Of a stretch of 38,680 bases of DNA, positions 1-38,680 are shown one piece after another. Position numbers and translations under genes: made by a program. This DNA is from an uncultured Patescibacteria group bacterium (GTDB taxonomy: Bacteria; Patescibacteriota; Patescibacteriia; Veblenbacterales; UBA10138): assembly GCA_937929825.1 (NCBI GenBank), contig CALFUV010000018.1, positions 1 to 38,680 of the forward strand, written 5' to 3'. Below the pieces are notes generated by a model. That model ran no database searches. It was not told the DNA's origin and saw only the letters and a program-made list of their open reading frames with translations. How positions within the stretch are numbered: the stretch's first letter is position 1; each line of letters opens with the position of its first letter.

Positions 1-25
1 ACAACGCTTAAAACTCTCACTCAAA

Positions 26-68
26 GGCGATAACAGTGAATTTCTGCTGTTATCGCCTTTTTCTTTTT
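26..68 (+). terminator. Rho-independent terminator: 11-bp perfect stem (ggcgataacag / ctgttatcgcc), 10-nt loop, followed by tttttcttttt
   Basis: Read directly from sequence. GC-rich hairpin at 26-57 followed immediately by a T-tract at 58-68. It would terminate a + strand gene lying upstream of the window. Confidence 0.65.
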
Positions 69-411
69 GTCTGAGCAAATCCCGCTGCCCGTCCGCCAAA
101 GGCGGAGAGCCAAGCAGAAAAATTGCCTCTACATTTTTTGATTTTGCGCGCGCCGATTTTTTCTTTGAAAGGAAAAGGCAATTTTTCTGCGAGGCAGGCC
201 GCCGCTTTGTGGCGGCTGGCGGCGGGTCAGTGGAGGTTTCGCTTTTTGGATTTGTGGATTAGATTGGGTAAAATAATTTCAAAAGTTTGGGGGTGTTCTA
301 AATACGCAGCCAATTTGTAAAGTTTGCGTTTTCCGCCTCTCGCCCGAGCGTAAAATTTTAGAAATAGGCATCAGGATTTTCGCGGAAAAAGTTCGGATTT
401 TTGTTTAATAA

Positions 412-440
412 TTGACAAAATTTGCGGGAATAATGATTGT
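412..440 (+). promoter_or_regulatory. Candidate sigma70-type promoter for proS: perfect -35 TTGACA at 412-417, weak -10 (tgattg/gattgt) about 16-17 nt downstream, 17 nt before the ATG
   Basis: The TTGACA hexamer is seen in sequence. The -10 match is poor, so this is only a candidate. Confidence 0.25.
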
Positions 441-456
441 TTGCTAAATTAGCCTT

Positions 457-1701
457 ATGTTGCAATCGCAGTTATTCAGCAAAACTTTACGCACAGTGCC
501 AGCTGACGAGGTGGCAGTAAACGCTAGGCTTTTAACTCAAGCTGGTTTTATAGATAAACAATTAGCCGGCGTTTATTCTTTTTTGCCCCTAGGTTATTTA
601 ACTGTTAAAAAAATTGAGCAGGTTATCAGGGAGGAAATGAATGCCATAGGCGCTCAGGAATTAATTATGACCGCCTTACAGCCTAAAGAATTATGGAAGC
701 GTACTGGCCGTTGGGTAACGACGGAAGAAGTCATGTTTAAAATAATTGAAAAAGATGCTGAACCTTCAGTTGGTTTAGCTTGGACTCATGAAGAGGCAAT
801 TACTGAAATAGCCAAAAGATTCATAAATTCCTATCGTGATTTGCCACGAGCGGTTTACCAGTTTCAAACTAAGTTTCGCAATGAACCCAGAGCTAAAAGT
901 GGCATTATTAGAATGCGTGAGTTTGTTATGAAAGATTTGTACAGTTTTCACGCCACGAGAGAAGATTTAGATACTTATTATGAGCAGGTAAAAGAGGCCT
1001 ATTTGAAAATTTTTCAGCGTTGCGGCCTTAAAGCATTAGTGGTAGAAGCTTCTGGCGGAGCATTTACCAAGCAATATAGTCACGAATTTCAAGTTTTATC
1101 AGATGCCGGCGAGGATAATATAGTATATTGTCTCTCCTGTAATTACGCTCAAAATAAAGAAGTGTCCCAAGTTCAAGCAGGCGATAATTGTCCGCTTTGT
1201 GGTCAAGCGAAGATAGCGCAGGGTAAAAGCGTAGAAGTAGGTAATATATTTAAACTAGGCACTAAATTTTCTGAAGCCTTAGAACTTTTTTATACTAACC
1301 AAGTCGGCGAACGTTGCCCGGTGATAATGGCTTCTTATGGTATTGGCCCAGGCAGGGTAATGGGTACTATAGTTGAAGTACACCATGATGAATTAGGCAT
1401 TATTTGGCCGGAAGAAATTTCTCCTTATCGTTTTCATTTACTTAGTTTGGGCGAGGGTGATGTTCAGGTAAAAAGTGAGCAAATATACAATAATCTAAGT
1501 TCAGCTGGTTGGGAAGTATTGTATGATGACAGAAAAGAATCGCCGGGCATAAAATTAAAAGATGCTGATCTGATTGGTTTGCCTTGGCGTTTAGTAGTAA
1601 GCGCTAAAACTGGCGATAAACTTGAATTGAAAAAAAGATCTGGCCATACCACAGAATATTTATCTTTTACTGAATTAATGAACAAATTTAGTGTTCATTA
1701 A
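457..1701 (+). CDS. proS: Prolyl-tRNA synthetase, short form (414 aa) lacking the bacterial INS editing domain; carries a Cys4 insertion (CLSC...CPLC)
   Basis: Class II motif 2 (QTKFRNEPRAKSGIIRMREFVMKDLYSFH) and motif 3 (GIGPGRVMGTIVEVHHDELGIIWP) match ProRS closely. Only about 130 aa separate motifs 2 and 3, which is too short to hold an INS editing domain. Confidence 0.85.
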   Translation: MLQSQLFSKTLRTVPADEVAVNARLLTQAGFIDKQLAGVYSFLPLGYLTVKKIEQVIREEMNAIGAQELIMTALQPKELWKRTGRWVTTEEVMFKIIEKDAEPSVGLAWTHEEAITEIAKRFINSYRDLPRAVYQFQTKFRNEPRAKSGIIRMREFVMKDLYSFHATREDLDTYYEQVKEAYLKIFQRCGLKALVVEASGGAFTKQYSHEFQVLSDAGEDNIVYCLSCNYAQNKEVSQVQAGDNCPLCGQAKIAQGKSVEVGNIFKLGTKFSEALELFYTNQVGERCPVIMASYGIGPGRVMGTIVEVHHDELGIIWPEEISPYRFHLLSLGEGDVQVKSEQIYNNLSSAGWEVLYDDRKESPGIKLKDADLIGLPWRLVVSAKTGDKLELKKRSGHTTEYLSFTELMNKFSVH

Positions 1702-1741
1702 ACAGCTAGACAGTTTACGAACAGACAGTTAAAATAAGAAC

Positions 1742-2785
1742 ATGTTTGGAAGATTGCGAGCGCGATTATCGCGCGATATAGGCATAGATCTTGGTACAGC
1801 CAATACTTTGGTTTATGTTAAAGATAAGGGGCTGATTATTAATGAGCCTTCGGTAGTAGCGGTAAATACCCGTACCGATCAGATTGTGGCTGTTGGCTCT
1901 GATGCCCAAAAAATGTTAGGCAAGACTCCCGCCCATATTGTAGCCACTAAACCATTAGTAGACGGAGTGATTTCTGATTTTGAAGTAACAGAAAAAATGC
2001 TTAAATATTTCATTGATCGCGTGCATCGGGAGAGCTTTGCTTTAGCTCCACGCCCGCGGGTAGTTATTGGTATTCCTTTAGATGTTACAGAAGTAGAAAG
2101 AAAGGCTGTAGAGGATGCCGCTTTATCAGCCGGGGCTCGGGAAGTGTTTTTAATTGAAGAGCCAATGGCGGCGGCTTTGGGTGCTCGTCTGCCAGTCAGA
2201 GATGCCTCTGGTCAATTGATAGTTGATATTGGCGGGGGAACTACTGAAGTGGCTGTTATTAGTTTGGGAGGAGTAGTTATGTCTAAATCAATGAGAGTGG
2301 CTGGAGATGAGCTTACTGAAGCCATAATTCATTACGCTCGCGAACATTTTAATTTGTTAATTGGGGAAAGAACTGCTGAAGAAGTTAAGATGAAAATAGG
2401 TTCGGCTACCAACCTAAATGAACCACTAGAAATGAGTATCAGAGGACGTGATTTAATGTCTGGCTTACCGCGTGAGGTTATTATTAATGATAGTGAAGTG
2501 CGAGAGTCTATTAGCAGAATTTTGAAGATGATGGTGGAAAATATCCGTAATACTATTGAAAATACGCCCCCTGAATTAGTGGCGGATATTTATGAAAGAG
2601 GTTTAATTTTAACCGGCGGAGGCGCTTTACTTAAAAATTTAGACAAACTTTTCTCGCAAGAATTATCTATTTCAGTTCAGGTGATTGACGATCCCTTAAC
2701 TGCTGTAGTTAGGGGAACAGGTGTGATCTTGGAAGATTTACAGGCTACCAAGGATTTATTGTTACCTTCTACTCAAATTAAATAA
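1742..2785 (+). CDS. mreB: Rod shape-determining actin homologue MreB
   Basis: N-terminal DLGTANTLVY phosphate-1 motif, LIEEPMAAALGA, DIGGGTTEVAVIS. 347 aa, typical MreB length. Followed by mreC. Confidence 0.9.
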   Translation: MFGRLRARLSRDIGIDLGTANTLVYVKDKGLIINEPSVVAVNTRTDQIVAVGSDAQKMLGKTPAHIVATKPLVDGVISDFEVTEKMLKYFIDRVHRESFALAPRPRVVIGIPLDVTEVERKAVEDAALSAGAREVFLIEEPMAAALGARLPVRDASGQLIVDIGGGTTEVAVISLGGVVMSKSMRVAGDELTEAIIHYAREHFNLLIGERTAEEVKMKIGSATNLNEPLEMSIRGRDLMSGLPREVIINDSEVRESISRILKMMVENIRNTIENTPPELVADIYERGLILTGGGALLKNLDKLFSQELSISVQVIDDPLTAVVRGTGVILEDLQATKDLLLPSTQIK

Positions 2786-2787
2786 TT

Positions 2788-3618
2788 TTGGCTAATATGA
2801 GCCGTAAATTTAAGGTGGTTTTAATATTGATCATCAGCCTAGTTTTGTTGGTTATTGTATCTTTTAGTCCTTTATGGTTATGGTTGCAAGGATGGGGGCA
2901 GTCTGCTTTATTGCCGTTTGGTCAAGCTGGAATGAAACTTGGTACTTGGCTTGAGCGTTATCGGCACATACCGGAATTGTTAACTGAAAATGAACAGCTT
3001 AAGCATCAAGTAGCTGAATTATCAGCCCGACAATCCACGGTAGAAGCCTTATTAAAAGAAAATGAAGAATTAAGAAGATTGGTAAATTTACCTAAAACAC
3101 AATCTTATGAAAGTTTGGCTGTGGAAGTGATTGGCCAACAAGTTGATGAAGCTGGCCTAACTTATCTTATTAACCGTGGCCAATTAGATGGCTTGTCGGC
3201 CGGTTTGGCAGTAGTGGCTGGACAGCCTGAAGCAAATACCAGTTCAGCCGGTTTAGTTTTAGTTGGCACTATCAAACAAGTTAGCGCCCATCTTTCAAGC
3301 GTAGCATTAGTTACTTCCAATTCTAGTAAAGTATTGGCTAAATTAGCTCAGGGAAATACCGGGCAAAGTATAGCTGTGGGTGAATATAATTTAGCGGTTA
3401 GATTAAAATATATTGAATTAGATGAGTTAATTAAAGTTGGTGATGGGGTTGTTACCAGTAATTTGAATAGATTAATTCCGGCCGGGTTGTTGATTGGCAC
3501 AGTGACGTCTGTTGAAAAAAATGAAGGAGAACTTTTTCAATCTGCAATAGTTGCCCCGCCGACACCGCCGGAGCAATTTCGTTTTTTGTATGTTTTAAAG
3601 CCTTTAATGAATCAGTAA
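2788..3618 (+). CDS. mreC: Rod shape-determining protein MreC (N-terminal TM, coiled-coil, beta-rich C-domain)
   Basis: Position immediately after mreB. N-terminal hydrophobic anchor, coiled-coil (LTENEQLKHQVAELSA...ENEELRRL), then Gly/Val-rich C-terminal domain. Confidence 0.75.
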   Translation: MANMSRKFKVVLILIISLVLLVIVSFSPLWLWLQGWGQSALLPFGQAGMKLGTWLERYRHIPELLTENEQLKHQVAELSARQSTVEALLKENEELRRLVNLPKTQSYESLAVEVIGQQVDEAGLTYLINRGQLDGLSAGLAVVAGQPEANTSSAGLVLVGTIKQVSAHLSSVALVTSNSSKVLAKLAQGNTGQSIAVGEYNLAVRLKYIELDELIKVGDGVVTSNLNRLIPAGLLIGTVTSVEKNEGELFQSAIVAPPTPPEQFRFLYVLKPLMNQ

Positions 3619-3621
3619 AGT

Positions 3622-4124
3622 ATGATTTACCTTTATTATATTGTGGTCGGCGGAGTATTTTTTTTTCTTAGACAAGCCGCTCTGCCTTGGCTTGGACAGT
3701 TAGCTGATATTTTTATAGTGGTTCCGGCTATATGGTTATGGTTATGGCGGGAAAAAATCAAACTTGGTTAGTATTTTTATCTAGTAGTATTTTTTTAGAT
3801 ATTATTATACCGCGTACAGTACCCTTATATTCCTTAACTACCCTGATAACTTTAATTTTAATTTATTTATTGGTATTGCCTTATATTTCCCGAACAAATT
3901 TAAGCGGCCGTTGGTTGACGTTTATAGTTTGGTTTATTAGCTGGCGGTTAATATATATGGTGCTTATTTTTATAATATGGCTTGGGGGTGATAAGCATTT
4001 GGTTTTTGATAAAATAATTTGGGAGGATTATTTTCTTTGGTTTTTAGGAGGTTTATTATTAGGTTGGTTAGTTTCAGTATTATTAAATTTGCTTAGCAAA
4101 CGTTTATTAAAATTGGATTCATAA
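3622..4124 (+). CDS. mreD: MreD, reading frame interrupted: a 49-aa N-terminal part (3622-3771) and the 130-aa track ORF (3732-4124) join if one A is added to the A6 run at 3752-3757
   Basis: ATG at 3622, four nt after the mreC stop, opens MIYLYYIVVGGVFFFLRQAALPWLGQLADIFIVVPAIWLWLWREK... in a different frame from the annotated ORF. Both parts are polytopic hydrophobic. The fused length of about 170 aa is typical of MreD, and the position after mreC fits. Confidence 0.6.
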
Positions 4125-4130
4125 TTTTAT

Positions 4131-6050
4131 ATGACTAGGGATAATGATCCATTTGTTATTAAAGAATGGGGGGGTGATATAGCCGATCAGGCTGTTAGAG
4201 GCTGGAGTCAAAGAAATTTTGAAGGCAGCAGTTTAGGCGAGCCGGGGATAGGCAGTTTAAAAAGAATCATCAATCAAAAATCACCTATAATCATATTTAC
4301 CTTTTTATTATTAGGTATTTCAATTTTAGTTGCGAGGTTAATATGGTTGCAGGTTTGGCAGGGAAATTATTGGTTGGGGGTGGCTGAGGGTAACCGTATC
4401 AGAACGGAAATTATCAACCCAAGTCGGGGAATTATAGTTGATAGTCAAAGCAGGTTATTAGCCGGTAATACCGCCAGCTTTCGATTAGTGGCTGTACCGG
4501 CTGAAATGCCCAAAGATGAAATTAAACGTGAAGAATATTTAACCGAAGTACTGGCAGGTGTGCCAACTGAACTTTTGTTACAAGATAATTTAACTAAACT
4601 AGCTCAAAAATCTTATTTGCCTTTGATTATAGCTTCGTCCTTATCTCATGAAATGGCTCTTAAATTAATGACTTTGGTGGATATAAATAAAGGTTTACGG
4701 GTAGAACCAAATGCGGAAAGAATTTATACAGGCGGTGAGTCTTTTGCTCATGTTATAGGTTATGTTGGTTTAGTAACAGCTGAGGAATATAAGACAGCTG
4801 CCGGTCGTTACGGTTTTACAGATAGCAAAGGCAAAGTTGGTTTGGAATTGAAGTATGAGGAACTACTGCGCGGCCAGCCGGGCTTACGTCAAGTAGAGGT
4901 TGATGCCAGCGGTTTGGAAAGAAAAATTTTTTCTGCACGTTCACCAGTAGCCGGGGCTAAGTTAAAATTAACTATTAATAAAGATCTTCAAGATCTATCT
5001 TATGAGACTTTAAAAAGAGCTGTGCAAAGTTCTCGTGGCCGTGGTGGGGCAGTAGTGGTTATGAATCCGCTGGACGGTTCAATTTTAGCTATTACCTCTT
5101 ATCCTAGTTATAATCCTAATGTTTTTACAGCAGCTCGTAACAGTGCCGAAATCAGCCGTTTATTGAATGATTCCCAGTTTCCTTTATATAATCGGGCTAT
5201 TAGCGGCGAATATCCTTCTGGTTCTACCATTAAGCCGTTGGTGGCGGCCGCGGCTTTGCAGGAAAAAGTAATAACTGTTAATACAACTTTTTTAAGTACT
5301 GGCGGAGTGTATGCCGGCCGGCAATTTTTTGCTGATTGGCGGTCTGGTGGTCATGGTTTGACTAATGTATATAAAGCTATAGCTGAATCAGTTAATACTT
5401 TTTTTTATTTAGTCGGCGGCGGTAGCAATGAGTTTGTTGGTTTGGGAATTACTCGTTTATCTGATTATTTTAAGAAATTTGGTTTATCAAAATTAACAGG
5501 GATAGATTTACCGGGTGAGCGGGCTGGTTTTGTTCCTACAGCTCTCTGGAAGCTAGCCGCCACCGGTGAGCATTGGTATCGTGGCGACACTTATAATATT
5601 TCTATTGGTCAGGGTAATCTTTTGGTTACGCCAATTCAAATGGCTGTGGCTTATGCGGCTTTGTTAAATAACGGCGAGTTGGTTAAACCACGTTTATTGG
5701 ATACTATTTTTTTAGCTTCAGGTGAGCAAATCAAGACAAGTAAAGAATTAAACGGTCAAGTTAAACTGGAACCAAGTGTGTTAGCGGCTGTGAAGCAGGG
5801 TATGAGACAAACAGTCTTGTCGGGCAGTGCTAGATCCTTAGGTAATTTACCCATAGCAGTTGCTGGTAAAACTGGTACAGCACAAACAGGACCGCAAACA
5901 GCTACTCATGCTTGGTTTGTTGGTTATGCCCCTTTTGATAATCCGGATATAGTAGTGGTGGTTATTATTGAAAATGGCGGCGAAGGTTCACAGGCAGCTA
6001 CGCCGGTAGCCAGAGAAATTTTTTCTTGGTGGTCTTTACATAAACCTTAG
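4131..6050 (+). CDS. mrdA: Penicillin-binding protein 2 (class B transpeptidase, elongasome)
   Basis: SXXK (STIKP), SXN (SVN) and KTG(T) (KTGTA) motifs in the correct order. N-terminal TM plus dimerisation domain. Located after mreBCD. Confidence 0.85.
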   Translation: MTRDNDPFVIKEWGGDIADQAVRGWSQRNFEGSSLGEPGIGSLKRIINQKSPIIIFTFLLLGISILVARLIWLQVWQGNYWLGVAEGNRIRTEIINPSRGIIVDSQSRLLAGNTASFRLVAVPAEMPKDEIKREEYLTEVLAGVPTELLLQDNLTKLAQKSYLPLIIASSLSHEMALKLMTLVDINKGLRVEPNAERIYTGGESFAHVIGYVGLVTAEEYKTAAGRYGFTDSKGKVGLELKYEELLRGQPGLRQVEVDASGLERKIFSARSPVAGAKLKLTINKDLQDLSYETLKRAVQSSRGRGGAVVVMNPLDGSILAITSYPSYNPNVFTAARNSAEISRLLNDSQFPLYNRAISGEYPSGSTIKPLVAAAALQEKVITVNTTFLSTGGVYAGRQFFADWRSGGHGLTNVYKAIAESVNTFFYLVGGGSNEFVGLGITRLSDYFKKFGLSKLTGIDLPGERAGFVPTALWKLAATGEHWYRGDTYNISIGQGNLLVTPIQMAVAYAALLNNGELVKPRLLDTIFLASGEQIKTSKELNGQVKLEPSVLAAVKQGMRQTVLSGSARSLGNLPIAVAGKTGTAQTGPQTATHAWFVGYAPFDNPDIVVVVIIENGGEGSQAATPVAREIFSWWSLHKP

Positions 6051-6067
6051 CTAAAAATATTAAGATC

Positions 6068-6096
6068 TTGACAAACTATAGGGGTCAGTATATTTT
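6068..6096 (+). promoter_or_regulatory. Candidate promoter TTGACA-N17-TATTTT upstream of greA
   Basis: Perfect -35 hexamer at 6068-6073. The -10-like hexamer at 6091-6096 matches TATAAT at 4/6. Confidence 0.3.
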
Positions 6097-6197
6097 AATA
6101 AGTAATAGTTATTATTTATCTCTCGTTTAGTTGTTTCTAAACGTGTGTATCTGGCTCGTAAACGGGCCAGCTTAATTTATTAAATTTTAGTTATTAT

Positions 6198-6665
6198 ATG
6201 CCACCAGACGGACAACAGTATTTAACCAGTGAAGGTTTGGCGAAGTTAAAGAGTGAACTTAAGGAACTTAAAACAGTTAAACGTAAGGAAATAGCTCAAA
6301 GAATTCAAGAAGCCAAAGAACTTGGTGATTTATCCGAAAACGCTGAGTATGCAGAAGCTAAAACCGAGCAGGCCTTTATTGAAGGCAGGATTATAGAATT
6401 AGAAAATATTCTTAAAAACGCTTTGGTTATTAAATCAGATAAAAATAGTGATCAAGTAAAAGTTGGTTCAAGTTTGAAAGTCAAAACTCAGACAGGGGAA
6501 TTAACCCTTACCATAGTTGGTTCTAATGAGGCTGATCCAACTAGGGGTTTAATTTCCAACGAATCGCCTTTAGGTCAGGCTTTATTAGGCAGAAAGGTTG
6601 GCGATATGGTGGAAGTTAAAGTGCCGGCGGGAATTGTAAAATACTCTATTTTAGAAATTAATTAA
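6198..6665 (+). CDS. greA: Transcription elongation factor GreA
   Basis: GDLSENAEY motif, N-terminal coiled-coil, C-terminal FKBP-like domain. 155 aa. Confidence 0.9.
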
Positions 6666-6735
6666 TATTGAGGCAGTTATTAAATAATTTATGGCTTGCT
6701 GTTCGGTCTTTTTTTGAGTAGGATTAAATTATCTT

Positions 6736-8217
6736 ATGCCTTCTCGAGAAGAACAAGAATTAGCCAGTCGACGTCAAAAATTAAAAATTTGGCGTGATTT
6801 AGGTTATGAATTATATCCGCCTTTGTTCAGTCTTAGTCATAATTCAAGGCAAATAGTTAAACTGGCGGAGCAAGCTCCTGTTTTATCAGGCAATACTGTA
6901 TCAGAAAGCCAAACGGTTTCTGTGGCTGGACGTTTGATGACTATTAGGCCGCACGGAGCTTTATGGTTTGCCACTCTGCAGGATCAGGCCGGCACCATTC
7001 AGATGGCTGCAATGGAAAAATTATCAGGCGAAAAAGTTTGGCAATTATTACCGGCTTTGGATAGAGGAGATATTATCGGGGCTGAAGGTCTAGTGGTTAA
7101 AACTAAGCGCGGCGAACCCACAGTGCTTGTAAAAAAAATAACACCTCTAGCGAAGGCCTTGGCTTTATTGCCTGAAAAATGGCATGGTTTAAAGGATATA
7201 GAGCAACGTTTGCGGCATCGTTATATTGATTTAATGATGGATTCAGAAGTGAGGGAGTTATTTGTGAAAAAATCAAATTTTTGGCGTACTGTTCGTGCTC
7301 ATTTATCCGGTGCCGGTTTTTTAGAAGTCGAAACCCCGGCTCTTGAGGCTGTAGCTGGTGGGGCTGACGCTAATCCTTTTATCACTCATCATGATGCTTT
7401 AGATGAAAATTTTTATTTACGTATTTCTTTGGAACTGCCGTTAAAAAGGTTATTAGTCGGTGGTTTTGAAAAAGTTTTTGAGATAGGTAAGGTTTTTCGC
7501 AATGAAGGCATAGATACCGAACATTTACAAGATTACGATATGTGTGAGTTTTACTGGGCTTATGCTGATTATGAAATACTTATGGATTTTGTAGAGAAAC
7601 TTTATCAGGATTTAGTACGTTCAGTTGCCGGCAGTTTGCTTTCCAGCTATCAGGGGAAAAGTATTGATTGGTCTGGCAGTTGGCCGCGTTATGATTATTT
7701 TCAATTGATAGAAGAATTAACCGGTGAAAATTTAGCAGGCCTAACTGATGTGGTTAAATTAAGAAAATTGTTGGATAAACATAAAATTAAATATGATAAT
7801 AATATGGGCGCCGGACGATTAATAGATTTATTTTGGAAAAAAGCAGCCCGTCCGCAGGTTCAGGGGCCAATATTTTTGATTAACCATCCTCTAGAAGTAA
7901 GCCCCTTAGCTAAACGTCATCGTTCCTTGCCGGGCAGAGTGGAAAGAATGCAGGTTATAGCCGTCGGCAGTGAACTGGGCAATGGTTTTAGCGAACTTAA
8001 TGATCCAGTTGATCAAAGAATAAGATTTGAAGAGCAGATGAAATTAAGGCAAGCAGGGGATAGTGAGGCGCAAATGTTAGATGAAGATTTTATTACCGCC
8101 TTGGAGTATGGTATGCCGCCGGCCGCTGGTTTTGGTTTTAGTGAACGATTATTTAGTTTTATAGTAGATAAACCAATTCGGGAAACTGTTATTTTCCCGC
8201 CTATGAGAAGTAAGTAA
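6736..8217 (+). CDS. lysS: Lysyl-tRNA synthetase, class II
   Basis: N-terminal OB anticodon-binding domain (VSVAGRLMTIRPHG), FRNEGID motif 2 region, C-terminal motif 3 (GMPPAAGFGFSERL). Confidence 0.85.
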   Translation: MPSREEQELASRRQKLKIWRDLGYELYPPLFSLSHNSRQIVKLAEQAPVLSGNTVSESQTVSVAGRLMTIRPHGALWFATLQDQAGTIQMAAMEKLSGEKVWQLLPALDRGDIIGAEGLVVKTKRGEPTVLVKKITPLAKALALLPEKWHGLKDIEQRLRHRYIDLMMDSEVRELFVKKSNFWRTVRAHLSGAGFLEVETPALEAVAGGADANPFITHHDALDENFYLRISLELPLKRLLVGGFEKVFEIGKVFRNEGIDTEHLQDYDMCEFYWAYADYEILMDFVEKLYQDLVRSVAGSLLSSYQGKSIDWSGSWPRYDYFQLIEELTGENLAGLTDVVKLRKLLDKHKIKYDNNMGAGRLIDLFWKKAARPQVQGPIFLINHPLEVSPLAKRHRSLPGRVERMQVIAVGSELGNGFSELNDPVDQRIRFEEQMKLRQAGDSEAQMLDEDFITALEYGMPPAAGFGFSERLFSFIVDKPIRETVIFPPMRSK

Positions 8218-8252
8218 TTTATTTAAATTATAATTATTAATTATTTAATAAT

Positions 8253-8831
8253 ATGCATCAAAATTCAATAAATTCGCCGGTTGAAGATATACAAAAATCT
8301 TCTCCTAATCATAATAAAAAAATAATATTCATTTTACTTGTGGTGGTGGTTGTTCTTATGATTGGTTGGGCTGCTAAAAGTTTTTTGGCTCGTCAAACAG
8401 CTGAGAAAATGGCCGAGCGGGCTATAGAGCGTGCAACCGGCGGTAGGGTAGATATTGATTATAAGGACAACGACACAGTGACTTATAAGAGCGATGAAGG
8501 TTCATTCCAGGCCGGTGAAGATGTTAGTTTGCCAAGTGATTGGCCGTCGGATGTTCCAGTAATATCTGGCGCAAAGATTGGTTACGCTGGTTCTACTAAT
8601 CCGCAAACAGGACAGGCTGGAGTTTCTGTCATGTTCACCATCTCCAAATCAGTGGTAGACGTATCTGCTTATTACAATAGCGAACTTGCGAGCCAGGGTT
8701 GGGAAATTGAAGGCACGGCTAATATGGGCGGCACCAGCATAATTACTGCCAATAAGGGTGAGAGGTCGGTCGGAATCTACATTGGGGGTGCCGATGGCAT
8801 GACCTCAGTGACTATTAGCTTAAACCAATAA
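8253..8831 (+). CDS. Hypothetical membrane-anchored protein (single N-terminal TM, Gly/Ser/Thr-rich beta-rich ectodomain); noticeably GC-richer than its surroundings
   Basis: Long ORF with a hydrophobic segment IIFILLVVVVVLMIGWAA. Local GC is higher than the flanking genes, by eye. Confidence 0.5.
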   Translation: MHQNSINSPVEDIQKSSPNHNKKIIFILLVVVVVLMIGWAAKSFLARQTAEKMAERAIERATGGRVDIDYKDNDTVTYKSDEGSFQAGEDVSLPSDWPSDVPVISGAKIGYAGSTNPQTGQAGVSVMFTISKSVVDVSAYYNSELASQGWEIEGTANMGGTSIITANKGERSVGIYIGGADGMTSVTISLNQ

Positions 8832-8834
8832 AAT

Positions 8835-9392
8835 TTGATGAATCGCGAGCTAGCCTGGAAATTAGTTCAAGATAAAGTAAAAGGTGAGTTCCTCAGGAAC
8901 CACCTTTTAGCATCCGAAGCTATTATGCGCGCCTTGGCGCGTAAATTCGGCCAGGATGAAGAATTATGGGGTTTAGCCGGCTTAGTACACGATATTGATT
9001 GGGAGTTAACAGAACCCACACCGGAGCAGCATTCACTTATCGGGGCACAGTGGTTACAAGAAGCTGGATTCCAACCTGAAGTAGTGGAGGCAGTACGTGT
9101 ACATAATCATATACATGGATTTGAACTTAAGACATTGCTGGAGAAGGCTCTTTGGTGTGCGGAAGAGTTAACCGGCTTAATAGTAGCCTGCGCGCTTGTT
9201 CAGCCGGATAAAAAATTAGCCAGTGTAAAACTAGAATCAGTTTTAAAAAAATTCAGGACCGCGAGCTTTGCTAAGGGTGTTAACCGCGATATTATTTCTA
9301 AATGTCAAGAGATGCTTGGTCTTTCATTAGAAGAACTTGTAGATATTGAACTTAAATCCATGCAAAGTATTTCTGATACTATTGGGCTTTAG
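8835..9392 (+). CDS. HD-domain phosphohydrolase (HDIG-like), also GC-rich
   Basis: H...HD motif (GLVHDIDWE) and downstream His cluster (HNHIHG), typical of the HD superfamily. Confidence 0.6.
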   Translation: MMNRELAWKLVQDKVKGEFLRNHLLASEAIMRALARKFGQDEELWGLAGLVHDIDWELTEPTPEQHSLIGAQWLQEAGFQPEVVEAVRVHNHIHGFELKTLLEKALWCAEELTGLIVACALVQPDKKLASVKLESVLKKFRTASFAKGVNRDIISKCQEMLGLSLEELVDIELKSMQSISDTIGL

Positions 9393-9436
9393 TTTATTAA
9401 ACTGATTAAATCGAGAGGAGGAGGTAAATAGTTATT

Positions 9437-10063
9437 ATGCCAACAAAATTATTAATAGCTACTCACAATCAAGCAAAGTATGCGGAATTTTCAACCCTGC
9501 TTAGTAGATTTAATTTTGATTTAGTTTCATTAAAAGATATTGGTATTAGCCAAGAGGTAGCAGAGAATGAGCTGACATTTAAAGCTAATGCTGAAAATAA
9601 AGCTAAAATTTATTGTAAATTAAGCGGATTGCCAACTATTACTGATGATGGCGGTTTAGAAATTAAAGTTTTGGGTGGCTGGCCCGGTGTTTATTCCCGT
9701 CGTATTTGGGGCCCGCATAAACGATCAGGCACTGATGAAGAAATAATAAATGAAGTTTTAAAACGTTTACAAGGAGTACCTTTTGAGCAGAGAAAATGCC
9801 AATTTACTGCTGTAGTATCTTTGGCGGTTACACCAAACAGGGTTATTTCAGTTGAGGGCAAGGAAGATGGTTATATTGCCGAACAAGCCAGTGAACACAG
9901 GACCTCCGGTTTTCCTTTTCGCGCGCTTTTTTATTTGCCTAAATACGGAAAAATAGCGGCGGAATTGGATAAAAATGGCCGGCTGTCAGACTTTATGACA
10001 CATCGAAAACAGGCTATAATAAAACTTGAACCTTATTTAAAACAATTAATTAATTATGCTTAA
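9437..10063 (+). CDS. rdgB: Non-canonical purine NTP pyrophosphatase (Ham1/RdgB family)
   Basis: LLIATHNQAKYAEF N-terminus and TDDGGLEIKVLGGWPGVYSRR match the RdgB/ITPase signature. Strong Shine-Dalgarno (gaggaggagg) upstream. Confidence 0.75.
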   Translation: MPTKLLIATHNQAKYAEFSTLLSRFNFDLVSLKDIGISQEVAENELTFKANAENKAKIYCKLSGLPTITDDGGLEIKVLGGWPGVYSRRIWGPHKRSGTDEEIINEVLKRLQGVPFEQRKCQFTAVVSLAVTPNRVISVEGKEDGYIAEQASEHRTSGFPFRALFYLPKYGKIAAELDKNGRLSDFMTHRKQAIIKLEPYLKQLINYA

Positions 10064-10232
10064 GTTATTTAAGTTTTTTAATAGTTTTTAACCTTATAAC
10101 TGGCCGGTTTGTAATGTACGATTTATTAACAATAAGAAAAAAGTATTGGTTATTTTGCCAAAGCAATATGTTTCTAAGACGGACAACATCGTCAATTAAG
10201 ATTTAAATCTTGTTGGTATAAATAAATTATTT

Positions 10233-11468
10233 ATGCTTGATATTAAATACATTCGTGAACATTCAGAAGAAGTTAAAAAGGGTATAGAAGCCAAAGGAGT
10301 TAAAGTTGATATTTCTCAAATTTTAGAGCTGGATAACAAACGTCGGGAATTACAAGTAATAGTAGATGAATTGCGTCAACGGCAAAAAATATTTACTGTC
10401 GCCGAACGTGAGCAAGCCAAGGAAAATAAAGATGAACTCAGACTTAAAGAACAAGAGTTAGCATTATTGCTCGGTCAATTAGAAGCAGCTTTAAGACAGT
10501 TGCCTAATTTACCCAAACCTGATGTGAAAGTAGGAGAGAGCGAGGCGGATAACGAGATAATTAGAACTGTTGGTAAAATTCCTAAATTCAAATTTCAACC
10601 CAAAGATTATCTGGAATTAGCTAAAATACATGATTTAATTGATATTGAACGAGCTGCTAAAGTATCAGGTTCTCGTTTTGGTTATTTAAAAAATGAAGCG
10701 GTTTTGCTTGAATTTGCTTTAGTACAATATGGTTTAGAGATTACACGTAAACATGGTTTTATCCCCATAGTGCCACCAGTGCTTATAAGTGAGCAGGCTA
10801 TGCAAGCAATGGGATATTTAGAGCATGGCGGGGAAGAAGAAACATATCATTTAATTAAAGATAAACTTTATCTCACAGGCACTAGTGAACAATCAGTTGG
10901 GCCTATGCATATGAATGAAACTTTTAATTTAAATGAATTACCTAAACGTTATGTAGCTTTTTCTTCTTGTTTTAGAAGCGAAGCCGGTTCCTATGGCAAG
11001 GATACCAAAGGAATTTTACGTGTACACCAGTTTGATAAATTAGAAATGGTAGTTTTTACCACTCCACAGGAATCAGACCTTGAACACGAAAAGTTACTAG
11101 CGATTGAAGAGGAATTAATGCAAGCCTTAAAATTACCTTATCAAGTGGTTAAAATGTGCACGGCTGATCTGGGTGATCCAGCGGCTCGTAAATATGATAT
11201 TGAAACCTGGATACCATCAGAAGGTCGCTATCGGGAAACTCATTCTTGTTCTACCACGACAGATTTTCAAGCTAGGCGTTTAAATACACGTTATAAAACA
11301 GCCGAGGGGAAATATGAATTTATTCATTTATTAAATGGTACTATTTTTGCTATTGGCCGCACTATTATTGCTATATTGGAAAATTATCAGCAAGCGGACG
11401 GCACAATTGAGATCCCTAAAGTTTTGCGTCCTTATATGGGTAAAATTAAACTGATTGGCAAAATATGA
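10233..11468 (+). CDS. serS: Seryl-tRNA synthetase
   Basis: N-terminal coiled-coil arm, class II core with FRSEAGSYGKDTKGILRVHQFDKLE (motif 2) and GTIFAIGRTIIAILENYQ (motif 3). Confidence 0.85.
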   Translation: MLDIKYIREHSEEVKKGIEAKGVKVDISQILELDNKRRELQVIVDELRQRQKIFTVAEREQAKENKDELRLKEQELALLLGQLEAALRQLPNLPKPDVKVGESEADNEIIRTVGKIPKFKFQPKDYLELAKIHDLIDIERAAKVSGSRFGYLKNEAVLLEFALVQYGLEITRKHGFIPIVPPVLISEQAMQAMGYLEHGGEEETYHLIKDKLYLTGTSEQSVGPMHMNETFNLNELPKRYVAFSSCFRSEAGSYGKDTKGILRVHQFDKLEMVVFTTPQESDLEHEKLLAIEEELMQALKLPYQVVKMCTADLGDPAARKYDIETWIPSEGRYRETHSCSTTTDFQARRLNTRYKTAEGKYEFIHLLNGTIFAIGRTIIAILENYQQADGTIEIPKVLRPYMGKIKLIGKI

Positions 11469-11534
11469 AATTTAATCAAGTTATAAAAGTTTAAAATCTA
11501 TCTATGAATACCCTGATGCAAAAAGAAAAATTTT

Positions 11535-12617
11535 ATGCCTAAGAAAAAAATACGAATAGGAGTTTTGTTTGGTGGTCGGTCAGCGGAACATGAGGTATCT
11601 TTAGTATCAGCTGAATCAGTCATGAAAAATTTGGATAGGGGGAAATATGAGGTTATACCAATTGGCATAGATAAATTTGGACGGTGGCTTAGGGGACGTA
11701 AGGCAATGCAGATTCTTAAAGCTGGTAAGAATTTTAAATTAAGAAAAAGTCAAGCAATTTTACCTGAACCCGGCAACAAAAAAATTGATGTTGTTTTTTC
11801 GCTTATTCATGGTACTTTTGGCGAGGATGGAGCTTTACAGGGTTTATTAGAATTGGCAGATTTGCCTTATGTGAGCGCTGGAGTTTTAGGCAGTGCTGTA
11901 GGTATGGATAAAATAATTCAAAAACAGATTTATCAAGCAGTGGGTATACCTACACCTCAATTTGATTATTTTACAGCTGGCGAATTTAAAGAATCTTCTC
12001 ATTTTATTTTACGACGCTTAAAAAAATTAGGTTTACCGGTTTTTGTCAAACCGGCTAATGCCGGCTCTTCTATTGGTATTACTAAAGTAAAACAGGGGAT
12101 TAATTTACAATCGGCGATCAGGTTAGCTTTAAAATATGATCGCCGCATTATAGTTGAAAAAGCCATACCTAGGCCTATGGAAATAGAGGTTTCTATTTTA
12201 GGCAATGATAATCCACGGACCTCAATTTTAGGACAAATTGTTCCTTCCAATGAATTTTACGATTATGATGCTAAATATGTTGACGGTAAATCTAAATCTA
12301 TTATTCCGGCTCGGTTATCGCCGGTAGTTACAAAGACGATACAAGATTTAGCTATAAAAGCATATCAAGCTTTAGATTTAGCTGTGATGGCCAGAGTTGA
12401 TTTTTTGGTAAGTTCTGATGATCAGAAGGTGTATCTTAATGAAGTTAACACTATACCAGGTTTTGTTTCTATTAGTATGTACCCCAAATTATGGTCAGCT
12501 TCAGGATTGCCCTATTCTAGATTATTAGATGAATTAATAAGGTTATCTTTGATTCGATATAAAACCCGTTCAAGTTTACTTGCCTCTTATAAACCTAAAG
12601 CTAAATGGTATCTTTAG
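11535..12617 (+). CDS. ddl: D-alanine--D-alanine ligase
   Basis: ATP-grasp motifs (FVKPANAGSSIGI, EVNTIPG). N-terminal IGVLFGGRSAEHEVS is typical of Ddl. Confidence 0.85.
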   Translation: MPKKKIRIGVLFGGRSAEHEVSLVSAESVMKNLDRGKYEVIPIGIDKFGRWLRGRKAMQILKAGKNFKLRKSQAILPEPGNKKIDVVFSLIHGTFGEDGALQGLLELADLPYVSAGVLGSAVGMDKIIQKQIYQAVGIPTPQFDYFTAGEFKESSHFILRRLKKLGLPVFVKPANAGSSIGITKVKQGINLQSAIRLALKYDRRIIVEKAIPRPMEIEVSILGNDNPRTSILGQIVPSNEFYDYDAKYVDGKSKSIIPARLSPVVTKTIQDLAIKAYQALDLAVMARVDFLVSSDDQKVYLNEVNTIPGFVSISMYPKLWSASGLPYSRLLDELIRLSLIRYKTRSSLLASYKPKAKWYL

Positions 12618-13489
12618 TAAAAAATACCAAATCTCGTCGGCCTATTAGACGCCGTGATTTTGCTACCACTAGTTATGAGGCGCCTTTGGTGACAAAAAGA
12701 TTATCGCGGGCTTATCAAAAAAATCACCAGAAATCGTGGCGTTTTTGGTTAGTTATGTGCTCAATTTTCTTATTTAGCGGCTTAATAATCGGTTTTTTAT
12801 ATGCGCCTATTTTCAGTATAAAAAATATAATAATCAATAATGTAGGGTTTAAGCCAACGGAAGAGAGATTAAACCAGATATTAAATGACTATATGAAGAC
12901 TAGTCGATGGTATATATTTCCTCAGAAAAATCTGATTTTTTTCAGCCCTAGCGAAGCCCGTAAAATTTTATCTTCAGAATTTTATATTGAAGAGGTTGTT
13001 TTTAAAAAACATTGGCCTAACGTACTTAAAATTAATGTGGCTAAAAATGTGATAGTCGGTGTGTTTAAATCTGAAAATAGCAGTTTTTTGCTGGATAGGC
13101 GAGGCTTATTAGTACAGCAGGTTAATAATACTTTGGAAAATGATAAACGACTACCGGTGATAGTGGAAAAAAACGGATCGGCTAGAAGTTTGGGAGAAGC
13201 TGTTTTGGAGATAAATTTGGTTCAGTTTATTGATGATCTTTATGAGCTTTGGAATATCTCGTGGCCTGAAATGCCTTTTTTATATATTACAGTGGAAAAA
13301 AATTCTTTGCCAACCATGCAAATCAATATGCCTGAAGGTTGGTATGTTAATGTTACAGGAGAATCATCAGCTGTTGATCAGGTTAATAATCTAAAACGTT
13401 TGTTAGAAGAAAGAATAAAAGATGATAAATCAAAACTACAATATATTGATGTACGTTTTGGTAACCGTTTATATTTTAAACTAAAATAA
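12605..13489 (+). CDS. ftsQ: Cell division protein FtsQ/DivIB-like (cytoplasmic tail, one TM, POTRA-like region)
   Basis: Overlaps the ddl stop by 13 nt, matching the classic ddl-ftsQ order. Basic N-terminus and TM segment (FWLVMCSIFLFSGLIIGFL). Sequence similarity to FtsQ itself is weak. Confidence 0.55.
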   Translation: MVSLVKNTKSRRPIRRRDFATTSYEAPLVTKRLSRAYQKNHQKSWRFWLVMCSIFLFSGLIIGFLYAPIFSIKNIIINNVGFKPTEERLNQILNDYMKTSRWYIFPQKNLIFFSPSEARKILSSEFYIEEVVFKKHWPNVLKINVAKNVIVGVFKSENSSFLLDRRGLLVQQVNNTLENDKRLPVIVEKNGSARSLGEAVLEINLVQFIDDLYELWNISWPEMPFLYITVEKNSLPTMQINMPEGWYVNVTGESSAVDQVNNLKRLLEERIKDDKSKLQYIDVRFGNRLYFKLK

Positions 13490-13961
13490 TCTTATAAATA
13501 TTTTGCGACGCTTGAGCAATATAATATCTTTAGAGAATAATCAGAAATTAGAAACATAAATCAAAAATATTTGTATTGAAGAATTCTGAACTTAAAAATA
13601 AGTTTATTTTAATTTACAGCCAGTAACAGAAAATGATTGTATATTTGCTCAAACACAGTAAAATTAATTCAAATAAACAACTAATTAAACTAATAGCTAA
13701 AGAAGGAGCTTAAGAGTTTTTTATTTGTGTTAGTTAATTAATATGAGAGTTGATAATATTAAACTCTTAAAGAGTCTACGAGTCTACGATGAGGAATTTA
13801 TTTTAAACTAGAGGATTATCTAGATTTTAAAATTAGGTGTTGGGGTCATCAGGAGAATTAAATTAATTAAGTAAAAAGGCATATATTATTTTATTTGTGA
13901 ATTTGCTTTATTTTAAAGAATATGATAAACTGAGTATAATATCCCTTACACTCAATTAAAT

Positions 13962-14921
13962 ATGTCTCCAAAAAATCATCAAACCCCAGAGGTACTTCCC
14001 CATGTAGACGACTTTTTATTATTTTTACAAACCAATAATTATTCTCCGGAAACAGTTTATAATTATGAACGTGATCTAGGCGTTTTGGCTGATTTTATAA
14101 AAGATTTAGGAATAAGTTTTAATAGGCTGGATAAAAAACATATTGAACGATATAAAGCTTACCTTACCTCTCGAGATAGGCGTACTAATGCCCAACGCTT
14201 AACTGAAATTAGATTAAAAAGTTATTCTATTAATCGTATGCTTTCCAGTTTACGCGCCTTTTTACGTTATTTAATTGAATTGGATTATCCTACTCCCCTG
14301 CCGCCAGAAGCTGTTAAGCTGGTTAAAACAGAACGCAAACACCCTCAAGTAGCTGAATTACAAGAGTTGGTAAAATTAATTGAATCGCCAACAAGTTTGG
14401 AAAAAAATAAATTAATTGCCGCTCGTAACCGCGCTTGTTTGGAAGTTTTATTTGCTACCGGTATGCGTATTTCAGAACTTATTAATTTAAACAGGAGTCA
14501 AATTGACGCCACGGGCCGTATTTTTATTACCGGTAAGGGTAAAAAACAACGTTTTGTGTATTTAACTCCGCGAGCCATGAAACAGCTTGAATTTTATATT
14601 AAAACCCGTTTAGATAAATTACCGGCTCTTTTTATTCCTTATCGGGGTGAAAATGCCGGTAAGACTAATAAACGACTTTCCGCAAATTATTTACAAATGA
14701 AAATTAAACAGTATCGCGAACAATTAGGCATAAATGTACCTACCTCTGCTCACAGTTTACGTCATGGTTTTGCCACTTATTTAGCAGAGCAAGGAGCTAA
14801 TCCGGCAGCTATTCAAATTTTACTTGGTCATGAGTCTTTAGATACTACCACCCGTTATGTCCACGCTTCAGATCGTTATGCTGAATCAACTCACCATCAA
14901 TTTCATCCTTTAAAACAATAA
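13962..14921 (+). CDS. xerC: Tyrosine site-specific recombinase, XerC/XerD-like
   Basis: C-terminal catalytic signature HSLRHGFATYLAEQG...LLGHESLDTTTRYVH (R-H-R-Y family). 319 aa, N-terminal SAM-like core-binding domain. Confidence 0.8.
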   Translation: MSPKNHQTPEVLPHVDDFLLFLQTNNYSPETVYNYERDLGVLADFIKDLGISFNRLDKKHIERYKAYLTSRDRRTNAQRLTEIRLKSYSINRMLSSLRAFLRYLIELDYPTPLPPEAVKLVKTERKHPQVAELQELVKLIESPTSLEKNKLIAARNRACLEVLFATGMRISELINLNRSQIDATGRIFITGKGKKQRFVYLTPRAMKQLEFYIKTRLDKLPALFIPYRGENAGKTNKRLSANYLQMKIKQYREQLGINVPTSAHSLRHGFATYLAEQGANPAAIQILLGHESLDTTTRYVHASDRYAESTHHQFHPLKQ

Positions 14922-15076
14922 TTTAAGAAAAATATTTTAAGCAATCCCAATTTAACAAGTTAATTTGACATTTTTTTATTATTTAATTAAGGTAAGATGT
15001 TACAAATATTATAATATTTTGTAATTAAATAAATAACGTAAATTAACAATTTAACAAACAAAAGTAGGAGTAAAAA

Positions 15077-17566
15077 ATGGACATGGTATTAACACTCATT
15101 GTTATATTGGTGCCTATATTGATTGTGGCGTGGGCCCTGCATCGTTTTGGGTTTGCTGAATCAGCCATTGCTATAGACGCTGATATTTATGCTAATGCTA
15201 ATAATCAGTTATCTAAGCAATCAGCTATCTTGGATAATTCTGATTATACATCTGAAAATATCCGAAAATATTGGCAAAAACCAAAATCGGCCGCCATGAC
15301 TGTTAGACGTTTCACCGGTTTACTGGTAACAGGAGCCATAATTGTTCTTTTTACCTTCAATAACCCGTCATTTTCAAATATATTCTTAGGTTTGCTTTTG
15401 GGCATACCAGTTGGCATATATTTGAATCCCGGAAATATTTTTAATGTTCCTTACGGGCACTACATAAAGTGGTACCGGATATTCAGTTTGAAGGGGCAAG
15501 CCAGGCAAATAATGTCCTTCCATGGCGAAGCTGGTTGGCAACCTCATAAAAAATTACCAGGCTGGCGGTATGTAATTGTCGCTTGGAATAACATTAGCTT
15601 TTTCCGGTTTACCCAAGTGCCTACCGGTAAGATTTGGTATTTAATATCGCGTATTGGGGAAACCCTACCTCCGGGCAGGAAAACCGGGCGTGTTATGCCG
15701 GCTAAATTTATGGATCAGGAAGTGGAACAAACATACTTTTATGAAAATCCGGCTGCCTTTTTTGCCGTTAATGGGCAAATTGGCCGACAGCGTTCTTTTC
15801 TTACCCCCGGCTATATTGGCCCTATTGATTTAGTGGCTTTTATAGTAGATGATGGTAATAATTTGACAGAATCAGCTTCTGATAAAGGTTTTTATGAGCC
15901 TTATCTTGTGCCAGATAACAAGTTTGGTATGGTTACGTGTCTTGATTCTGCATATCAAATACCTGAAGGGGCTAATTTTGCCCGCTTGGGAGGTTTTACT
16001 GATATTGAGGCTTTAATAGCCAAAAATATCAGTCAAGAAGAAGTTGATACAAAATTTTCTGAAGCAGATCTTGCCAGAGCAAAACAATTGTTAAAAGATG
16101 ATCAGGGAATAACCAGAACCGCAATTCGTATCGATTTAAAAGACAAAGATGAAAAAATAACCAAAAAAGAAGATATTTTTCGTTATAGTGAATATGATGA
16201 GAGAAAAATTGCCGGCGAATGTTTGCGGCTTTTACTGCAAGGTCCTCCGCCTGAAGTAGCTGACTTTCAAAATATTCAAAAATTTGATGAGTTAAAAGGA
16301 TCGGTTGGACCTTATTGGCAGCTTATTCGTCCGGGCAGATTGTTGAATCTTAATCGTTTTGTGTTTGATATCAGTTTAGTTGATCCTCTCACAGTTGACC
16401 CGGGTACTTGCGAAGTAATGATTTTGTCAACAGGTGCTTTAACGAGAGATATAACCCAAAAAGGCTTTGCGGCTGGTAAAATAGTCAGGGTAGGTGGTCA
16501 TGGTATAAATATAAAAGCTCTTGAGCCTGGCCAATATCCTCTACCCGGCGCGTTAGTGGTTGACAGTGTTAATCCTATACGACGACGAGGAAGATTATTT
16601 GATTTGGTTACTGTTCCTACTCGTAAAATACCCTTATTTTTTGGAGGATCAGTAGGTTATAATATTTGGGATAATGGCTTGGAACAGGTACGCGAACGTT
16701 CGCGTGATGGTATTTGGGTGGCATTTGACTTTAATGTCATAATTACCATTCCTGCCGAATCAGCCGCTATAATTGTGGCTGAATTTGGTACTCCCCTAGA
16801 ATTTATTTCTGAGGTTATAGCCGCTACTCTTTATGGGGTGACAGTTGAATATATTAGGTCTAATGATGTTGATAACATCGTTAAGCAAAATTTACCTGAT
16901 AATAAAGAAGATGAGCCTGACGAACATGGAAATAAGGGGGTTTTGAAGATATTGTATAAAAGTTTAAAAGAGGCAATTTCTAACAGGTATGGTGTAATTT
17001 TGCATCAAGTGCGCATGGAGCACTTTGACGCCGAAGATTATTTGGAAGTATTGGGCAATAAGTCAAAAGCAGAAGCCCAAAGACAAGTCTATGAAGTGGA
17101 GGAAAAAACCCAAGCTTCACTAGAAAGTCTAAATATAGCCAAAGCCAAAGCCGAGGTGGCTTTGGTTAATCAAAGGGCTTCAAGTTATTCTGATATTTCT
17201 GAAAAACTTAATGCTATCATGGATAAGCTGGTTGCAAGGGTTGAAAAGATGGGTAAATCAGGTATTCCATTAACTAATGACCACATTGTCACTATGGTCA
17301 GACAGTTGATGCTGGATGACTATGCTTTAGTCATTACAGGACCAGAAGGAATTCCTTTTTCCCGTGCTCTTGGTATGATTACCGGCACTACCGGTACCCA
17401 AGCTATTGTTAGTCAGTTTTCTGCTAGTGGTGACGGACAGCAAGGTAATATGCTTTTAGCTATGCTAATGAAATTAGCAGAGCAGCTATCTGACAAAATT
17501 AAACAACCTCTTAATATAAATGAGATAGCTGAAAAGTTAGATTCAGAAAAAATTAAAAATAAATAA
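15077..17566 (+). CDS. Large (829 aa) membrane protein, possibly SPFH/band-7 (flotillin-like) with a C-terminal Ala/Lys/Glu-rich coiled-coil
   Basis: Two or three N-terminal TM helices. A central beta-rich region (DGIWVAFDFNVIITIPAESAAIIVAEFG...YIRSNDVDNIV) fits the SPFH pattern as in HflK. C-terminal AKAKAEVALVNQ-type coiled-coil. The call is by eye only. Good SD (aggag) upstream. Confidence 0.35.
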   Translation: MDMVLTLIVILVPILIVAWALHRFGFAESAIAIDADIYANANNQLSKQSAILDNSDYTSENIRKYWQKPKSAAMTVRRFTGLLVTGAIIVLFTFNNPSFSNIFLGLLLGIPVGIYLNPGNIFNVPYGHYIKWYRIFSLKGQARQIMSFHGEAGWQPHKKLPGWRYVIVAWNNISFFRFTQVPTGKIWYLISRIGETLPPGRKTGRVMPAKFMDQEVEQTYFYENPAAFFAVNGQIGRQRSFLTPGYIGPIDLVAFIVDDGNNLTESASDKGFYEPYLVPDNKFGMVTCLDSAYQIPEGANFARLGGFTDIEALIAKNISQEEVDTKFSEADLARAKQLLKDDQGITRTAIRIDLKDKDEKITKKEDIFRYSEYDERKIAGECLRLLLQGPPPEVADFQNIQKFDELKGSVGPYWQLIRPGRLLNLNRFVFDISLVDPLTVDPGTCEVMILSTGALTRDITQKGFAAGKIVRVGGHGINIKALEPGQYPLPGALVVDSVNPIRRRGRLFDLVTVPTRKIPLFFGGSVGYNIWDNGLEQVRERSRDGIWVAFDFNVIITIPAESAAIIVAEFGTPLEFISEVIAATLYGVTVEYIRSNDVDNIVKQNLPDNKEDEPDEHGNKGVLKILYKSLKEAISNRYGVILHQVRMEHFDAEDYLEVLGNKSKAEAQRQVYEVEEKTQASLESLNIAKAKAEVALVNQRASSYSDISEKLNAIMDKLVARVEKMGKSGIPLTNDHIVTMVRQLMLDDYALVITGPEGIPFSRALGMITGTTGTQAIVSQFSASGDGQQGNMLLAMLMKLAEQLSDKIKQPLNINEIAEKLDSEKIKNK

Positions 17567-17586
17567 AATAATAAAATAATAATTTT

Positions 17587-17618
17587 CCCCGATCAGAAGG
17601 AGCTGGTCGGGAATTTTT
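17587..17618. terminator. Bidirectional rho-independent terminator between convergent genes: 9-bp stem cccgatcag/ctggtcggg, loop aaggag, T5 downstream, A/T-rich upstream
   Basis: Hairpin read from sequence, sitting in the 82-nt gap between the stop of the 829-aa gene (+) and the stop of the M23 peptidase gene (-). Confidence 0.6.
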
Positions 17619-17648
17619 ATTTATCTCTCCCCTATCTCCACTTTAGTT

Positions 17649-18848
17649 TTAAGGCAGGTAATCCAAAGGGTTTACTGGAAGGCCATTAACTCTGATTTCA
17701 AAATGTAAATGTGGCCCGGTGGTTAAACGGCCGGCTCCGGGAGTGCCGGGCATACCGCCCACAGCGCCAATTATTTGTCCGCGCGTTACATATGAGCCTT
17801 CTTTAACATCAATTCGGCTAACATGGCCATAAACAGTGGCTAAGCCGTCTTTATGTACCAACATAATATAACTGTAGCCAAGGCCAGCATCATGAGCCCG
17901 ACCTACATAGCCTGAAGCAGCAGCTTTAATATCCGAACCTTGAGGACGCGGAATATCAATGCCGGGATGTTCAAAATAACGTCTAAAAATATAAGTAGGG
18001 TCGTAAAAGTAAGTTGATAAGCCGCGAGAGGGCGTTACCGGCCAAATAAAATTGGTATCACCTAACTGATTTAAAGCTTCTTTGCCTTGTAATTGCAGTC
18101 TTTTTCTAATTTCAGCTTCTAGGGCGGTTATTTCCCGATTAGCCTGTTGCATTTCTAATTCAGTTTGTGCTAGTAGTGACTGATATCTATTTTCTGATTG
18201 ACGAGTAAGCTGTAATAAATTTTGCTTGCTTTGTTGTTCATTTTCTAAAGCGGCTTTAGCTAATTCTGTTTCTTCCCGTGATTTAACCAGCTGCACCCGG
18301 TAACTAGCCAAATCCTGCTGGCGGCGTTCTAATTCTGTTTTTATTTGACGCAATTGATTAATATCGCGTTTTATTGAACGTTCCAGTTCTTCCAAATGAT
18401 TAAGTTGATCAAAAAAAGAAGATATGGAGGCGTTGAGTATCATAACTTCCAACAAGCTTTTTTGATCAGCCTGATGTAGTTGCCTAATTAGCTCCCCTAC
18501 TTGATTTTTTTTATTGGCAATATTTTGTTCGTGTTGGGCAATATCTAAGCTAACAGCTTGAATTTGCAGAGTTACGGTATTTAGCTTGAGTTCATTAGCT
18601 TCCAACTCCAGTTCCGCTTTAGCAATTTTATCATCCAAAACTTCCAGTTGGCGTCTTAAAGTAGTGGCTTGCGTCTGTTTTTCTATTACCGCACTTTGAT
18701 AATCGTTTATGCTTTTCTTTAATTTTTCCAATTCCTGTTGTTTGGTTTGAATTTGACTATTTATTTCGCTAATCGTTGTTTGAGCTGTTAAGCTCGAACC
18801 AGCTACTAGCCCCAAAAATATCAGAATAATAATTTTTTTATAAGACAT
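17649..18848 (-). CDS. M23 (LytM-type) metallopeptidase with long N-terminal coiled-coil; EnvC-like murein hydrolase or activator
   Basis: Signal/TM at N-terminus, about 250 aa of heptad-rich coiled-coil, C-terminal M23 domain (HPGIDI..., GYVGRAH, GPHLHFEIRVNG). Confidence 0.8.
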   Translation of the reverse strand: MSYKKIIILIFLGLVAGSSLTAQTTISEINSQIQTKQQELEKLKKSINDYQSAVIEKQTQATTLRRQLEVLDDKIAKAELELEANELKLNTVTLQIQAVSLDIAQHEQNIANKKNQVGELIRQLHQADQKSLLEVMILNASISSFFDQLNHLEELERSIKRDINQLRQIKTELERRQQDLASYRVQLVKSREETELAKAALENEQQSKQNLLQLTRQSENRYQSLLAQTELEMQQANREITALEAEIRKRLQLQGKEALNQLGDTNFIWPVTPSRGLSTYFYDPTYIFRRYFEHPGIDIPRPQGSDIKAAASGYVGRAHDAGLGYSYIMLVHKDGLATVYGHVSRIDVKEGSYVTRGQIIGAVGGMPGTPGAGRLTTGPHLHFEIRVNGLPVNPLDYLP

Positions 18849-20301
18849 TTGTTTGATTGATGATTTTTTCTGCTTTTTCCAGTCTAGCCAAGCATTCTTT
18901 TTGTCCTAGTACCATAGCTACTCCAAAAACATCCGGAGATTCTTTTTCACCGGTTAAAGCCACGCGCATAGGCCATAATAAATCGCGGCGTGAAAATGTG
19001 CCCGGTCTGATTAGTACTTCCAGTGAATTCTTAATATTTTCTATTTTCCAATCATTAATATTTTTTAAAATATGAATAGCTTCTTTTAAAGCCCGTGCTG
19101 TTTTACCCGCTGAACTTTGGACGGGAATTATTAATTCCGGGTTAAGAATTGCAGGTGGGTGAAAAAACCAATTAGCTTGAGAGATAACCGAATTTAGTGT
19201 AGTTAAGCGATCTTGCAGTAGTTTGGTTAGTAATAAGGTCTTGCCGACAGGTAAATAAGATCCTCCAGCTATGGCCGCATAATAAGGTTGAAGCAGATTG
19301 TCAAGCTGTTCGCTTGGTAAAGAGCGAATATAATAAGCGTTAAACCAATTAAGTTTATCAATATCAAAAATTGCCCCGGCTTTTTGTACTCTTTCTAGTT
19401 CAAATTCTTTTTCTAGTTCTGCCAAATTAAATATTTCTCGATTGTCTTTGGGATGCCAGCCAAGAAAAGCTAAAAAATTAAGCAGAGCCTGCGGTAAATA
19501 CCCCTCTTTTTTATAAGTTTGTACCCAGACTGCTTCACCGTCACGTCTTTTGGAAAGCTTGGCTTTATGGATATTTAATACATTTGGTAAATGAGCAAAT
19601 TCTGGCGGCTGCCAACCAAATCCAGCATAAATTAACAGATGTTTGGGGGTGGAGGGTAACCACTCTTCTCCTCTGATAACATGAGTAATTTTCATTTCAT
19701 GATCGTCAATCACATTAGCTAAATGGTAAGTAGGATAGCCGTCTGATTTAAGAAGTATGGTATCTTCTAGAGAGAAATTATCAATTTTGATTTGTCCGCG
19801 AATAAGATCTTTAAAAATAGTTTGACCGGGTGGTATTTTAAGGCGAATAGTAAAAGGTGTCCCGGCAGATAATTTTTCTTGAATATCCTTTTGAGTCAAG
19901 TTTAAACAGGCACGATCGTATTTGGTAGGTTGTTTTTCGTTCTGTTGTACCTGACGCAGAACTTCTAATCTTTGTAAACTACAGAAACATCGATAAGCCG
20001 CTTGCTGTTTTATTAATTCTTCAGCCCAATGTTGATAGTGAGCTAAACGTTGTGATTGAATATAAGGTTCGTAAGGCCCGCCGATGTCAGGTCCTTCATC
20101 CCAATTTAAACCAAGCCATTTAAGACCGGACAACAATCTTTCTAAACTACCTTCTACTAAACGTTCACGGTCTGTATCTTCCAAGCGAATAATAAATTGA
20201 CCTTTATTTTTTCTGGCAAACAAATAATTATATAAGGCGGTGCGAGCGCCTCCTAAATGAAGTTCGCCGGTAGGTGATGGGGCAAAGCGTACTCTGACCA
20301 T
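18838..20301 (-). CDS. gltX: Glutamyl-tRNA synthetase
   Basis: HIGH motif (PSPTGELHLGGARTALYNY), KMSKS (KLSKR). 487 aa with an anticodon-binding C-terminal domain. Confidence 0.85.
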   Translation of the reverse strand: MVRVRFAPSPTGELHLGGARTALYNYLFARKNKGQFIIRLEDTDRERLVEGSLERLLSGLKWLGLNWDEGPDIGGPYEPYIQSQRLAHYQHWAEELIKQQAAYRCFCSLQRLEVLRQVQQNEKQPTKYDRACLNLTQKDIQEKLSAGTPFTIRLKIPPGQTIFKDLIRGQIKIDNFSLEDTILLKSDGYPTYHLANVIDDHEMKITHVIRGEEWLPSTPKHLLIYAGFGWQPPEFAHLPNVLNIHKAKLSKRRDGEAVWVQTYKKEGYLPQALLNFLAFLGWHPKDNREIFNLAELEKEFELERVQKAGAIFDIDKLNWFNAYYIRSLPSEQLDNLLQPYYAAIAGGSYLPVGKTLLLTKLLQDRLTTLNSVISQANWFFHPPAILNPELIIPVQSSAGKTARALKEAIHILKNINDWKIENIKNSLEVLIRPGTFSRRDLLWPMRVALTGEKESPDVFGVAMVLGQKECLARLEKAEKIINQTNVL

Positions 20302-20307
20302 ATTATT

Positions 20308-21342
20308 TTATTGGTTTACTGAAGAAATTATCTTTTTTAATTCTACCATAGCTAGTCTGCCTAAATCTCGTCGTACCGGAGAAATATGTTCCAATAGTTT
20401 AGTATAGTGAACCCATTTATAATAAGAGGCTTCTCTGGGATTTTGATTAATTTTTGGTCTGATTTCATTAACGCTAGCTACAGCTAAACTTTGTTCTTGG
20501 CCTATATAACCGTCTGGGTTAAGTCTTTTTAGCTGTCGCAAAAAATCTTTTGACCAACGATATTTATAAATTCTTTCTTTAATAATCAGCAGTTTAATAT
20601 TTTTTAAACCCACTTCTTCCAATACTTCACGTCTAGCGGCCTGAGCTAGGCTTTCGCCTTTTTCAATACCTCCTTGAGGAAATTGCCAATCCTTGGGATT
20701 ATGTTCCGAACTTCTAATAAGTAAAATCTCATTTTTGGGGTTTATTATACAAATAGCGATATTTGGTCGAAAACGACTTTTGTGGGCTGTAAATCGCAAA
20801 TTTAAAGCCATTAGACGCTTATAAATAGGCCCCTGAGGCGTTAAAGTACTTTGCATTAAACTAATTGTTTGCACAGGTATTTTGTATTTAAATGGTTTTA
20901 GTTGAGGCAAATCATTAGCTGACTGTGGTTGTTTAAGGCGTACCAAAGTTATATGTGCTGGTCTGGCAATAGCTGATAATTTCATTGATTTAATTTGAGC
21001 TGATAAATTTTGTTGTAACCTAGTAAATTCTGACGAAGACTTTATAGTTAAGGCGATAATTTTAGGTTGACGTTTTGGTATAAATTCAAATTGATGAGTT
21101 TCAAGATTAAAAGTTTGCCAATTAGTTAATACTTTAGTTAACATTTTTTTAAAATCATTTAAGATATAGGTTGGGATTTCACCAATAAAAACAACTGTCA
21201 AATGCCAATTATTCTCCTCTACCCATTTACCATTGAATTTATTTTTGAGTTGAAAAATAAGATTTGACAATTTTTTTCTTAATGAAATAGGCAGTTCAAT
21301 AGCAATAAAAATTCTCATGATTTCGATATTTAATTTTATCAT
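20308..21342 (-). CDS. Fusion protein: N-terminal 2H phosphoesterase (LigT/ThpR-like 2',5' RNA ligase / 2',3'-cyclic phosphodiesterase) plus C-terminal Nudix hydrolase. Probable true start is the internal Met at 21318 (MRIFIAIELP)
   Basis: Two H-x-T-x motifs (HLTVVF and HITLVR) define the 2H fold. A perfect Nudix box GGIEKGESLAQAARREVLEEVGL lies in the C-terminal half. Confidence 0.7.
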   Translation of the reverse strand: MIKLNIEIMRIFIAIELPISLRKKLSNLIFQLKNKFNGKWVEENNWHLTVVFIGEIPTYILNDFKKMLTKVLTNWQTFNLETHQFEFIPKRQPKIIALTIKSSSEFTRLQQNLSAQIKSMKLSAIARPAHITLVRLKQPQSANDLPQLKPFKYKIPVQTISLMQSTLTPQGPIYKRLMALNLRFTAHKSRFRPNIAICIINPKNEILLIRSSEHNPKDWQFPQGGIEKGESLAQAARREVLEEVGLKNIKLLIIKERIYKYRWSKDFLRQLKRLNPDGYIGQEQSLAVASVNEIRPKINQNPREASYYKWVHYTKLLEHISPVRRDLGRLAMVELKKIISSVNQ

Positions 21343-21383
21343 AAAAAATAGCTTTAGTCCAGTAAATTTGTTATAATTTAAAT

Positions 21384-22778
21384 ATGAAACAGCTTTTGAG
21401 ACATTTATTTTTTATTAGTTTTTTAAGCCTTTTTAGTTTATCATCTTTACTGGCACCTGTTATTTCTCAGGCACAGGAGCAGTTTGATTATAATTATATA
21501 ATTTCTGATCGTGATTTAACTGATGCCAATTCTTGGAATTTAGATCAAATTCAAGCTTTTCTTATTGCTAAAAAAAGCGTTTTAGCCAATTATTTTGATT
21601 CAATTACCGGTTTGCGTGCCTCGCAAATAATTTATCAATCAGCACAAGATTTTCAAATAAACCCAAAATTTTTAATAGCTCTAATACAAAAAGAACAAAG
21701 TTTGGTCGAACATCCTTCGCCACAACCATCACAGTTTGACTGGGCAACAGGTTATGCAGTCTGCGATGGTTGTAGCACCAATGATCCGGCTTTAGAAAAA
21801 TTTAAAGGTTTTTATAACCAAGTGTATAACGCTGCCAAACGTATCCGAACTAGTTATTTATTTGATTTAGAAACTAGTGGTATGACTTTATCTGGTTTTG
21901 GTCCGGGTATAACTAAATTAGTTAATGGTATACCGGTAAAACCAGTTAATAATGCTACAGCCGCGGTTTATACTTATACACCACATCTGCACGGAAATAG
22001 ATTATTGGCTCAGATTTGGCGCAGGTTTTTTTCACAGTCTTATCCTGATGGTTCTTTAGTGAAAGTTGATAATGAACCTGATATTTGGTTGATTGAAAAT
22101 GGTTTGCGAAGAAGATTTGTAAACCAGTCTGTTTACTTATCTCGTTATAGTGATTTTTCTCGGGTATTGAATGTTAGCCGGCAGGATTTACTTAAATATT
22201 CTGAAGGTCGGGAAATTCGTTTTGCTAATTATTCTTATTTACGAACACCACGCGGTACAGTTTATTTATTAGTAGATGATGTTTTACGGGGTTTTGCTTC
22301 AGCTGAAGCTTTGCGAAAATTAGGTGTTAATCCAGAGGAAATAATCGATGTGCAAGCTGAGGATATAATGGAATATGAAGAAGGAAAACCTATTACTACC
22401 GCCAGCTTATTCCCTTTAGGTGCATTATTACAGGATAAAAACAGCGGCGGTGTTTACTGGATTAGAGATGGAATAAAGTATCCGATTTGGTCACGTGAAA
22501 TAATGACAGCCAATTTTCCCAACCGTAAGATTATAACAGTTACTAGCACAGAACTTGAAAAGTTTGCTACTGGCCAACCGGTTACCTTTCGTGACGGTGA
22601 ATTAGTTAAATCTTCTGATGAATCTACAGTTTACCTAATATCTAATGGTCAGCGTCGTCCGTTTGTATCAGCTGAAGATTTTGAAAATTTAGGTTTTTCT
22701 TGGCAGAACATAAGGGTTACCAGTTCAACTGTTTTGGCTTTGCATGAAATAGGTGAACCTATAATGATTAATTTTTAA
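21384..22778 (+). CDS. Secreted protein with cleavable signal peptide, N-terminal lysozyme-like/transglycosylase-like region (…LIALIQKEQSLV…) and four C-terminal repeats of about 50 aa (vYLI.NG.RRpF.s.e.f..lG…)
   Basis: Signal peptide MKQLLRHLFFISFLSLFSLSSLLAPVISQA. Repeat copies begin near IWLIENGLRRRF, VYLLVDDVLRGF, VYWIRDGIKYPI and VYLISNGQRRPF. Confidence 0.5.
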   Translation: MKQLLRHLFFISFLSLFSLSSLLAPVISQAQEQFDYNYIISDRDLTDANSWNLDQIQAFLIAKKSVLANYFDSITGLRASQIIYQSAQDFQINPKFLIALIQKEQSLVEHPSPQPSQFDWATGYAVCDGCSTNDPALEKFKGFYNQVYNAAKRIRTSYLFDLETSGMTLSGFGPGITKLVNGIPVKPVNNATAAVYTYTPHLHGNRLLAQIWRRFFSQSYPDGSLVKVDNEPDIWLIENGLRRRFVNQSVYLSRYSDFSRVLNVSRQDLLKYSEGREIRFANYSYLRTPRGTVYLLVDDVLRGFASAEALRKLGVNPEEIIDVQAEDIMEYEEGKPITTASLFPLGALLQDKNSGGVYWIRDGIKYPIWSREIMTANFPNRKIITVTSTELEKFATGQPVTFRDGELVKSSDESTVYLISNGQRRPFVSAEDFENLGFSWQNIRVTSSTVLALHEIGEPIMINF

Positions 22779-22781
22779 TAT

Positions 22782-23558
22782 ATGTCTATAGTTGCTTCAG
22801 GTATTTTACCCAATTCTCCCCTGCTTTTACCTAAACTTTCACCATTAGTGATAAAGAGAACCAGCCGGACCAGAGAAGCTATAGATAAATTACTTCATGA
22901 AATGTATGCCCGACAGCCGGATATAGTGATGTTAATATCTAGCGCCGGCCAGCCGGCTGATGTCACATCTTTATTACAAGCCTCTACTTTAAAATATTCC
23001 TTTTTTCCTTGGGGTGATGTAGTTACAAAGGGTGAAGTTAAACTGGCTACTGGTTTTACTCATAAACTTAAAGAAAGCATGGAAACATCGTTTCCCATCA
23101 TATTAAAAAGCGTTGATGAATTACCGGTGTATTTTGCAGTACCTACCTTATATTTACAAAATATTCTTTCTTGGCAAAATTATATTTTTTTGGAAATAGC
23201 CAACAGTTTGGGTTTTGACGAGTTGTATAAATTAGCTAAGTATATTAAAGAACAAATAAACCAATCGACCAGCAGGATATTATTAGTGGTTTGTGGTAAT
23301 TTATCTGAACACTTTGGACGATATCAAGAGCAAGCTACTGTTTTTGACCGTTCATTTCAGGCGGCTTTAATTTCTTTAAACTCTTCAGGTTTAGCAGATC
23401 TTAAACAGAGTAAACCAAAAGGTTTACGAGAGTCTTTATTAAATCAGTCTCTTTTATTAAGCCTTATTTTAGCTGATTTGCCTATTCAAGTATCAATTTT
23501 TTCTTATGAAGTTCCGGCGCGGGTTGGTTATCTGGTCGCTGGTATAAATGAAAAATAA
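22782..23558 (+). CDS. Hypothetical protein (258 aa); very weak resemblance to the LigB/MEMO-type fold (…LLVVCGNLSEHFG…)
   Basis: ORF only. Tightly packed between the flanking genes. No firm family assignment. Confidence 0.4.
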   Translation: MSIVASGILPNSPLLLPKLSPLVIKRTSRTREAIDKLLHEMYARQPDIVMLISSAGQPADVTSLLQASTLKYSFFPWGDVVTKGEVKLATGFTHKLKESMETSFPIILKSVDELPVYFAVPTLYLQNILSWQNYIFLEIANSLGFDELYKLAKYIKEQINQSTSRILLVVCGNLSEHFGRYQEQATVFDRSFQAALISLNSSGLADLKQSKPKGLRESLLNQSLLLSLILADLPIQVSIFSYEVPARVGYLVAGINEK

Positions 23559-23561
23559 AAT

Positions 23562-25397
23562 ATGGACAAAAATATCGTGCAAATAGCTATACTTAGAAAA
23601 TTACCCCGTTCTAAGGGAGTGTTTGATTATAAGACACCATTAGATTTAAAGGTTAAACTCGGTGATTTGGTTATGGCACCATTTAAAAGTGGTAATTATC
23701 CGGGTATTGTAGTTGGTATAGGTGCCAGTCCAAAAGCGCCTCAGAATCTACGTAGTATTAATTGTGTATTGAGTTCAGATTTTTTAAGAAAAGAAGAATT
23801 ATTTATGATGAGTTGGTTGGCCAAAAATAGCGGTGTGAGTCTAGGATTGGCGGGTAGTATGTTTGTACCATTTTTACCGACCAGTAAAAAGCCTTATAAT
23901 AATCGCCCTCAGCCTCTTGTGGTTCCAAAAAAGCTACAATCTCAGCCGATAATTGTAATACCAAAATCTTTGGAACACAAAAAAAAACTGGCATTGCAAC
24001 TGATTAATCAGGTTTTATTGCGGAGACAACAAATTTTGATATTGGTGCCGGAAGTATTTTATATACAATGGTGGCGAGATTTTATTAGTTCAACAAAAAA
24101 GGTGCAAGAGTTTTATAGTGGTCAGCAGTCAACTATAGCTCGTTTGACTTGGCTTGAGACTAGGGCCGGACAGGCAGATGTTATAATTGGTACTCGTGCA
24201 GCTTTGTGGCTACAATATCATAATCTAGGCGGTATTATAATTGATCAGGGTGAAAACGAAAATCATGTACAGTCAAACCAGAATCCCAGATATGATGCTG
24301 TTGAAGCGGCTCAGCAATTAGCAGGTGTTTGGCATAGTTCATTGGCTATATTTTCGTTTGCTCCGCGTTTGGAGCAGTGGCAAGCTAGTAATAATAAAAA
24401 ATTTCTCTGGCGTGAATTTATCTTGCCGATCAATAGGTTTAAAATAGTGAGCACTTTTGGCTTAAAAGTTCAACAAGGTTTGATAACGGATGAACTTCAA
24501 CAATTAGTGGAAAAAAGTTTGACTAATAAAGGACGGGTTTTATTGTACCTTAATAAGCGGGGAGCTCGCGGTTTTATATGCCAAGATTGTGGTTATCAGG
24601 CTCGATGTTCGCGTTGCTCCAGAACTATGATGGAATCTGATCATGATAGGTTAATGATTTGTTATCATTGTCAGGAAAAACAAAATATACCTCTCCCCTG
24701 CCCTAGTTGTCATGGTAATAGTTTTAGATATACCACCCGTGGTTTGGATGATCTTTATAAATCTGTTAATAATTTATGGCCCGAGGCTAAGGCTATTTTA
24801 TTGCAAGATAGTTTTGATTACTCAACTATTAATTTAGTTAAGAAAGCTAGATTAATAGTTGGCACGAGTACAGCTTGGAGAGTGTTGTATGGCCAAAATT
24901 TAGAATTAGCAGCTTTAGTCCGTGCAGATAATGAAATTAGCTTACCTGAATTTAGATCAGTAGAGAGAACTTGGCAATTATTGAGAAATTTATTAGTTAG
25001 CGCCAAAACAGTTGTTTGCCAAACAAGTTTGCCTAAACATCAACTATGGCAATATATTACTAGTTATAAAACGAACACTTTTTATCAAGCTGAATTAACA
25101 CAAAGAAAACTTTATCATTATCCGCCCGTAGTTAAAATATTACGACTGACTATAGAATCTTTAAATAATGAAACAGCAAAAAAAGAGGCTTTGGACCTTT
25201 TTTCCATAGTATCTAAAAATTTGCCCACTTCAGCCGAAGTTATTGGTCCATACCCAGATTACTATCAACGTCGTGGAAAAAAATGGCGTTGGCATATTTT
25301 ACTGAAATATCCTAATAATTGGCCGTTTGAGCAATTATGGTCACAGTTGCCTGATAATGTTATTATTGATCCACAGCCATATTTTATATTAAGCTAA
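23562..25397 (+). CDS. priA: PriA-like primosomal protein N' homologue with degenerate helicase motifs (no Walker A, and Walker B DEEH replaced by DQGE), but an intact N-terminal 3'-DNA-binding domain and Cys-rich zinc-binding region
   Basis: Collinear similarity to PriA. N-terminal segment VQIAILRKLPRSKGVFDYKTP...GDLVMAPFKSGNYPGIVVGI. Middle segment QILILVPEVFYIQWW...ADVIIGTRAALW...LGGIIIDQGE. Zinc region CQDCGYQARCSRCSRTMM...CYHCQEKQNIPLPCPSCHG. There is no GxGK[ST] anywhere in the 611 aa. Confidence 0.6.
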   Translation: MDKNIVQIAILRKLPRSKGVFDYKTPLDLKVKLGDLVMAPFKSGNYPGIVVGIGASPKAPQNLRSINCVLSSDFLRKEELFMMSWLAKNSGVSLGLAGSMFVPFLPTSKKPYNNRPQPLVVPKKLQSQPIIVIPKSLEHKKKLALQLINQVLLRRQQILILVPEVFYIQWWRDFISSTKKVQEFYSGQQSTIARLTWLETRAGQADVIIGTRAALWLQYHNLGGIIIDQGENENHVQSNQNPRYDAVEAAQQLAGVWHSSLAIFSFAPRLEQWQASNNKKFLWREFILPINRFKIVSTFGLKVQQGLITDELQQLVEKSLTNKGRVLLYLNKRGARGFICQDCGYQARCSRCSRTMMESDHDRLMICYHCQEKQNIPLPCPSCHGNSFRYTTRGLDDLYKSVNNLWPEAKAILLQDSFDYSTINLVKKARLIVGTSTAWRVLYGQNLELAALVRADNEISLPEFRSVERTWQLLRNLLVSAKTVVCQTSLPKHQLWQYITSYKTNTFYQAELTQRKLYHYPPVVKILRLTIESLNNETAKKEALDLFSIVSKNLPTSAEVIGPYPDYYQRRGKKWRWHILLKYPNNWPFEQLWSQLPDNVIIDPQPYFILS

Positions 25398-25405
25398 GAC
25401 CGTTT

Positions 25406-25888
25406 ATGCTTCCTCTTATAATTGCACCTAATAAAATTTTACGCACCGTCGTTAAATCTATTCAGTTGCCAGTAACAAATGATATAAAAAAATTGGCAGT
25501 TGAAATGTCTGAAACTATGTTTTATTATCACGGAATAGGCTTAGCTGGTCCTCAAGTTAACCGTGATGCTAGAATTATTGTTATTACTACTGCTGACGGG
25601 GTAAGTACTTATTTAAATCCGGAAATTATCAAAACTTCTTGGCGTCAGGTTGATATGGAAGAGGGGTGTTTATCTATCCCGGGTGTTTTTGGGCAAGTCC
25701 GCCGACCTCGACGTGTGTTAGCAAGTTTTTATACTTTAACCGGTGAACATCGCAAAGAATGGCTGGATAATATGCTGGCTAGAGTTTATCAGCATGAAGT
25801 TGATCACCTTAATGGTATTTTATTTACAGATAAAGCTTGGCGGATAAATCAAGGCCAAGATTTATTAGCGAAGTATGGTTTGGTCTGA
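25406..25888 (+). CDS. def: Peptide deformylase
   Basis: Three PDF motifs: GLAGPQV, EGCLSIPG and QHEVDHLNG. Confidence 0.9.
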   Translation: MLPLIIAPNKILRTVVKSIQLPVTNDIKKLAVEMSETMFYYHGIGLAGPQVNRDARIIVITTADGVSTYLNPEIIKTSWRQVDMEEGCLSIPGVFGQVRRPRRVLASFYTLTGEHRKEWLDNMLARVYQHEVDHLNGILFTDKAWRINQGQDLLAKYGLV

Positions 25889-26810
25889 AAAATTTGTTTT
25901 TTTTGGTTCACATGATTTTTCCAGGCGTATTTTAGCTGGTTTATTAGCCGGTGGCCAACAGCCGGCTTTAGTTATATCAACTATTAGCAAACCAAGTGGT
26001 AGAAAAAAAATAATTGAGCCCACACCGGTTGAAGTATTAGCAAAAAATGCTCAATTACCTTTTGTATCAATAAAAAGCTTCAAACAAAGTTATCCGCAGG
26101 AATTAACCCAAATACAGGCTAATTTTGCGATCTTAGCTGCTTTTAATCGTCTTTTGCCTAAGTCCTTATTACAGCTGTTTCCATTGGGAGTTATTAATGT
26201 TCATCCCTCATTATTACCACTTTATCGTGGACCATCCCCTATTCAGCAGGCTATTCTTGACGAGCAAGCTGTTACCGGCGTAACTTTAATAATTTTAGAT
26301 GAAGAAATGGATCATGGACCTATCATAGCTCAGGAACAATTGAGTCTTAATTATGACGATGCGCTAACTTTATTTATTCGGACAGCTGACTTAGCAGTTA
26401 ATATGCTTAAACTAATAGTACCTGATTATTTAGCAGGTAAAATTAAACCTCAAATCCAAGATCACAGCCGAGCTACTTATACCAGTTTAATTACTAAAAA
26501 ATCTGGTCAAGCTGATTTTTCTTGGCCAGCTAAAAAACTTGATAATATGCGTCGGGCTTATACTCCTTGGCCGGGGCTATGGACTACTTGGCAGGGCTCC
26601 ATTTTAAAATTTATTAAAACAACTGTTAGCACAGAAAAAAATATTAAACCGGGACAAGTTATTTGGTTAAATAATAGTTTACTGATTGGTTGTGGGCAAA
26701 ATACTGCTTTACAAATAATAGAATTGCAACAAGCTGGTGGCCGTCCTCAAACAGCCAAAGATTTTATAAACGGTCACCGCTCTTTTTTAAGAACAAGTTT
26801 ACCAAGTTAA
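25875..26810 (+). CDS. fmt: Methionyl-tRNA formyltransferase
   Basis: Overlaps def by 14 nt (classic def-fmt operon). NVHPSLLPLYRG formyltransferase motif. C-terminal Fmt domain. Confidence 0.85.
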   Translation: MVWSEKFVFFGSHDFSRRILAGLLAGGQQPALVISTISKPSGRKKIIEPTPVEVLAKNAQLPFVSIKSFKQSYPQELTQIQANFAILAAFNRLLPKSLLQLFPLGVINVHPSLLPLYRGPSPIQQAILDEQAVTGVTLIILDEEMDHGPIIAQEQLSLNYDDALTLFIRTADLAVNMLKLIVPDYLAGKIKPQIQDHSRATYTSLITKKSGQADFSWPAKKLDNMRRAYTPWPGLWTTWQGSILKFIKTTVSTEKNIKPGQVIWLNNSLLIGCGQNTALQIIELQQAGGRPQTAKDFINGHRSFLRTSLPS

Positions 26811-28336
26811 GATTGAGGCGTTTCAGGATATGTATCAATTCTTTTCTTTTCTGTTACCCAAAAACCTAAATATTTACCGAGCATTAGCCGCGTTTGAGCT
26901 TCTGTTGCCGGTATAGCTCCAAAAATAAGCATGCTGGCAGGAAAAAGTAACCATTGTAAAACCATAACAATATTTTTATACCAGCGATATTTAGCTGGGC
27001 GTGGTGGCAACATAATATTAGATAAGGCCGCGCTAAAAACTAAGCCGATCATAGCTAAACTCATTAGCCATTGTAAAGCTACAGGAGCGCTGTGGGCTAA
27101 CAAAGAAGTTTTATCAGCTTGATCAAGTAGCCATAATGGTAAATGACCAAGCACAAATATTATTATAGGAGCAGTTGCCCATGAATAAACACCTTCTAAT
27201 TGATTCCAAATATAGCGGAATTTAGTGTTAAAAGATACCCGTTTAGAACGCCAAAAATGATAAGCCATATAGGCAAAATTTTCTACCCCATAGGCCCAAC
27301 GTCTTTGTTGTTTGTATTGATTAATTATACTACGCCAAAAAGAACCGTTATATACTGTGTCCATGGAAATCGGTAAATAAATAGGTGTGACGCGGTAATT
27401 ACCATCATAGTGAACAAAGCATTGCAGAAAAATACGAGAATCTTCAGTTACAATATCATTTTGCCAAAAACCAACATCAACCAGTGCTTTCATAGGCATG
27501 GAGTGAGAAGAAAAAGTGAAAAGTCTTTCTGGTCGCACTAAATCAGTGAATAGCCAAAAAGTGGTAGAATTGGCGATGATGCGTATTAATGAAGGTGAAT
27601 CCCAAATATTATTATTGTATACAGCCACTGGCTGATAACTAGAATGTAAAGGATCAGGAATAGTCAAATAAGTGTAGGTGAGTAAGGCAAAATAATTTGG
27701 ATGCGGACAGGAATCAATATCAAAACTGGAAACAATAATATTCTCGTATTTTAGACCTAAATTATCAACATATTCCTGAGCGCGATGTCCGGCCCAGTTG
27801 ATATTAGCACCCTTACCGGCTAGTTCACCCGTAATATTAGCTGGGTGGAGTGTTACTAAAAAATGACCAAAATGTCCAGCAAATTCTGTTTTTAATTTTT
27901 CAGCTATATTAAGAAAATTTTCCTGATCTCTTTCTTCACCGGCTAACACTACAATAAACTTTTCTTTAGGATAATTAACCTTAGATAAAGCACTTAAAGA
28001 TGTTCTTACTATATCAATAGGTTCTCGATAAGTTGGTAAAAAAATTAAATGATAAATTTTATCAAAACCGATTTGTGCTTGTGCTTTAGGCAGCCAATCT
28101 TGTTGTAGTGTCCAGCTATAATGTCGCCAGCCAGCAATCATATGAATTAGTAAATATGACACTCTCATTAACCAGTAAAGATCAAATAGTATAATAACGT
28201 ATATAGCCCACAATGGCTTAAGGAACGACAAAACTACAATACCGATTAAAGTTATCCAAACCAGTATACCAGGAATCATTTCAAAGAGACGATAAACAGT
28301 TGGTCGTGGTAAACGTTTTAAAAAGCCCCAAACCAT
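26807..28336 (-). CDS. Family-2 glycosyltransferase, cellulose-synthase-like (processive beta-glycosyltransferase) integral membrane protein
   Basis: PTYREP, DID, TED (IVTEDSRIF) and QxxRW (QQRRW) motifs in the canonical order, with flanking TM helices. Confidence 0.65.
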   Translation of the reverse strand: MVWGFLKRLPRPTVYRLFEMIPGILVWITLIGIVVLSFLKPLWAIYVIILFDLYWLMRVSYLLIHMIAGWRHYSWTLQQDWLPKAQAQIGFDKIYHLIFLPTYREPIDIVRTSLSALSKVNYPKEKFIVVLAGEERDQENFLNIAEKLKTEFAGHFGHFLVTLHPANITGELAGKGANINWAGHRAQEYVDNLGLKYENIIVSSFDIDSCPHPNYFALLTYTYLTIPDPLHSSYQPVAVYNNNIWDSPSLIRIIANSTTFWLFTDLVRPERLFTFSSHSMPMKALVDVGFWQNDIVTEDSRIFLQCFVHYDGNYRVTPIYLPISMDTVYNGSFWRSIINQYKQQRRWAYGVENFAYMAYHFWRSKRVSFNTKFRYIWNQLEGVYSWATAPIIIFVLGHLPLWLLDQADKTSLLAHSAPVALQWLMSLAMIGLVFSAALSNIMLPPRPAKYRWYKNIVMVLQWLLFPASMLIFGAIPATEAQTRLMLGKYLGFWVTEKKRIDTYPETPQS

Positions 28337-28344
28337 AATTAATT

Positions 28345-28800
28345 TTATTTATTTACATGAACCATTGGTTTTAAATACATAGCCAACAGCATAATCACTA
28401 AAAATATTAAAAAGCCCCAAACACAAGATGATACTCTGGTTAGGGCAAAAGTTTCCCAAAAGACAGGCCCTTTTTGAATAGCTGGTAAACAAAGTTCGCG
28501 CCAAGATACCCAGCCTGAAAAAATTACGCCAATAACAGCTGTCAACTTTAGCCAAATCAATAGTTTAGTTTGTTTCTTCAGCATTAATCCGCTAAGAATA
28601 GCTAGTAATATAAAAAGTGTTAAGCCGTATGGGCACGGAGTTAGACCCAATATTGATAAACCAACACAAGAAAAAATTCCTGGCTCTGTTGCTGGCGCTA
28701 TAATCTGTCTGATAGTAACAATGGCAGCAAAAATAACTCCAGTCACTGATAGGTAAAAAATTATTTTGAGAATTTTGAGATTCATAGAGTTAATAGACAA
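28345..28800 (-). CDS. Small polytopic membrane protein (about 4 TM, 151 aa), function unknown
   Basis: Hydrophobic profile. Overlaps the RuBisCO stop by 11 nt and directly precedes the GT2 gene, so it is probably co-transcribed with both. Confidence 0.5.
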   Translation of the reverse strand: MSINSMNLKILKIIFYLSVTGVIFAAIVTIRQIIAPATEPGIFSCVGLSILGLTPCPYGLTLFILLAILSGLMLKKQTKLLIWLKLTAVIGVIFSGWVSWRELCLPAIQKGPVFWETFALTRVSSCVWGFLIFLVIMLLAMYLKPMVHVNK

Positions 28801-30250
28801 TTTTTGGTTCAGTACCCCATAATTTTACAGCTTCAGCTAAAGCCGAGGAGGGATTTTTAGCCACATAGTCTTTAATACTCATGCCAGCCATTATAGCTTG
28901 TCTGGCTTCAATAGCGGCTTCTACCCCCTTTTCTGCTCCGCCGGGATGACCAAGCACGCCACCTCCTAATTGAATGAAAATATCCAAGCCGAGTTTTTGT
29001 ACTACAATATCCAAGACTCCGGGATGTAAGCCACCTGAAGCAACCGACCAAACAGGTTTGATATTGTACCATTTTTGACCTAAGGTATTAAGTTGTGGCT
29101 GAGCTGGAGTTTCATTTTGTCCTAAAGCCGCTGCGGTATTAACTTCTTCCTTTGTAATATGAAATTGACTATACGGATCATATCCATTTACTTCATCAGG
29201 ATTCATAGCAGCGTCTATAAGTTCACTTTCTCCGTAATCTTGCATTTTTGATTTTGGACTACCAATATGTAATGAATCTACGCCTAACAAACGGTAGATT
29301 TTTGCCAAAGCAAGCATGGAAACACTAAAACCCCACAAACTACCCTGCCCTCTTAAACCAGGGCCTGATTCACGAGTTATAAAACCATGCATGGCACGAT
29401 GAGCATGAATAAAAAGGCCGGGATTATTAAGACGCATACTATGAAGACTGGCAAAACCAGTAGTAACCACATCTATCATCATCACCCGTCCACCTTCTTG
29501 AGCTATAAGCTCTGCTCTTTGTTTCATAACTTCAATATCAGAATGAGTAATATTGCACAAATAAAGCTTTTTTTGACCAGTACGAGCTTCTATTTCCTGT
29601 TGTACAGCGTGTACTGCTCGACAGCGGTCTTCAAATTTATTAAAAGGGAGACTAGTCAGATTCTCATCGTCTTTAATAAAATCATAGCTACCATCTCCGG
29701 CTAACCATATTCGTCTTGCTAAAACTGCCTGTTCTTCAGCAGTGCGTCCTACCTTTGGTTTAGGTACAGTACCCATAATTGGTTTTTTATCATGGTGACC
29801 AAGCAATTTTCGCAAACCATCAATGCCAAATTGTGGTCCGGGAAATGATTCTACAAAAGGACGAGGAAACCTAATATCAAATATTCTCAGGCCTTGAATC
29901 ATTTTCATACCTGCAATATTACCAACAGGCCCGGCTAAAAAACCTGACATATTACCCGGTTCAAATAGATCAACACGGTAAGCAACTTTGAACATGTGAT
30001 CCTGTAAATTAAGATCAAAAACTATAGCTTTATAATCTTCTGCCCGGGCCATACCTGAATCCGGCCGTGATTCCACTTTTGTCCAAGTGCCGGTTGATGA
30101 TTCGGCCGCTACTGAAGCAGCTGCTTGGGGAAACATATTTTCACCCACACCCGGAGCCAGCTGAAGTTTAAAAAGAACTATTAAATATTTTTCATCTGAT
30201 TCGGGTGGTTGCCAGCCTGTTGGCGCTAAATAATCAAGTTGTACAGCCAT
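28790..30250 (-). CDS. rbcL: Ribulose-1,5-bisphosphate carboxylase/oxygenase large subunit, form III-like or II/III-like (archaeal or CPR type)
   Basis: Diagnostic RuBisCO active-site segments: AAESSTGTWT, GTVPKPKVG, DFIKDDENLTS (carbamylated Lys), HAHRAMHG, SGGLHPG, LGGGVLGHPGG. 486 aa with an extra segment between LHIGS and SGGLHPG compared with archaeal form III. Confidence 0.85.
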   Translation of the reverse strand: MAVQLDYLAPTGWQPPESDEKYLIVLFKLQLAPGVGENMFPQAAASVAAESSTGTWTKVESRPDSGMARAEDYKAIVFDLNLQDHMFKVAYRVDLFEPGNMSGFLAGPVGNIAGMKMIQGLRIFDIRFPRPFVESFPGPQFGIDGLRKLLGHHDKKPIMGTVPKPKVGRTAEEQAVLARRIWLAGDGSYDFIKDDENLTSLPFNKFEDRCRAVHAVQQEIEARTGQKKLYLCNITHSDIEVMKQRAELIAQEGGRVMMIDVVTTGFASLHSMRLNNPGLFIHAHRAMHGFITRESGPGLRGQGSLWGFSVSMLALAKIYRLLGVDSLHIGSPKSKMQDYGESELIDAAMNPDEVNGYDPYSQFHITKEEVNTAAALGQNETPAQPQLNTLGQKWYNIKPVWSVASGGLHPGVLDIVVQKLGLDIFIQLGGGVLGHPGGAEKGVEAAIEARQAIMAGMSIKDYVAKNPSSALAEAVKLWGTEPKIVY

Positions 30251-30253
30251 AGT

Positions 30254-30904
30254 TTAAGGTTGATTAATACTTATTTTTTTAATAATTATATCCTGTAAAG
30301 GATGATCATTAGCGTTAGTGGCTACAGATTCTATTTTATCTACCACTTCCATACCAGCTGATACGTAACCAAAATTAGTATGTTTGCCATCCAGCCACGG
30401 GGTAGCTTCAGCTGTCACAATAAAAAATTGACTACCATTAGTGTTTGGGCCGGCATTAGCCATAGCTACACTACCACGCACTAAAGGATGCTGATTAATT
30501 TCATCAGTAAAAGTATATCCCGGTCCGCCAGTGCCATCATCAGACCAATCGTCATCCTTGGAAAGCGGATCGCCAGTTTGTACCATAAAATTCTTGATAA
30601 CCCGATGAAATTTTACTCCGTCATAAAATCCGGCTGTAGCAAGTTTAATAAAATTTGCTACTGTCAATTCAGGTTCAGGATAAAAAATAATGGTAATATC
30701 TCCATAATTAGTGTGTAAGATAACAGACGTTGGTGCTGAGATCATAGGTATTTGACTGGTTGATTGGGTTAGCTGGTTATTTGCAGGTAATTTGGGTTGA
30801 GCTTCTATAAAATCCTGTTGGGTTGGTCGGACGTTTGGCGGTCTTAAAGAACAAGCTCCTAATAATATAGCACTTAAAATAAGAAAAGAAATTTTTTTAA
30901 CCAT
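30254..30904 (-). CDS. Cyclophilin-type peptidyl-prolyl cis-trans isomerase, predicted lipoprotein
   Basis: Lipobox LLGAC near the N-terminus. Cyclophilin motifs [14 protein letters not shown] and GSQFFIV. Confidence 0.8.
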
Positions 30905-30931
30905 AAAATAATTTTAGCATAAAATTAATTA

Positions 30932-31219
30932 TTAGTGATGATCTAAAAAAATACCAGACCGATGTTTATTTACGTAAATATATTGCCACCAGCGACCTGC
31001 TTGTCTGGCTCCCCATAAAGCTCCGCCAATAGTTAAGGTTATTACGAATAACTCATGAATCATAAACCATTGATTCCAACTCAAACCCCAGCCCCATAGG
31101 GCGTAGTTATTAAGTAATCGTGGAATATACCATAATTCAATCAAGGCATGTAATAAAAATCCGCTTAAACCACCAGCTGTTATAACTGCTAAATGATATA
31201 AAAATTTTTTTAATAACAT
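30932..31219 (-). CDS. Small membrane protein (95 aa, 2-3 TM, Trp-rich)
   Basis: ORF abuts the stop of the upstream 532-aa gene. Hydrophobic. Confidence 0.4.
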   Translation of the reverse strand: MLLKKFLYHLAVITAGGLSGFLLHALIELWYIPRLLNNYALWGWGLSWNQWFMIHELFVITLTIGGALWGARQAGRWWQYIYVNKHRSGIFLDHH

Positions 31220-32818
31220 TTACATCATTTCCTCTTTTTTCTCTTTTAAAAAATGGAACCAGTCTTCAATCACTCTTAAAATACTTTTAAAAGGAACTTC
31301 AAACATAAAATCAAGTATAAAAACAAAGAAGTTATAACGATCAAAAGTGTTTGATAGCCACTTACCTAAGGCAATAATGGGAAAAGAAAAGAAATCTAAA
31401 ATAAAAGAAGTAATAGTTTCCCTGCCTCTTACCACCTTAAGTTGTCTGGCTTGTTGGCGGAGATTGATGCCAAAAAAGCTGACTAAACTAACAAAGAAAA
31501 TAAAAAGTGCACCGGAAAGTACATTGAAATTAAGGCGCCACAATACAAAAATAATCGCGCTAAAAGAAACTAACATAGTTGCCGTATATAGTAGAGTGTA
31601 AAAAAGTTTGGTGAAAAAGTGAGGTCGACGAGGTAGGAGGCGCTGATTGGCATAAAAACTGTAATCTTGTTCGTAAACAATTTCTTTTACACCTTCTAAA
31701 ATTTTTTCTTCATTAGATTTATCCGGCGATTTTATCAATAAAGTTATAATCATCATTAAAAGCGGAGGAAAAAGCAGGTTTATACCCAGAGGAATATAAC
31801 TTATTTTTCCTAAAATCAGATGCTCATAAGGTAATTCAATAAGTATGGCCAATAATATTTTGGTTATAAAAATATAAGTCATAGCATGAAACCCCTTGCG
31901 CCGTAACCTTTTTCTGGTTGATAACCAATAAGATTGGTATGTTTCTCTGGCAGCTTGTTCCAGTTTCTGAGGATTGCGTATTAATTCTTCCGTTCTTGTG
32001 GGGTTATTAATGATAGTTTGGCGTAAAATAACAATTGGTACCAGCCAGCGTTTAATTAAGGGTATAAGTCGTTTGCCTAAAATATGGTTTTGTAAAGAGT
32101 TAAATTCGTTTAAAATACTCTCAAAACGGGGAGCAAGATACTCAACAGCTTCATTTTCTGGGGTATTAAACCAAGGAGCATGATAATGCAGCAGTAAATA
32201 ATAATTTAAAATATCACGATCAGCTCTATTTAAAATTCTTTCAATATTCAGTACTAATTGAACATTTTGCTGGTCAGTAGATTCTGATAGGGCCGATAAA
32301 TCCAAAGCCGGTTTGATTATTTTAGTTGCCAAATTTGTGAAGGCTGTGCGCGCTCGTGGTGAAACAATAGTGTTATCACATTCCACTGCCGCTAAACCAA
32401 TAAGTTGTTCTCGCCAACGAGGAACCCGACAACCTAAAAGTTTAATTTTATTAAAAAGTGTATAATATTTTTTAATAATATTGTTAAGGTCTGGTATTAA
32501 AGCTTCATCAATTTCATCATTAGGTAAATAACGCGATAATACCAGCTCCCGCAACAAATCAGCACCTAAAGAAGAGGTTGGATTAAATTGCGGTAATAAA
32601 AATTTTCTTTTTAAAAATCGTCTGATGGCATTTTTCCTTAACAGATTTTCTTCTTTGTAGTCCACAATATTTCTAAGTTTTTCATAGGCAAAAGCCGGCA
32701 AGCTAGTAATTTCTGAAACATGAATAGGTCTTTCTGCCGGACGATTAATTTCATCTTGGTAAAGCTGTAAACTAGCCAGCAGTTCATTGATTTTTTCAGA
32801 GGGAATAGCGTGAGGCAT
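31220..32818 (-). CDS. Hypothetical protein (532 aa): about 320-aa soluble N-terminal part plus 4-5 C-terminal TM helices
   Basis: Long ORF with no recognisable motifs. Confidence 0.5.
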   Translation of the reverse strand: MPHAIPSEKINELLASLQLYQDEINRPAERPIHVSEITSLPAFAYEKLRNIVDYKEENLLRKNAIRRFLKRKFLLPQFNPTSSLGADLLRELVLSRYLPNDEIDEALIPDLNNIIKKYYTLFNKIKLLGCRVPRWREQLIGLAAVECDNTIVSPRARTAFTNLATKIIKPALDLSALSESTDQQNVQLVLNIERILNRADRDILNYYLLLHYHAPWFNTPENEAVEYLAPRFESILNEFNSLQNHILGKRLIPLIKRWLVPIVILRQTIINNPTRTEELIRNPQKLEQAARETYQSYWLSTRKRLRRKGFHAMTYIFITKILLAILIELPYEHLILGKISYIPLGINLLFPPLLMMIITLLIKSPDKSNEEKILEGVKEIVYEQDYSFYANQRLLPRRPHFFTKLFYTLLYTATMLVSFSAIIFVLWRLNFNVLSGALFIFFVSLVSFFGINLRQQARQLKVVRGRETITSFILDFFSFPIIALGKWLSNTFDRYNFFVFILDFMFEVPFKSILRVIEDWFHFLKEKKEEMM

Positions 32819-32892
32819 GTTTATAGTATTTTTTAAAAAGTTTAATATGTAAAACGGTCATAGTTTAGCAAAATAGAACGAAAGAATCAAGC

Positions 32893-34221
32893 CTACAATC
32901 CAGTTTGATAGCCGGCTAAATGAAGAGAACTATCATAAAAATGTTTATATACTAATCTGAATTTAGCTACATAATAAGCTGTTTCTGAGCGTAAACTTGA
33001 AGATATATTTCCGTGATATTTATCCCAAGCCTCTCCCCAATTTTTGATAGCCCTTCTAACTCTGGTGGGCCCACCGTTATACATAGCTGCCATAAGAGCA
33101 CCTAAATTATAATTATCGGCGACGTATTTTTCTCTAGTTTCTTTGGGTAGTAAGGTGAGATTATAATCTAGTAAACCTATTTGAGCTTTAATAGCGTTAT
33201 AAGGATCTGTCATACCTTGCACAAAATCTGGGTGTAGAGTAAGATCAGGTCTTATTTTTCGTAAATTATGGTAAGTACTTGGTATAAATTGTACTAGTCC
33301 ACGAGCTGAAGATTGTGAGCGTGCGTAAGCATATGACCTATGTTCATTAGCAGCCAAAGTGGCATAAAATCGCCTAAGATAAGAATCAGCCGAGTTGTTT
33401 AAAAGCACTGAAGCCTCAACATGTTCAATGGCAATAATAGTTTTAACTGTAGCTTGATCAATAACTTTAGTGATTAACTCTCTTGGTCGGGCTCGTGAAG
33501 TTATTTTAAGCTGTTCCAATTCCTGATACACAGCTTGGACTTTATTATTTAAATAATTTTTACCAGCTTGAACTAATATCGGGTGATCAAATTTTGTTGA
33601 GTAAGGAATATAAACTACGTTTTCTAGTTTAAATTTAGTTTGTTTTCCATCGCTAATGTCTGCGAATACTGGATGGATAAGACCTAAAACCATTAGATCT
33701 CGACGGTTGGTGACTTCAATTACACTATTTACACCATTATTACGTAGTAGTTTGAATTTGTAATTACTGGTATTTATAGGTGTAATAGTCTGATCGTTTT
33801 TTATAACTCGTACCAAATCAAATTCATTTTTTTCATAATTCCACAAACCAAGCACAAGTTCTAGGGGTATATTGCGAGAAGTAACTACGCGCGGTTTATA
33901 ATTTGGATCAAGTTCCTGACTATCAACTTGCTCCTGCAACAATTTTTTAATCTCCTGAATAGCCTGATAAATCTTTTGTCCGTCAATCTCTTTTTCGGGT
34001 TGAGTTGGAGTTGTTTCTTCTTCAGAGGACCATTGCCAAAAAGTTGTCAATGGAGTGGAGCCTAAAGTATTTTCCTGAGCTCTGGCGGGTAAAAAAACGA
34101 TTCCCAATAAGCCAATAACTAATGTTCCAGCTAGGGCAAAAAAGACTTTTTTCATTATATTTATTATAGCAAATTTGACAGAATTTGAATAATAATTACT
34201 GTCAAGTAGTTTAAACTTCAA
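32893..34221 (-). CDS. Secreted or membrane-anchored protein with C-terminal SLT-like lytic transglycosylase motifs
   Basis: N-terminal hydrophobic anchor. The C-terminal region carries GLVQFIPSTY (GLMQ-like) and MAAMYNGGPTRV (AYNAG-like) motifs. Confidence 0.4.
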   Translation of the reverse strand: MKFKLLDSNYYSNSVKFAIINIMKKVFFALAGTLVIGLLGIVFLPARAQENTLGSTPLTTFWQWSSEEETTPTQPEKEIDGQKIYQAIQEIKKLLQEQVDSQELDPNYKPRVVTSRNIPLELVLGLWNYEKNEFDLVRVIKNDQTITPINTSNYKFKLLRNNGVNSVIEVTNRRDLMVLGLIHPVFADISDGKQTKFKLENVVYIPYSTKFDHPILVQAGKNYLNNKVQAVYQELEQLKITSRARPRELITKVIDQATVKTIIAIEHVEASVLLNNSADSYLRRFYATLAANEHRSYAYARSQSSARGLVQFIPSTYHNLRKIRPDLTLHPDFVQGMTDPYNAIKAQIGLLDYNLTLLPKETREKYVADNYNLGALMAAMYNGGPTRVRRAIKNWGEAWDKYHGNISSSLRSETAYYVAKFRLVYKHFYDSSLHLAGYQTGL

Positions 34222-35617
34222 AAGATTGCCCTACTTCAGGCAAAAAGACTTGCCAGTTGGCGTTATATTGTCGTAAATTGGTTTGCAAAATAGAAGCTTG
34301 CTCGATTTCACCGTGAACCAAAAAAATATTTTTTAAATTTTTTACAGAAGCAGCATAATCAAATAAAGCCAAGGAGTCGGCATGAGCACTAAATTCATTT
34401 AATACTTCAATACGCGCACGCACTTTAAAATATTGTCCAAAAATTCGCACATTTTTAGCACCTTCTACCAGACGACGGCCAAGGGTATGTTTAGCTTGAA
34501 AACCAGTTATGAGGATTATATTTCTTTCATCCTCAATATTGTTAATTAAATGATGAAGTATACGCCCAGCTTCGCACATGCCTGAAGCAGAAATAATTAT
34601 AAAAGGCCCCGGTTTGTGATTTAAATTTTTTGATTCTTCACGAGTTTCGGTATAAGTAAGATTACGGAAGGATAAGGGTAAATCGCCACGTTTACCAAAA
34701 TCTTCCCAAGACTCTTCATCATAAGTTTCTGGGTGTTTGGCAAAAACTTCTGTTAAATTTGTGGCCAAAGGACTATCCACATAAATATCAAGTCGGGGAA
34801 TTTTTTTAGAATCAGTCAATTGATGTAAAACGTAAACCAGTTCTTGTGTGCGTCCTAAGGCAAAAGTGGGCACAATAATTTTGCCACCTTTTTGATAAAT
34901 ATCATTTACGATATTTCTTAATTTTTCCACTGCTTCAGTTAAAGAACGGTGTTGACGTGCGCCATAAGTTGATTCCAATAACAAAGTTTCCACTTCATCT
35001 TTAATACTTTCCGGATCAGGAATTAAAGGTGTGCCACTACGTCCTAAGTCACCGGTGTAAGCCACTCGTTTAATTTTTCCTTTATTATTTATTTCTAATA
35101 CAGTTACTGCAGAACCCATAATATGTCCAGCATCATAAAATTTAAGCCGTAGACCGGGTGCTAGTTGAAACCATTCTCCGCTTAGACGAACATAAGGAAC
35201 CTCCACAAAGCGAGATATTACTTCATCAACATCATCTTGATTAAAAAGTGGTTGGGCTAATTCAGCACCTTCTATTCTATGACGATTCATATAATCAGCA
35301 TCCATTTGTTGAATATGTGCGGCGTCTTTTAATATCCAAGCTGTTACATCACGGGTGGCAGCTGTAGCATAAATTCGTCCTTTATAACCGGATTTAATTA
35401 GTAAAGGTAAACTGCCACAGTGATCAAGATGACCGTGAGATAATATAACAGCTGTAATTTTGGAGGCTTCGAAAGGTAGTTGGCTATTCATTTCTCGCGT
35501 TATTTTACGACTGCCTTGAAATACTCCACAATCCATTAAAATATGATGGTTATCAGCTTCTAATAAATGTTTGGCGCCGGTTACTCCACTAACGCCACCA
35601 TAGAAAGTTAGTTTCAT
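34211..35617 (-). CDS. Metallo-beta-lactamase / beta-CASP ribonuclease (RNase J-like, short form)
   Basis: HxHxDH motif (ILSHGHLDHCG), MBL fold followed by a beta-CASP region (…YTGDLG…LLESTYG…), 468 aa. Confidence 0.7.
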   Translation of the reverse strand: MKLTFYGGVSGVTGAKHLLEADNHHILMDCGVFQGSRKITREMNSQLPFEASKITAVILSHGHLDHCGSLPLLIKSGYKGRIYATAATRDVTAWILKDAAHIQQMDADYMNRHRIEGAELAQPLFNQDDVDEVISRFVEVPYVRLSGEWFQLAPGLRLKFYDAGHIMGSAVTVLEINNKGKIKRVAYTGDLGRSGTPLIPDPESIKDEVETLLLESTYGARQHRSLTEAVEKLRNIVNDIYQKGGKIIVPTFALGRTQELVYVLHQLTDSKKIPRLDIYVDSPLATNLTEVFAKHPETYDEESWEDFGKRGDLPLSFRNLTYTETREESKNLNHKPGPFIIISASGMCEAGRILHHLINNIEDERNIILITGFQAKHTLGRRLVEGAKNVRIFGQYFKVRARIEVLNEFSAHADSLALFDYAASVKNLKNIFLVHGEIEQASILQTNLRQYNANWQVFLPEVGQSFEV

Positions 35618-35921
35618 ATTGATATTGATTAAATATTTTTTATTATACCATAATCACACTTTAAATTATTTATTGATTATAAAAAATCAAAGGAAAGATT
35701 TTAATCAAACTCTCTTACTAATCTAATTTAATAAAAAGACGGTTTTATTCGCTTAGGAGCGAAAACTATGACTTTACTTATCGTTAAAGAAAATAAAATT
35801 GGCTATAAATTTTGTTTATTATAGCTTTACAATAGTCAATCTTCCCCACAGAGCAAGAATTATTTTCCCCCGAATCATTTTTCTTTTTTACTCTCCCCCA
35901 ATAAAATTTTCGTATTCACTG

Positions 35922-35992
35922 CTGGGGGAGATGGATTCGAACCATCATAACCACCTCCAAAGGGTGGTGTCCTACCATTAGACGATCCCCCA
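35922..35992 (-). tRNA. tRNA-Gln (anticodon UUG); CCA not encoded
   Basis: Cloverleaf folded by hand on the reverse complement. U1-A72 acceptor pair, D-stem GUCU/GGAC, anticodon stem CCACC/GGUGG with loop CUUUGGA, T-arm GAUGG-UUCGAAU-CCAUC, discriminator G. Confidence 0.8.
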
Positions 35993-36089
35993 GCAGTGAA
36001 TACGAATTTAAAATGTTATTTTAAATAAGCGATCTTAGTCTGAAAGTTAAAACTTACTATTAAAATAAAATAATCCATTGTGGTTTGCT

Positions 36090-36118
36090 ATTTTACTTTT
36101 ATTACCCAAGCACGTCAA
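36090..36118 (-). promoter_or_regulatory. Candidate promoter (minus strand) TTGACG-N17-TAAAAT, with the -35 overlapping the stop of the upstream PCD gene. It would drive tRNA-Gln and possibly the RNase J-like gene
   Basis: Hexamers and 17-nt spacing read from sequence. The predicted start is about 90 nt upstream of the tRNA 5' end. Confidence 0.3.
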
Positions 36119-36468
36119 GCTGATGCGTTTGGTTGACTATGCCACAACTGATTAATTTTAGCTGCCATAATAAAATCATTATCTGAAAGTCCGCCAATAG
36201 CGTGAGTAAAAAGAATCACTTTTACATGATTCCAAGAAAAAAGTTCAATATTAGGATGGTGTCCTTCAGCCTCGGCTATCTCCCCTATTTGGTTTATAAA
36301 TTTAAGCGCAGCGATAAAATCTTTAAGAATAAACTCCCGGTTTATTTTTTTATAATCATCATTAACTCGCCAGCCCGGTATAGCTAATAAATATTCTTGA
36401 ACTTTATCAGATGAATGCGGCGTCACCCCACCTTCACAAGGGATACATTTTTTAGCAGACCAATCCAT
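36115..36468 (-). CDS. Pterin-4a-carbinolamine dehydratase (PCD/DCoH family)
   Basis: EGHHP signature (AEAEGHHPNIE). 117 aa, typical size. Confidence 0.75.
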   Translation of the reverse strand: MDWSAKKCIPCEGGVTPHSSDKVQEYLLAIPGWRVNDDYKKINREFILKDFIAALKFINQIGEIAEAEGHHPNIELFSWNHVKVILFTHAIGGLSDNDFIMAAKINQLWHSQPNASA

Positions 36469-36472
36469 AAGC

Positions 36473-37390
36473 TTAAATTTTTAAATAACGCCGCATAGCC
36501 ACATATGAAGCTAACATACTTAGAATACAAGCACCCACAAATTGCCAACCAAAAAAACGAAGTGAGTGCTCGGTAAAATAAGCCACCAAATCAAAACGAT
36601 AACCGTTAAAAAAGCTATCTATATAAGGCTGAATTGCTTGCAGGCCCGGGAAAAATATAACTGCTGTTAGTAATGTGCCTAATAAGGCATAAAACACACT
36701 TTCTATTACAAAAGGAGCACGAATAAATCCGTTAGAAGCCCCTACTAAACGCATAATACCAATTTCCTCGCGGTGAGTGTAAATGTTCATTCTGATAGTA
36801 TTAAAAACTACTAGCAAAGAAATGATTAAAAAAACTAAACTAATTATTTGGCCGGTTTTAGTTAGTTTGTTTGATAAATCACCAATAGCTTCTATCACTC
36901 GCCTATAATCATCGTAACGAGCATTTTGTACATATTCAGCAAATTCTTCACTAGTAACAGTATCCAAAATTTTTTGATAACCAGTATCGGTAACAGCTTT
37001 AACTATTAAACTGGCTCCTAAAGGATTTTCACCTATTTCCAATAAAGCTTCGGCTATTAGAGGATTAGCAGCATGACGTTCGCGAAATCTTTCTAGGGCC
37101 TGCTCAGCAGTTATAATTTCCACACTTTTGACTTCGGGTATAGTTTCAAGTTTTTCCTTAACTACCTGTACAGTATTAAGTGATAATTCAGGTTTCAGAT
37201 AAACTGAAATATCTACACGTTCCTCCAAACGGCTTAACGCTTGACGTGATATAACATTTAAAGCACCGAGTGTAGAAACTGAAATTAAACTAAGAGTGAC
37301 AATGGTAACAGTAACTACTGACAGCCAAAAATTACGAACAAAATTTTGCAGTGCTAGTTTAAAAACCCTAGATAAAGTAGTAAAAAACAT
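36473..37390 (-). CDS. ftsX: Cell division ABC transporter permease FtsX
   Basis: Four-TM topology with a large first extracytoplasmic loop. Immediately downstream of ftsE with a 7-nt gap. Confidence 0.75.
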   Translation of the reverse strand: MFFTTLSRVFKLALQNFVRNFWLSVVTVTIVTLSLISVSTLGALNVISRQALSRLEERVDISVYLKPELSLNTVQVVKEKLETIPEVKSVEIITAEQALERFRERHAANPLIAEALLEIGENPLGASLIVKAVTDTGYQKILDTVTSEEFAEYVQNARYDDYRRVIEAIGDLSNKLTKTGQIISLVFLIISLLVVFNTIRMNIYTHREEIGIMRLVGASNGFIRAPFVIESVFYALLGTLLTAVIFFPGLQAIQPYIDSFFNGYRFDLVAYFTEHSLRFFGWQFVGACILSMLASYVAMRRYLKI

Positions 37391-37397
37391 AAATATC

Positions 37398-38087
37398 TCA
37401 ACTTAAAGTATAGCGGCCGCGTGCTTGATCAGAAACTACTCGCCCACCATCCAACACTACTACGCGGCGTTTAAGCTCATTAACTACCTCTTTATTATGA
37501 GTTACCAAGATAACCGTAGTGCCAAATTCATTTATTTTTTTAAGCAATTCAATAATTTCTTTGGTGTTAATAGAATCAAGATTACCAGTAGGTTCATCAG
37601 CCACTAAAATTTCCGGACGGTGCGCTAATGCCCGGGCAATTACTACTCTTTGTTGTTCACCGCCAGATAATTGACGGGGAAAACGATCAGCTTTATGTTC
37701 AAGACCCACGATTTTTAAAAGTTGGGGTACAATTTCATTAATGCGTTTGTTAGAAACACCAGCCACTTCTAAAGCAAAAGAAACATTTTCCCGCACAGTA
37801 CGCCGGAGTAATAATTTAAAATCCTGAAAAACAACACCTATTTGCCGGCGAATAATTGGAATATCTGAATCTTTGGCACGAGTTATATCCCAGTTATCCA
37901 GTAAAATACGTCCTTCTGTGGGTTTTTCTTCAGCTATCAACATTTTAACCAAAGTTGTTTTACCAGTACCAGATTGACCAACAATAGAAACAAACTCCCC
38001 TTTTTCAATATTAAGGGTAACTTTATCCAAAGCAATTACCTGTCCGGGATAATGTTTTGATATGTTACGGAACTCTATTAACGGCAT
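37398..38087 (-). CDS. ftsE: Cell division ATP-binding protein FtsE
   Basis: Walker [14 protein letters not shown] signature [15 protein letters not shown], Walker [13 protein letters not shown]. 229 aa. Confidence 0.85.
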
Positions 38088-38149
38088 AAATAGCCATTAT
38101 ACTATATCATATTTTTTAGTTTATCACCAGATTATTAATATTTCTGCCT

Positions 38150-38178
38150 TGATAAGAAAGTCTTTTTTAGTTATAATT
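38150..38178 (+). promoter_or_regulatory. Promoter TTGATA-N17-TATAAT, about 13 nt upstream of tRNA-Gly
   Basis: -35 at 38150-38155 and perfect -10 at 38173-38178 with 17-nt spacer. The predicted start lies 6-7 nt before the mature tRNA 5' end. Confidence 0.55.
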
Positions 38179-38191
38179 CGACTGCTTAAAG

Positions 38192-38265
38192 CGGGATTAG
38201 TACAATGGCAGTATGCAAGCTTCCCAAGCTTGAGACGCGGGTTCGATTCCCGTATCCCGCTCCAG
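38192..38265 (+). tRNA. tRNA-Gly (anticodon CCC) with encoded 3' CCA
   Basis: Hand-folded cloverleaf. Acceptor GCGGGAU/AUCCCGC, D-arm GUAC-AAUGGCA-GUAU, anticodon arm CAAGC-UUCCCAA-GCUUG, T-arm GCGGG-UUCGAUU-CCCGU, discriminator U, then CCA. Confidence 0.85.
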
Positions 38266-38299
38266 TATTTCACTTTTCGATTTTTGACCGACGAATTGG

Positions 38300-38680
38300 T
38301 TGGCGGCACGAAGGGCCGCCCATTGATTTTGTGACTCGCCACGCACCTCGCGGCTCGCCAAAAAGAAGTTCGAGCCAAAGATTTCTTTGGCTATGACCTT
38401 TTTTGCAAAAAGGTCATTATCCCTTGTGGTTTTCTCAAGATTTGAAGCGACTTTTATCCATTCTGCCATTGGTTCGAGCCTACCGTTCTGCTTTTGTTCA
38501 ATTTGGGTTTTTTTGTTCCTCCAGCGACTTCTTTTCGGAAAGGAGTTTTGCCTTTTCTTCGCGATAAATTTCGCGGTCTATATCTTGATCCAAATAACCA
38601 TCTAAAAGTCTGGAGTTTAGTAGCGATTGCTTTGATTTTGTTCTCAGCTTCTTGAACAAAAACAGAAACGGATTGGGCGG
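38300..38680 (-). pseudogene. Frameshifted C-terminal fragment of a coiled-coil recombinase-like protein, most likely a large serine recombinase/integrase remnant. It runs off the window edge
   Basis: Minus-strand translation gives …QEAENKIKAIATKLQ | LLDGYLDQDIDREIYREEKAKLLSEKKSLEEQKN | QIEQKQNGRLEPMAEWIKVASNLEKTTRDNDLFAKKVIAKEIF… across three frames. The shifts occur at the A7 and T4 runs. The pattern resembles the C-terminal coiled-coil of large serine recombinases. Local GC is clearly higher than the rest of the window. Confidence 0.3.

Follow-up and report, generated by a model that had tools for sequence, protein, structure and literature searches.

Organization of the locus

The window considered here is the whole stretch of 38,680 nucleotides that was analysed, from an uncultured bacterium of the Parcubacteria group (candidate phyla radiation, CPR). 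On its minus strand, positions 20308..21342 hold a single ORF of 344 aa with no internal stop codons or frameshifts, and 344 open codons would arise by chance with a probability of ~1e-11 at the base composition of the window. Pfam places the 2H profiles LigT_PEase (7.5e-16) and 2_5_RNA_ligase2 (7e-9) and the NUDIX profile (2.3e-20) in this one protein, in agreement with the original prediction of a 2H phosphoesterase fused to a Nudix hydrolase. The features of the locus are given below; residue numbers (H47, E239, etc.) count along the 344-aa ORF.

20308..21318, minus strand: fusion gene with corrected start, 336 aa plus stop codon (MRIFIAIELP...SSVNQ), defined by the ORF, the homologue alignment, TIGR02258, and a promoter-like box
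20800..21318, minus strand: ThpR/LigT-type 2H RNA 2',3'-cyclic phosphodiesterase domain, ORF residues 9-181, defined by TIGR02258, motifs, and fold
20773..20799, minus strand: inter-domain linker, approximately residues 182-190 (RFTAHKSRF), with low pLDDT and poorly conserved alignment columns
20311..20772, minus strand: RppH/NudH-like Nudix pyrophosphohydrolase domain, residues 191-344, with the Nudix box at 224-246
18838..20301, minus strand: gltX, glutamyl-tRNA synthetase, 6 nt downstream of the fusion gene (Pfam tRNA-synt_1c, 2.7e-108, and Anticodon_2)
17649..18848, minus strand: coiled-coil M23 peptidase, last gene of the putative operon, with an 11-nt overlap with the gltX stop (Pfam Peptidase_M23, 2.2e-25)
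21333..21366, minus strand: promoter-like -35/-10 pair, either TGGACT, 17 nt, and TAAAAT with an upstream TG, or TTTACT, 17 nt, and TATGAT
17588..17611, no strand assigned: GC-rich hairpin of 9 pairs, 6 of them G-C, between the convergent M23 gene and the gene for an 829-aa protein

The annotated ORF had been suspected of starting eight codons too early, and the true start is almost certainly the ATG at 21318, which yields a protein of 336 aa. This assignment is based on three observations. The start codons of 21 of the 25 aligned homologues fall exactly at the equivalent position, with the sequence MR(L/V/I)F; the TIGR02258 alignment opens with profile position 1 on ORF residue 9; and the upstream ATG at 21342 is overlapped by an extended -10-like box (TGATAAAAT). 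Promoter-like sites are no commoner in the sequence than in shuffled sequence (17 versus an expected 15.3), and the argument from this box is one of position and of recurrence in orthologous loci. In six of seven orthologous loci, corresponding to five of six distinct sequences (L085 being the exception), a similar extended -10 or TACAAT box precedes the start codon by 6-14 nt.

The 6-nt gap to gltX and the 11-nt overlap of gltX with the M23 gene are exact. No terminator-like sites have been found between the fusion gene, gltX, and the M23 gene, and the hairpin at 17588..17611 is the sole one with a long GC-rich stem within 17300-21800. The only other terminator candidate (17836-17848, 5 pairs, plus strand) is internal to the M23 gene. 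The three genes are arranged as would be expected of an operon and are probably co-transcribed, as had been proposed. In all seven related loci (L081-L085, L087, and L088; six distinct proteins), gltX follows either the fusion gene or a standalone Nudix orthologue and the M23 gene comes third. The fusion-gltX-M23 order is kept in loci that share 39-43% identity, including those with a different upstream flank.

The ThpR half

By sequence, the N-terminal half is a ThpR-type 2H enzyme above the curated equivalog cut-off, with RNA>p hydrolysis as its predicted activity. The TIGR02258 score is 119.8 bits (cut-off, 65.7), and residues 9-181 cover profile positions 1-179 of 180. Mutagenesis has defined the extended motifs HxTxxF48 and HxTxxR130 in E. 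coli ThpR, in which the Phe stacks on the terminal base and the Arg is essential (PMC4201822). The fusion has the corresponding motifs HLTVVF (residues 47-52, F52) and HITLVR (130-135, R135), and H47, T49, F52, H130, T132, and R135 are invariant in the alignment of 25 homologues.

The fold and both motifs are shared with E. coli ThpR (LigT/YadP; TIGR02258; 4qak, 5ldi) and the Deinococcus CPDase (5h7e). Foldseek gives target-normalised TM scores of 0.81-0.86 against 5h7e, 1vdx, 1iuh, and E. coli LigT, while the sequence identity to the solved ThpR structures is only 20-26%. The ThpR enzymes known so far stand alone, at ~180 aa, whereas here the domain forms the N-terminal half of a 336-aa protein. 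To our knowledge, no physiological role has been established for ThpR in any bacterium, E. coli included.

The Nudix half

The Nudix box, G224-L246 (GGIEKGESLAQAARREVLEEVGL), is an exact fit to GX5EX7REUXEEXGU, and its E239, E242, E243, and G245 are invariant among the 25 homologues. It lies 88 residues after the second HxT motif rather than the approximately 60 first estimated.

The original prediction named ADP-ribose derivatives or nucleotide caps as possible targets of the Nudix half. This half is neither a generic Nudix domain nor of the ADP-ribose type, but of the RppH/NudH type. The top sequence match in the PDB is E. coli RppH (phmmer 4e-15, residues 190-342 against RppH 6-158), and the other solved Nudix proteins score at least 24 bits lower, the lupin Ap4A hydrolase 1f3y being the next best. 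Comparison by hhalign with E. coli RppH gives 99.4% (E 5e-22), and the best fold match found by Foldseek is RppH 4s2y (TM 0.79, target-normalised; 30% identity). E. coli RppH (NudH/YgdP; 4s2x, 4s2y, 6vcq, 7sp3), an RNA 5' pyrophosphohydrolase and Np4-decapping/Ap(n)A hydrolase, is collinear with the fusion over the whole domain at 30-33% identity. The top NCBIfam matches are also RppH models, but all fall under their cut-offs (NF001937, 76.3 against 139; NF001938, 72.7 against 116; NF001936, 72.0 against 118). Because these equivalog cut-offs are missed, we use the name RppH-like and not RppH.

In E. coli RppH, the 5'-phosphates and Mg2+ are bound by R8, N10, Q37, E53, E57, Y77, Q95, E120, and K140 (PMC7144940). 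These residues map to R192, N194, Q223, E239, E243, Y261, Q282, E304, and R324, respectively. Seven of the nine positions are invariant in the family, Q282 is nearly so, and N194 varies (N/S/V). E56 of RppH is conserved as well, and K140 is replaced by Arg. R8, Q37, Y77, Q95, and E120 are thus common to the two proteins, whereas the residues of the RppH cleft for the nucleobase of the second RNA nucleotide (R27, S32, V137, and F139) are not conserved and vary within the fusion family. S32, V137, and F139 align with D218, S321, and V323, while the counterpart of R27 is ambiguous (S211 or E213, with R210 adjacent). The nucleobase cleft may be built differently from that of E. coli RppH, and the lack of conservation means that sequence cannot separate RNA from other substrates such as Np(n)N. 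Besides RNA, E. coli RppH is itself active on Ap(n)A and nucleotides. The conserved RppH residues make ADP-ribose derivatives a less likely target than 5'-terminal polyphosphates, caps, or Np(n)N.

Proposed function of the two heads

We propose, with a probability of roughly one half, that the protein is a bifunctional ThpR and RppH-like RNA-end-processing enzyme encoded by the first gene of a nudix-gltX-M23 operon. By homology, the ThpR head would be a metal-independent hydrolase that turns a 2',3'-cyclic phosphate into a 2'-phosphate, with acid-base catalysis by H47 and H130, R135 engaged in the transition state, and F52 stacking on the terminal base. The Nudix head, also by homology, would hold Mg2+ through E239, E242, E243, Q223, and E304 and cleave a terminal pyrophosphate linkage. 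RNA ends would be the most likely substrate class shared by both heads. The Nudix head would convert a 5'-tri- or diphosphate or an Np4-capped end to a 5'-monophosphate, licensing 5'-end-dependent decay. Metal-independent RNases leave 2',3'-cyclic phosphate ends, and these would be opened by the ThpR head. The window also encodes, at 34211..35617, a beta-CASP/RMMBL ribonuclease, and 5'-end-dependent RNases belong to this family. The enzyme would be expressed in a Parcubacteria subclade from a short-leader promoter, as the first product of a housekeeping operon.

The two heads would be tethered by a flexible linker of ~10 residues into a single RNA end-deprotection enzyme. AlphaFold models both domains confidently (pLDDT >90 in each, 67 at residues 181-190), but domain-domain packing and a fixed orientation are not confident (pTM 0.58). 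Structure prediction had been suggested as a way to see whether the active sites face each other; it delivers the domains but no confident mutual orientation, so the model itself does not argue for cooperation of the heads. It is doubtful that a single RNA is processed at both ends by the two heads, the 5'-tri/diphosphate or cap being stripped and the 3' cyclic phosphate opened in one encounter, and we know of no described two-ended enzyme for RNA decay licensing or end healing. More speculatively, the invariable position before gltX could reflect a preference for tRNA or its fragments as substrates.

The breadth of the RppH/NudH clade, which includes Ap(n)A hydrolases, also allows a tentative alternative in nucleotide house-cleaning. 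The Nudix head would then act on Ap4A/Ap5A or other NDP-X and the ThpR head on free 2',3'-cyclic NMPs, and the two would be fused since both clear RNA or nucleotide by-products. This possibility is in line with the lupin Ap4A hydrolase as the next-best solved Nudix match, with one homologue named '(di)nucleoside polyphosphate hydrolase' by JGI, and with the absence of the RNA-specific base-cleft residues. Ap4A and Ap5A are by-products of aminoacyl-tRNA synthetases, and a synthetase gene is always next downstream in the loci examined; however, GluRS needs tRNA for adenylate formation and is not a noted Ap4A producer, and the link to gltX may just be conserved gene order in streamlined genomes. 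Further house-cleaning enzymes of the window are Ham1/RdgB and an HD-domain protein, and ThpR also turns over 2',3'-cAMP (PMC4201822). On the other hand, R192, Q223, Y261, Q282, and R324 correspond to the residues that hold RNA 5'-terminal phosphates in E. coli RppH, and the base-stacking HxTxxF motif is typical of the RNA-acting 2H subfamily.

Comparison with other fusions

RNA-end processing by two heads can be compared with several known systems. In fungal and plant Trl1/AtRNL, a 2H CPDase is likewise fused to an enzyme that prepares 5' ends, a polynucleotide kinase, together with a ligase. In those proteins the kinase works on 5'-OH and the ends are finally ligated, whereas here the 5' module is a pyrophosphohydrolase. 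With no ligase present and a 5' pyrophosphohydrolase as partner, a logic of decay is more likely than one of repair.

In phages, genes for 2H enzymes and for the analogous cREC phosphodiesterases occur in linkage with Nudix genes, or fused to them, in RNA-repair and ADPr>P-processing neighbourhoods, including a Nudix-cREC fusion in Serratia phage BF (Iyer, Burroughs, Aravind 2022, PMC9503650). As in the present fusion, a cyclic-phosphate phosphodiesterase is coupled to a Nudix enzyme in these systems, with a proposed role in RNA>p or ADPr>P resolution. The phage conflict systems have sirtuin/KptA, PIN, and RNA ligase partners, and their fused enzyme is cREC and not 2H. The Parcubacteria fusion, unlike these, belongs to the housekeeping genes of the chromosome, has an RppH-type Nudix domain, and lacks such partners. 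Neither the 36 other window proteins scanned nor the related loci examined include KptA/Tpt1, sirtuin, macro, RNA ligase, or PIN, and RtcB is likewise absent from those 36 proteins.

Two further ThpR and Nudix fusions have been found, the P0054 family (7 clusters) and P0134. They resemble the present fusion in having an N-terminal ThpR and a C-terminal Nudix domain in 310-325 aa, but differ in genomic context and have no linkage to gltX. Their Nudix halves are NadM-type/MutT-like in the P0054 family and NudG/MutT-like (NUDIX_4) in P0134. The nearest standalone ThpR relatives of the P0054 family come from Rickettsiella/Aquirickettsiella. The closest models to its Nudix half are NadM-type and MutT-type, and the standalone relatives of this half are named ADP-ribose pyrophosphatase by JGI. 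The P0054 family and P0134 are independent fusion events. The pairing, which the original prediction did not recognise as a standard architecture, is uncommon but not unique to this lineage.

The phage neighbourhoods and the P0054 family bear on the suggestion of a relay, in which one small substrate would pass through both sites in turn. ADP-ribose-1'',2''-cyclic phosphate is a by-product of Tpt1/KptA. In such a relay, the ThpR head would open it and the Nudix head would split the resulting ADP-ribose-1''-phosphate to AMP and ribose-1,5-bisphosphate, products that could feed the RuBisCO-based nucleotide salvage of CPR bacteria; a RuBisCO large-subunit gene lies 8 kb from the fusion gene in the window. 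The analogous phage couplings and the Nudix type of the P0054 fusion favour this scheme. Nevertheless, we consider it very improbable, and less likely than two-headed RNA-end processing. The Nudix half is RppH-type and meets ADP-ribose pyrophosphatase models only at E 0.02-0.03, the window encodes no Tpt1/KptA, sirtuin, macro, RtcB, or RNA ligase, and no channel or fixed interface between the sites is seen in the model.

Distribution and probable loss of the ThpR domain

The survey gives ~37 sequence clusters of the fusion family, from Patescibacteria/Parcubacteria wherever the source names a taxon, confirming that the architecture is uncommon. An assembly error merging two genes is rejected on account of the same uninterrupted architecture in these independent clusters from different samples, which also makes unlikely the frameshift or stop between the domains that had been raised as a concern. 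The 25 aligned homologues share 37-50% identity, with the catalytic residues of both halves invariant. No description of the fusion has been found in the literature on ThpR with RppH, RppH in Patescibacteria, or 2H/cyclic phosphodiesterase-Nudix fusions. The fusion is real, rare, and conserved, and is made of ordinary parts.

When the genome contigs were scanned with the family alignment, the matches listed included only ordinary rppH genes from Proteobacteria and Verrucomicrobia, at 30-39% identity to residues 190-340 and with a dominant QFPQGG pattern. Two gammaproteobacterial loci (L032 and L037) appeared to match over residues 95-335, but their ORFs are ordinary rppH-ptsP with a spurious upstream extension; rppH precedes ptsP in them, whereas the fusion precedes gltX. 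The phage collection contained no fusion, only nudH/rppH genes.

Standalone RppH-like genes (n=4) are nested among the fusions. Two of them (L087 and L088) occupy the identical slot upstream of gltX, and a third (L086) precedes a gene that takes the place of gltX. In a rough NJ tree, read without a species tree, none of 100 bootstraps groups the standalone forms as monophyletic, and 93 of them require a minimum of 4 state changes. That these genes are truncated gene calls has been rejected for L086 and L087, since the upstream sequence has no ThpR-like frame; in both, a TACAAT box lies 6 nt before the standalone ATG, and in L087 only 84 nt separate the Nudix gene from its divergent neighbour. 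A search with the Nudix half alone returned one protein (P0173), a standalone relative. No close standalone relative of the ThpR half was found in the homologue search, its best one scoring 135 bits compared to ~230 bits for the standalone Nudix genes.

The nesting suggests that the ThpR domain has been lost repeatedly, at least 3-4 times, while the Nudix part has always been kept. The coupling of ThpR to Nudix would thus be dispensable, with the Nudix activity as the indispensable core of the enzyme and the ThpR head as an accessory that several lineages have discarded. Retention of the Nudix gene in ThpR-less lineages, twice in the same slot, is unexpected if the Nudix enzyme needs the ThpR product, and sequential action on one small substrate is weakened accordingly.

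The same losses also fit a fusion without functional coupling, with two housekeeping enzymes acting on unrelated substrates and ThpR an easily lost passenger. The flexible linker, with no confident interface, agrees with this, as does an operon that mixes a tRNA synthetase with a cell-wall peptidase, which suggests that genes are packed regardless of pathway. We regard this explanation as unlikely. The fusion persists at the divergence noted above with every catalytic residue of both halves unchanged, and ThpR-Nudix fusions have arisen at least 3 times independently, in bacteria that are unrelated and with Nudix partners of different subtypes, which argues for a functional reason.

Implications

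Both halves belong to well-studied enzyme families, and new chemistry is not expected. The public names of the homologues reflect one domain ('RNA 2',3'-cyclic phosphodiesterase', '2'-5' RNA ligase', '(di)nucleoside polyphosphate hydrolase'), and as a result the second activity is missed in metabolic reconstructions of CPR bacteria. The conserved covalent link of ThpR to an RppH-type enzyme provides a testable clue to a possible role of ThpR in RNA 5'/3' end metabolism, and the fusion and its natural ThpR-less variants, two of them at the same locus, offer a ready comparison for the contribution of the ThpR domain. If both heads do act on one RNA molecule, such a two-ended enzyme could partly explain RNA turnover in minimal CPR cells with few RNases.

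The Fusion Protein and Its Two Domains

The original prediction of a ThpR/LigT-type 2H phosphodiesterase joined to a Nudix hydrolase is real and was described accurately. The gene occupies 20308..21342 (−) as a single uninterrupted frame of 344 codons, a length with a chance probability of ~1e-11 at the base composition of the AT-rich window (36.8% GC). Pfam places both domains in one protein, with matches to LigT_PEase (7.5e-16), 2_5_RNA_ligase2 (7e-9), and NUDIX (2.3e-20). Both predicted 2H motifs are present, HLTVVF at residues 47–52 and HITLVR at residues 130–135, numbered from the ATG at 21342. The Nudix box, GGIEKGESLAQAARREVLEEVGL (residues 224–246), is an exact fit to GX5EX7REUXEEXGU and begins 88 residues past the second HxT motif, not ~60 as had been estimated.

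The N-terminal half matches the NCBIfam model for RNA 2',3'-cyclic phosphodiesterase, TIGR02258, at 119.8 bits against a cut-off of 65.7, with ORF residues 9–181 aligned to profile positions 1–179. In E. coli ThpR, the extended motifs are HxTxxF48, whose Phe stacks the terminal base, and HxTxxR130, whose Arg is essential (Remus et al., PMC4201822). The fusion has both. The closest folds found by Foldseek (target-normalised TM 0.81–0.86) are Deinococcus CPDase, PH0099, TT0787, and E. coli LigT.

The top NCBIfam matches of the C-terminal half are five RppH models, which align end to end and all score under their curated cut-offs (e.g., 76 vs 139 bits). Among solved structures, the closest by sequence is E. 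coli RppH (4e-15, residues 190–342 against RppH 6–158), which scores at least 24 bits above every other Nudix family, and profile comparison with the same protein gives a probability of 99.4% (E 5e-22). By fold, too, E. coli RppH leads (target-normalised TM 0.79, 30% identity); DHNTPase and Ap4A hydrolase rank lower. In E. coli RppH, the 5'-terminal phosphates and Mg2+ are held by R8, N10, Q37, E53, E57, Y77, Q95, E120, and K140 (PMC7144940), which correspond, in the same order, to R192, N194, Q223, E239, E243, Y261, Q282, E304, and R324 of the fusion. Across the family, seven of the nine are invariant and Q282 nearly so; N194 varies (N/S/V). The RppH cleft residues for the second RNA nucleotide (R27, S32, V137, F139) are not conserved, the alignment at R27 being ambiguous. 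Judged by these residues, the chemistry and phosphate grip are RppH-like and RNA specificity is not readable from sequence; therefore, we use the term "RppH-like" rather than RppH for this domain.

An AlphaFold2 model made from 25 homologues has high within-domain confidence (mean pLDDT 91.8). The domain arrangement is not confident (pTM 0.58; pLDDT 67 in linker residues 181–190), and a Foldseek search returned no solved chain covering both domains.

Start Codon and Putative Promoter

The proposed start at ATG 21318 is borne out by the homologues, 21 of 25 of which begin exactly at MR(L/V/I)F, equivalent to ORF residue 9. Position 1 of TIGR02258 pairs with the same residue, also in favour of this start, from which a product of 336 aa is most likely. 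A third line of support is an extended −10-like box, TGATAAAAT (21333..21343), which overlaps ATG 21342 and sits 14 nt upstream of ATG 21318. The promoter scan on its own has no statistical significance. Of seven orthologous loci (six distinct sequences), six (five distinct) have TGnTAAAAT, TATACT, or TACAAT 6–14 nt before the start, and boxes this close to it suggest leaderless or very short-leader mRNAs for the putative operon across the clade. Such boxes were seen upstream of the starts in L081, L083, L084, L086, and L087, and no obvious Shine-Dalgarno was seen by eye at these starts.

Conserved Gene Order and Probable Loss of the ThpR Head

As predicted, gltX (18838..20301) starts 6 nt past the fusion stop codon and overlaps the M23 peptidase gene (17649..18848) by 11 nt. 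No terminator-like hairpin lies between the three genes. The sole hairpin with a long GC-rich stem in 17300–21800 (17588–17611, 9 bp) is 3' of M23, between the convergent M23 and 829-aa genes, and could terminate transcription in both directions. The genes flanking the operon are as follows.

15077..17566 (+), 829-aa membrane protein converging on M23, whose C-terminal half gives only a weak SPFH/Band 7 match (2e-7)
21384..22778 (+), 464-aa protein without a Pfam match, its N-terminus resembling a signal peptide
22782..23558 (+), 258-aa protein whose orthologues match LigB (PF02900; weak matches in two of three loci)
23562..25397 (+), 611-aa PriA homologue, in which Pfam finds only the PriA 3'-DNA-binding and C-terminal domains

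The fusion-gltX-M23 order is kept in four homologous loci at 39–43% identity, even with a different upstream flank. In most loci the upstream divergent set is that of the window: the 464-aa secreted protein, which has no family match, the LigB-like protein, PriA, Def, and Fmt. The 464-aa/258-aa pair is the divergent neighbour of a fusion or standalone Nudix gene in L081, L083, L085, L087, and L088 (four distinct).

An exhaustive search identified standalone Nudix proteins very near the Nudix half (P0041–P0043, ~225–230 bits) and no standalone ThpR of comparable closeness (best 135 bits). P0042 occupies the exact slot of the fusion, between the divergent 464-aa/LigB/PriA genes and gltX-M23, with an upstream spacer of only 84 nt. 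Another standalone relative, P0173 (57% identity), precedes the gene in the gltX position in L086. Rooted with E. coli RppH, a neighbour-joining tree of the Nudix halves places the four standalone proteins at scattered positions inside the fusion clade, and fusions make up all the deepest branches. In 100 bootstraps the standalone proteins never form a monophyletic group, and 93 replicates need a minimum of four state changes. The simplest reading is one old fusion, then repeated clean deletion of the ThpR head with the Nudix gene kept.

Nudix content near the operon varies among related genomes; extra standalone NUDIX genes were seen directly after M23 (L085 6256-6729, 157 aa) and between priA and def (L087 464-862, 132 aa).

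Distribution and Independent Fusions

A word-indexed search of 5.8 billion proteins gave 25 full-length clusters (331–361 aa, 37–50% identity), each carrying both Pfam domains. A further dozen or so full-length members, more distant (P0029–P0040), came from an exhaustive HMMER search covering 1.84 billion representatives at 50% identity. Source names, where given, are Candidatus Veblenbacteria and Candidatus Kerfeldbacteria, both of the Parcubacteria group, or "Patescibacteria group". The fusion is absent from the phage records searched, and a literature search found no published description of it. It is a rare, conserved, lineage-restricted protein made of two known enzyme families.

Two other pairings, both in unrelated genomic contexts, came from the exhaustive search. 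P0049 and P0054 (L089 5001-5972) join ThpR to a NadM-type/MutT-like Nudix domain; this family of seven clusters has standalone Nudix relatives that carry the annotation ADP-ribose pyrophosphatase, and its closest standalone ThpR relatives come from Rickettsiella/Aquirickettsiella. P0134 (L091 613-1545) joins ThpR to a NudG/MutT-like domain. Unlike the RppH-like half of the window fusion, these Nudix halves are non-RppH, and ThpR-Nudix joining has occurred at least three times independently. A fusion without functional coupling is unlikely, since a pairing that is rare but recurrent argues for some functional logic.

Other Features of the Window

8835..9392 (+), HD-domain protein adjoining the Ham1/RdgB-type gene
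9437..10063 (+), Ham1/RdgB-type non-canonical NTP pyrophosphatase
26807..28336 (−) and 28345..28800 (−), two genes downstream of RuBisCO in the same orientation, without family match
28790..30250 (−), RuBisCO large-subunit homologue (RuBisCO_large 2.6e-57, plus the N-terminal domain)
34211..35617 (−), beta-CASP/metallo-beta-lactamase/RMMBL ribonuclease of RNase J/CPSF type, 468 aa
35921-35992 (−), tRNA-Gln(TTG)
38062..38334 (+) and 38197..38469 (−), two probably spurious 90-aa ORFs that overlap tRNA-Gly(CCC) at 38191-38264

The HD-domain and Ham1/RdgB genes are further nucleotide house-cleaning genes. Form II/III-like RuBisCO in CPR bacteria serves nucleotide/AMP salvage. The helicase Walker A (GSGKT) and DExH motifs of the PriA homologue look degenerate by eye, e.g., "IIIDQGENENH" for the expected DEEH, and the homologues in L081, L083, and L087 match the same two Pfam families only. 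PriA may be ATPase-dead in this clade.

Possible Function

The comparisons show that this family keeps both active sites intact under purifying selection, that the fusion and its place in the operon are conserved, and that of the two parts the Nudix one is indispensable. We propose, with a probability of about 0.5, that the fusion is an RNA-end enzyme, and infer its substrates as follows. At the 5' end, the RppH-like head would take off the pyro/orthophosphate or an Np4-type cap, and at the 3' end, the ThpR head would open a 2',3'-cyclic phosphate to a 2'-phosphate; together, the two heads would strip protective end groups. The beta-CASP ribonuclease is possibly a 5'-monophosphate-dependent nuclease acting after the RppH-like domain. 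Less likely, the two heads could instead clear small molecules, namely Ap(n)A and 2',3'-cNMPs, in a house-cleaning role.

The original prediction suggested that the two activities could act in sequence on one substrate; in the ADP-ribose form of this relay, Appr>p would be converted to Appr-1''p and then to AMP and ribose-1,5-bisphosphate. In its favour, a role in ADPr>P processing has been proposed for phage 2H/cREC-Nudix associations (PMC9503650), and the RuBisCO gene lies nearby. On the other hand, the Nudix half is RppH-type, Tpt1/KptA or related genes are absent from the window, and the Nudix gene is retained after ThpR loss. We consider this relay very improbable.

Database names for the fusion reflect one domain only ("RNA 2',3'-cyclic phosphodiesterase", "2'-5' RNA ligase", "(di)nucleoside polyphosphate hydrolase"). 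The main value of the fusion is that it corrects these one-domain annotations and offers a testable clue to what ThpR does in the cell.

Follow-up and report, generated by a model that had tools for sequence, protein, structure and literature searches.

A Probable ATPase-Dead PriA Pseudohelicase Common to a Large Group of Patescibacteria

In an uncultured Patescibacteria group bacterium (UBA10138, assembly GCA_937929825.1) the priA locus encodes a 611-residue protein in which the ATPase motifs of the PriA helicase have been lost and the DNA- and zinc-binding parts have been retained. The gene is most probably the cell's PriA orthologue turned into an ATPase-dead pseudohelicase, i.e., a protein that would bind abandoned replication forks and recruit the replicative helicase. 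It is found on contig CALFUV010000018.1, the whole of which (38,680 nt) was analyzed and is referred to below as the window. An earlier note, made from the letters of the DNA, had proposed an ATPase- and helicase-dead restart scaffold that keeps DNA and zinc binding, and the motif loss, the orthologues and the predicted fold described here argue for this proposal. Beyond that note, motif VI was found to be deleted, motifs III and V to be degenerate and the winged-helix (WH) domain to be absent. The loss of the motor is not private to one genome, but common to a very large group of Patescibacteria (CPR bacteria).

The idea of a PriA pseudohelicase is not new in kind, given the precedent of PriA in Deinococcus (D.) radiodurans. 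To our knowledge, this is the only organism for which a motor-dead PriA had been shown experimentally. The D. radiodurans PriA displays neither ATPase activity nor unwinding, but it still binds single-stranded DNA, forks and DnaB (Lopper, Boone and Morrow 2015, PMC4504706). In PriAs of the Deinococcus-Thermus group the matches to the consensus of motifs I and II are poor, with GKT changed to GRT (PMC4504706). In Escherichia (E.) coli, the K230R and K230A variants of PriA lack ATPase activity, yet restart proceeds with them in vivo and DnaB is loaded in vitro (PMC5778457; PMC10175261). The K230R/A/D variants (priA300) are ATPase-, helicase- and translocase-dead, but primosomes are assembled and the phenotype is near wild type in vivo (PMC5778457), and priA300-type mutants are in routine use for in vitro DnaB loading (PMC10175261). 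The helicase activity of E. coli PriA is necessary in the PriA-PriC route and in some other reactions (PMC5778457).

Gene Identity and Locus

The 611-residue protein matches the NCBIfam model TIGR00595 (priA) with 250.2 bits, i.e., above the cut-off of 230.35 bits for the PriA family, and a phmmer search against the PriA chains in the PDB gave E ~1e-47. A profile-profile alignment (hhalign) with 19 intact PriAs covered 609 columns at a probability of 100% (E 1e-121), in agreement with the earlier claim that the protein aligns with PriA along its full length. The models of the actinobacterial PriAs (NCBIfam PRK14873) gave at most 78 bits, compared to cut-offs above 800, and because of this weak match the protein does not belong to that subfamily.

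The downstream genes are def and fmt (Table 1), i.e., the classical priA-def-fmt arrangement, from which the gene is recognized as the orthologue of priA by position. The same gene order was found in 46 of 68 related loci, where it accompanies motif-less and motif-intact PriAs alike; adjacency to def-fmt was used as a supportive rather than a defining criterion for the family. The reading frame is uninterrupted and tightly spaced to its neighbors, and its identity as the orthologue of priA, both by position and by sequence, is confirmed.

The upstream reading frame (22782-23558) adjoins priA in 34 loci and gives a weak AmmeMemoRadiSam-B-like match. As a candidate for a specific compensator of PriA it was rejected, since it is also found near motif-intact priA (loci L022 and L040) and the match is weak.

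Table 1. Positions in the window of the priA-like gene, of the segments of its product and of the adjacent genes
Feature	Position	Strand	Description
priA-like gene, PriA pseudohelicase	23562..25397 (including stop codon)	+	611 aa, ATG start
3'-DNA-binding domain (3'BD), aa 1-105	23562..23876	+	Pfam PF17764 (PriA_3primeBD, aa 17-103), E 7e-12
Unstructured short linker, aa 106-128 (~23 residues)	23877..23945	+	replaces WH domain (E. coli residues 109-181)
Ex-motif I/Walker A	23961..23987	+	PKSLEHKKK (aa 134-142) where PriA has GVTGSGKTE
Motifs Ia and Ib	24042..24209	+	retained, lobe 1; LVPEVFYI (aa 161-168) and IGTRAALW (aa 209-216)
Ex-motif II/Walker B	24237..24254	+	IIDQGE (aa 226-231) where PriA has VIDEEH
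Aromatic-rich loop (ARL, motif IIa)	24255..24296	+	retained; NENHVQSNQNPRYD (aa 232-245)
Degenerate motif III	24348..24374	+	IFSFAPRLE (aa 263-271) where PriA has LGSATPALE
Cysteine-rich region (CRR)	24579..24710	+	4 x CxxC, two Zn sites; C340, 343, 349, 352, 367, 370, 380, 383
Degenerate motif V	24855..24896	+	IVGTSTAWRVLYGQ (aa 432-445) where PriA has LIGTQMLAKGHHFP; Q/K-G gone
Ex-motif VI	24978..25007	+	LLRNLLVSAK (aa 473-482); arginine-finger segment QVAGRAGR deleted
C-terminal domain (CTD), aa 521-611	25122..25394	+	Pfam PF18074 (PriA_C, aa 522-598), E 1e-8
def	25406-25888	+	Pfam Pep_deformylase; directly downstream of priA-like gene
fmt	25875-26810	+	Pfam Formyl_trans_N/C; downstream of def
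def + fmt block	25406..26810	+	classical priA-def-fmt arrangement, positional orthologue of priA

Loss of the ATPase Motifs

A regular-expression scan of the 611 residues for GK[ST], [AG]xxxxGK[ST] and G[KR][STN] returned no match. A P-loop is also absent from all forward-strand frames of the gene and of 300 nt on each side, and a P-loop hidden by a frameshift is excluded on these grounds. The segments found in place of motifs I and II are assigned to the same register by three independent alignments, i.e., phmmer against the solved PriA chains, MAFFT with E. coli PriA and hhalign, and the last of these, a profile alignment, revealed no displaced P-loop. Both observations of the earlier note on the ATP site, namely the replacement of GxGKT and a DEEH box that reads DQGE, are thereby borne out. 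In the Walker B segment the Asp is retained, but neither the catalytic Glu nor the His is present, and the motif VI sequence QVAGRAGR (QxxGRxGR) is opposite a gap in every member of the clade. Intact PriAs carry the Pfam domains PF00270, PF00271 and PF04851 (DEAD/ResIII, Helicase_C), whereas none of these was detected in the 611-residue protein even at E <= 1.

To place these changes in the family, the conservation of alignment columns was compared between 187 sequences of the same type (pseudo-type) and 48 intact PriAs; column conservation was used instead of dN/dS because the closest homologue is 44% identical and synonymous sites are saturated. Conservation in the intact and the pseudo-type group, respectively, is 0.94 and 0.20 for motif I, 0.88 and 0.53 for motif II, 0.83 and 0.50 for motif III, 0.78 and 0.37 for motif V and 0.79 and 0.18 for motif VI. 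The value for motif I in the pseudo-type sequences equals the background, and given this difference between 187 relatives and 48 intact proteins, the loss of motif I is not a chance feature. Residues T231, E321, R584 and R587 are invariant in the 48 intact PriAs and lost across the 187 pseudo-type sequences. The columns of the two arginines (R in 48/48 intact PriAs) are mostly gaps, the motif III column of T358 (T in 48/48) holds A97/S32/T25, and the motif II columns of E321 and H323 hold D46/Q32/E28/N21 and E82/H43, respectively.

Two features of the old site persist. The column of the Walker lysine is basic in 127 of the 187 sequences (K72 and R55; K140 in the 611-residue protein), and the Walker B Asp is kept in 140 (D228). 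As judged from the alignment, these residues would most simply represent a vestigial contact, a structural salt bridge, and the protein may bind nucleotide weakly. Strict P-loop matches are found in five relatives, where they are scattered and out of register; one candidate, GIINKGKT in L069, was rejected as a P-loop, because it is located at a non-catalytic "..GK.ALV" segment before motif Ia that is also present in intact PriAs. From the lack of a canonical site for ATP binding or hydrolysis we infer that ATPase activity is absent.

Retained DNA- and Zinc-Binding Parts

The 3'-DNA-binding region (recognized by Pfam PriA_3primeBD), the lobe-1 segments, which correspond to motif Ia (LVPEV) and motif Ib (IGTRAALW), and the Cys4-Cys4 zinc region with its four CxxC pairs are all present, as the earlier note had held. 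Residues D22, Y23 (nt 23625-23630) and R64 are in register with D17, Y18 and K61 of E. coli PriA, the residues of the 3'-end pocket defined in PMC5778457, and in the corresponding columns of the pseudo-type sequences Y is found in 186/187, D/S/T in 183/187 and K/R in 176/187. Motifs Ia, Ib and IV are taken to be DNA-contacting; conservation in the pseudo-type and the intact group, respectively, is 0.47 and 0.85 for motif Ia and 0.70 and 0.83 for motif Ib, with P163, G210, T211 and R212 invariant or nearly so in the clade.

In the ARL, residues Q237, Q240, N241, P242 and R243 are invariant in a clade of 17 sequences, the pseudo-type consensus is yKQ.dnPRY and conservation is 0.60, compared to 0.68 in intact PriAs. 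The ARL of E. coli PriA is located at the fork junction. All eight cysteines of the CRR, in pairs that begin at C340, C349, C367 and C380, are invariant in the same 17 sequences, and the median number of these cysteines is 8 in both the pseudo-type and the intact group. The CTD displays the signatures YPP and GPYPDY..W.W with P521, P522, P563 and Y564 invariant, and the YPP segment is conserved to 0.64 in the pseudo-type and 0.66 in the intact group.

Taken as a whole, the 3'BD pocket, motif Ib, the ARL, motif IV, the CRR and the CTD reach about the level of conservation seen in intact PriAs, and the 17 homologues, at 33-41% pairwise identity, share 50 invariant columns. At the level of alignment columns this pattern shows a clade-wide, purifying conservation of the non-ATPase parts. 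A Pfam search identified no new domain gained by the protein.

Winged-Helix Absence and Predicted Fold

The circularly permuted WH domain, which in PriA follows the 3'BD and precedes the helicase core, is absent from the 611-residue protein. About 100 alignment columns in this region are empty throughout the clade, and a median of 14 residues align to residues 105-200 of E. coli PriA. Because the motif-intact Patescibacterial PriAs also lack the domain, the WH is not universal in the PriA family.

The AF2 model of the protein (pLDDT 87.8, pTM 0.87) is confident over the entire chain and predicts a PriA fold, with the PriA chains 8FAK, 6DCR and 4NL4 as the best matches (TM 0.79-0.81). In the model, two RecA-like lobes are found with the Cys4-Cys4 region inserted in lobe 2, residues 99-129 are devoid of secondary structure, and the former Walker A site consists of a strand (130-133), a three-residue turn and a helix that starts at residue 137.

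Spread and Origin of the Motor Loss

Related genomes display the same loss of motifs: Walker A is missing in 135 of the 150 best cluster representatives at 50% identity, and full-length reading frames in which motifs are lost and kept in the same way are found in more than 180 lineages. In a neighbor-joining tree the Walker A-less PriAs form essentially one clade (188/190 leaves). WH-less but motif-intact Patescibacterial PriAs, also found in a priA-def-fmt locus, branch just outside this clade, which shows that the loss is independent of that in Deinococcus. As read from the tree, the data show a single ancient loss within Patescibacteria, which was maintained through a very large radiation. 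The protein is descended from a PriA helicase with the catalytic ATPase residues lost, as would be the case for a PriA pseudohelicase. Additional, separate motor losses appear to have taken place in Zixibacteria and Omnitrophota.

Alternative Explanations

The contig was assembled from a metagenome and the helicase domain is invisible to Pfam, as would be the case for a pseudogene in decay or for an artefact of the assembly or of a frameshift. This explanation is effectively refuted by the unbroken, tightly spaced reading frame, by the more than 180 homologues of equal length with an identical pattern of lost and kept motifs, by the 50 invariant residues at such low pairwise identity and by a confident fold prediction over the whole chain. 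It is also very improbable that the protein is still a motor that hydrolyzes NTP at a non-canonical or displaced site. K140 and D228 do persist at the old site, each in the majority of the pseudo-type sequences, and a second, weaker nucleotide site, never located, has been proposed for E. coli PriA (PMC5778457). However, a glycine-rich loop is found neither in the protein nor in the other forward-strand frames, and in the model the helix that begins three residues past strand 1 would leave no room for one. The protein lacks the catalytic Glu, the Thr of motif III and, with the deletion of motif VI, both arginine fingers, and because the columns of motif I vary as much as the background in the 187 sequences, an alternative motif for binding has not become fixed at this site. 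Furthermore, a K-to-R change alone abolishes the ATPase activity of E. coli PriA (PMC5778457, PMC4504706).

A different possibility, which we consider unlikely, is that a PriA-shaped DNA-binding body has been re-purposed, either for another DNA transaction or as a general DnaB-loading adaptor that also acts at the origin. With the WH and all motor motifs lost, the helicase-dependent reactions of E. coli-type PriA are impossible; known primosome partners are not encoded nearby on the contig, and whether PriA acts alone in PriA-only bacteria is an open question in the literature. Yet the features for recognition of forks and 3' ends, i.e., the D/Y/K pocket, the ARL wedge, the CRR and the CTD, are precisely those that are conserved, the ancestral priA-def-fmt position is kept, as it is by intact orthologues, and the gain of a new domain was not observed.

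Proposed Role

The preferred reading is that of a restart protein that acts as a scaffold. The PriA pseudohelicase would bind an abandoned fork or D-loop and capture the nascent leading strand's 3' end in the D22/Y23/R64 pocket. The conserved ARL (QNPRY) would then wedge at the fork junction, and the single-stranded template of the lagging strand would be gripped between lobe 2, the Cys-rich region and the CTD. The bound protein would serve as a static platform to recruit DnaB, directly or via an adaptor, and would be unable to translocate or to peel off the nascent lagging strand. Both fork binding and DnaB recruitment are deduced from the retained sequence features; recruitment of DnaB in particular is hypothetical, because genes for PriB, DnaT, DnaD, DciA and DnaB were not found within the 38,680-bp contig. 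No second priA or other helicase was identified on the contig either, and a scan of the 68 loci yielded no genome with two priA loci, a weak and indirect sign against a second copy. Another helicase might need to compensate for the loss of the PriA motor.

A wider reading is more speculative, with a rather low chance of being correct. Across much of Patescibacteria, namely in the lineages known as Veblen-, Kerfeld-, Falkow-, Kuenen- and Moranibacteria, Parcubacteria and Paceibacterota, restart would be motor-free. A PriA reduced to four domains (3'BD, two dead RecA lobes, CRR and CTD, without WH) would act on its own as a structure-specific adaptor with direct recruitment of DnaB, and in such tiny genomes it may be the sole DnaB-loading adaptor, also beyond restart.

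Comparison with Known PriA Systems

A close functional parallel is the D. radiodurans PriA, which is also a PriA orthologue with non-consensus Walker A and B motifs and which represents the functional class proposed here for the Patescibacterial protein. In contrast to that protein, the 611-residue protein has the entire Gly-rich loop replaced, motifs III and V degenerate, motif VI deleted and no WH.

With the E. coli and Klebsiella (K.) pneumoniae PriAs (4NL4, 6DGD, 8FAK) the protein shares the domain order, i.e., 3'BD, lobe 1, lobe 2 with the Cys4-Cys4 insert and CTD, a score above the NCBIfam priA cut-off and the predicted fold (TM ~0.8). The 3'-end pocket, the ARL, LNRRG, the Cys ligands and the YPP/GP.P signatures are conserved, but the identity is 20-25% and the WH and the ATPase motifs are absent. 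Of the CRR residues that dock PriB in E. coli, D438 is retained, while S481, T482 and H483 are changed. By analogy, the E. coli K230R/A/D variants may serve as a functional model for the remaining abilities of the protein. However, each of them is an engineered change of one residue, the motor being intact in all other respects, and they rely on PriB and DnaT, whereas here the ATP site in its entirety and the WH are lost and PriB/DnaT are not known for the lineage. The E. coli WH-deletion protein 6DCR, which is likewise WH-less, is the second-best structural match with the highest query-normalized TM (TMq 0.81, TMt 0.77); it is an engineered protein with an intact ATPase, whereas the WH-less state in Patescibacteria is natural and general, including the motif-intact PriAs.

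The UniProt/HAMAP entries of the mycobacterial and streptomycete PriAs come with the caution that a helicase domain cannot be detected. If these proteins are truly helicase-less, they would represent another natural case. A literature search on PriA in CPR, Patescibacteria and Actinobacteria returned nothing relevant, so that the actinobacterial claim is neither backed nor contradicted.

Implications

The data show a second loss of the PriA motor, which evolved independently of the Deinococcus precedent and is much more extreme. If the proposed role is correct, the priA300 result has been borne out in nature more than once, i.e., the core task of PriA is recognition of forks and recruitment of the helicase rather than unwinding. 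The protein would then offer a compact (~610 residues), WH-less and ATP-independent PriA for structural and biochemical studies of the hand-off of DnaB without PriB and DnaT. The pipeline name "replication restart helicase PriA", which is given because motor-less proteins pass TIGR00595, would in these cases be an over-annotation. For the biology of CPR bacteria, the question is raised which factor, if any, removes the nascent lagging strand at stalled forks. If restart is indeed motor-free in these organisms, their protein would represent PriA in its natural minimal form, and the view of a PriA helicase activity conserved everywhere but in Deinococcus would be overturned.

Identity and Conserved Elements of the PriA Homologue

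The product of the uninterrupted 611-codon open reading frame is PriA. The protein reaches 250 bits with the NCBIfam model TIGR00595 (priA), above its cut-off of 230, a phmmer search of PDB sequences returns exclusively PriA chains (E ~1e-47, aligned residues 140-587), and a profile-profile comparison of 17 close relatives with 19 motif-intact PriAs, E. coli among them, aligns 609 columns (probability 100%, E 1e-121). From an alignment of 25 sequences, AlphaFold2 predicts a confident model (mean pLDDT 87.8, pTM 0.87), whose best structural matches in the PDB are the PriA structures 8FAK, 6DCR, 6DGD and 4NL4 (TM 0.79-0.81), with Mfd as runner-up family (TM < 0.4). Family model, profile alignment and predicted fold thus bear out the full-length PriA homology claimed in an earlier note. 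In Pfam, the PriA 3'-DNA-binding domain (3'BD, residues 17-103) and the PriA C-terminal domain (CTD, residues 522-598) are the only matches, and neither DEAD/ResIII nor Helicase_C is found even at E <= 1.

The regions that the note described as preserved, i.e., the 3'BD, lobe 1 and the Cys4-Cys4 region, are indeed present. The protein keeps motifs Ia (LVPE), Ib and IV, the aromatic-rich loop, the full set of eight zinc cysteines, the PEFR..E segment and the CTD signatures YPP and GPYPDY. The columns of the 3'-end pocket are maintained in 187 relatives as D/S/T, Y (186/187) and K/R (176/187).

Gene Neighborhood

The priA start is separated by 3 nt from the stop of the preceding gene, and its end by 8 nt from def, which overlaps fmt. 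The protein is known from this contig, which is covered here over its complete 38,680 bp. Its housekeeping genes are of the Patescibacteria type and encode aminoacyl-tRNA synthetases, MreBC, PBP2, GreA, Ddl, FtsX together with an ABC ATPase, a tyrosine recombinase and a RuBisCO-like large subunit; no second helicase is found within the contig.

Features of the contig and of two Zixibacteria loci
Feature	Coordinates	Strand	Description
SPFH protein	15077-17566	+	829 aa; SPFH/Band 7 domain (aa 512-680) the sole recognizable part
Fusion protein	20308-21342	-	N-terminal LigT/2'-5' RNA ligase-like phosphoesterase, C-terminal NUDIX hydrolase domain
Signal-like protein	21384-22778	+	464 aa; signal-like N-terminal sequence, no family match
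Upstream ORF	22782-23558	+	258 aa; 3 nt ahead of priA
priA-like	23562-25397	+	611 codons
def	25406-25888		3' of priA
fmt	25875-26810		3' of def
Membrane protein	26807-28336	-	509 aa, multi-pass; at most a faint cellulose-synthase/chitin-synthase-like match
RuBisCO homologue	28790-30250	-	large subunit, 486 aa, amid housekeeping genes
L058 priA	5020-7536		Zixibacteria, 838 aa, winged helix kept
L069 priA	5059-7497		Zixibacteria, 812 aa, winged helix kept

The upstream ORF has no match in Pfam or PDB sequences and a weak, sub-threshold one to AmmeMemoRadiSam system protein B (E 0.021). Of 68 related loci, 34 (two with a motif-intact PriA) have its homologue directly 5' of priA, and the ORF belongs to a conserved gene string, up2-up1-priA-def-fmt (up1 and up2 being the two genes upstream of priA). 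The signal-like protein is also maintained across 28 related loci; its identity of 39-67% exceeds the conservation of PriA itself. The membrane protein is 77-84% identical to its counterparts in three related loci (L002, L003, L005), where neighboring products reach 40-60%. The RuBisCO homologue is presumably similar to the enzymes of form II/III type described for CPR bacteria. The GC skew stays positive from position 1 to ~26 kb and is negative beyond; the turn, within ~26000-28000, coincides with the switch from plus- to minus-strand genes at the convergent pair of fmt and the membrane-protein gene, and may be a mere effect of gene orientation or mark a change in replication direction.

Loss of the Motor Motifs

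The Walker A and B motifs are lost, as the note had proposed. The patterns GK[ST], [AG]xxxxGK[ST] and G[KR][STN] are absent from the whole protein, the plus-strand frames of the gene and its flanks encode no P-loop, and in the profile alignment with intact PriAs (E 1e-121) the replacements of motifs I (residues 134-142) and II (residues 226-231) are in register. At the motif I site of the model, strand 130-133 is followed by three residues and a helix from residue 137, which leaves no room for a glycine-rich loop. In addition, the winged-helix (WH) domain, residues 109-181 in E. coli PriA (PMC5778457), is replaced by a linker of ~23 residues, in agreement with the close structural match to 6DCR, an engineered WH-deletion protein.

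PriA elements and mean column conservation in 48 intact and 187 motif-less sequences
Element	E. coli PriA	This protein	Intact	Motif-less
Motif I (Walker A)	GVTGSGKTE	PKSLEHKKK	0.94	0.20
Motif II (Walker B)	VIDEEH	IIDQGE	0.88	0.53
Motif III	LGSATPALE	IFSFAPRLE	0.83	0.50
Motif V	LIGTQMLAKGHHFP	IVGTSTAWRVLYGQ	0.78	0.37
Motif VI	QVAGRAGR	deleted	0.79	0.18
3'BD pocket	D17, Y18, K61 (PMC5778457)	D22, Y23, R64	0.58	0.60
Motif Ib		IGTRAALW	0.83	0.70
Aromatic-rich loop		..Q..QNPRYD	0.68	0.60
Motif IV		LYLNKRG	0.76	0.60
Cys-rich region (CRR)			0.53	0.46
CTD			0.66	0.64

Judged from these columns, motif-less PriAs have lost the constraint on ATP chemistry but remain constrained in DNA recognition and architecture, a pattern that excludes both a pseudogene and an artefact. 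In the motif-less set the Walker-lysine column is still K/R in 127/187 sequences and the Walker B Asp is present in 140/187; T231, E321, the two arginine fingers and the Gly-rich loop are all missing. We interpret the residual pair as structural, probably a salt bridge, and not as a site for nucleotides.

Distribution and Ancestry of the Loss

A search of 5.8 billion proteins returned 18 relatives (33-41% identical, mostly 605-639 aa, two partial), some named Veblenbacteria or Patescibacteria and none (0/18) with a helicase Pfam domain. When 1.84 billion cluster representatives were searched with a profile, 10,071 matched below 1e-30, ordinary PriAs included; among the best 150, Walker A is absent in 135 and motifs I, II and VI are all absent in 120, while 15 retain DEEH only and 15 retain Walker A (13 with all three motifs). 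The loss is shared by orthologues. Among the 68 loci from a scan of GTDB species representatives, the motif-less form accounts for 53 of 63 Patescibacteria-type loci, a share biased upward because the scan used a peptide pattern from the motif-less clade's own loop motif. Named lineages with this form include Veblen-, Kerfeld-, Falkow-, Kuenen- and Moranibacteria and Parcubacteria/Paceibacterota. PriAs that are motif-intact, yet just as short and likewise without WH, are found in Doudna- and Torokbacteria and some bins labelled Saccharibacteria. Because both forms have the same priA-def-fmt arrangement, they are positional orthologues. In a tree of 240 sequences, built by neighbor joining only and with every motif column masked, one 190-leaf clade holds 188 Walker-A-less sequences, and ~5 changes suffice by parsimony. 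The motor loss is clade-wide and ancient.

Independent motor losses outside Patescibacteria are found in the two Zixibacteria PriAs, which have FGDRTSEKTK (L058) and FGGTSLKRSE (L069) in place of the P-loop and lack the motif VI arginines, and in the 617-aa Omnitrophota protein P0020, from which motifs I, II and VI have disappeared; a few unplaced sequences also show separate losses. In four further loci (L036, L047, L053, L067) a conserved HS[LM][GEQ]SE[RK]H[DAE] stands in place of motif I, and motif VI is gone, while DEEH/DEEQ and motif V GTQM are still present. Their sequences suggest an intermediate state of decay in Patescibacteria, i.e., stepwise erosion with ATP binding the first to go. 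Many metagenome-assembled records with Patescibacteria-type gene strings (L003, L007, L009, L015, L017, L021, L024 and others) are titled "uncultured Gammaproteobacteria bacterium" (TPA_asm/binchicken submissions); these titles look like placeholders, unfit for taxonomy.

Functional Implications

The E. coli PriA mutants K230R/A are devoid of ATPase, helicase and translocase activities, but in vivo they are near wild type and in vitro they load DnaB by the PriA-PriB route; only the PriA-PriC route and certain special reactions require helicase activity (PMC5778457; PMC10175261). The cryo-EM structure of PriA/PriB at a fork, obtained with a substrate whose lagging strand was already single-stranded, showed that the fork is recognized by contacts to all three arms: the nascent 3' end is held by the 3'BD, a lobe-1 loop is found at the junction, and the lagging-strand ssDNA is ringed by a pore of CRR, lobe 2 and CTD (PMC10175261). 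The PriA pseudohelicase class goes back to one experimental paper, on Deinococcus: D. radiodurans PriA, in which GKT has become GRT and Walker B is poor, shows neither ATPase nor unwinding activity, but retains binding to ssDNA, forks and DnaB (PMC4504706). Because the Patescibacterial protein keeps exactly the elements of this ATP-independent mode, we propose that it would recruit DnaB as a static, structure-specific fork adaptor, confined to forks and D-loops in which the lagging-strand template is already single-stranded.

The Patescibacterial loss arose independently of that in Deinococcus-Thermus, where matches to motifs I and II are poor; in contrast, decay here extends over motifs I, II, III, V and VI, the WH domain is absent and the form spans a very large radiation. 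Our literature search found no publication on a motor-less Patescibacterial PriA. Actinobacterial PriA may likewise be helicase-less. The predicted behavior is what a specialist would expect from priA300 (the E. coli K230R/A/D laboratory mutants) and Deinococcus PriA; the Patescibacterial protein corrects a textbook-level generalization and offers a natural minimal PriA.

Follow-up and report, generated by a model that had tools for sequence, protein, structure and literature searches.

The window analysed here, a whole contig of 38,680 nucleotides (38.7 kb), comes from one of the Patescibacteria (Parcubacteria) whose closest named relatives are Veblenbacteria and Kerfeldbacteria. The best overall explanation for what it encodes, and one that we consider likely, is that its rbcL gene specifies a competent form III-like RuBisCO working in nucleoside salvage, and that the genes next to it are incidental to this function. 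For the most part this is an ordinary finding, a further member of a RuBisCO clade that was described between 2016 and 2019 and sampled biochemically in 2026. The gene neighbourhood, which at first sight had the appearance of an odd operon, dissolves when it is compared with the same region in relatives. The features discussed are collected in Table 1.

Table 1. Location of the features discussed, in positions of the window.
Feature	Coordinates	Strand	Basis or remarks
rbcL, form III-like RuBisCO large subunit (RbcL), 486 aa	28790..30250	minus	Pfam, PDB, fold, NJ tree
Subclade-specific alpha6-beta7 insertion, residues 346-372, DAAMNPDEVNGYDPYSQFHITKEEVNT	29135..29215	minus	Alignments and translation
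Clade-wide insertion of ~11 aa, residues 296-306, GPGLRGQGSLW, after the HRAMH block	29333..29365	minus	Alignment
Lipoprotein cyclophilin-type peptidyl-prolyl isomerase (PPIase), 216 aa	30254..30904	minus	PF00160 (Pro_isomerase), E 2.4e-46
Small 4-TM protein (smallTM), 146 aa from ATG	28345..28785	minus	Alternative TTG start at 28800
Membrane GT2 glycosyltransferase, 509 aa	26807..28336	minus	DID 206, TED 297, QQRRW 343
Upstream backbone: 95-aa TM ORF, 532-aa membrane protein, SLT-domain protein, beta-CASP/RMMBL nuclease	30932..35617	minus	Pfam
Downstream backbone: priA, def, fmt, converging on GT2	23562..26810	plus	Pfam

The 486-aa ORF matched both Pfam families of the RuBisCO large subunit (PF02788 and PF00016), RuBisCO_large with an E of 2.6e-57 and RuBisCO_large_N with an E of 9.8e-26. 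An earlier note on this DNA had read in the ORF every active-site block that it quoted, and all of these motifs were found: KPKVG at residue 164, DFIKDDENLTS at 190, HAHRAMHG at 282, LHIGS at 327, SGGLHPG at 405 and LGGGVLGHPGG at 428. No small-subunit gene was found near rbcL. The best matches in the PDB were archaeal form III enzymes (E from about 1e-84 to 1e-86), and the AF2 model of RbcL, with a pLDDT of 85.8, had the T. kodakarensis structure 3a12 as its top fold match (TM 0.81/0.89).

In RuBisCO, following the spinach numbering, the carbamylated lysine is Lys201 and the metal ligands are Asp203 and Glu204; other diagnostic residues are Lys175, Lys177, His294, Arg295, His298, His327, Lys334, Ser379, Gly380/381 and Gly403/404. 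When RbcL was aligned with Thermococcus form III and cyanobacterial form I enzymes, all the catalytic and substrate-binding positions checked proved to be conserved, namely E50, T55, W56, N111, K164, K166, K193 (equivalent to K201), D195, E196, H284, R285, H288, H328, K335, S405-G407 and G429-G431. Among them, the positions equivalent to the diagnostic spinach residues (K193, D195, E196, K164, K166, H284, R285, H288, H328, K335, S405, G406, G407, G429 and G430) are identical in both reference enzymes. Across 30 clade members these active-site residues are invariant, with the exception of G430, which is conserved in at least 90%. The L335 position is occupied by methionine, as in other form III-like enzymes, and the T173 column by valine, as in Thermococcus. 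The loss of catalytic residues, which had been named as the mark of a RuBisCO-like protein, was not seen, and the earlier reading of the gene as a true RuBisCO was confirmed on the alignment.

We nevertheless weighed whether the gene is decaying or codes for a RuBisCO-like protein whose function is not that of a carboxylase (for example an enolase or isomerase of sulfur or sugar-acid metabolism). The TIGR03326 model (rubisco_III) gave 387.1 bits, under its equivalog cutoff of 497.45 for type III RuBisCO, in two stretches with an insertion between them; moreover, there are two insertions near loop 6, and the AF2 model is of low confidence at residues 334-362. However, K193 (the lysine that is carbamylated), the metal ligands D195 and E196 and the loop-6 K335 do not vary in the 30 clade members, the models of RuBisCO-like proteins and decarboxylases score 130-168 bits, far below TIGR03326, and the ORF is intact, with homologues 73-82% identical over the full length. 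With the active site conserved and such low scores for the competing models, this candidate was rejected, and we regard it as extremely improbable. The TIGR03326 score below the cutoff fits instead a distinct sister clade, and speaks against a canonical form III-b enzyme. Judged from its sequence, the 486-aa protein is a bona fide RuBisCO and is predicted to be catalytically competent, from which we infer carboxylase activity in vivo.

RbcL belongs to the published form III-like clade of CPR and DPANN organisms and, within it, to the insertion-bearing subclade of 484-486 aa. In an NJ tree, built without bootstrap and leaving out form II and II/III references, it grouped with sequences of Veblenbacteria, Kerfeldbacteria, Gottesmanbacteria, Dojkabacteria and DPANN and with VDD89010, apart from the form III of Thermococcus/Archaeoglobus and from form I. 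The identity was 79% to KKS74941 of Veblenbacteria, 77% to MBI5465798 of Kerfeldbacteria (labelled 'III-Like' in PMC13454268), 65% to VDD89010, whose record name is 'RuBisCO long chain, Form III-like', and between 61 and 66% to members from Gottesmanbacteria; the range of 73-82% mentioned above refers to the members of 484-486 aa. The sequence is new, in that nothing in the searched databases exceeds 82% identity to it, and it comes from a relative with lower GC (~37%). The earlier note had proposed an enzyme of the CPR type, which agrees with this grouping among published CPR form III-like sequences, but its assignment to form II/III or III-b had to be abandoned. RbcL lies inside the form III-like clade, and it scored 286-294 bits against form III-b structures compared with 212 bits against the form II/III enzyme of M. 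burtonii (5mac). With form III-like enzymes as its closest named relatives, the form II/III candidate was also rejected.

The roughly 25 extra residues that had been noticed between the LHIGS and SGGLHPG blocks are real. From H328 to S405 there are 77 residues in RbcL and 53 in the archaeal form III 8dht, a net gain of 24 aa, which is also found with respect to the form III-like enzymes of 457-462 aa. In the AF2 model this alpha6-beta7 insertion is a low-confidence loop that is followed by a confident helix (367-377). It is already known and not new: the RuBisCO of Parcubacteria OD1-1 has insertions of 8 aa and 24 aa between alpha6 and beta7, confirmed by PCR (Wrighton 2016, PMC5113843). According to that published description, the insertion of RbcL lies at the site of the 24-aa one, and it is also carried by Parcubacteria homologues from the Rifle aquifer (KKS74941 and others). 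The second insertion, of about 11 aa, had been overlooked in the earlier note. Of 30 form III-like sequences, 29 carry it, and it is missing in Thermococcus form III-b and cyanobacterial form I, and an insertion of this length has been described as characteristic of form III-like RuBisCO (Jaffe 2019, PMC6389311). It is probably the beta-sheet-forming insertion that a 2026 survey presents as common to the clade of P. syntrophicum and to form III-like enzymes.

The immediate neighbours of rbcL are those that had been recognized before: on one side a lipoprotein cyclophilin, with its PF00160 domain and a lipobox LGAC at residues 15-18, and on the other a small membrane protein followed by a GT2 of the QxxRW type, in which the three expected motifs are present. 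The small protein, in which C40, C51 and C121 are invariant, is VKOR-like and belongs, as a divergent case, to the VKOR superfamily; the match to Pfam PF07884 together with a CXXC in TM4, by which the family is defined, was not found, and the protein has no CXXC motif. It comes from a narrow family, in which no more than 4 clusters fall below an E of 1e-30. The GT2 gene lies outside the span covered by the earlier note (28345-30904). TM segments lie towards both its N- and its C-terminus, PF13632 is precomputed on its homologues, and its motifs are those of processive (cellulose/chitin-synthase-like) enzymes, of which it is a putative member; the CelA models of NCBIfam match it weakly (E 1.6e-5). 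More than 7,000 homologues of this GT2 exist over many CPR phyla, a far wider spread than that of RuBisCO.

As had been stated, these genes are co-directional, with tiny gaps of 3, 4 and 8 nt. The 11-nt overlap that had been reported between rbcL and the small membrane ORF depends on the TTG at 28800 being the start; the ATG at 28785 lies 4 nt past the RuBisCO stop. The public gene call is of 146 aa (P0140) and the homologues align from about the same point, so that a 4-nt gap is the more likely junction. The tight spacing had also been taken as the sign of a genuine operon, which it does not support: throughout the window, which is 92% coding, co-directional genes are separated by a median of 7.5 nt. 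Tiny gaps are thus generic in this tightly packed genome, and they say little on functional coupling. Promoter-like sites (44, against 38±5 in shuffled sequence) and terminator-like sites (5, against 8.5±3) showed no excess, and are therefore uninformative on operon boundaries. Co-transcription of rbcL with its neighbours is probable, simply from the tight packing.

The comparison with relatives showed that the gene order beta-CASP-SLT-532aa-PPIase-(slot)-GT2-fmt-def-priA is kept, also without RuBisCO. The upstream part, in which the 532-aa protein has no family match and SLT stands for a lytic transglycosylase domain, is colinear in L083, L084, L113-L118, L120, L123 and L124, and the downstream part in L082, L083, L113, L116-L118, L122 and L123. 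The position of the cyclophilin is unchanged in relatives with and without RuBisCO. L081-L083 and L115-L117 likewise have PPIase-rbcL-smallTM-GT2 in this order, as do L084 and L120 with additional genes, and in this respect the arrangement is conserved, a point that had been left for checking. However, PPIase-smallTM-GT2 is contiguous without rbcL in L113 and L123, PPIase-GT2 in L124, and the slot has other contents in L114, L118 and L125. The context is consequently not the unusual one that it had been taken for: the cyclophilin, the small TM protein and the GT2 form a conserved envelope/housekeeping backbone and are not partners of RuBisCO. Only for the small TM protein may there be a looser association with rbcL, given its narrow family and its location downstream of rbcL in the RuBisCO-bearing backbone loci where this could be read (in L084 and L120 with a PycTM-like gene between).

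A functional operon of RuBisCO, small membrane protein and GT2, in which the synthesis of a surface glycan would be supplied or controlled by, for instance, 3-PGA or a RuBisCO side product, would agree with the co-directional genes, with their gaps of 3-8 nt without a predicted terminator between them, and with the recurrence of the four-gene order. The loci in which the same neighbours are found without rbcL largely refute it. Furthermore, the GT2 is kept in many CPR phyla that have RuBisCO only sparsely, a sister RuBisCO in locus L001 has none of these neighbours (PPIase, smallTM or GT2), and the tight spacing extends over the whole window. We know of no chemistry that connects RuBisCO and GT2. 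For these reasons a functional coupling of RuBisCO to GT2 was rejected as very improbable. The interval between cyclophilin and GT2 is rather a variable slot, with rbcL as one alternative occupant. Most parsimoniously, rbcL would have entered it by an old insertion that was followed by repeated loss or replacement, a history of gain and loss drawn from about 15 loci that were not placed on a species tree.

Another aspect to mention is the content of this slot in L114, where an overlapping gene pair for a class II aldolase and a HAD protein is found at the place that rbcL occupies in the window and in L083, L084, L115-L117 and L120. The GT2 of L114 is 83% identical to that of the rbcL-bearing L084, and the PPIase genes of the two loci are about 79% identical in nucleotides up to the stop codon. 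The best NCBIfam match of the HAD protein is RuBP 5-phosphatase (E 2e-48; 165 bits, where the cutoff is 330); the family match of the aldolase is weak and non-specific (E ~1e-6). Elsewhere among 122 loci the only counterpart was the remote HAD of L001 (25% identity), and in three further loci neither an aldolase nor a HAD matched the pair. In haloarchaea, a RuBP 5-phosphatase of the HAD type and the Ru1P aldolase FucA act in a pentose bisphosphate pathway that does not carboxylate, and fucA and a HAD hydrolase gene are located in one operon (Sato 2022, PMC9700705). The pair of L114 resembles that system in having the aldolase and HAD genes together and in the best match of its HAD; it differs in that the HAD score is below the cutoff, the aldolase match is weak and there is a single instance, and the pair is absent from the window. 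No bacterial case of this pathway was documented in the literature searched. It is conceivable, although we find it rather doubtful, that the cyclophilin-GT2 interval is a hotspot where sibling Patescibacteria swap alternative RuBP-consuming modules. If this were true, the pair of L114 would replace RuBisCO in situ and the slot would be functionally tied to the disposal of RuBP. The occurrence of either RuBisCO or a FucA-like aldolase plus HAD in the same slot of close relatives is a hint that CPR may switch between carboxylating and non-carboxylating disposal of RuBP.

Regarding the pathway, neither AMP phosphorylase nor R15P isomerase was found by Pfam and profile searches in the window, in agreement with the earlier note. 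The AMP-pathway genes deoA and e2b2 accompanied RuBisCO in all the RuBisCO-bearing CPR genomes studied (Wrighton 2016, PMC5113843). In addition, co-location of AMP-pathway genes with RuBisCO is more frequent and closer for form III-c than for the other forms, and it is for form III-c that consecutive or fused genes have been described (Jaffe 2019, PMC6389311); the lack of these genes beside rbcL is therefore unremarkable. A sister locus, L001/L085, whose RbcL is 74% identical and of the same subclade, has the consecutive genes e2b2-rbcL-HAD-deoA. Its e2b2 matches PF01008 (E 9e-57) and TIGR00511 (184 bits), and its deoA the AMP phosphorylase model TIGR03327 (555 bits, above its cutoff of 535). 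This cluster supports a nucleoside-salvage role for the insertion-bearing form III-like subclade and strengthens that assignment. For the present organism we infer the same role. AMP phosphorylase would convert AMP to ribose-1,5-bisphosphate and R15P isomerase would convert this to RuBP, with the genes for both located elsewhere in the genome. RbcL would then, most likely, carboxylate the RuBP derived from nucleotides or nucleosides to two 3-phosphoglycerate for fermentation.

RbcL could also work with a phosphoribulokinase (PRK), in a CBB-like or partial route that regenerates RuBP, and not in the AMP/nucleoside pathway. PRK homologues (PF00485, E 8e-41) adjoin a form III-like rbcL in L002, L092, L094, L096 and L101, and PRK has been reported in Gottesmanbacteria with form III-like enzymes (Jaffe 2019, PMC6389311). 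However, those loci represent a subclade of 462 aa, 62-64% identical to RbcL and distinct from the one with the insertion; the window itself contains no PRK, and the nearest informative relative, L001, carries e2b2 and deoA. We consider this route unlikely, and nucleoside salvage remains the preferred role.

Among the known systems, the form III(-b) enzyme of T. kodakarensis (1geh/3a12) has the closest solved structure (E ~5e-84, 36-37% identity, with the TM values given above). Its catalytic residues are identical, and it is presumed to be alike in its role in the AMP or pentose bisphosphate pathway; RbcL nevertheless lies in a separate deep clade, with two insertions that are absent there. 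In T. kodakarensis the enzyme assembles as a decamer, (L2)5, whereas the Kerfeldbacteria enzyme that is 77% identical to RbcL is among the dimers in the 2026 SEC-SAXS survey. In that study this homologue was purified, and its solubility, SEC-SAXS and Tm are given; kcat was measured for seven enzymes that the text consulted does not name, and no carboxylase assay of this subclade is reported in it (PMC13454268). The shift from L2 to L10 appears there only in RAD-bearing II-III enzymes, which places the Kerfeldbacteria III-like enzyme with the dimers. The RAD of the M. burtonii form II/III enzyme (Gunn 2017, PMC5399129) occupies the same topological site, alpha6-beta7, with 26-30 aa there and 24-27 aa here. 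It is a loop-helix-loop, and the RbcL model similarly shows a loop and then a helix; the two insertions are likened by site and size only, and the bit scores mentioned above set the enzymes in different clades. Finally, RbcL shares with the form III-like RuBisCO of CPR and DPANN (PMC5113843, PMC6389311) the clade, both insertions, the active site and the lack of a small-subunit gene, and from its main counterparts, the subclade of Parcubacteria OD1-1, Veblenbacteria and Kerfeldbacteria, it has no substantive difference.

The 486-aa product of rbcL in the window is a bona fide RuBisCO. Conservation extends to every canonical catalytic and substrate-binding position; across 30 clade members all of these are invariant except G430 (conserved in at least 90%). 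The RuBisCO motifs quoted in the earlier note were all present, and the alignment revealed no lost catalytic residue. The AlphaFold model (pLDDT 85.8, pTM 0.89) superposed best on the type III RuBisCO of T. kodakarensis (TM 0.81/0.89). Since these positions are conserved and the fold matches type III, identity as a RuBisCO-like protein was rejected. The RuBisCO-like NCBIfam models scored 130-168 bits, and the type III model 387 bits, below its equivalog cutoff of 497 bits. The best relatives of solved structure were archaeal form III enzymes (8dht, 2cwx, 6hun and T. kodakarensis 1geh; E 1e-84 to 1e-86, 286-294 bits); M. burtonii form II/III (5mac) gave 212 bits and form I ~190 bits.

The closest database proteins are from Patescibacteria (484-486 aa, 73-82% identical), among them Veblenbacteria/Parcubacteria GW2011 proteins (KKS74941 and others, 79%) and Kerfeldbacteria MBI5465798.1 (77%). 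A second group (457-463 aa, 61-66%) includes Gottesmanbacteria proteins and VDD89010, named in the database "RuBisCO long chain, Form III-like". In a neighbour-joining tree without bootstrap, made with archaeal form III and form I from the fetched loci and without form II or II/III references, the window RuBisCO grouped with the 484-486 aa sequences, a subclade of the form III-like clade. By this placement the label "form III-like" was right, but the tree and the closest proteins show that the suggested form II/III or III-b assignment was wrong in detail. The window RuBisCO is a new sequence within a clade already known.

Compared with forms III-b and I, the protein has two insertions, both already published (Jaffe 2019, PMC6389311, for the first; Wrighton 2016, PMC5113843, for the second). 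GPGLRGQGSLW (residues 296-306) is common to nearly the whole form III-like clade, and DAAMNPDEVNGYDPYSQFHITKEEVNT (residues 346-372, net +24), between alpha6 and beta7, is confined to the 484-486 aa subclade; there the model has a low-confidence loop and then a confident helix (367-377). The extra residues noticed between LHIGS and SGGLHPG are real. The alpha6-beta7 insertion lies at the same site as the Rubisco assembly domain (RAD) of M. burtonii form II/III. In a 2026 Nat Commun survey (PMC13454268), a Kerfeldbacteria enzyme 77% identical to the window RuBisCO was purified (Tm 68.7 °C), and all enzymes were dimers except one of form II and two of form II-III that bear RAD; the Kerfeldbacteria enzyme, not being one of these three, is by exclusion a dimer.

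The ORF map confirmed the cluster of four co-directional genes, and Pfam its RuBisCO and cyclophilin, apart from a small correction of an overlap; the GT2 of the cluster falls outside the span first assigned to it (28345-30904). The 11-nt overlap of rbcL with the small membrane ORF exists given a TTG start, but a 4-nt gap is likelier, since an alternative ATG lies 4 nt past the RuBisCO stop, the public gene call (P0140) has 146 aa and homologues align from about that point.

Features of the window and of the compared loci (PPIase, lipoprotein cyclophilin; smallTM, small 4-TM protein gene; slot, PPIase-GT2 interval)
Feature	Location	Strand	Remarks
Cyclophilin, 216 aa	30254-30904	minus	ORF map; Pfam Pro_isomerase E 2.4e-46
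RuBisCO large subunit, 486 aa	28790-30250	minus	ORF map; Pfam RuBisCO_large_N E 9.8e-26, RuBisCO_large E 2.6e-57
Small membrane ORF	28345-28800	minus	ORF map
Small 4-TM VKOR-superfamily protein (the small membrane ORF from its ATG)	28345-28785	minus	C40, C51, C121 invariant
GT2-like protein, 509 aa	26807-28336	minus	ORF map
HD-domain protein	8835-9392		
ITPase (Ham1)	9437-10063		
Lowest-GC stretch	13000-15000		GC 0.285 at 13001-14000; 472-nt ORF-free gap, then recombinase gene
XerC/D-type tyrosine recombinase	13962-14921		
SPFH/Band 7 domain protein, 829 aa	15077-17566		Next after recombinase gene
LigT/2'-5' RNA ligase-like phosphoesterase (N-terminal) fused to NUDIX (C-terminal)	20308-21342	minus	
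tRNA-Gln(UUG)	35921-35992	minus	In 497-nt gap upstream of rbcL-containing minus-strand gene run
tRNA-Gly(CCC)	38191-38264	plus	Overlaps two 90-aa ORFs; these ORFs are therefore probably spurious
Slot: rbcL - smallTM	window, L082, L083, L115-L117, L081		L081 ends at GT2
Slot: 453-aa ORF - rbcL - PycTM-like - smallTM	L084		
Slot: rbcL - PycTM-like - smallTM - Zip	L120		
Slot: smallTM alone, without rbcL	L113, L123		
Slot: empty	L124		
Slot: PycTM-like - Zip	L125		
Slot: Zip, without PPIase	L118		
Slot: class II aldolase - HAD - PycTM-like	L114		Aldolase + HAD, 5081-6408
PycTM-like copies	L084:11470-11934, L114:6405-6869, L120:5301-5768, L125:151-624		69-78% identical between loci
e2b2 - rbcL - HAD hydrolase - deoA	L001:9031-13590		Four consecutive genes

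The gene content of the window is that of ordinary CPR housekeeping DNA (aminoacyl-tRNA synthetases, MreB/MreC/PBP2, GreA, Ddl, PriA, def, fmt, FtsEX); it is 92% coding, with a median co-directional gap of 7.5 nt (10 nt or less in 17 of 30). Predicted promoters and terminators were no commoner in it than in shuffled sequence. When the neighbourhood was compared across 125 fetched loci, a block was found to be conserved in related Patescibacteria: beta-CASP nuclease, SLT, a 532-aa membrane protein, PPIase, the slot and GT2, completed by fmt, def and priA on the opposite strand. Only the slot varies. As the block is conserved with and without rbcL, the neighbours form a backbone whose variable slot carries rbcL as cargo; this, together with the tight packing, explains the neighbourhood that had been considered non-canonical. 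The RuBisCO-membrane-GT2 order does recur in relatives, but smallTM and GT2 also stand together without rbcL in two loci. GT2 identity to the window is 66-70% in rbcL-less loci, equal to several rbcL-bearing ones, and homologues of the GT2 number more than 7,000 in many CPR phyla; RuBisCO, by contrast, is sparse in CPR. A PycTM-like membrane protein (Pycsar effector family, PF18967; 154-157 aa) is a recurrent slot occupant.

The small membrane protein belongs to the VKOR superfamily as a divergent member with a narrow family of its own, and it lacks the CXXC motif. In relatives without rbcL its gene directly follows the cyclophilin gene, which suggests that the two form an envelope protein-folding pair.

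None of deoA (AMP phosphorylase), e2b2 (R15P isomerase) and PRK (phosphoribulokinase) is encoded within the 38,680 nt, which make up the whole contig, and annotation thus bears out the earlier remark that the first two are missing there. Elsewhere, the neighbours of form III-like rbcL differ from lineage to lineage. In Gottesmanbacteria, NadD-NadE precede rbcL and a gene of the inositol-monophosphatase family follows it. In five loci (L002, L092, L094, L096, L101), PRK-family genes (PF00485, E 8e-41) lie directly downstream and convergent to an rbcL encoding a 462-aa form III-like RuBisCO, matching the association reported for Gottesmanbacteria (Jaffe 2019, PMC6389311). The most informative locus is L001/L085, on one contig (JBAZOT010000010.1) of Patescibacteria SO_2017_SWC_12, whose RuBisCO is 74% identical to the window's and of the same insertion-bearing subclade. 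Its rbcL stands between e2b2 (PF01008 E 9e-57; TIGR00511 184 bits, below that model's cutoff) and HAD and deoA genes (deoA: TIGR03327, 555 bits against a cutoff of 535). A TrwB/TraG-like coupling-protein gene directly upstream hints at a mobile context for this cluster. Both deoA and e2b2 occurred in all RuBisCO-bearing CPR genomes studied by Wrighton 2016 (PMC5113843), and among the RuBisCO forms, co-location of the AMP-pathway trio is commonest and tightest for form III-c, for which consecutive or fused genes have been described (Jaffe 2019, PMC6389311). Taken together, the L001 cluster and both studies make AMP/nucleoside salvage the best-supported role that we infer for the window organism: its RuBisCO would carboxylate RuBP within this route, with deoA and e2b2 presumably encoded outside the window, elsewhere in the genome.

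In one locus (L114, Logan SRR12313480_168861) an overlapping class II aldolase and HAD hydrolase pair, with no RuBisCO, occupies exactly the place of rbcL. The GT2 proteins of L114 and of the rbcL-bearing L084 share 83% identity, and the PPIase genes of these two loci match at ~79% nucleotide identity as far as the stop codon and diverge beyond it. The best NCBIfam match of the HAD was the haloarchaeal ribulose-1,5-bisphosphate 5-phosphatase (E 2e-48, 165 bits against a cutoff of 330), and the family matches of the aldolase were weak and non-specific. In its make-up the aldolase and HAD pair is similar to the operon in which haloarchaea encode FucA and a HAD for their non-carboxylating pentose bisphosphate pathway. 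An in-situ swap of RuBP-consuming modules, RuBisCO for a non-carboxylating one, may have taken place, judging from this single locus and its sub-threshold scores, but we consider it unlikely.
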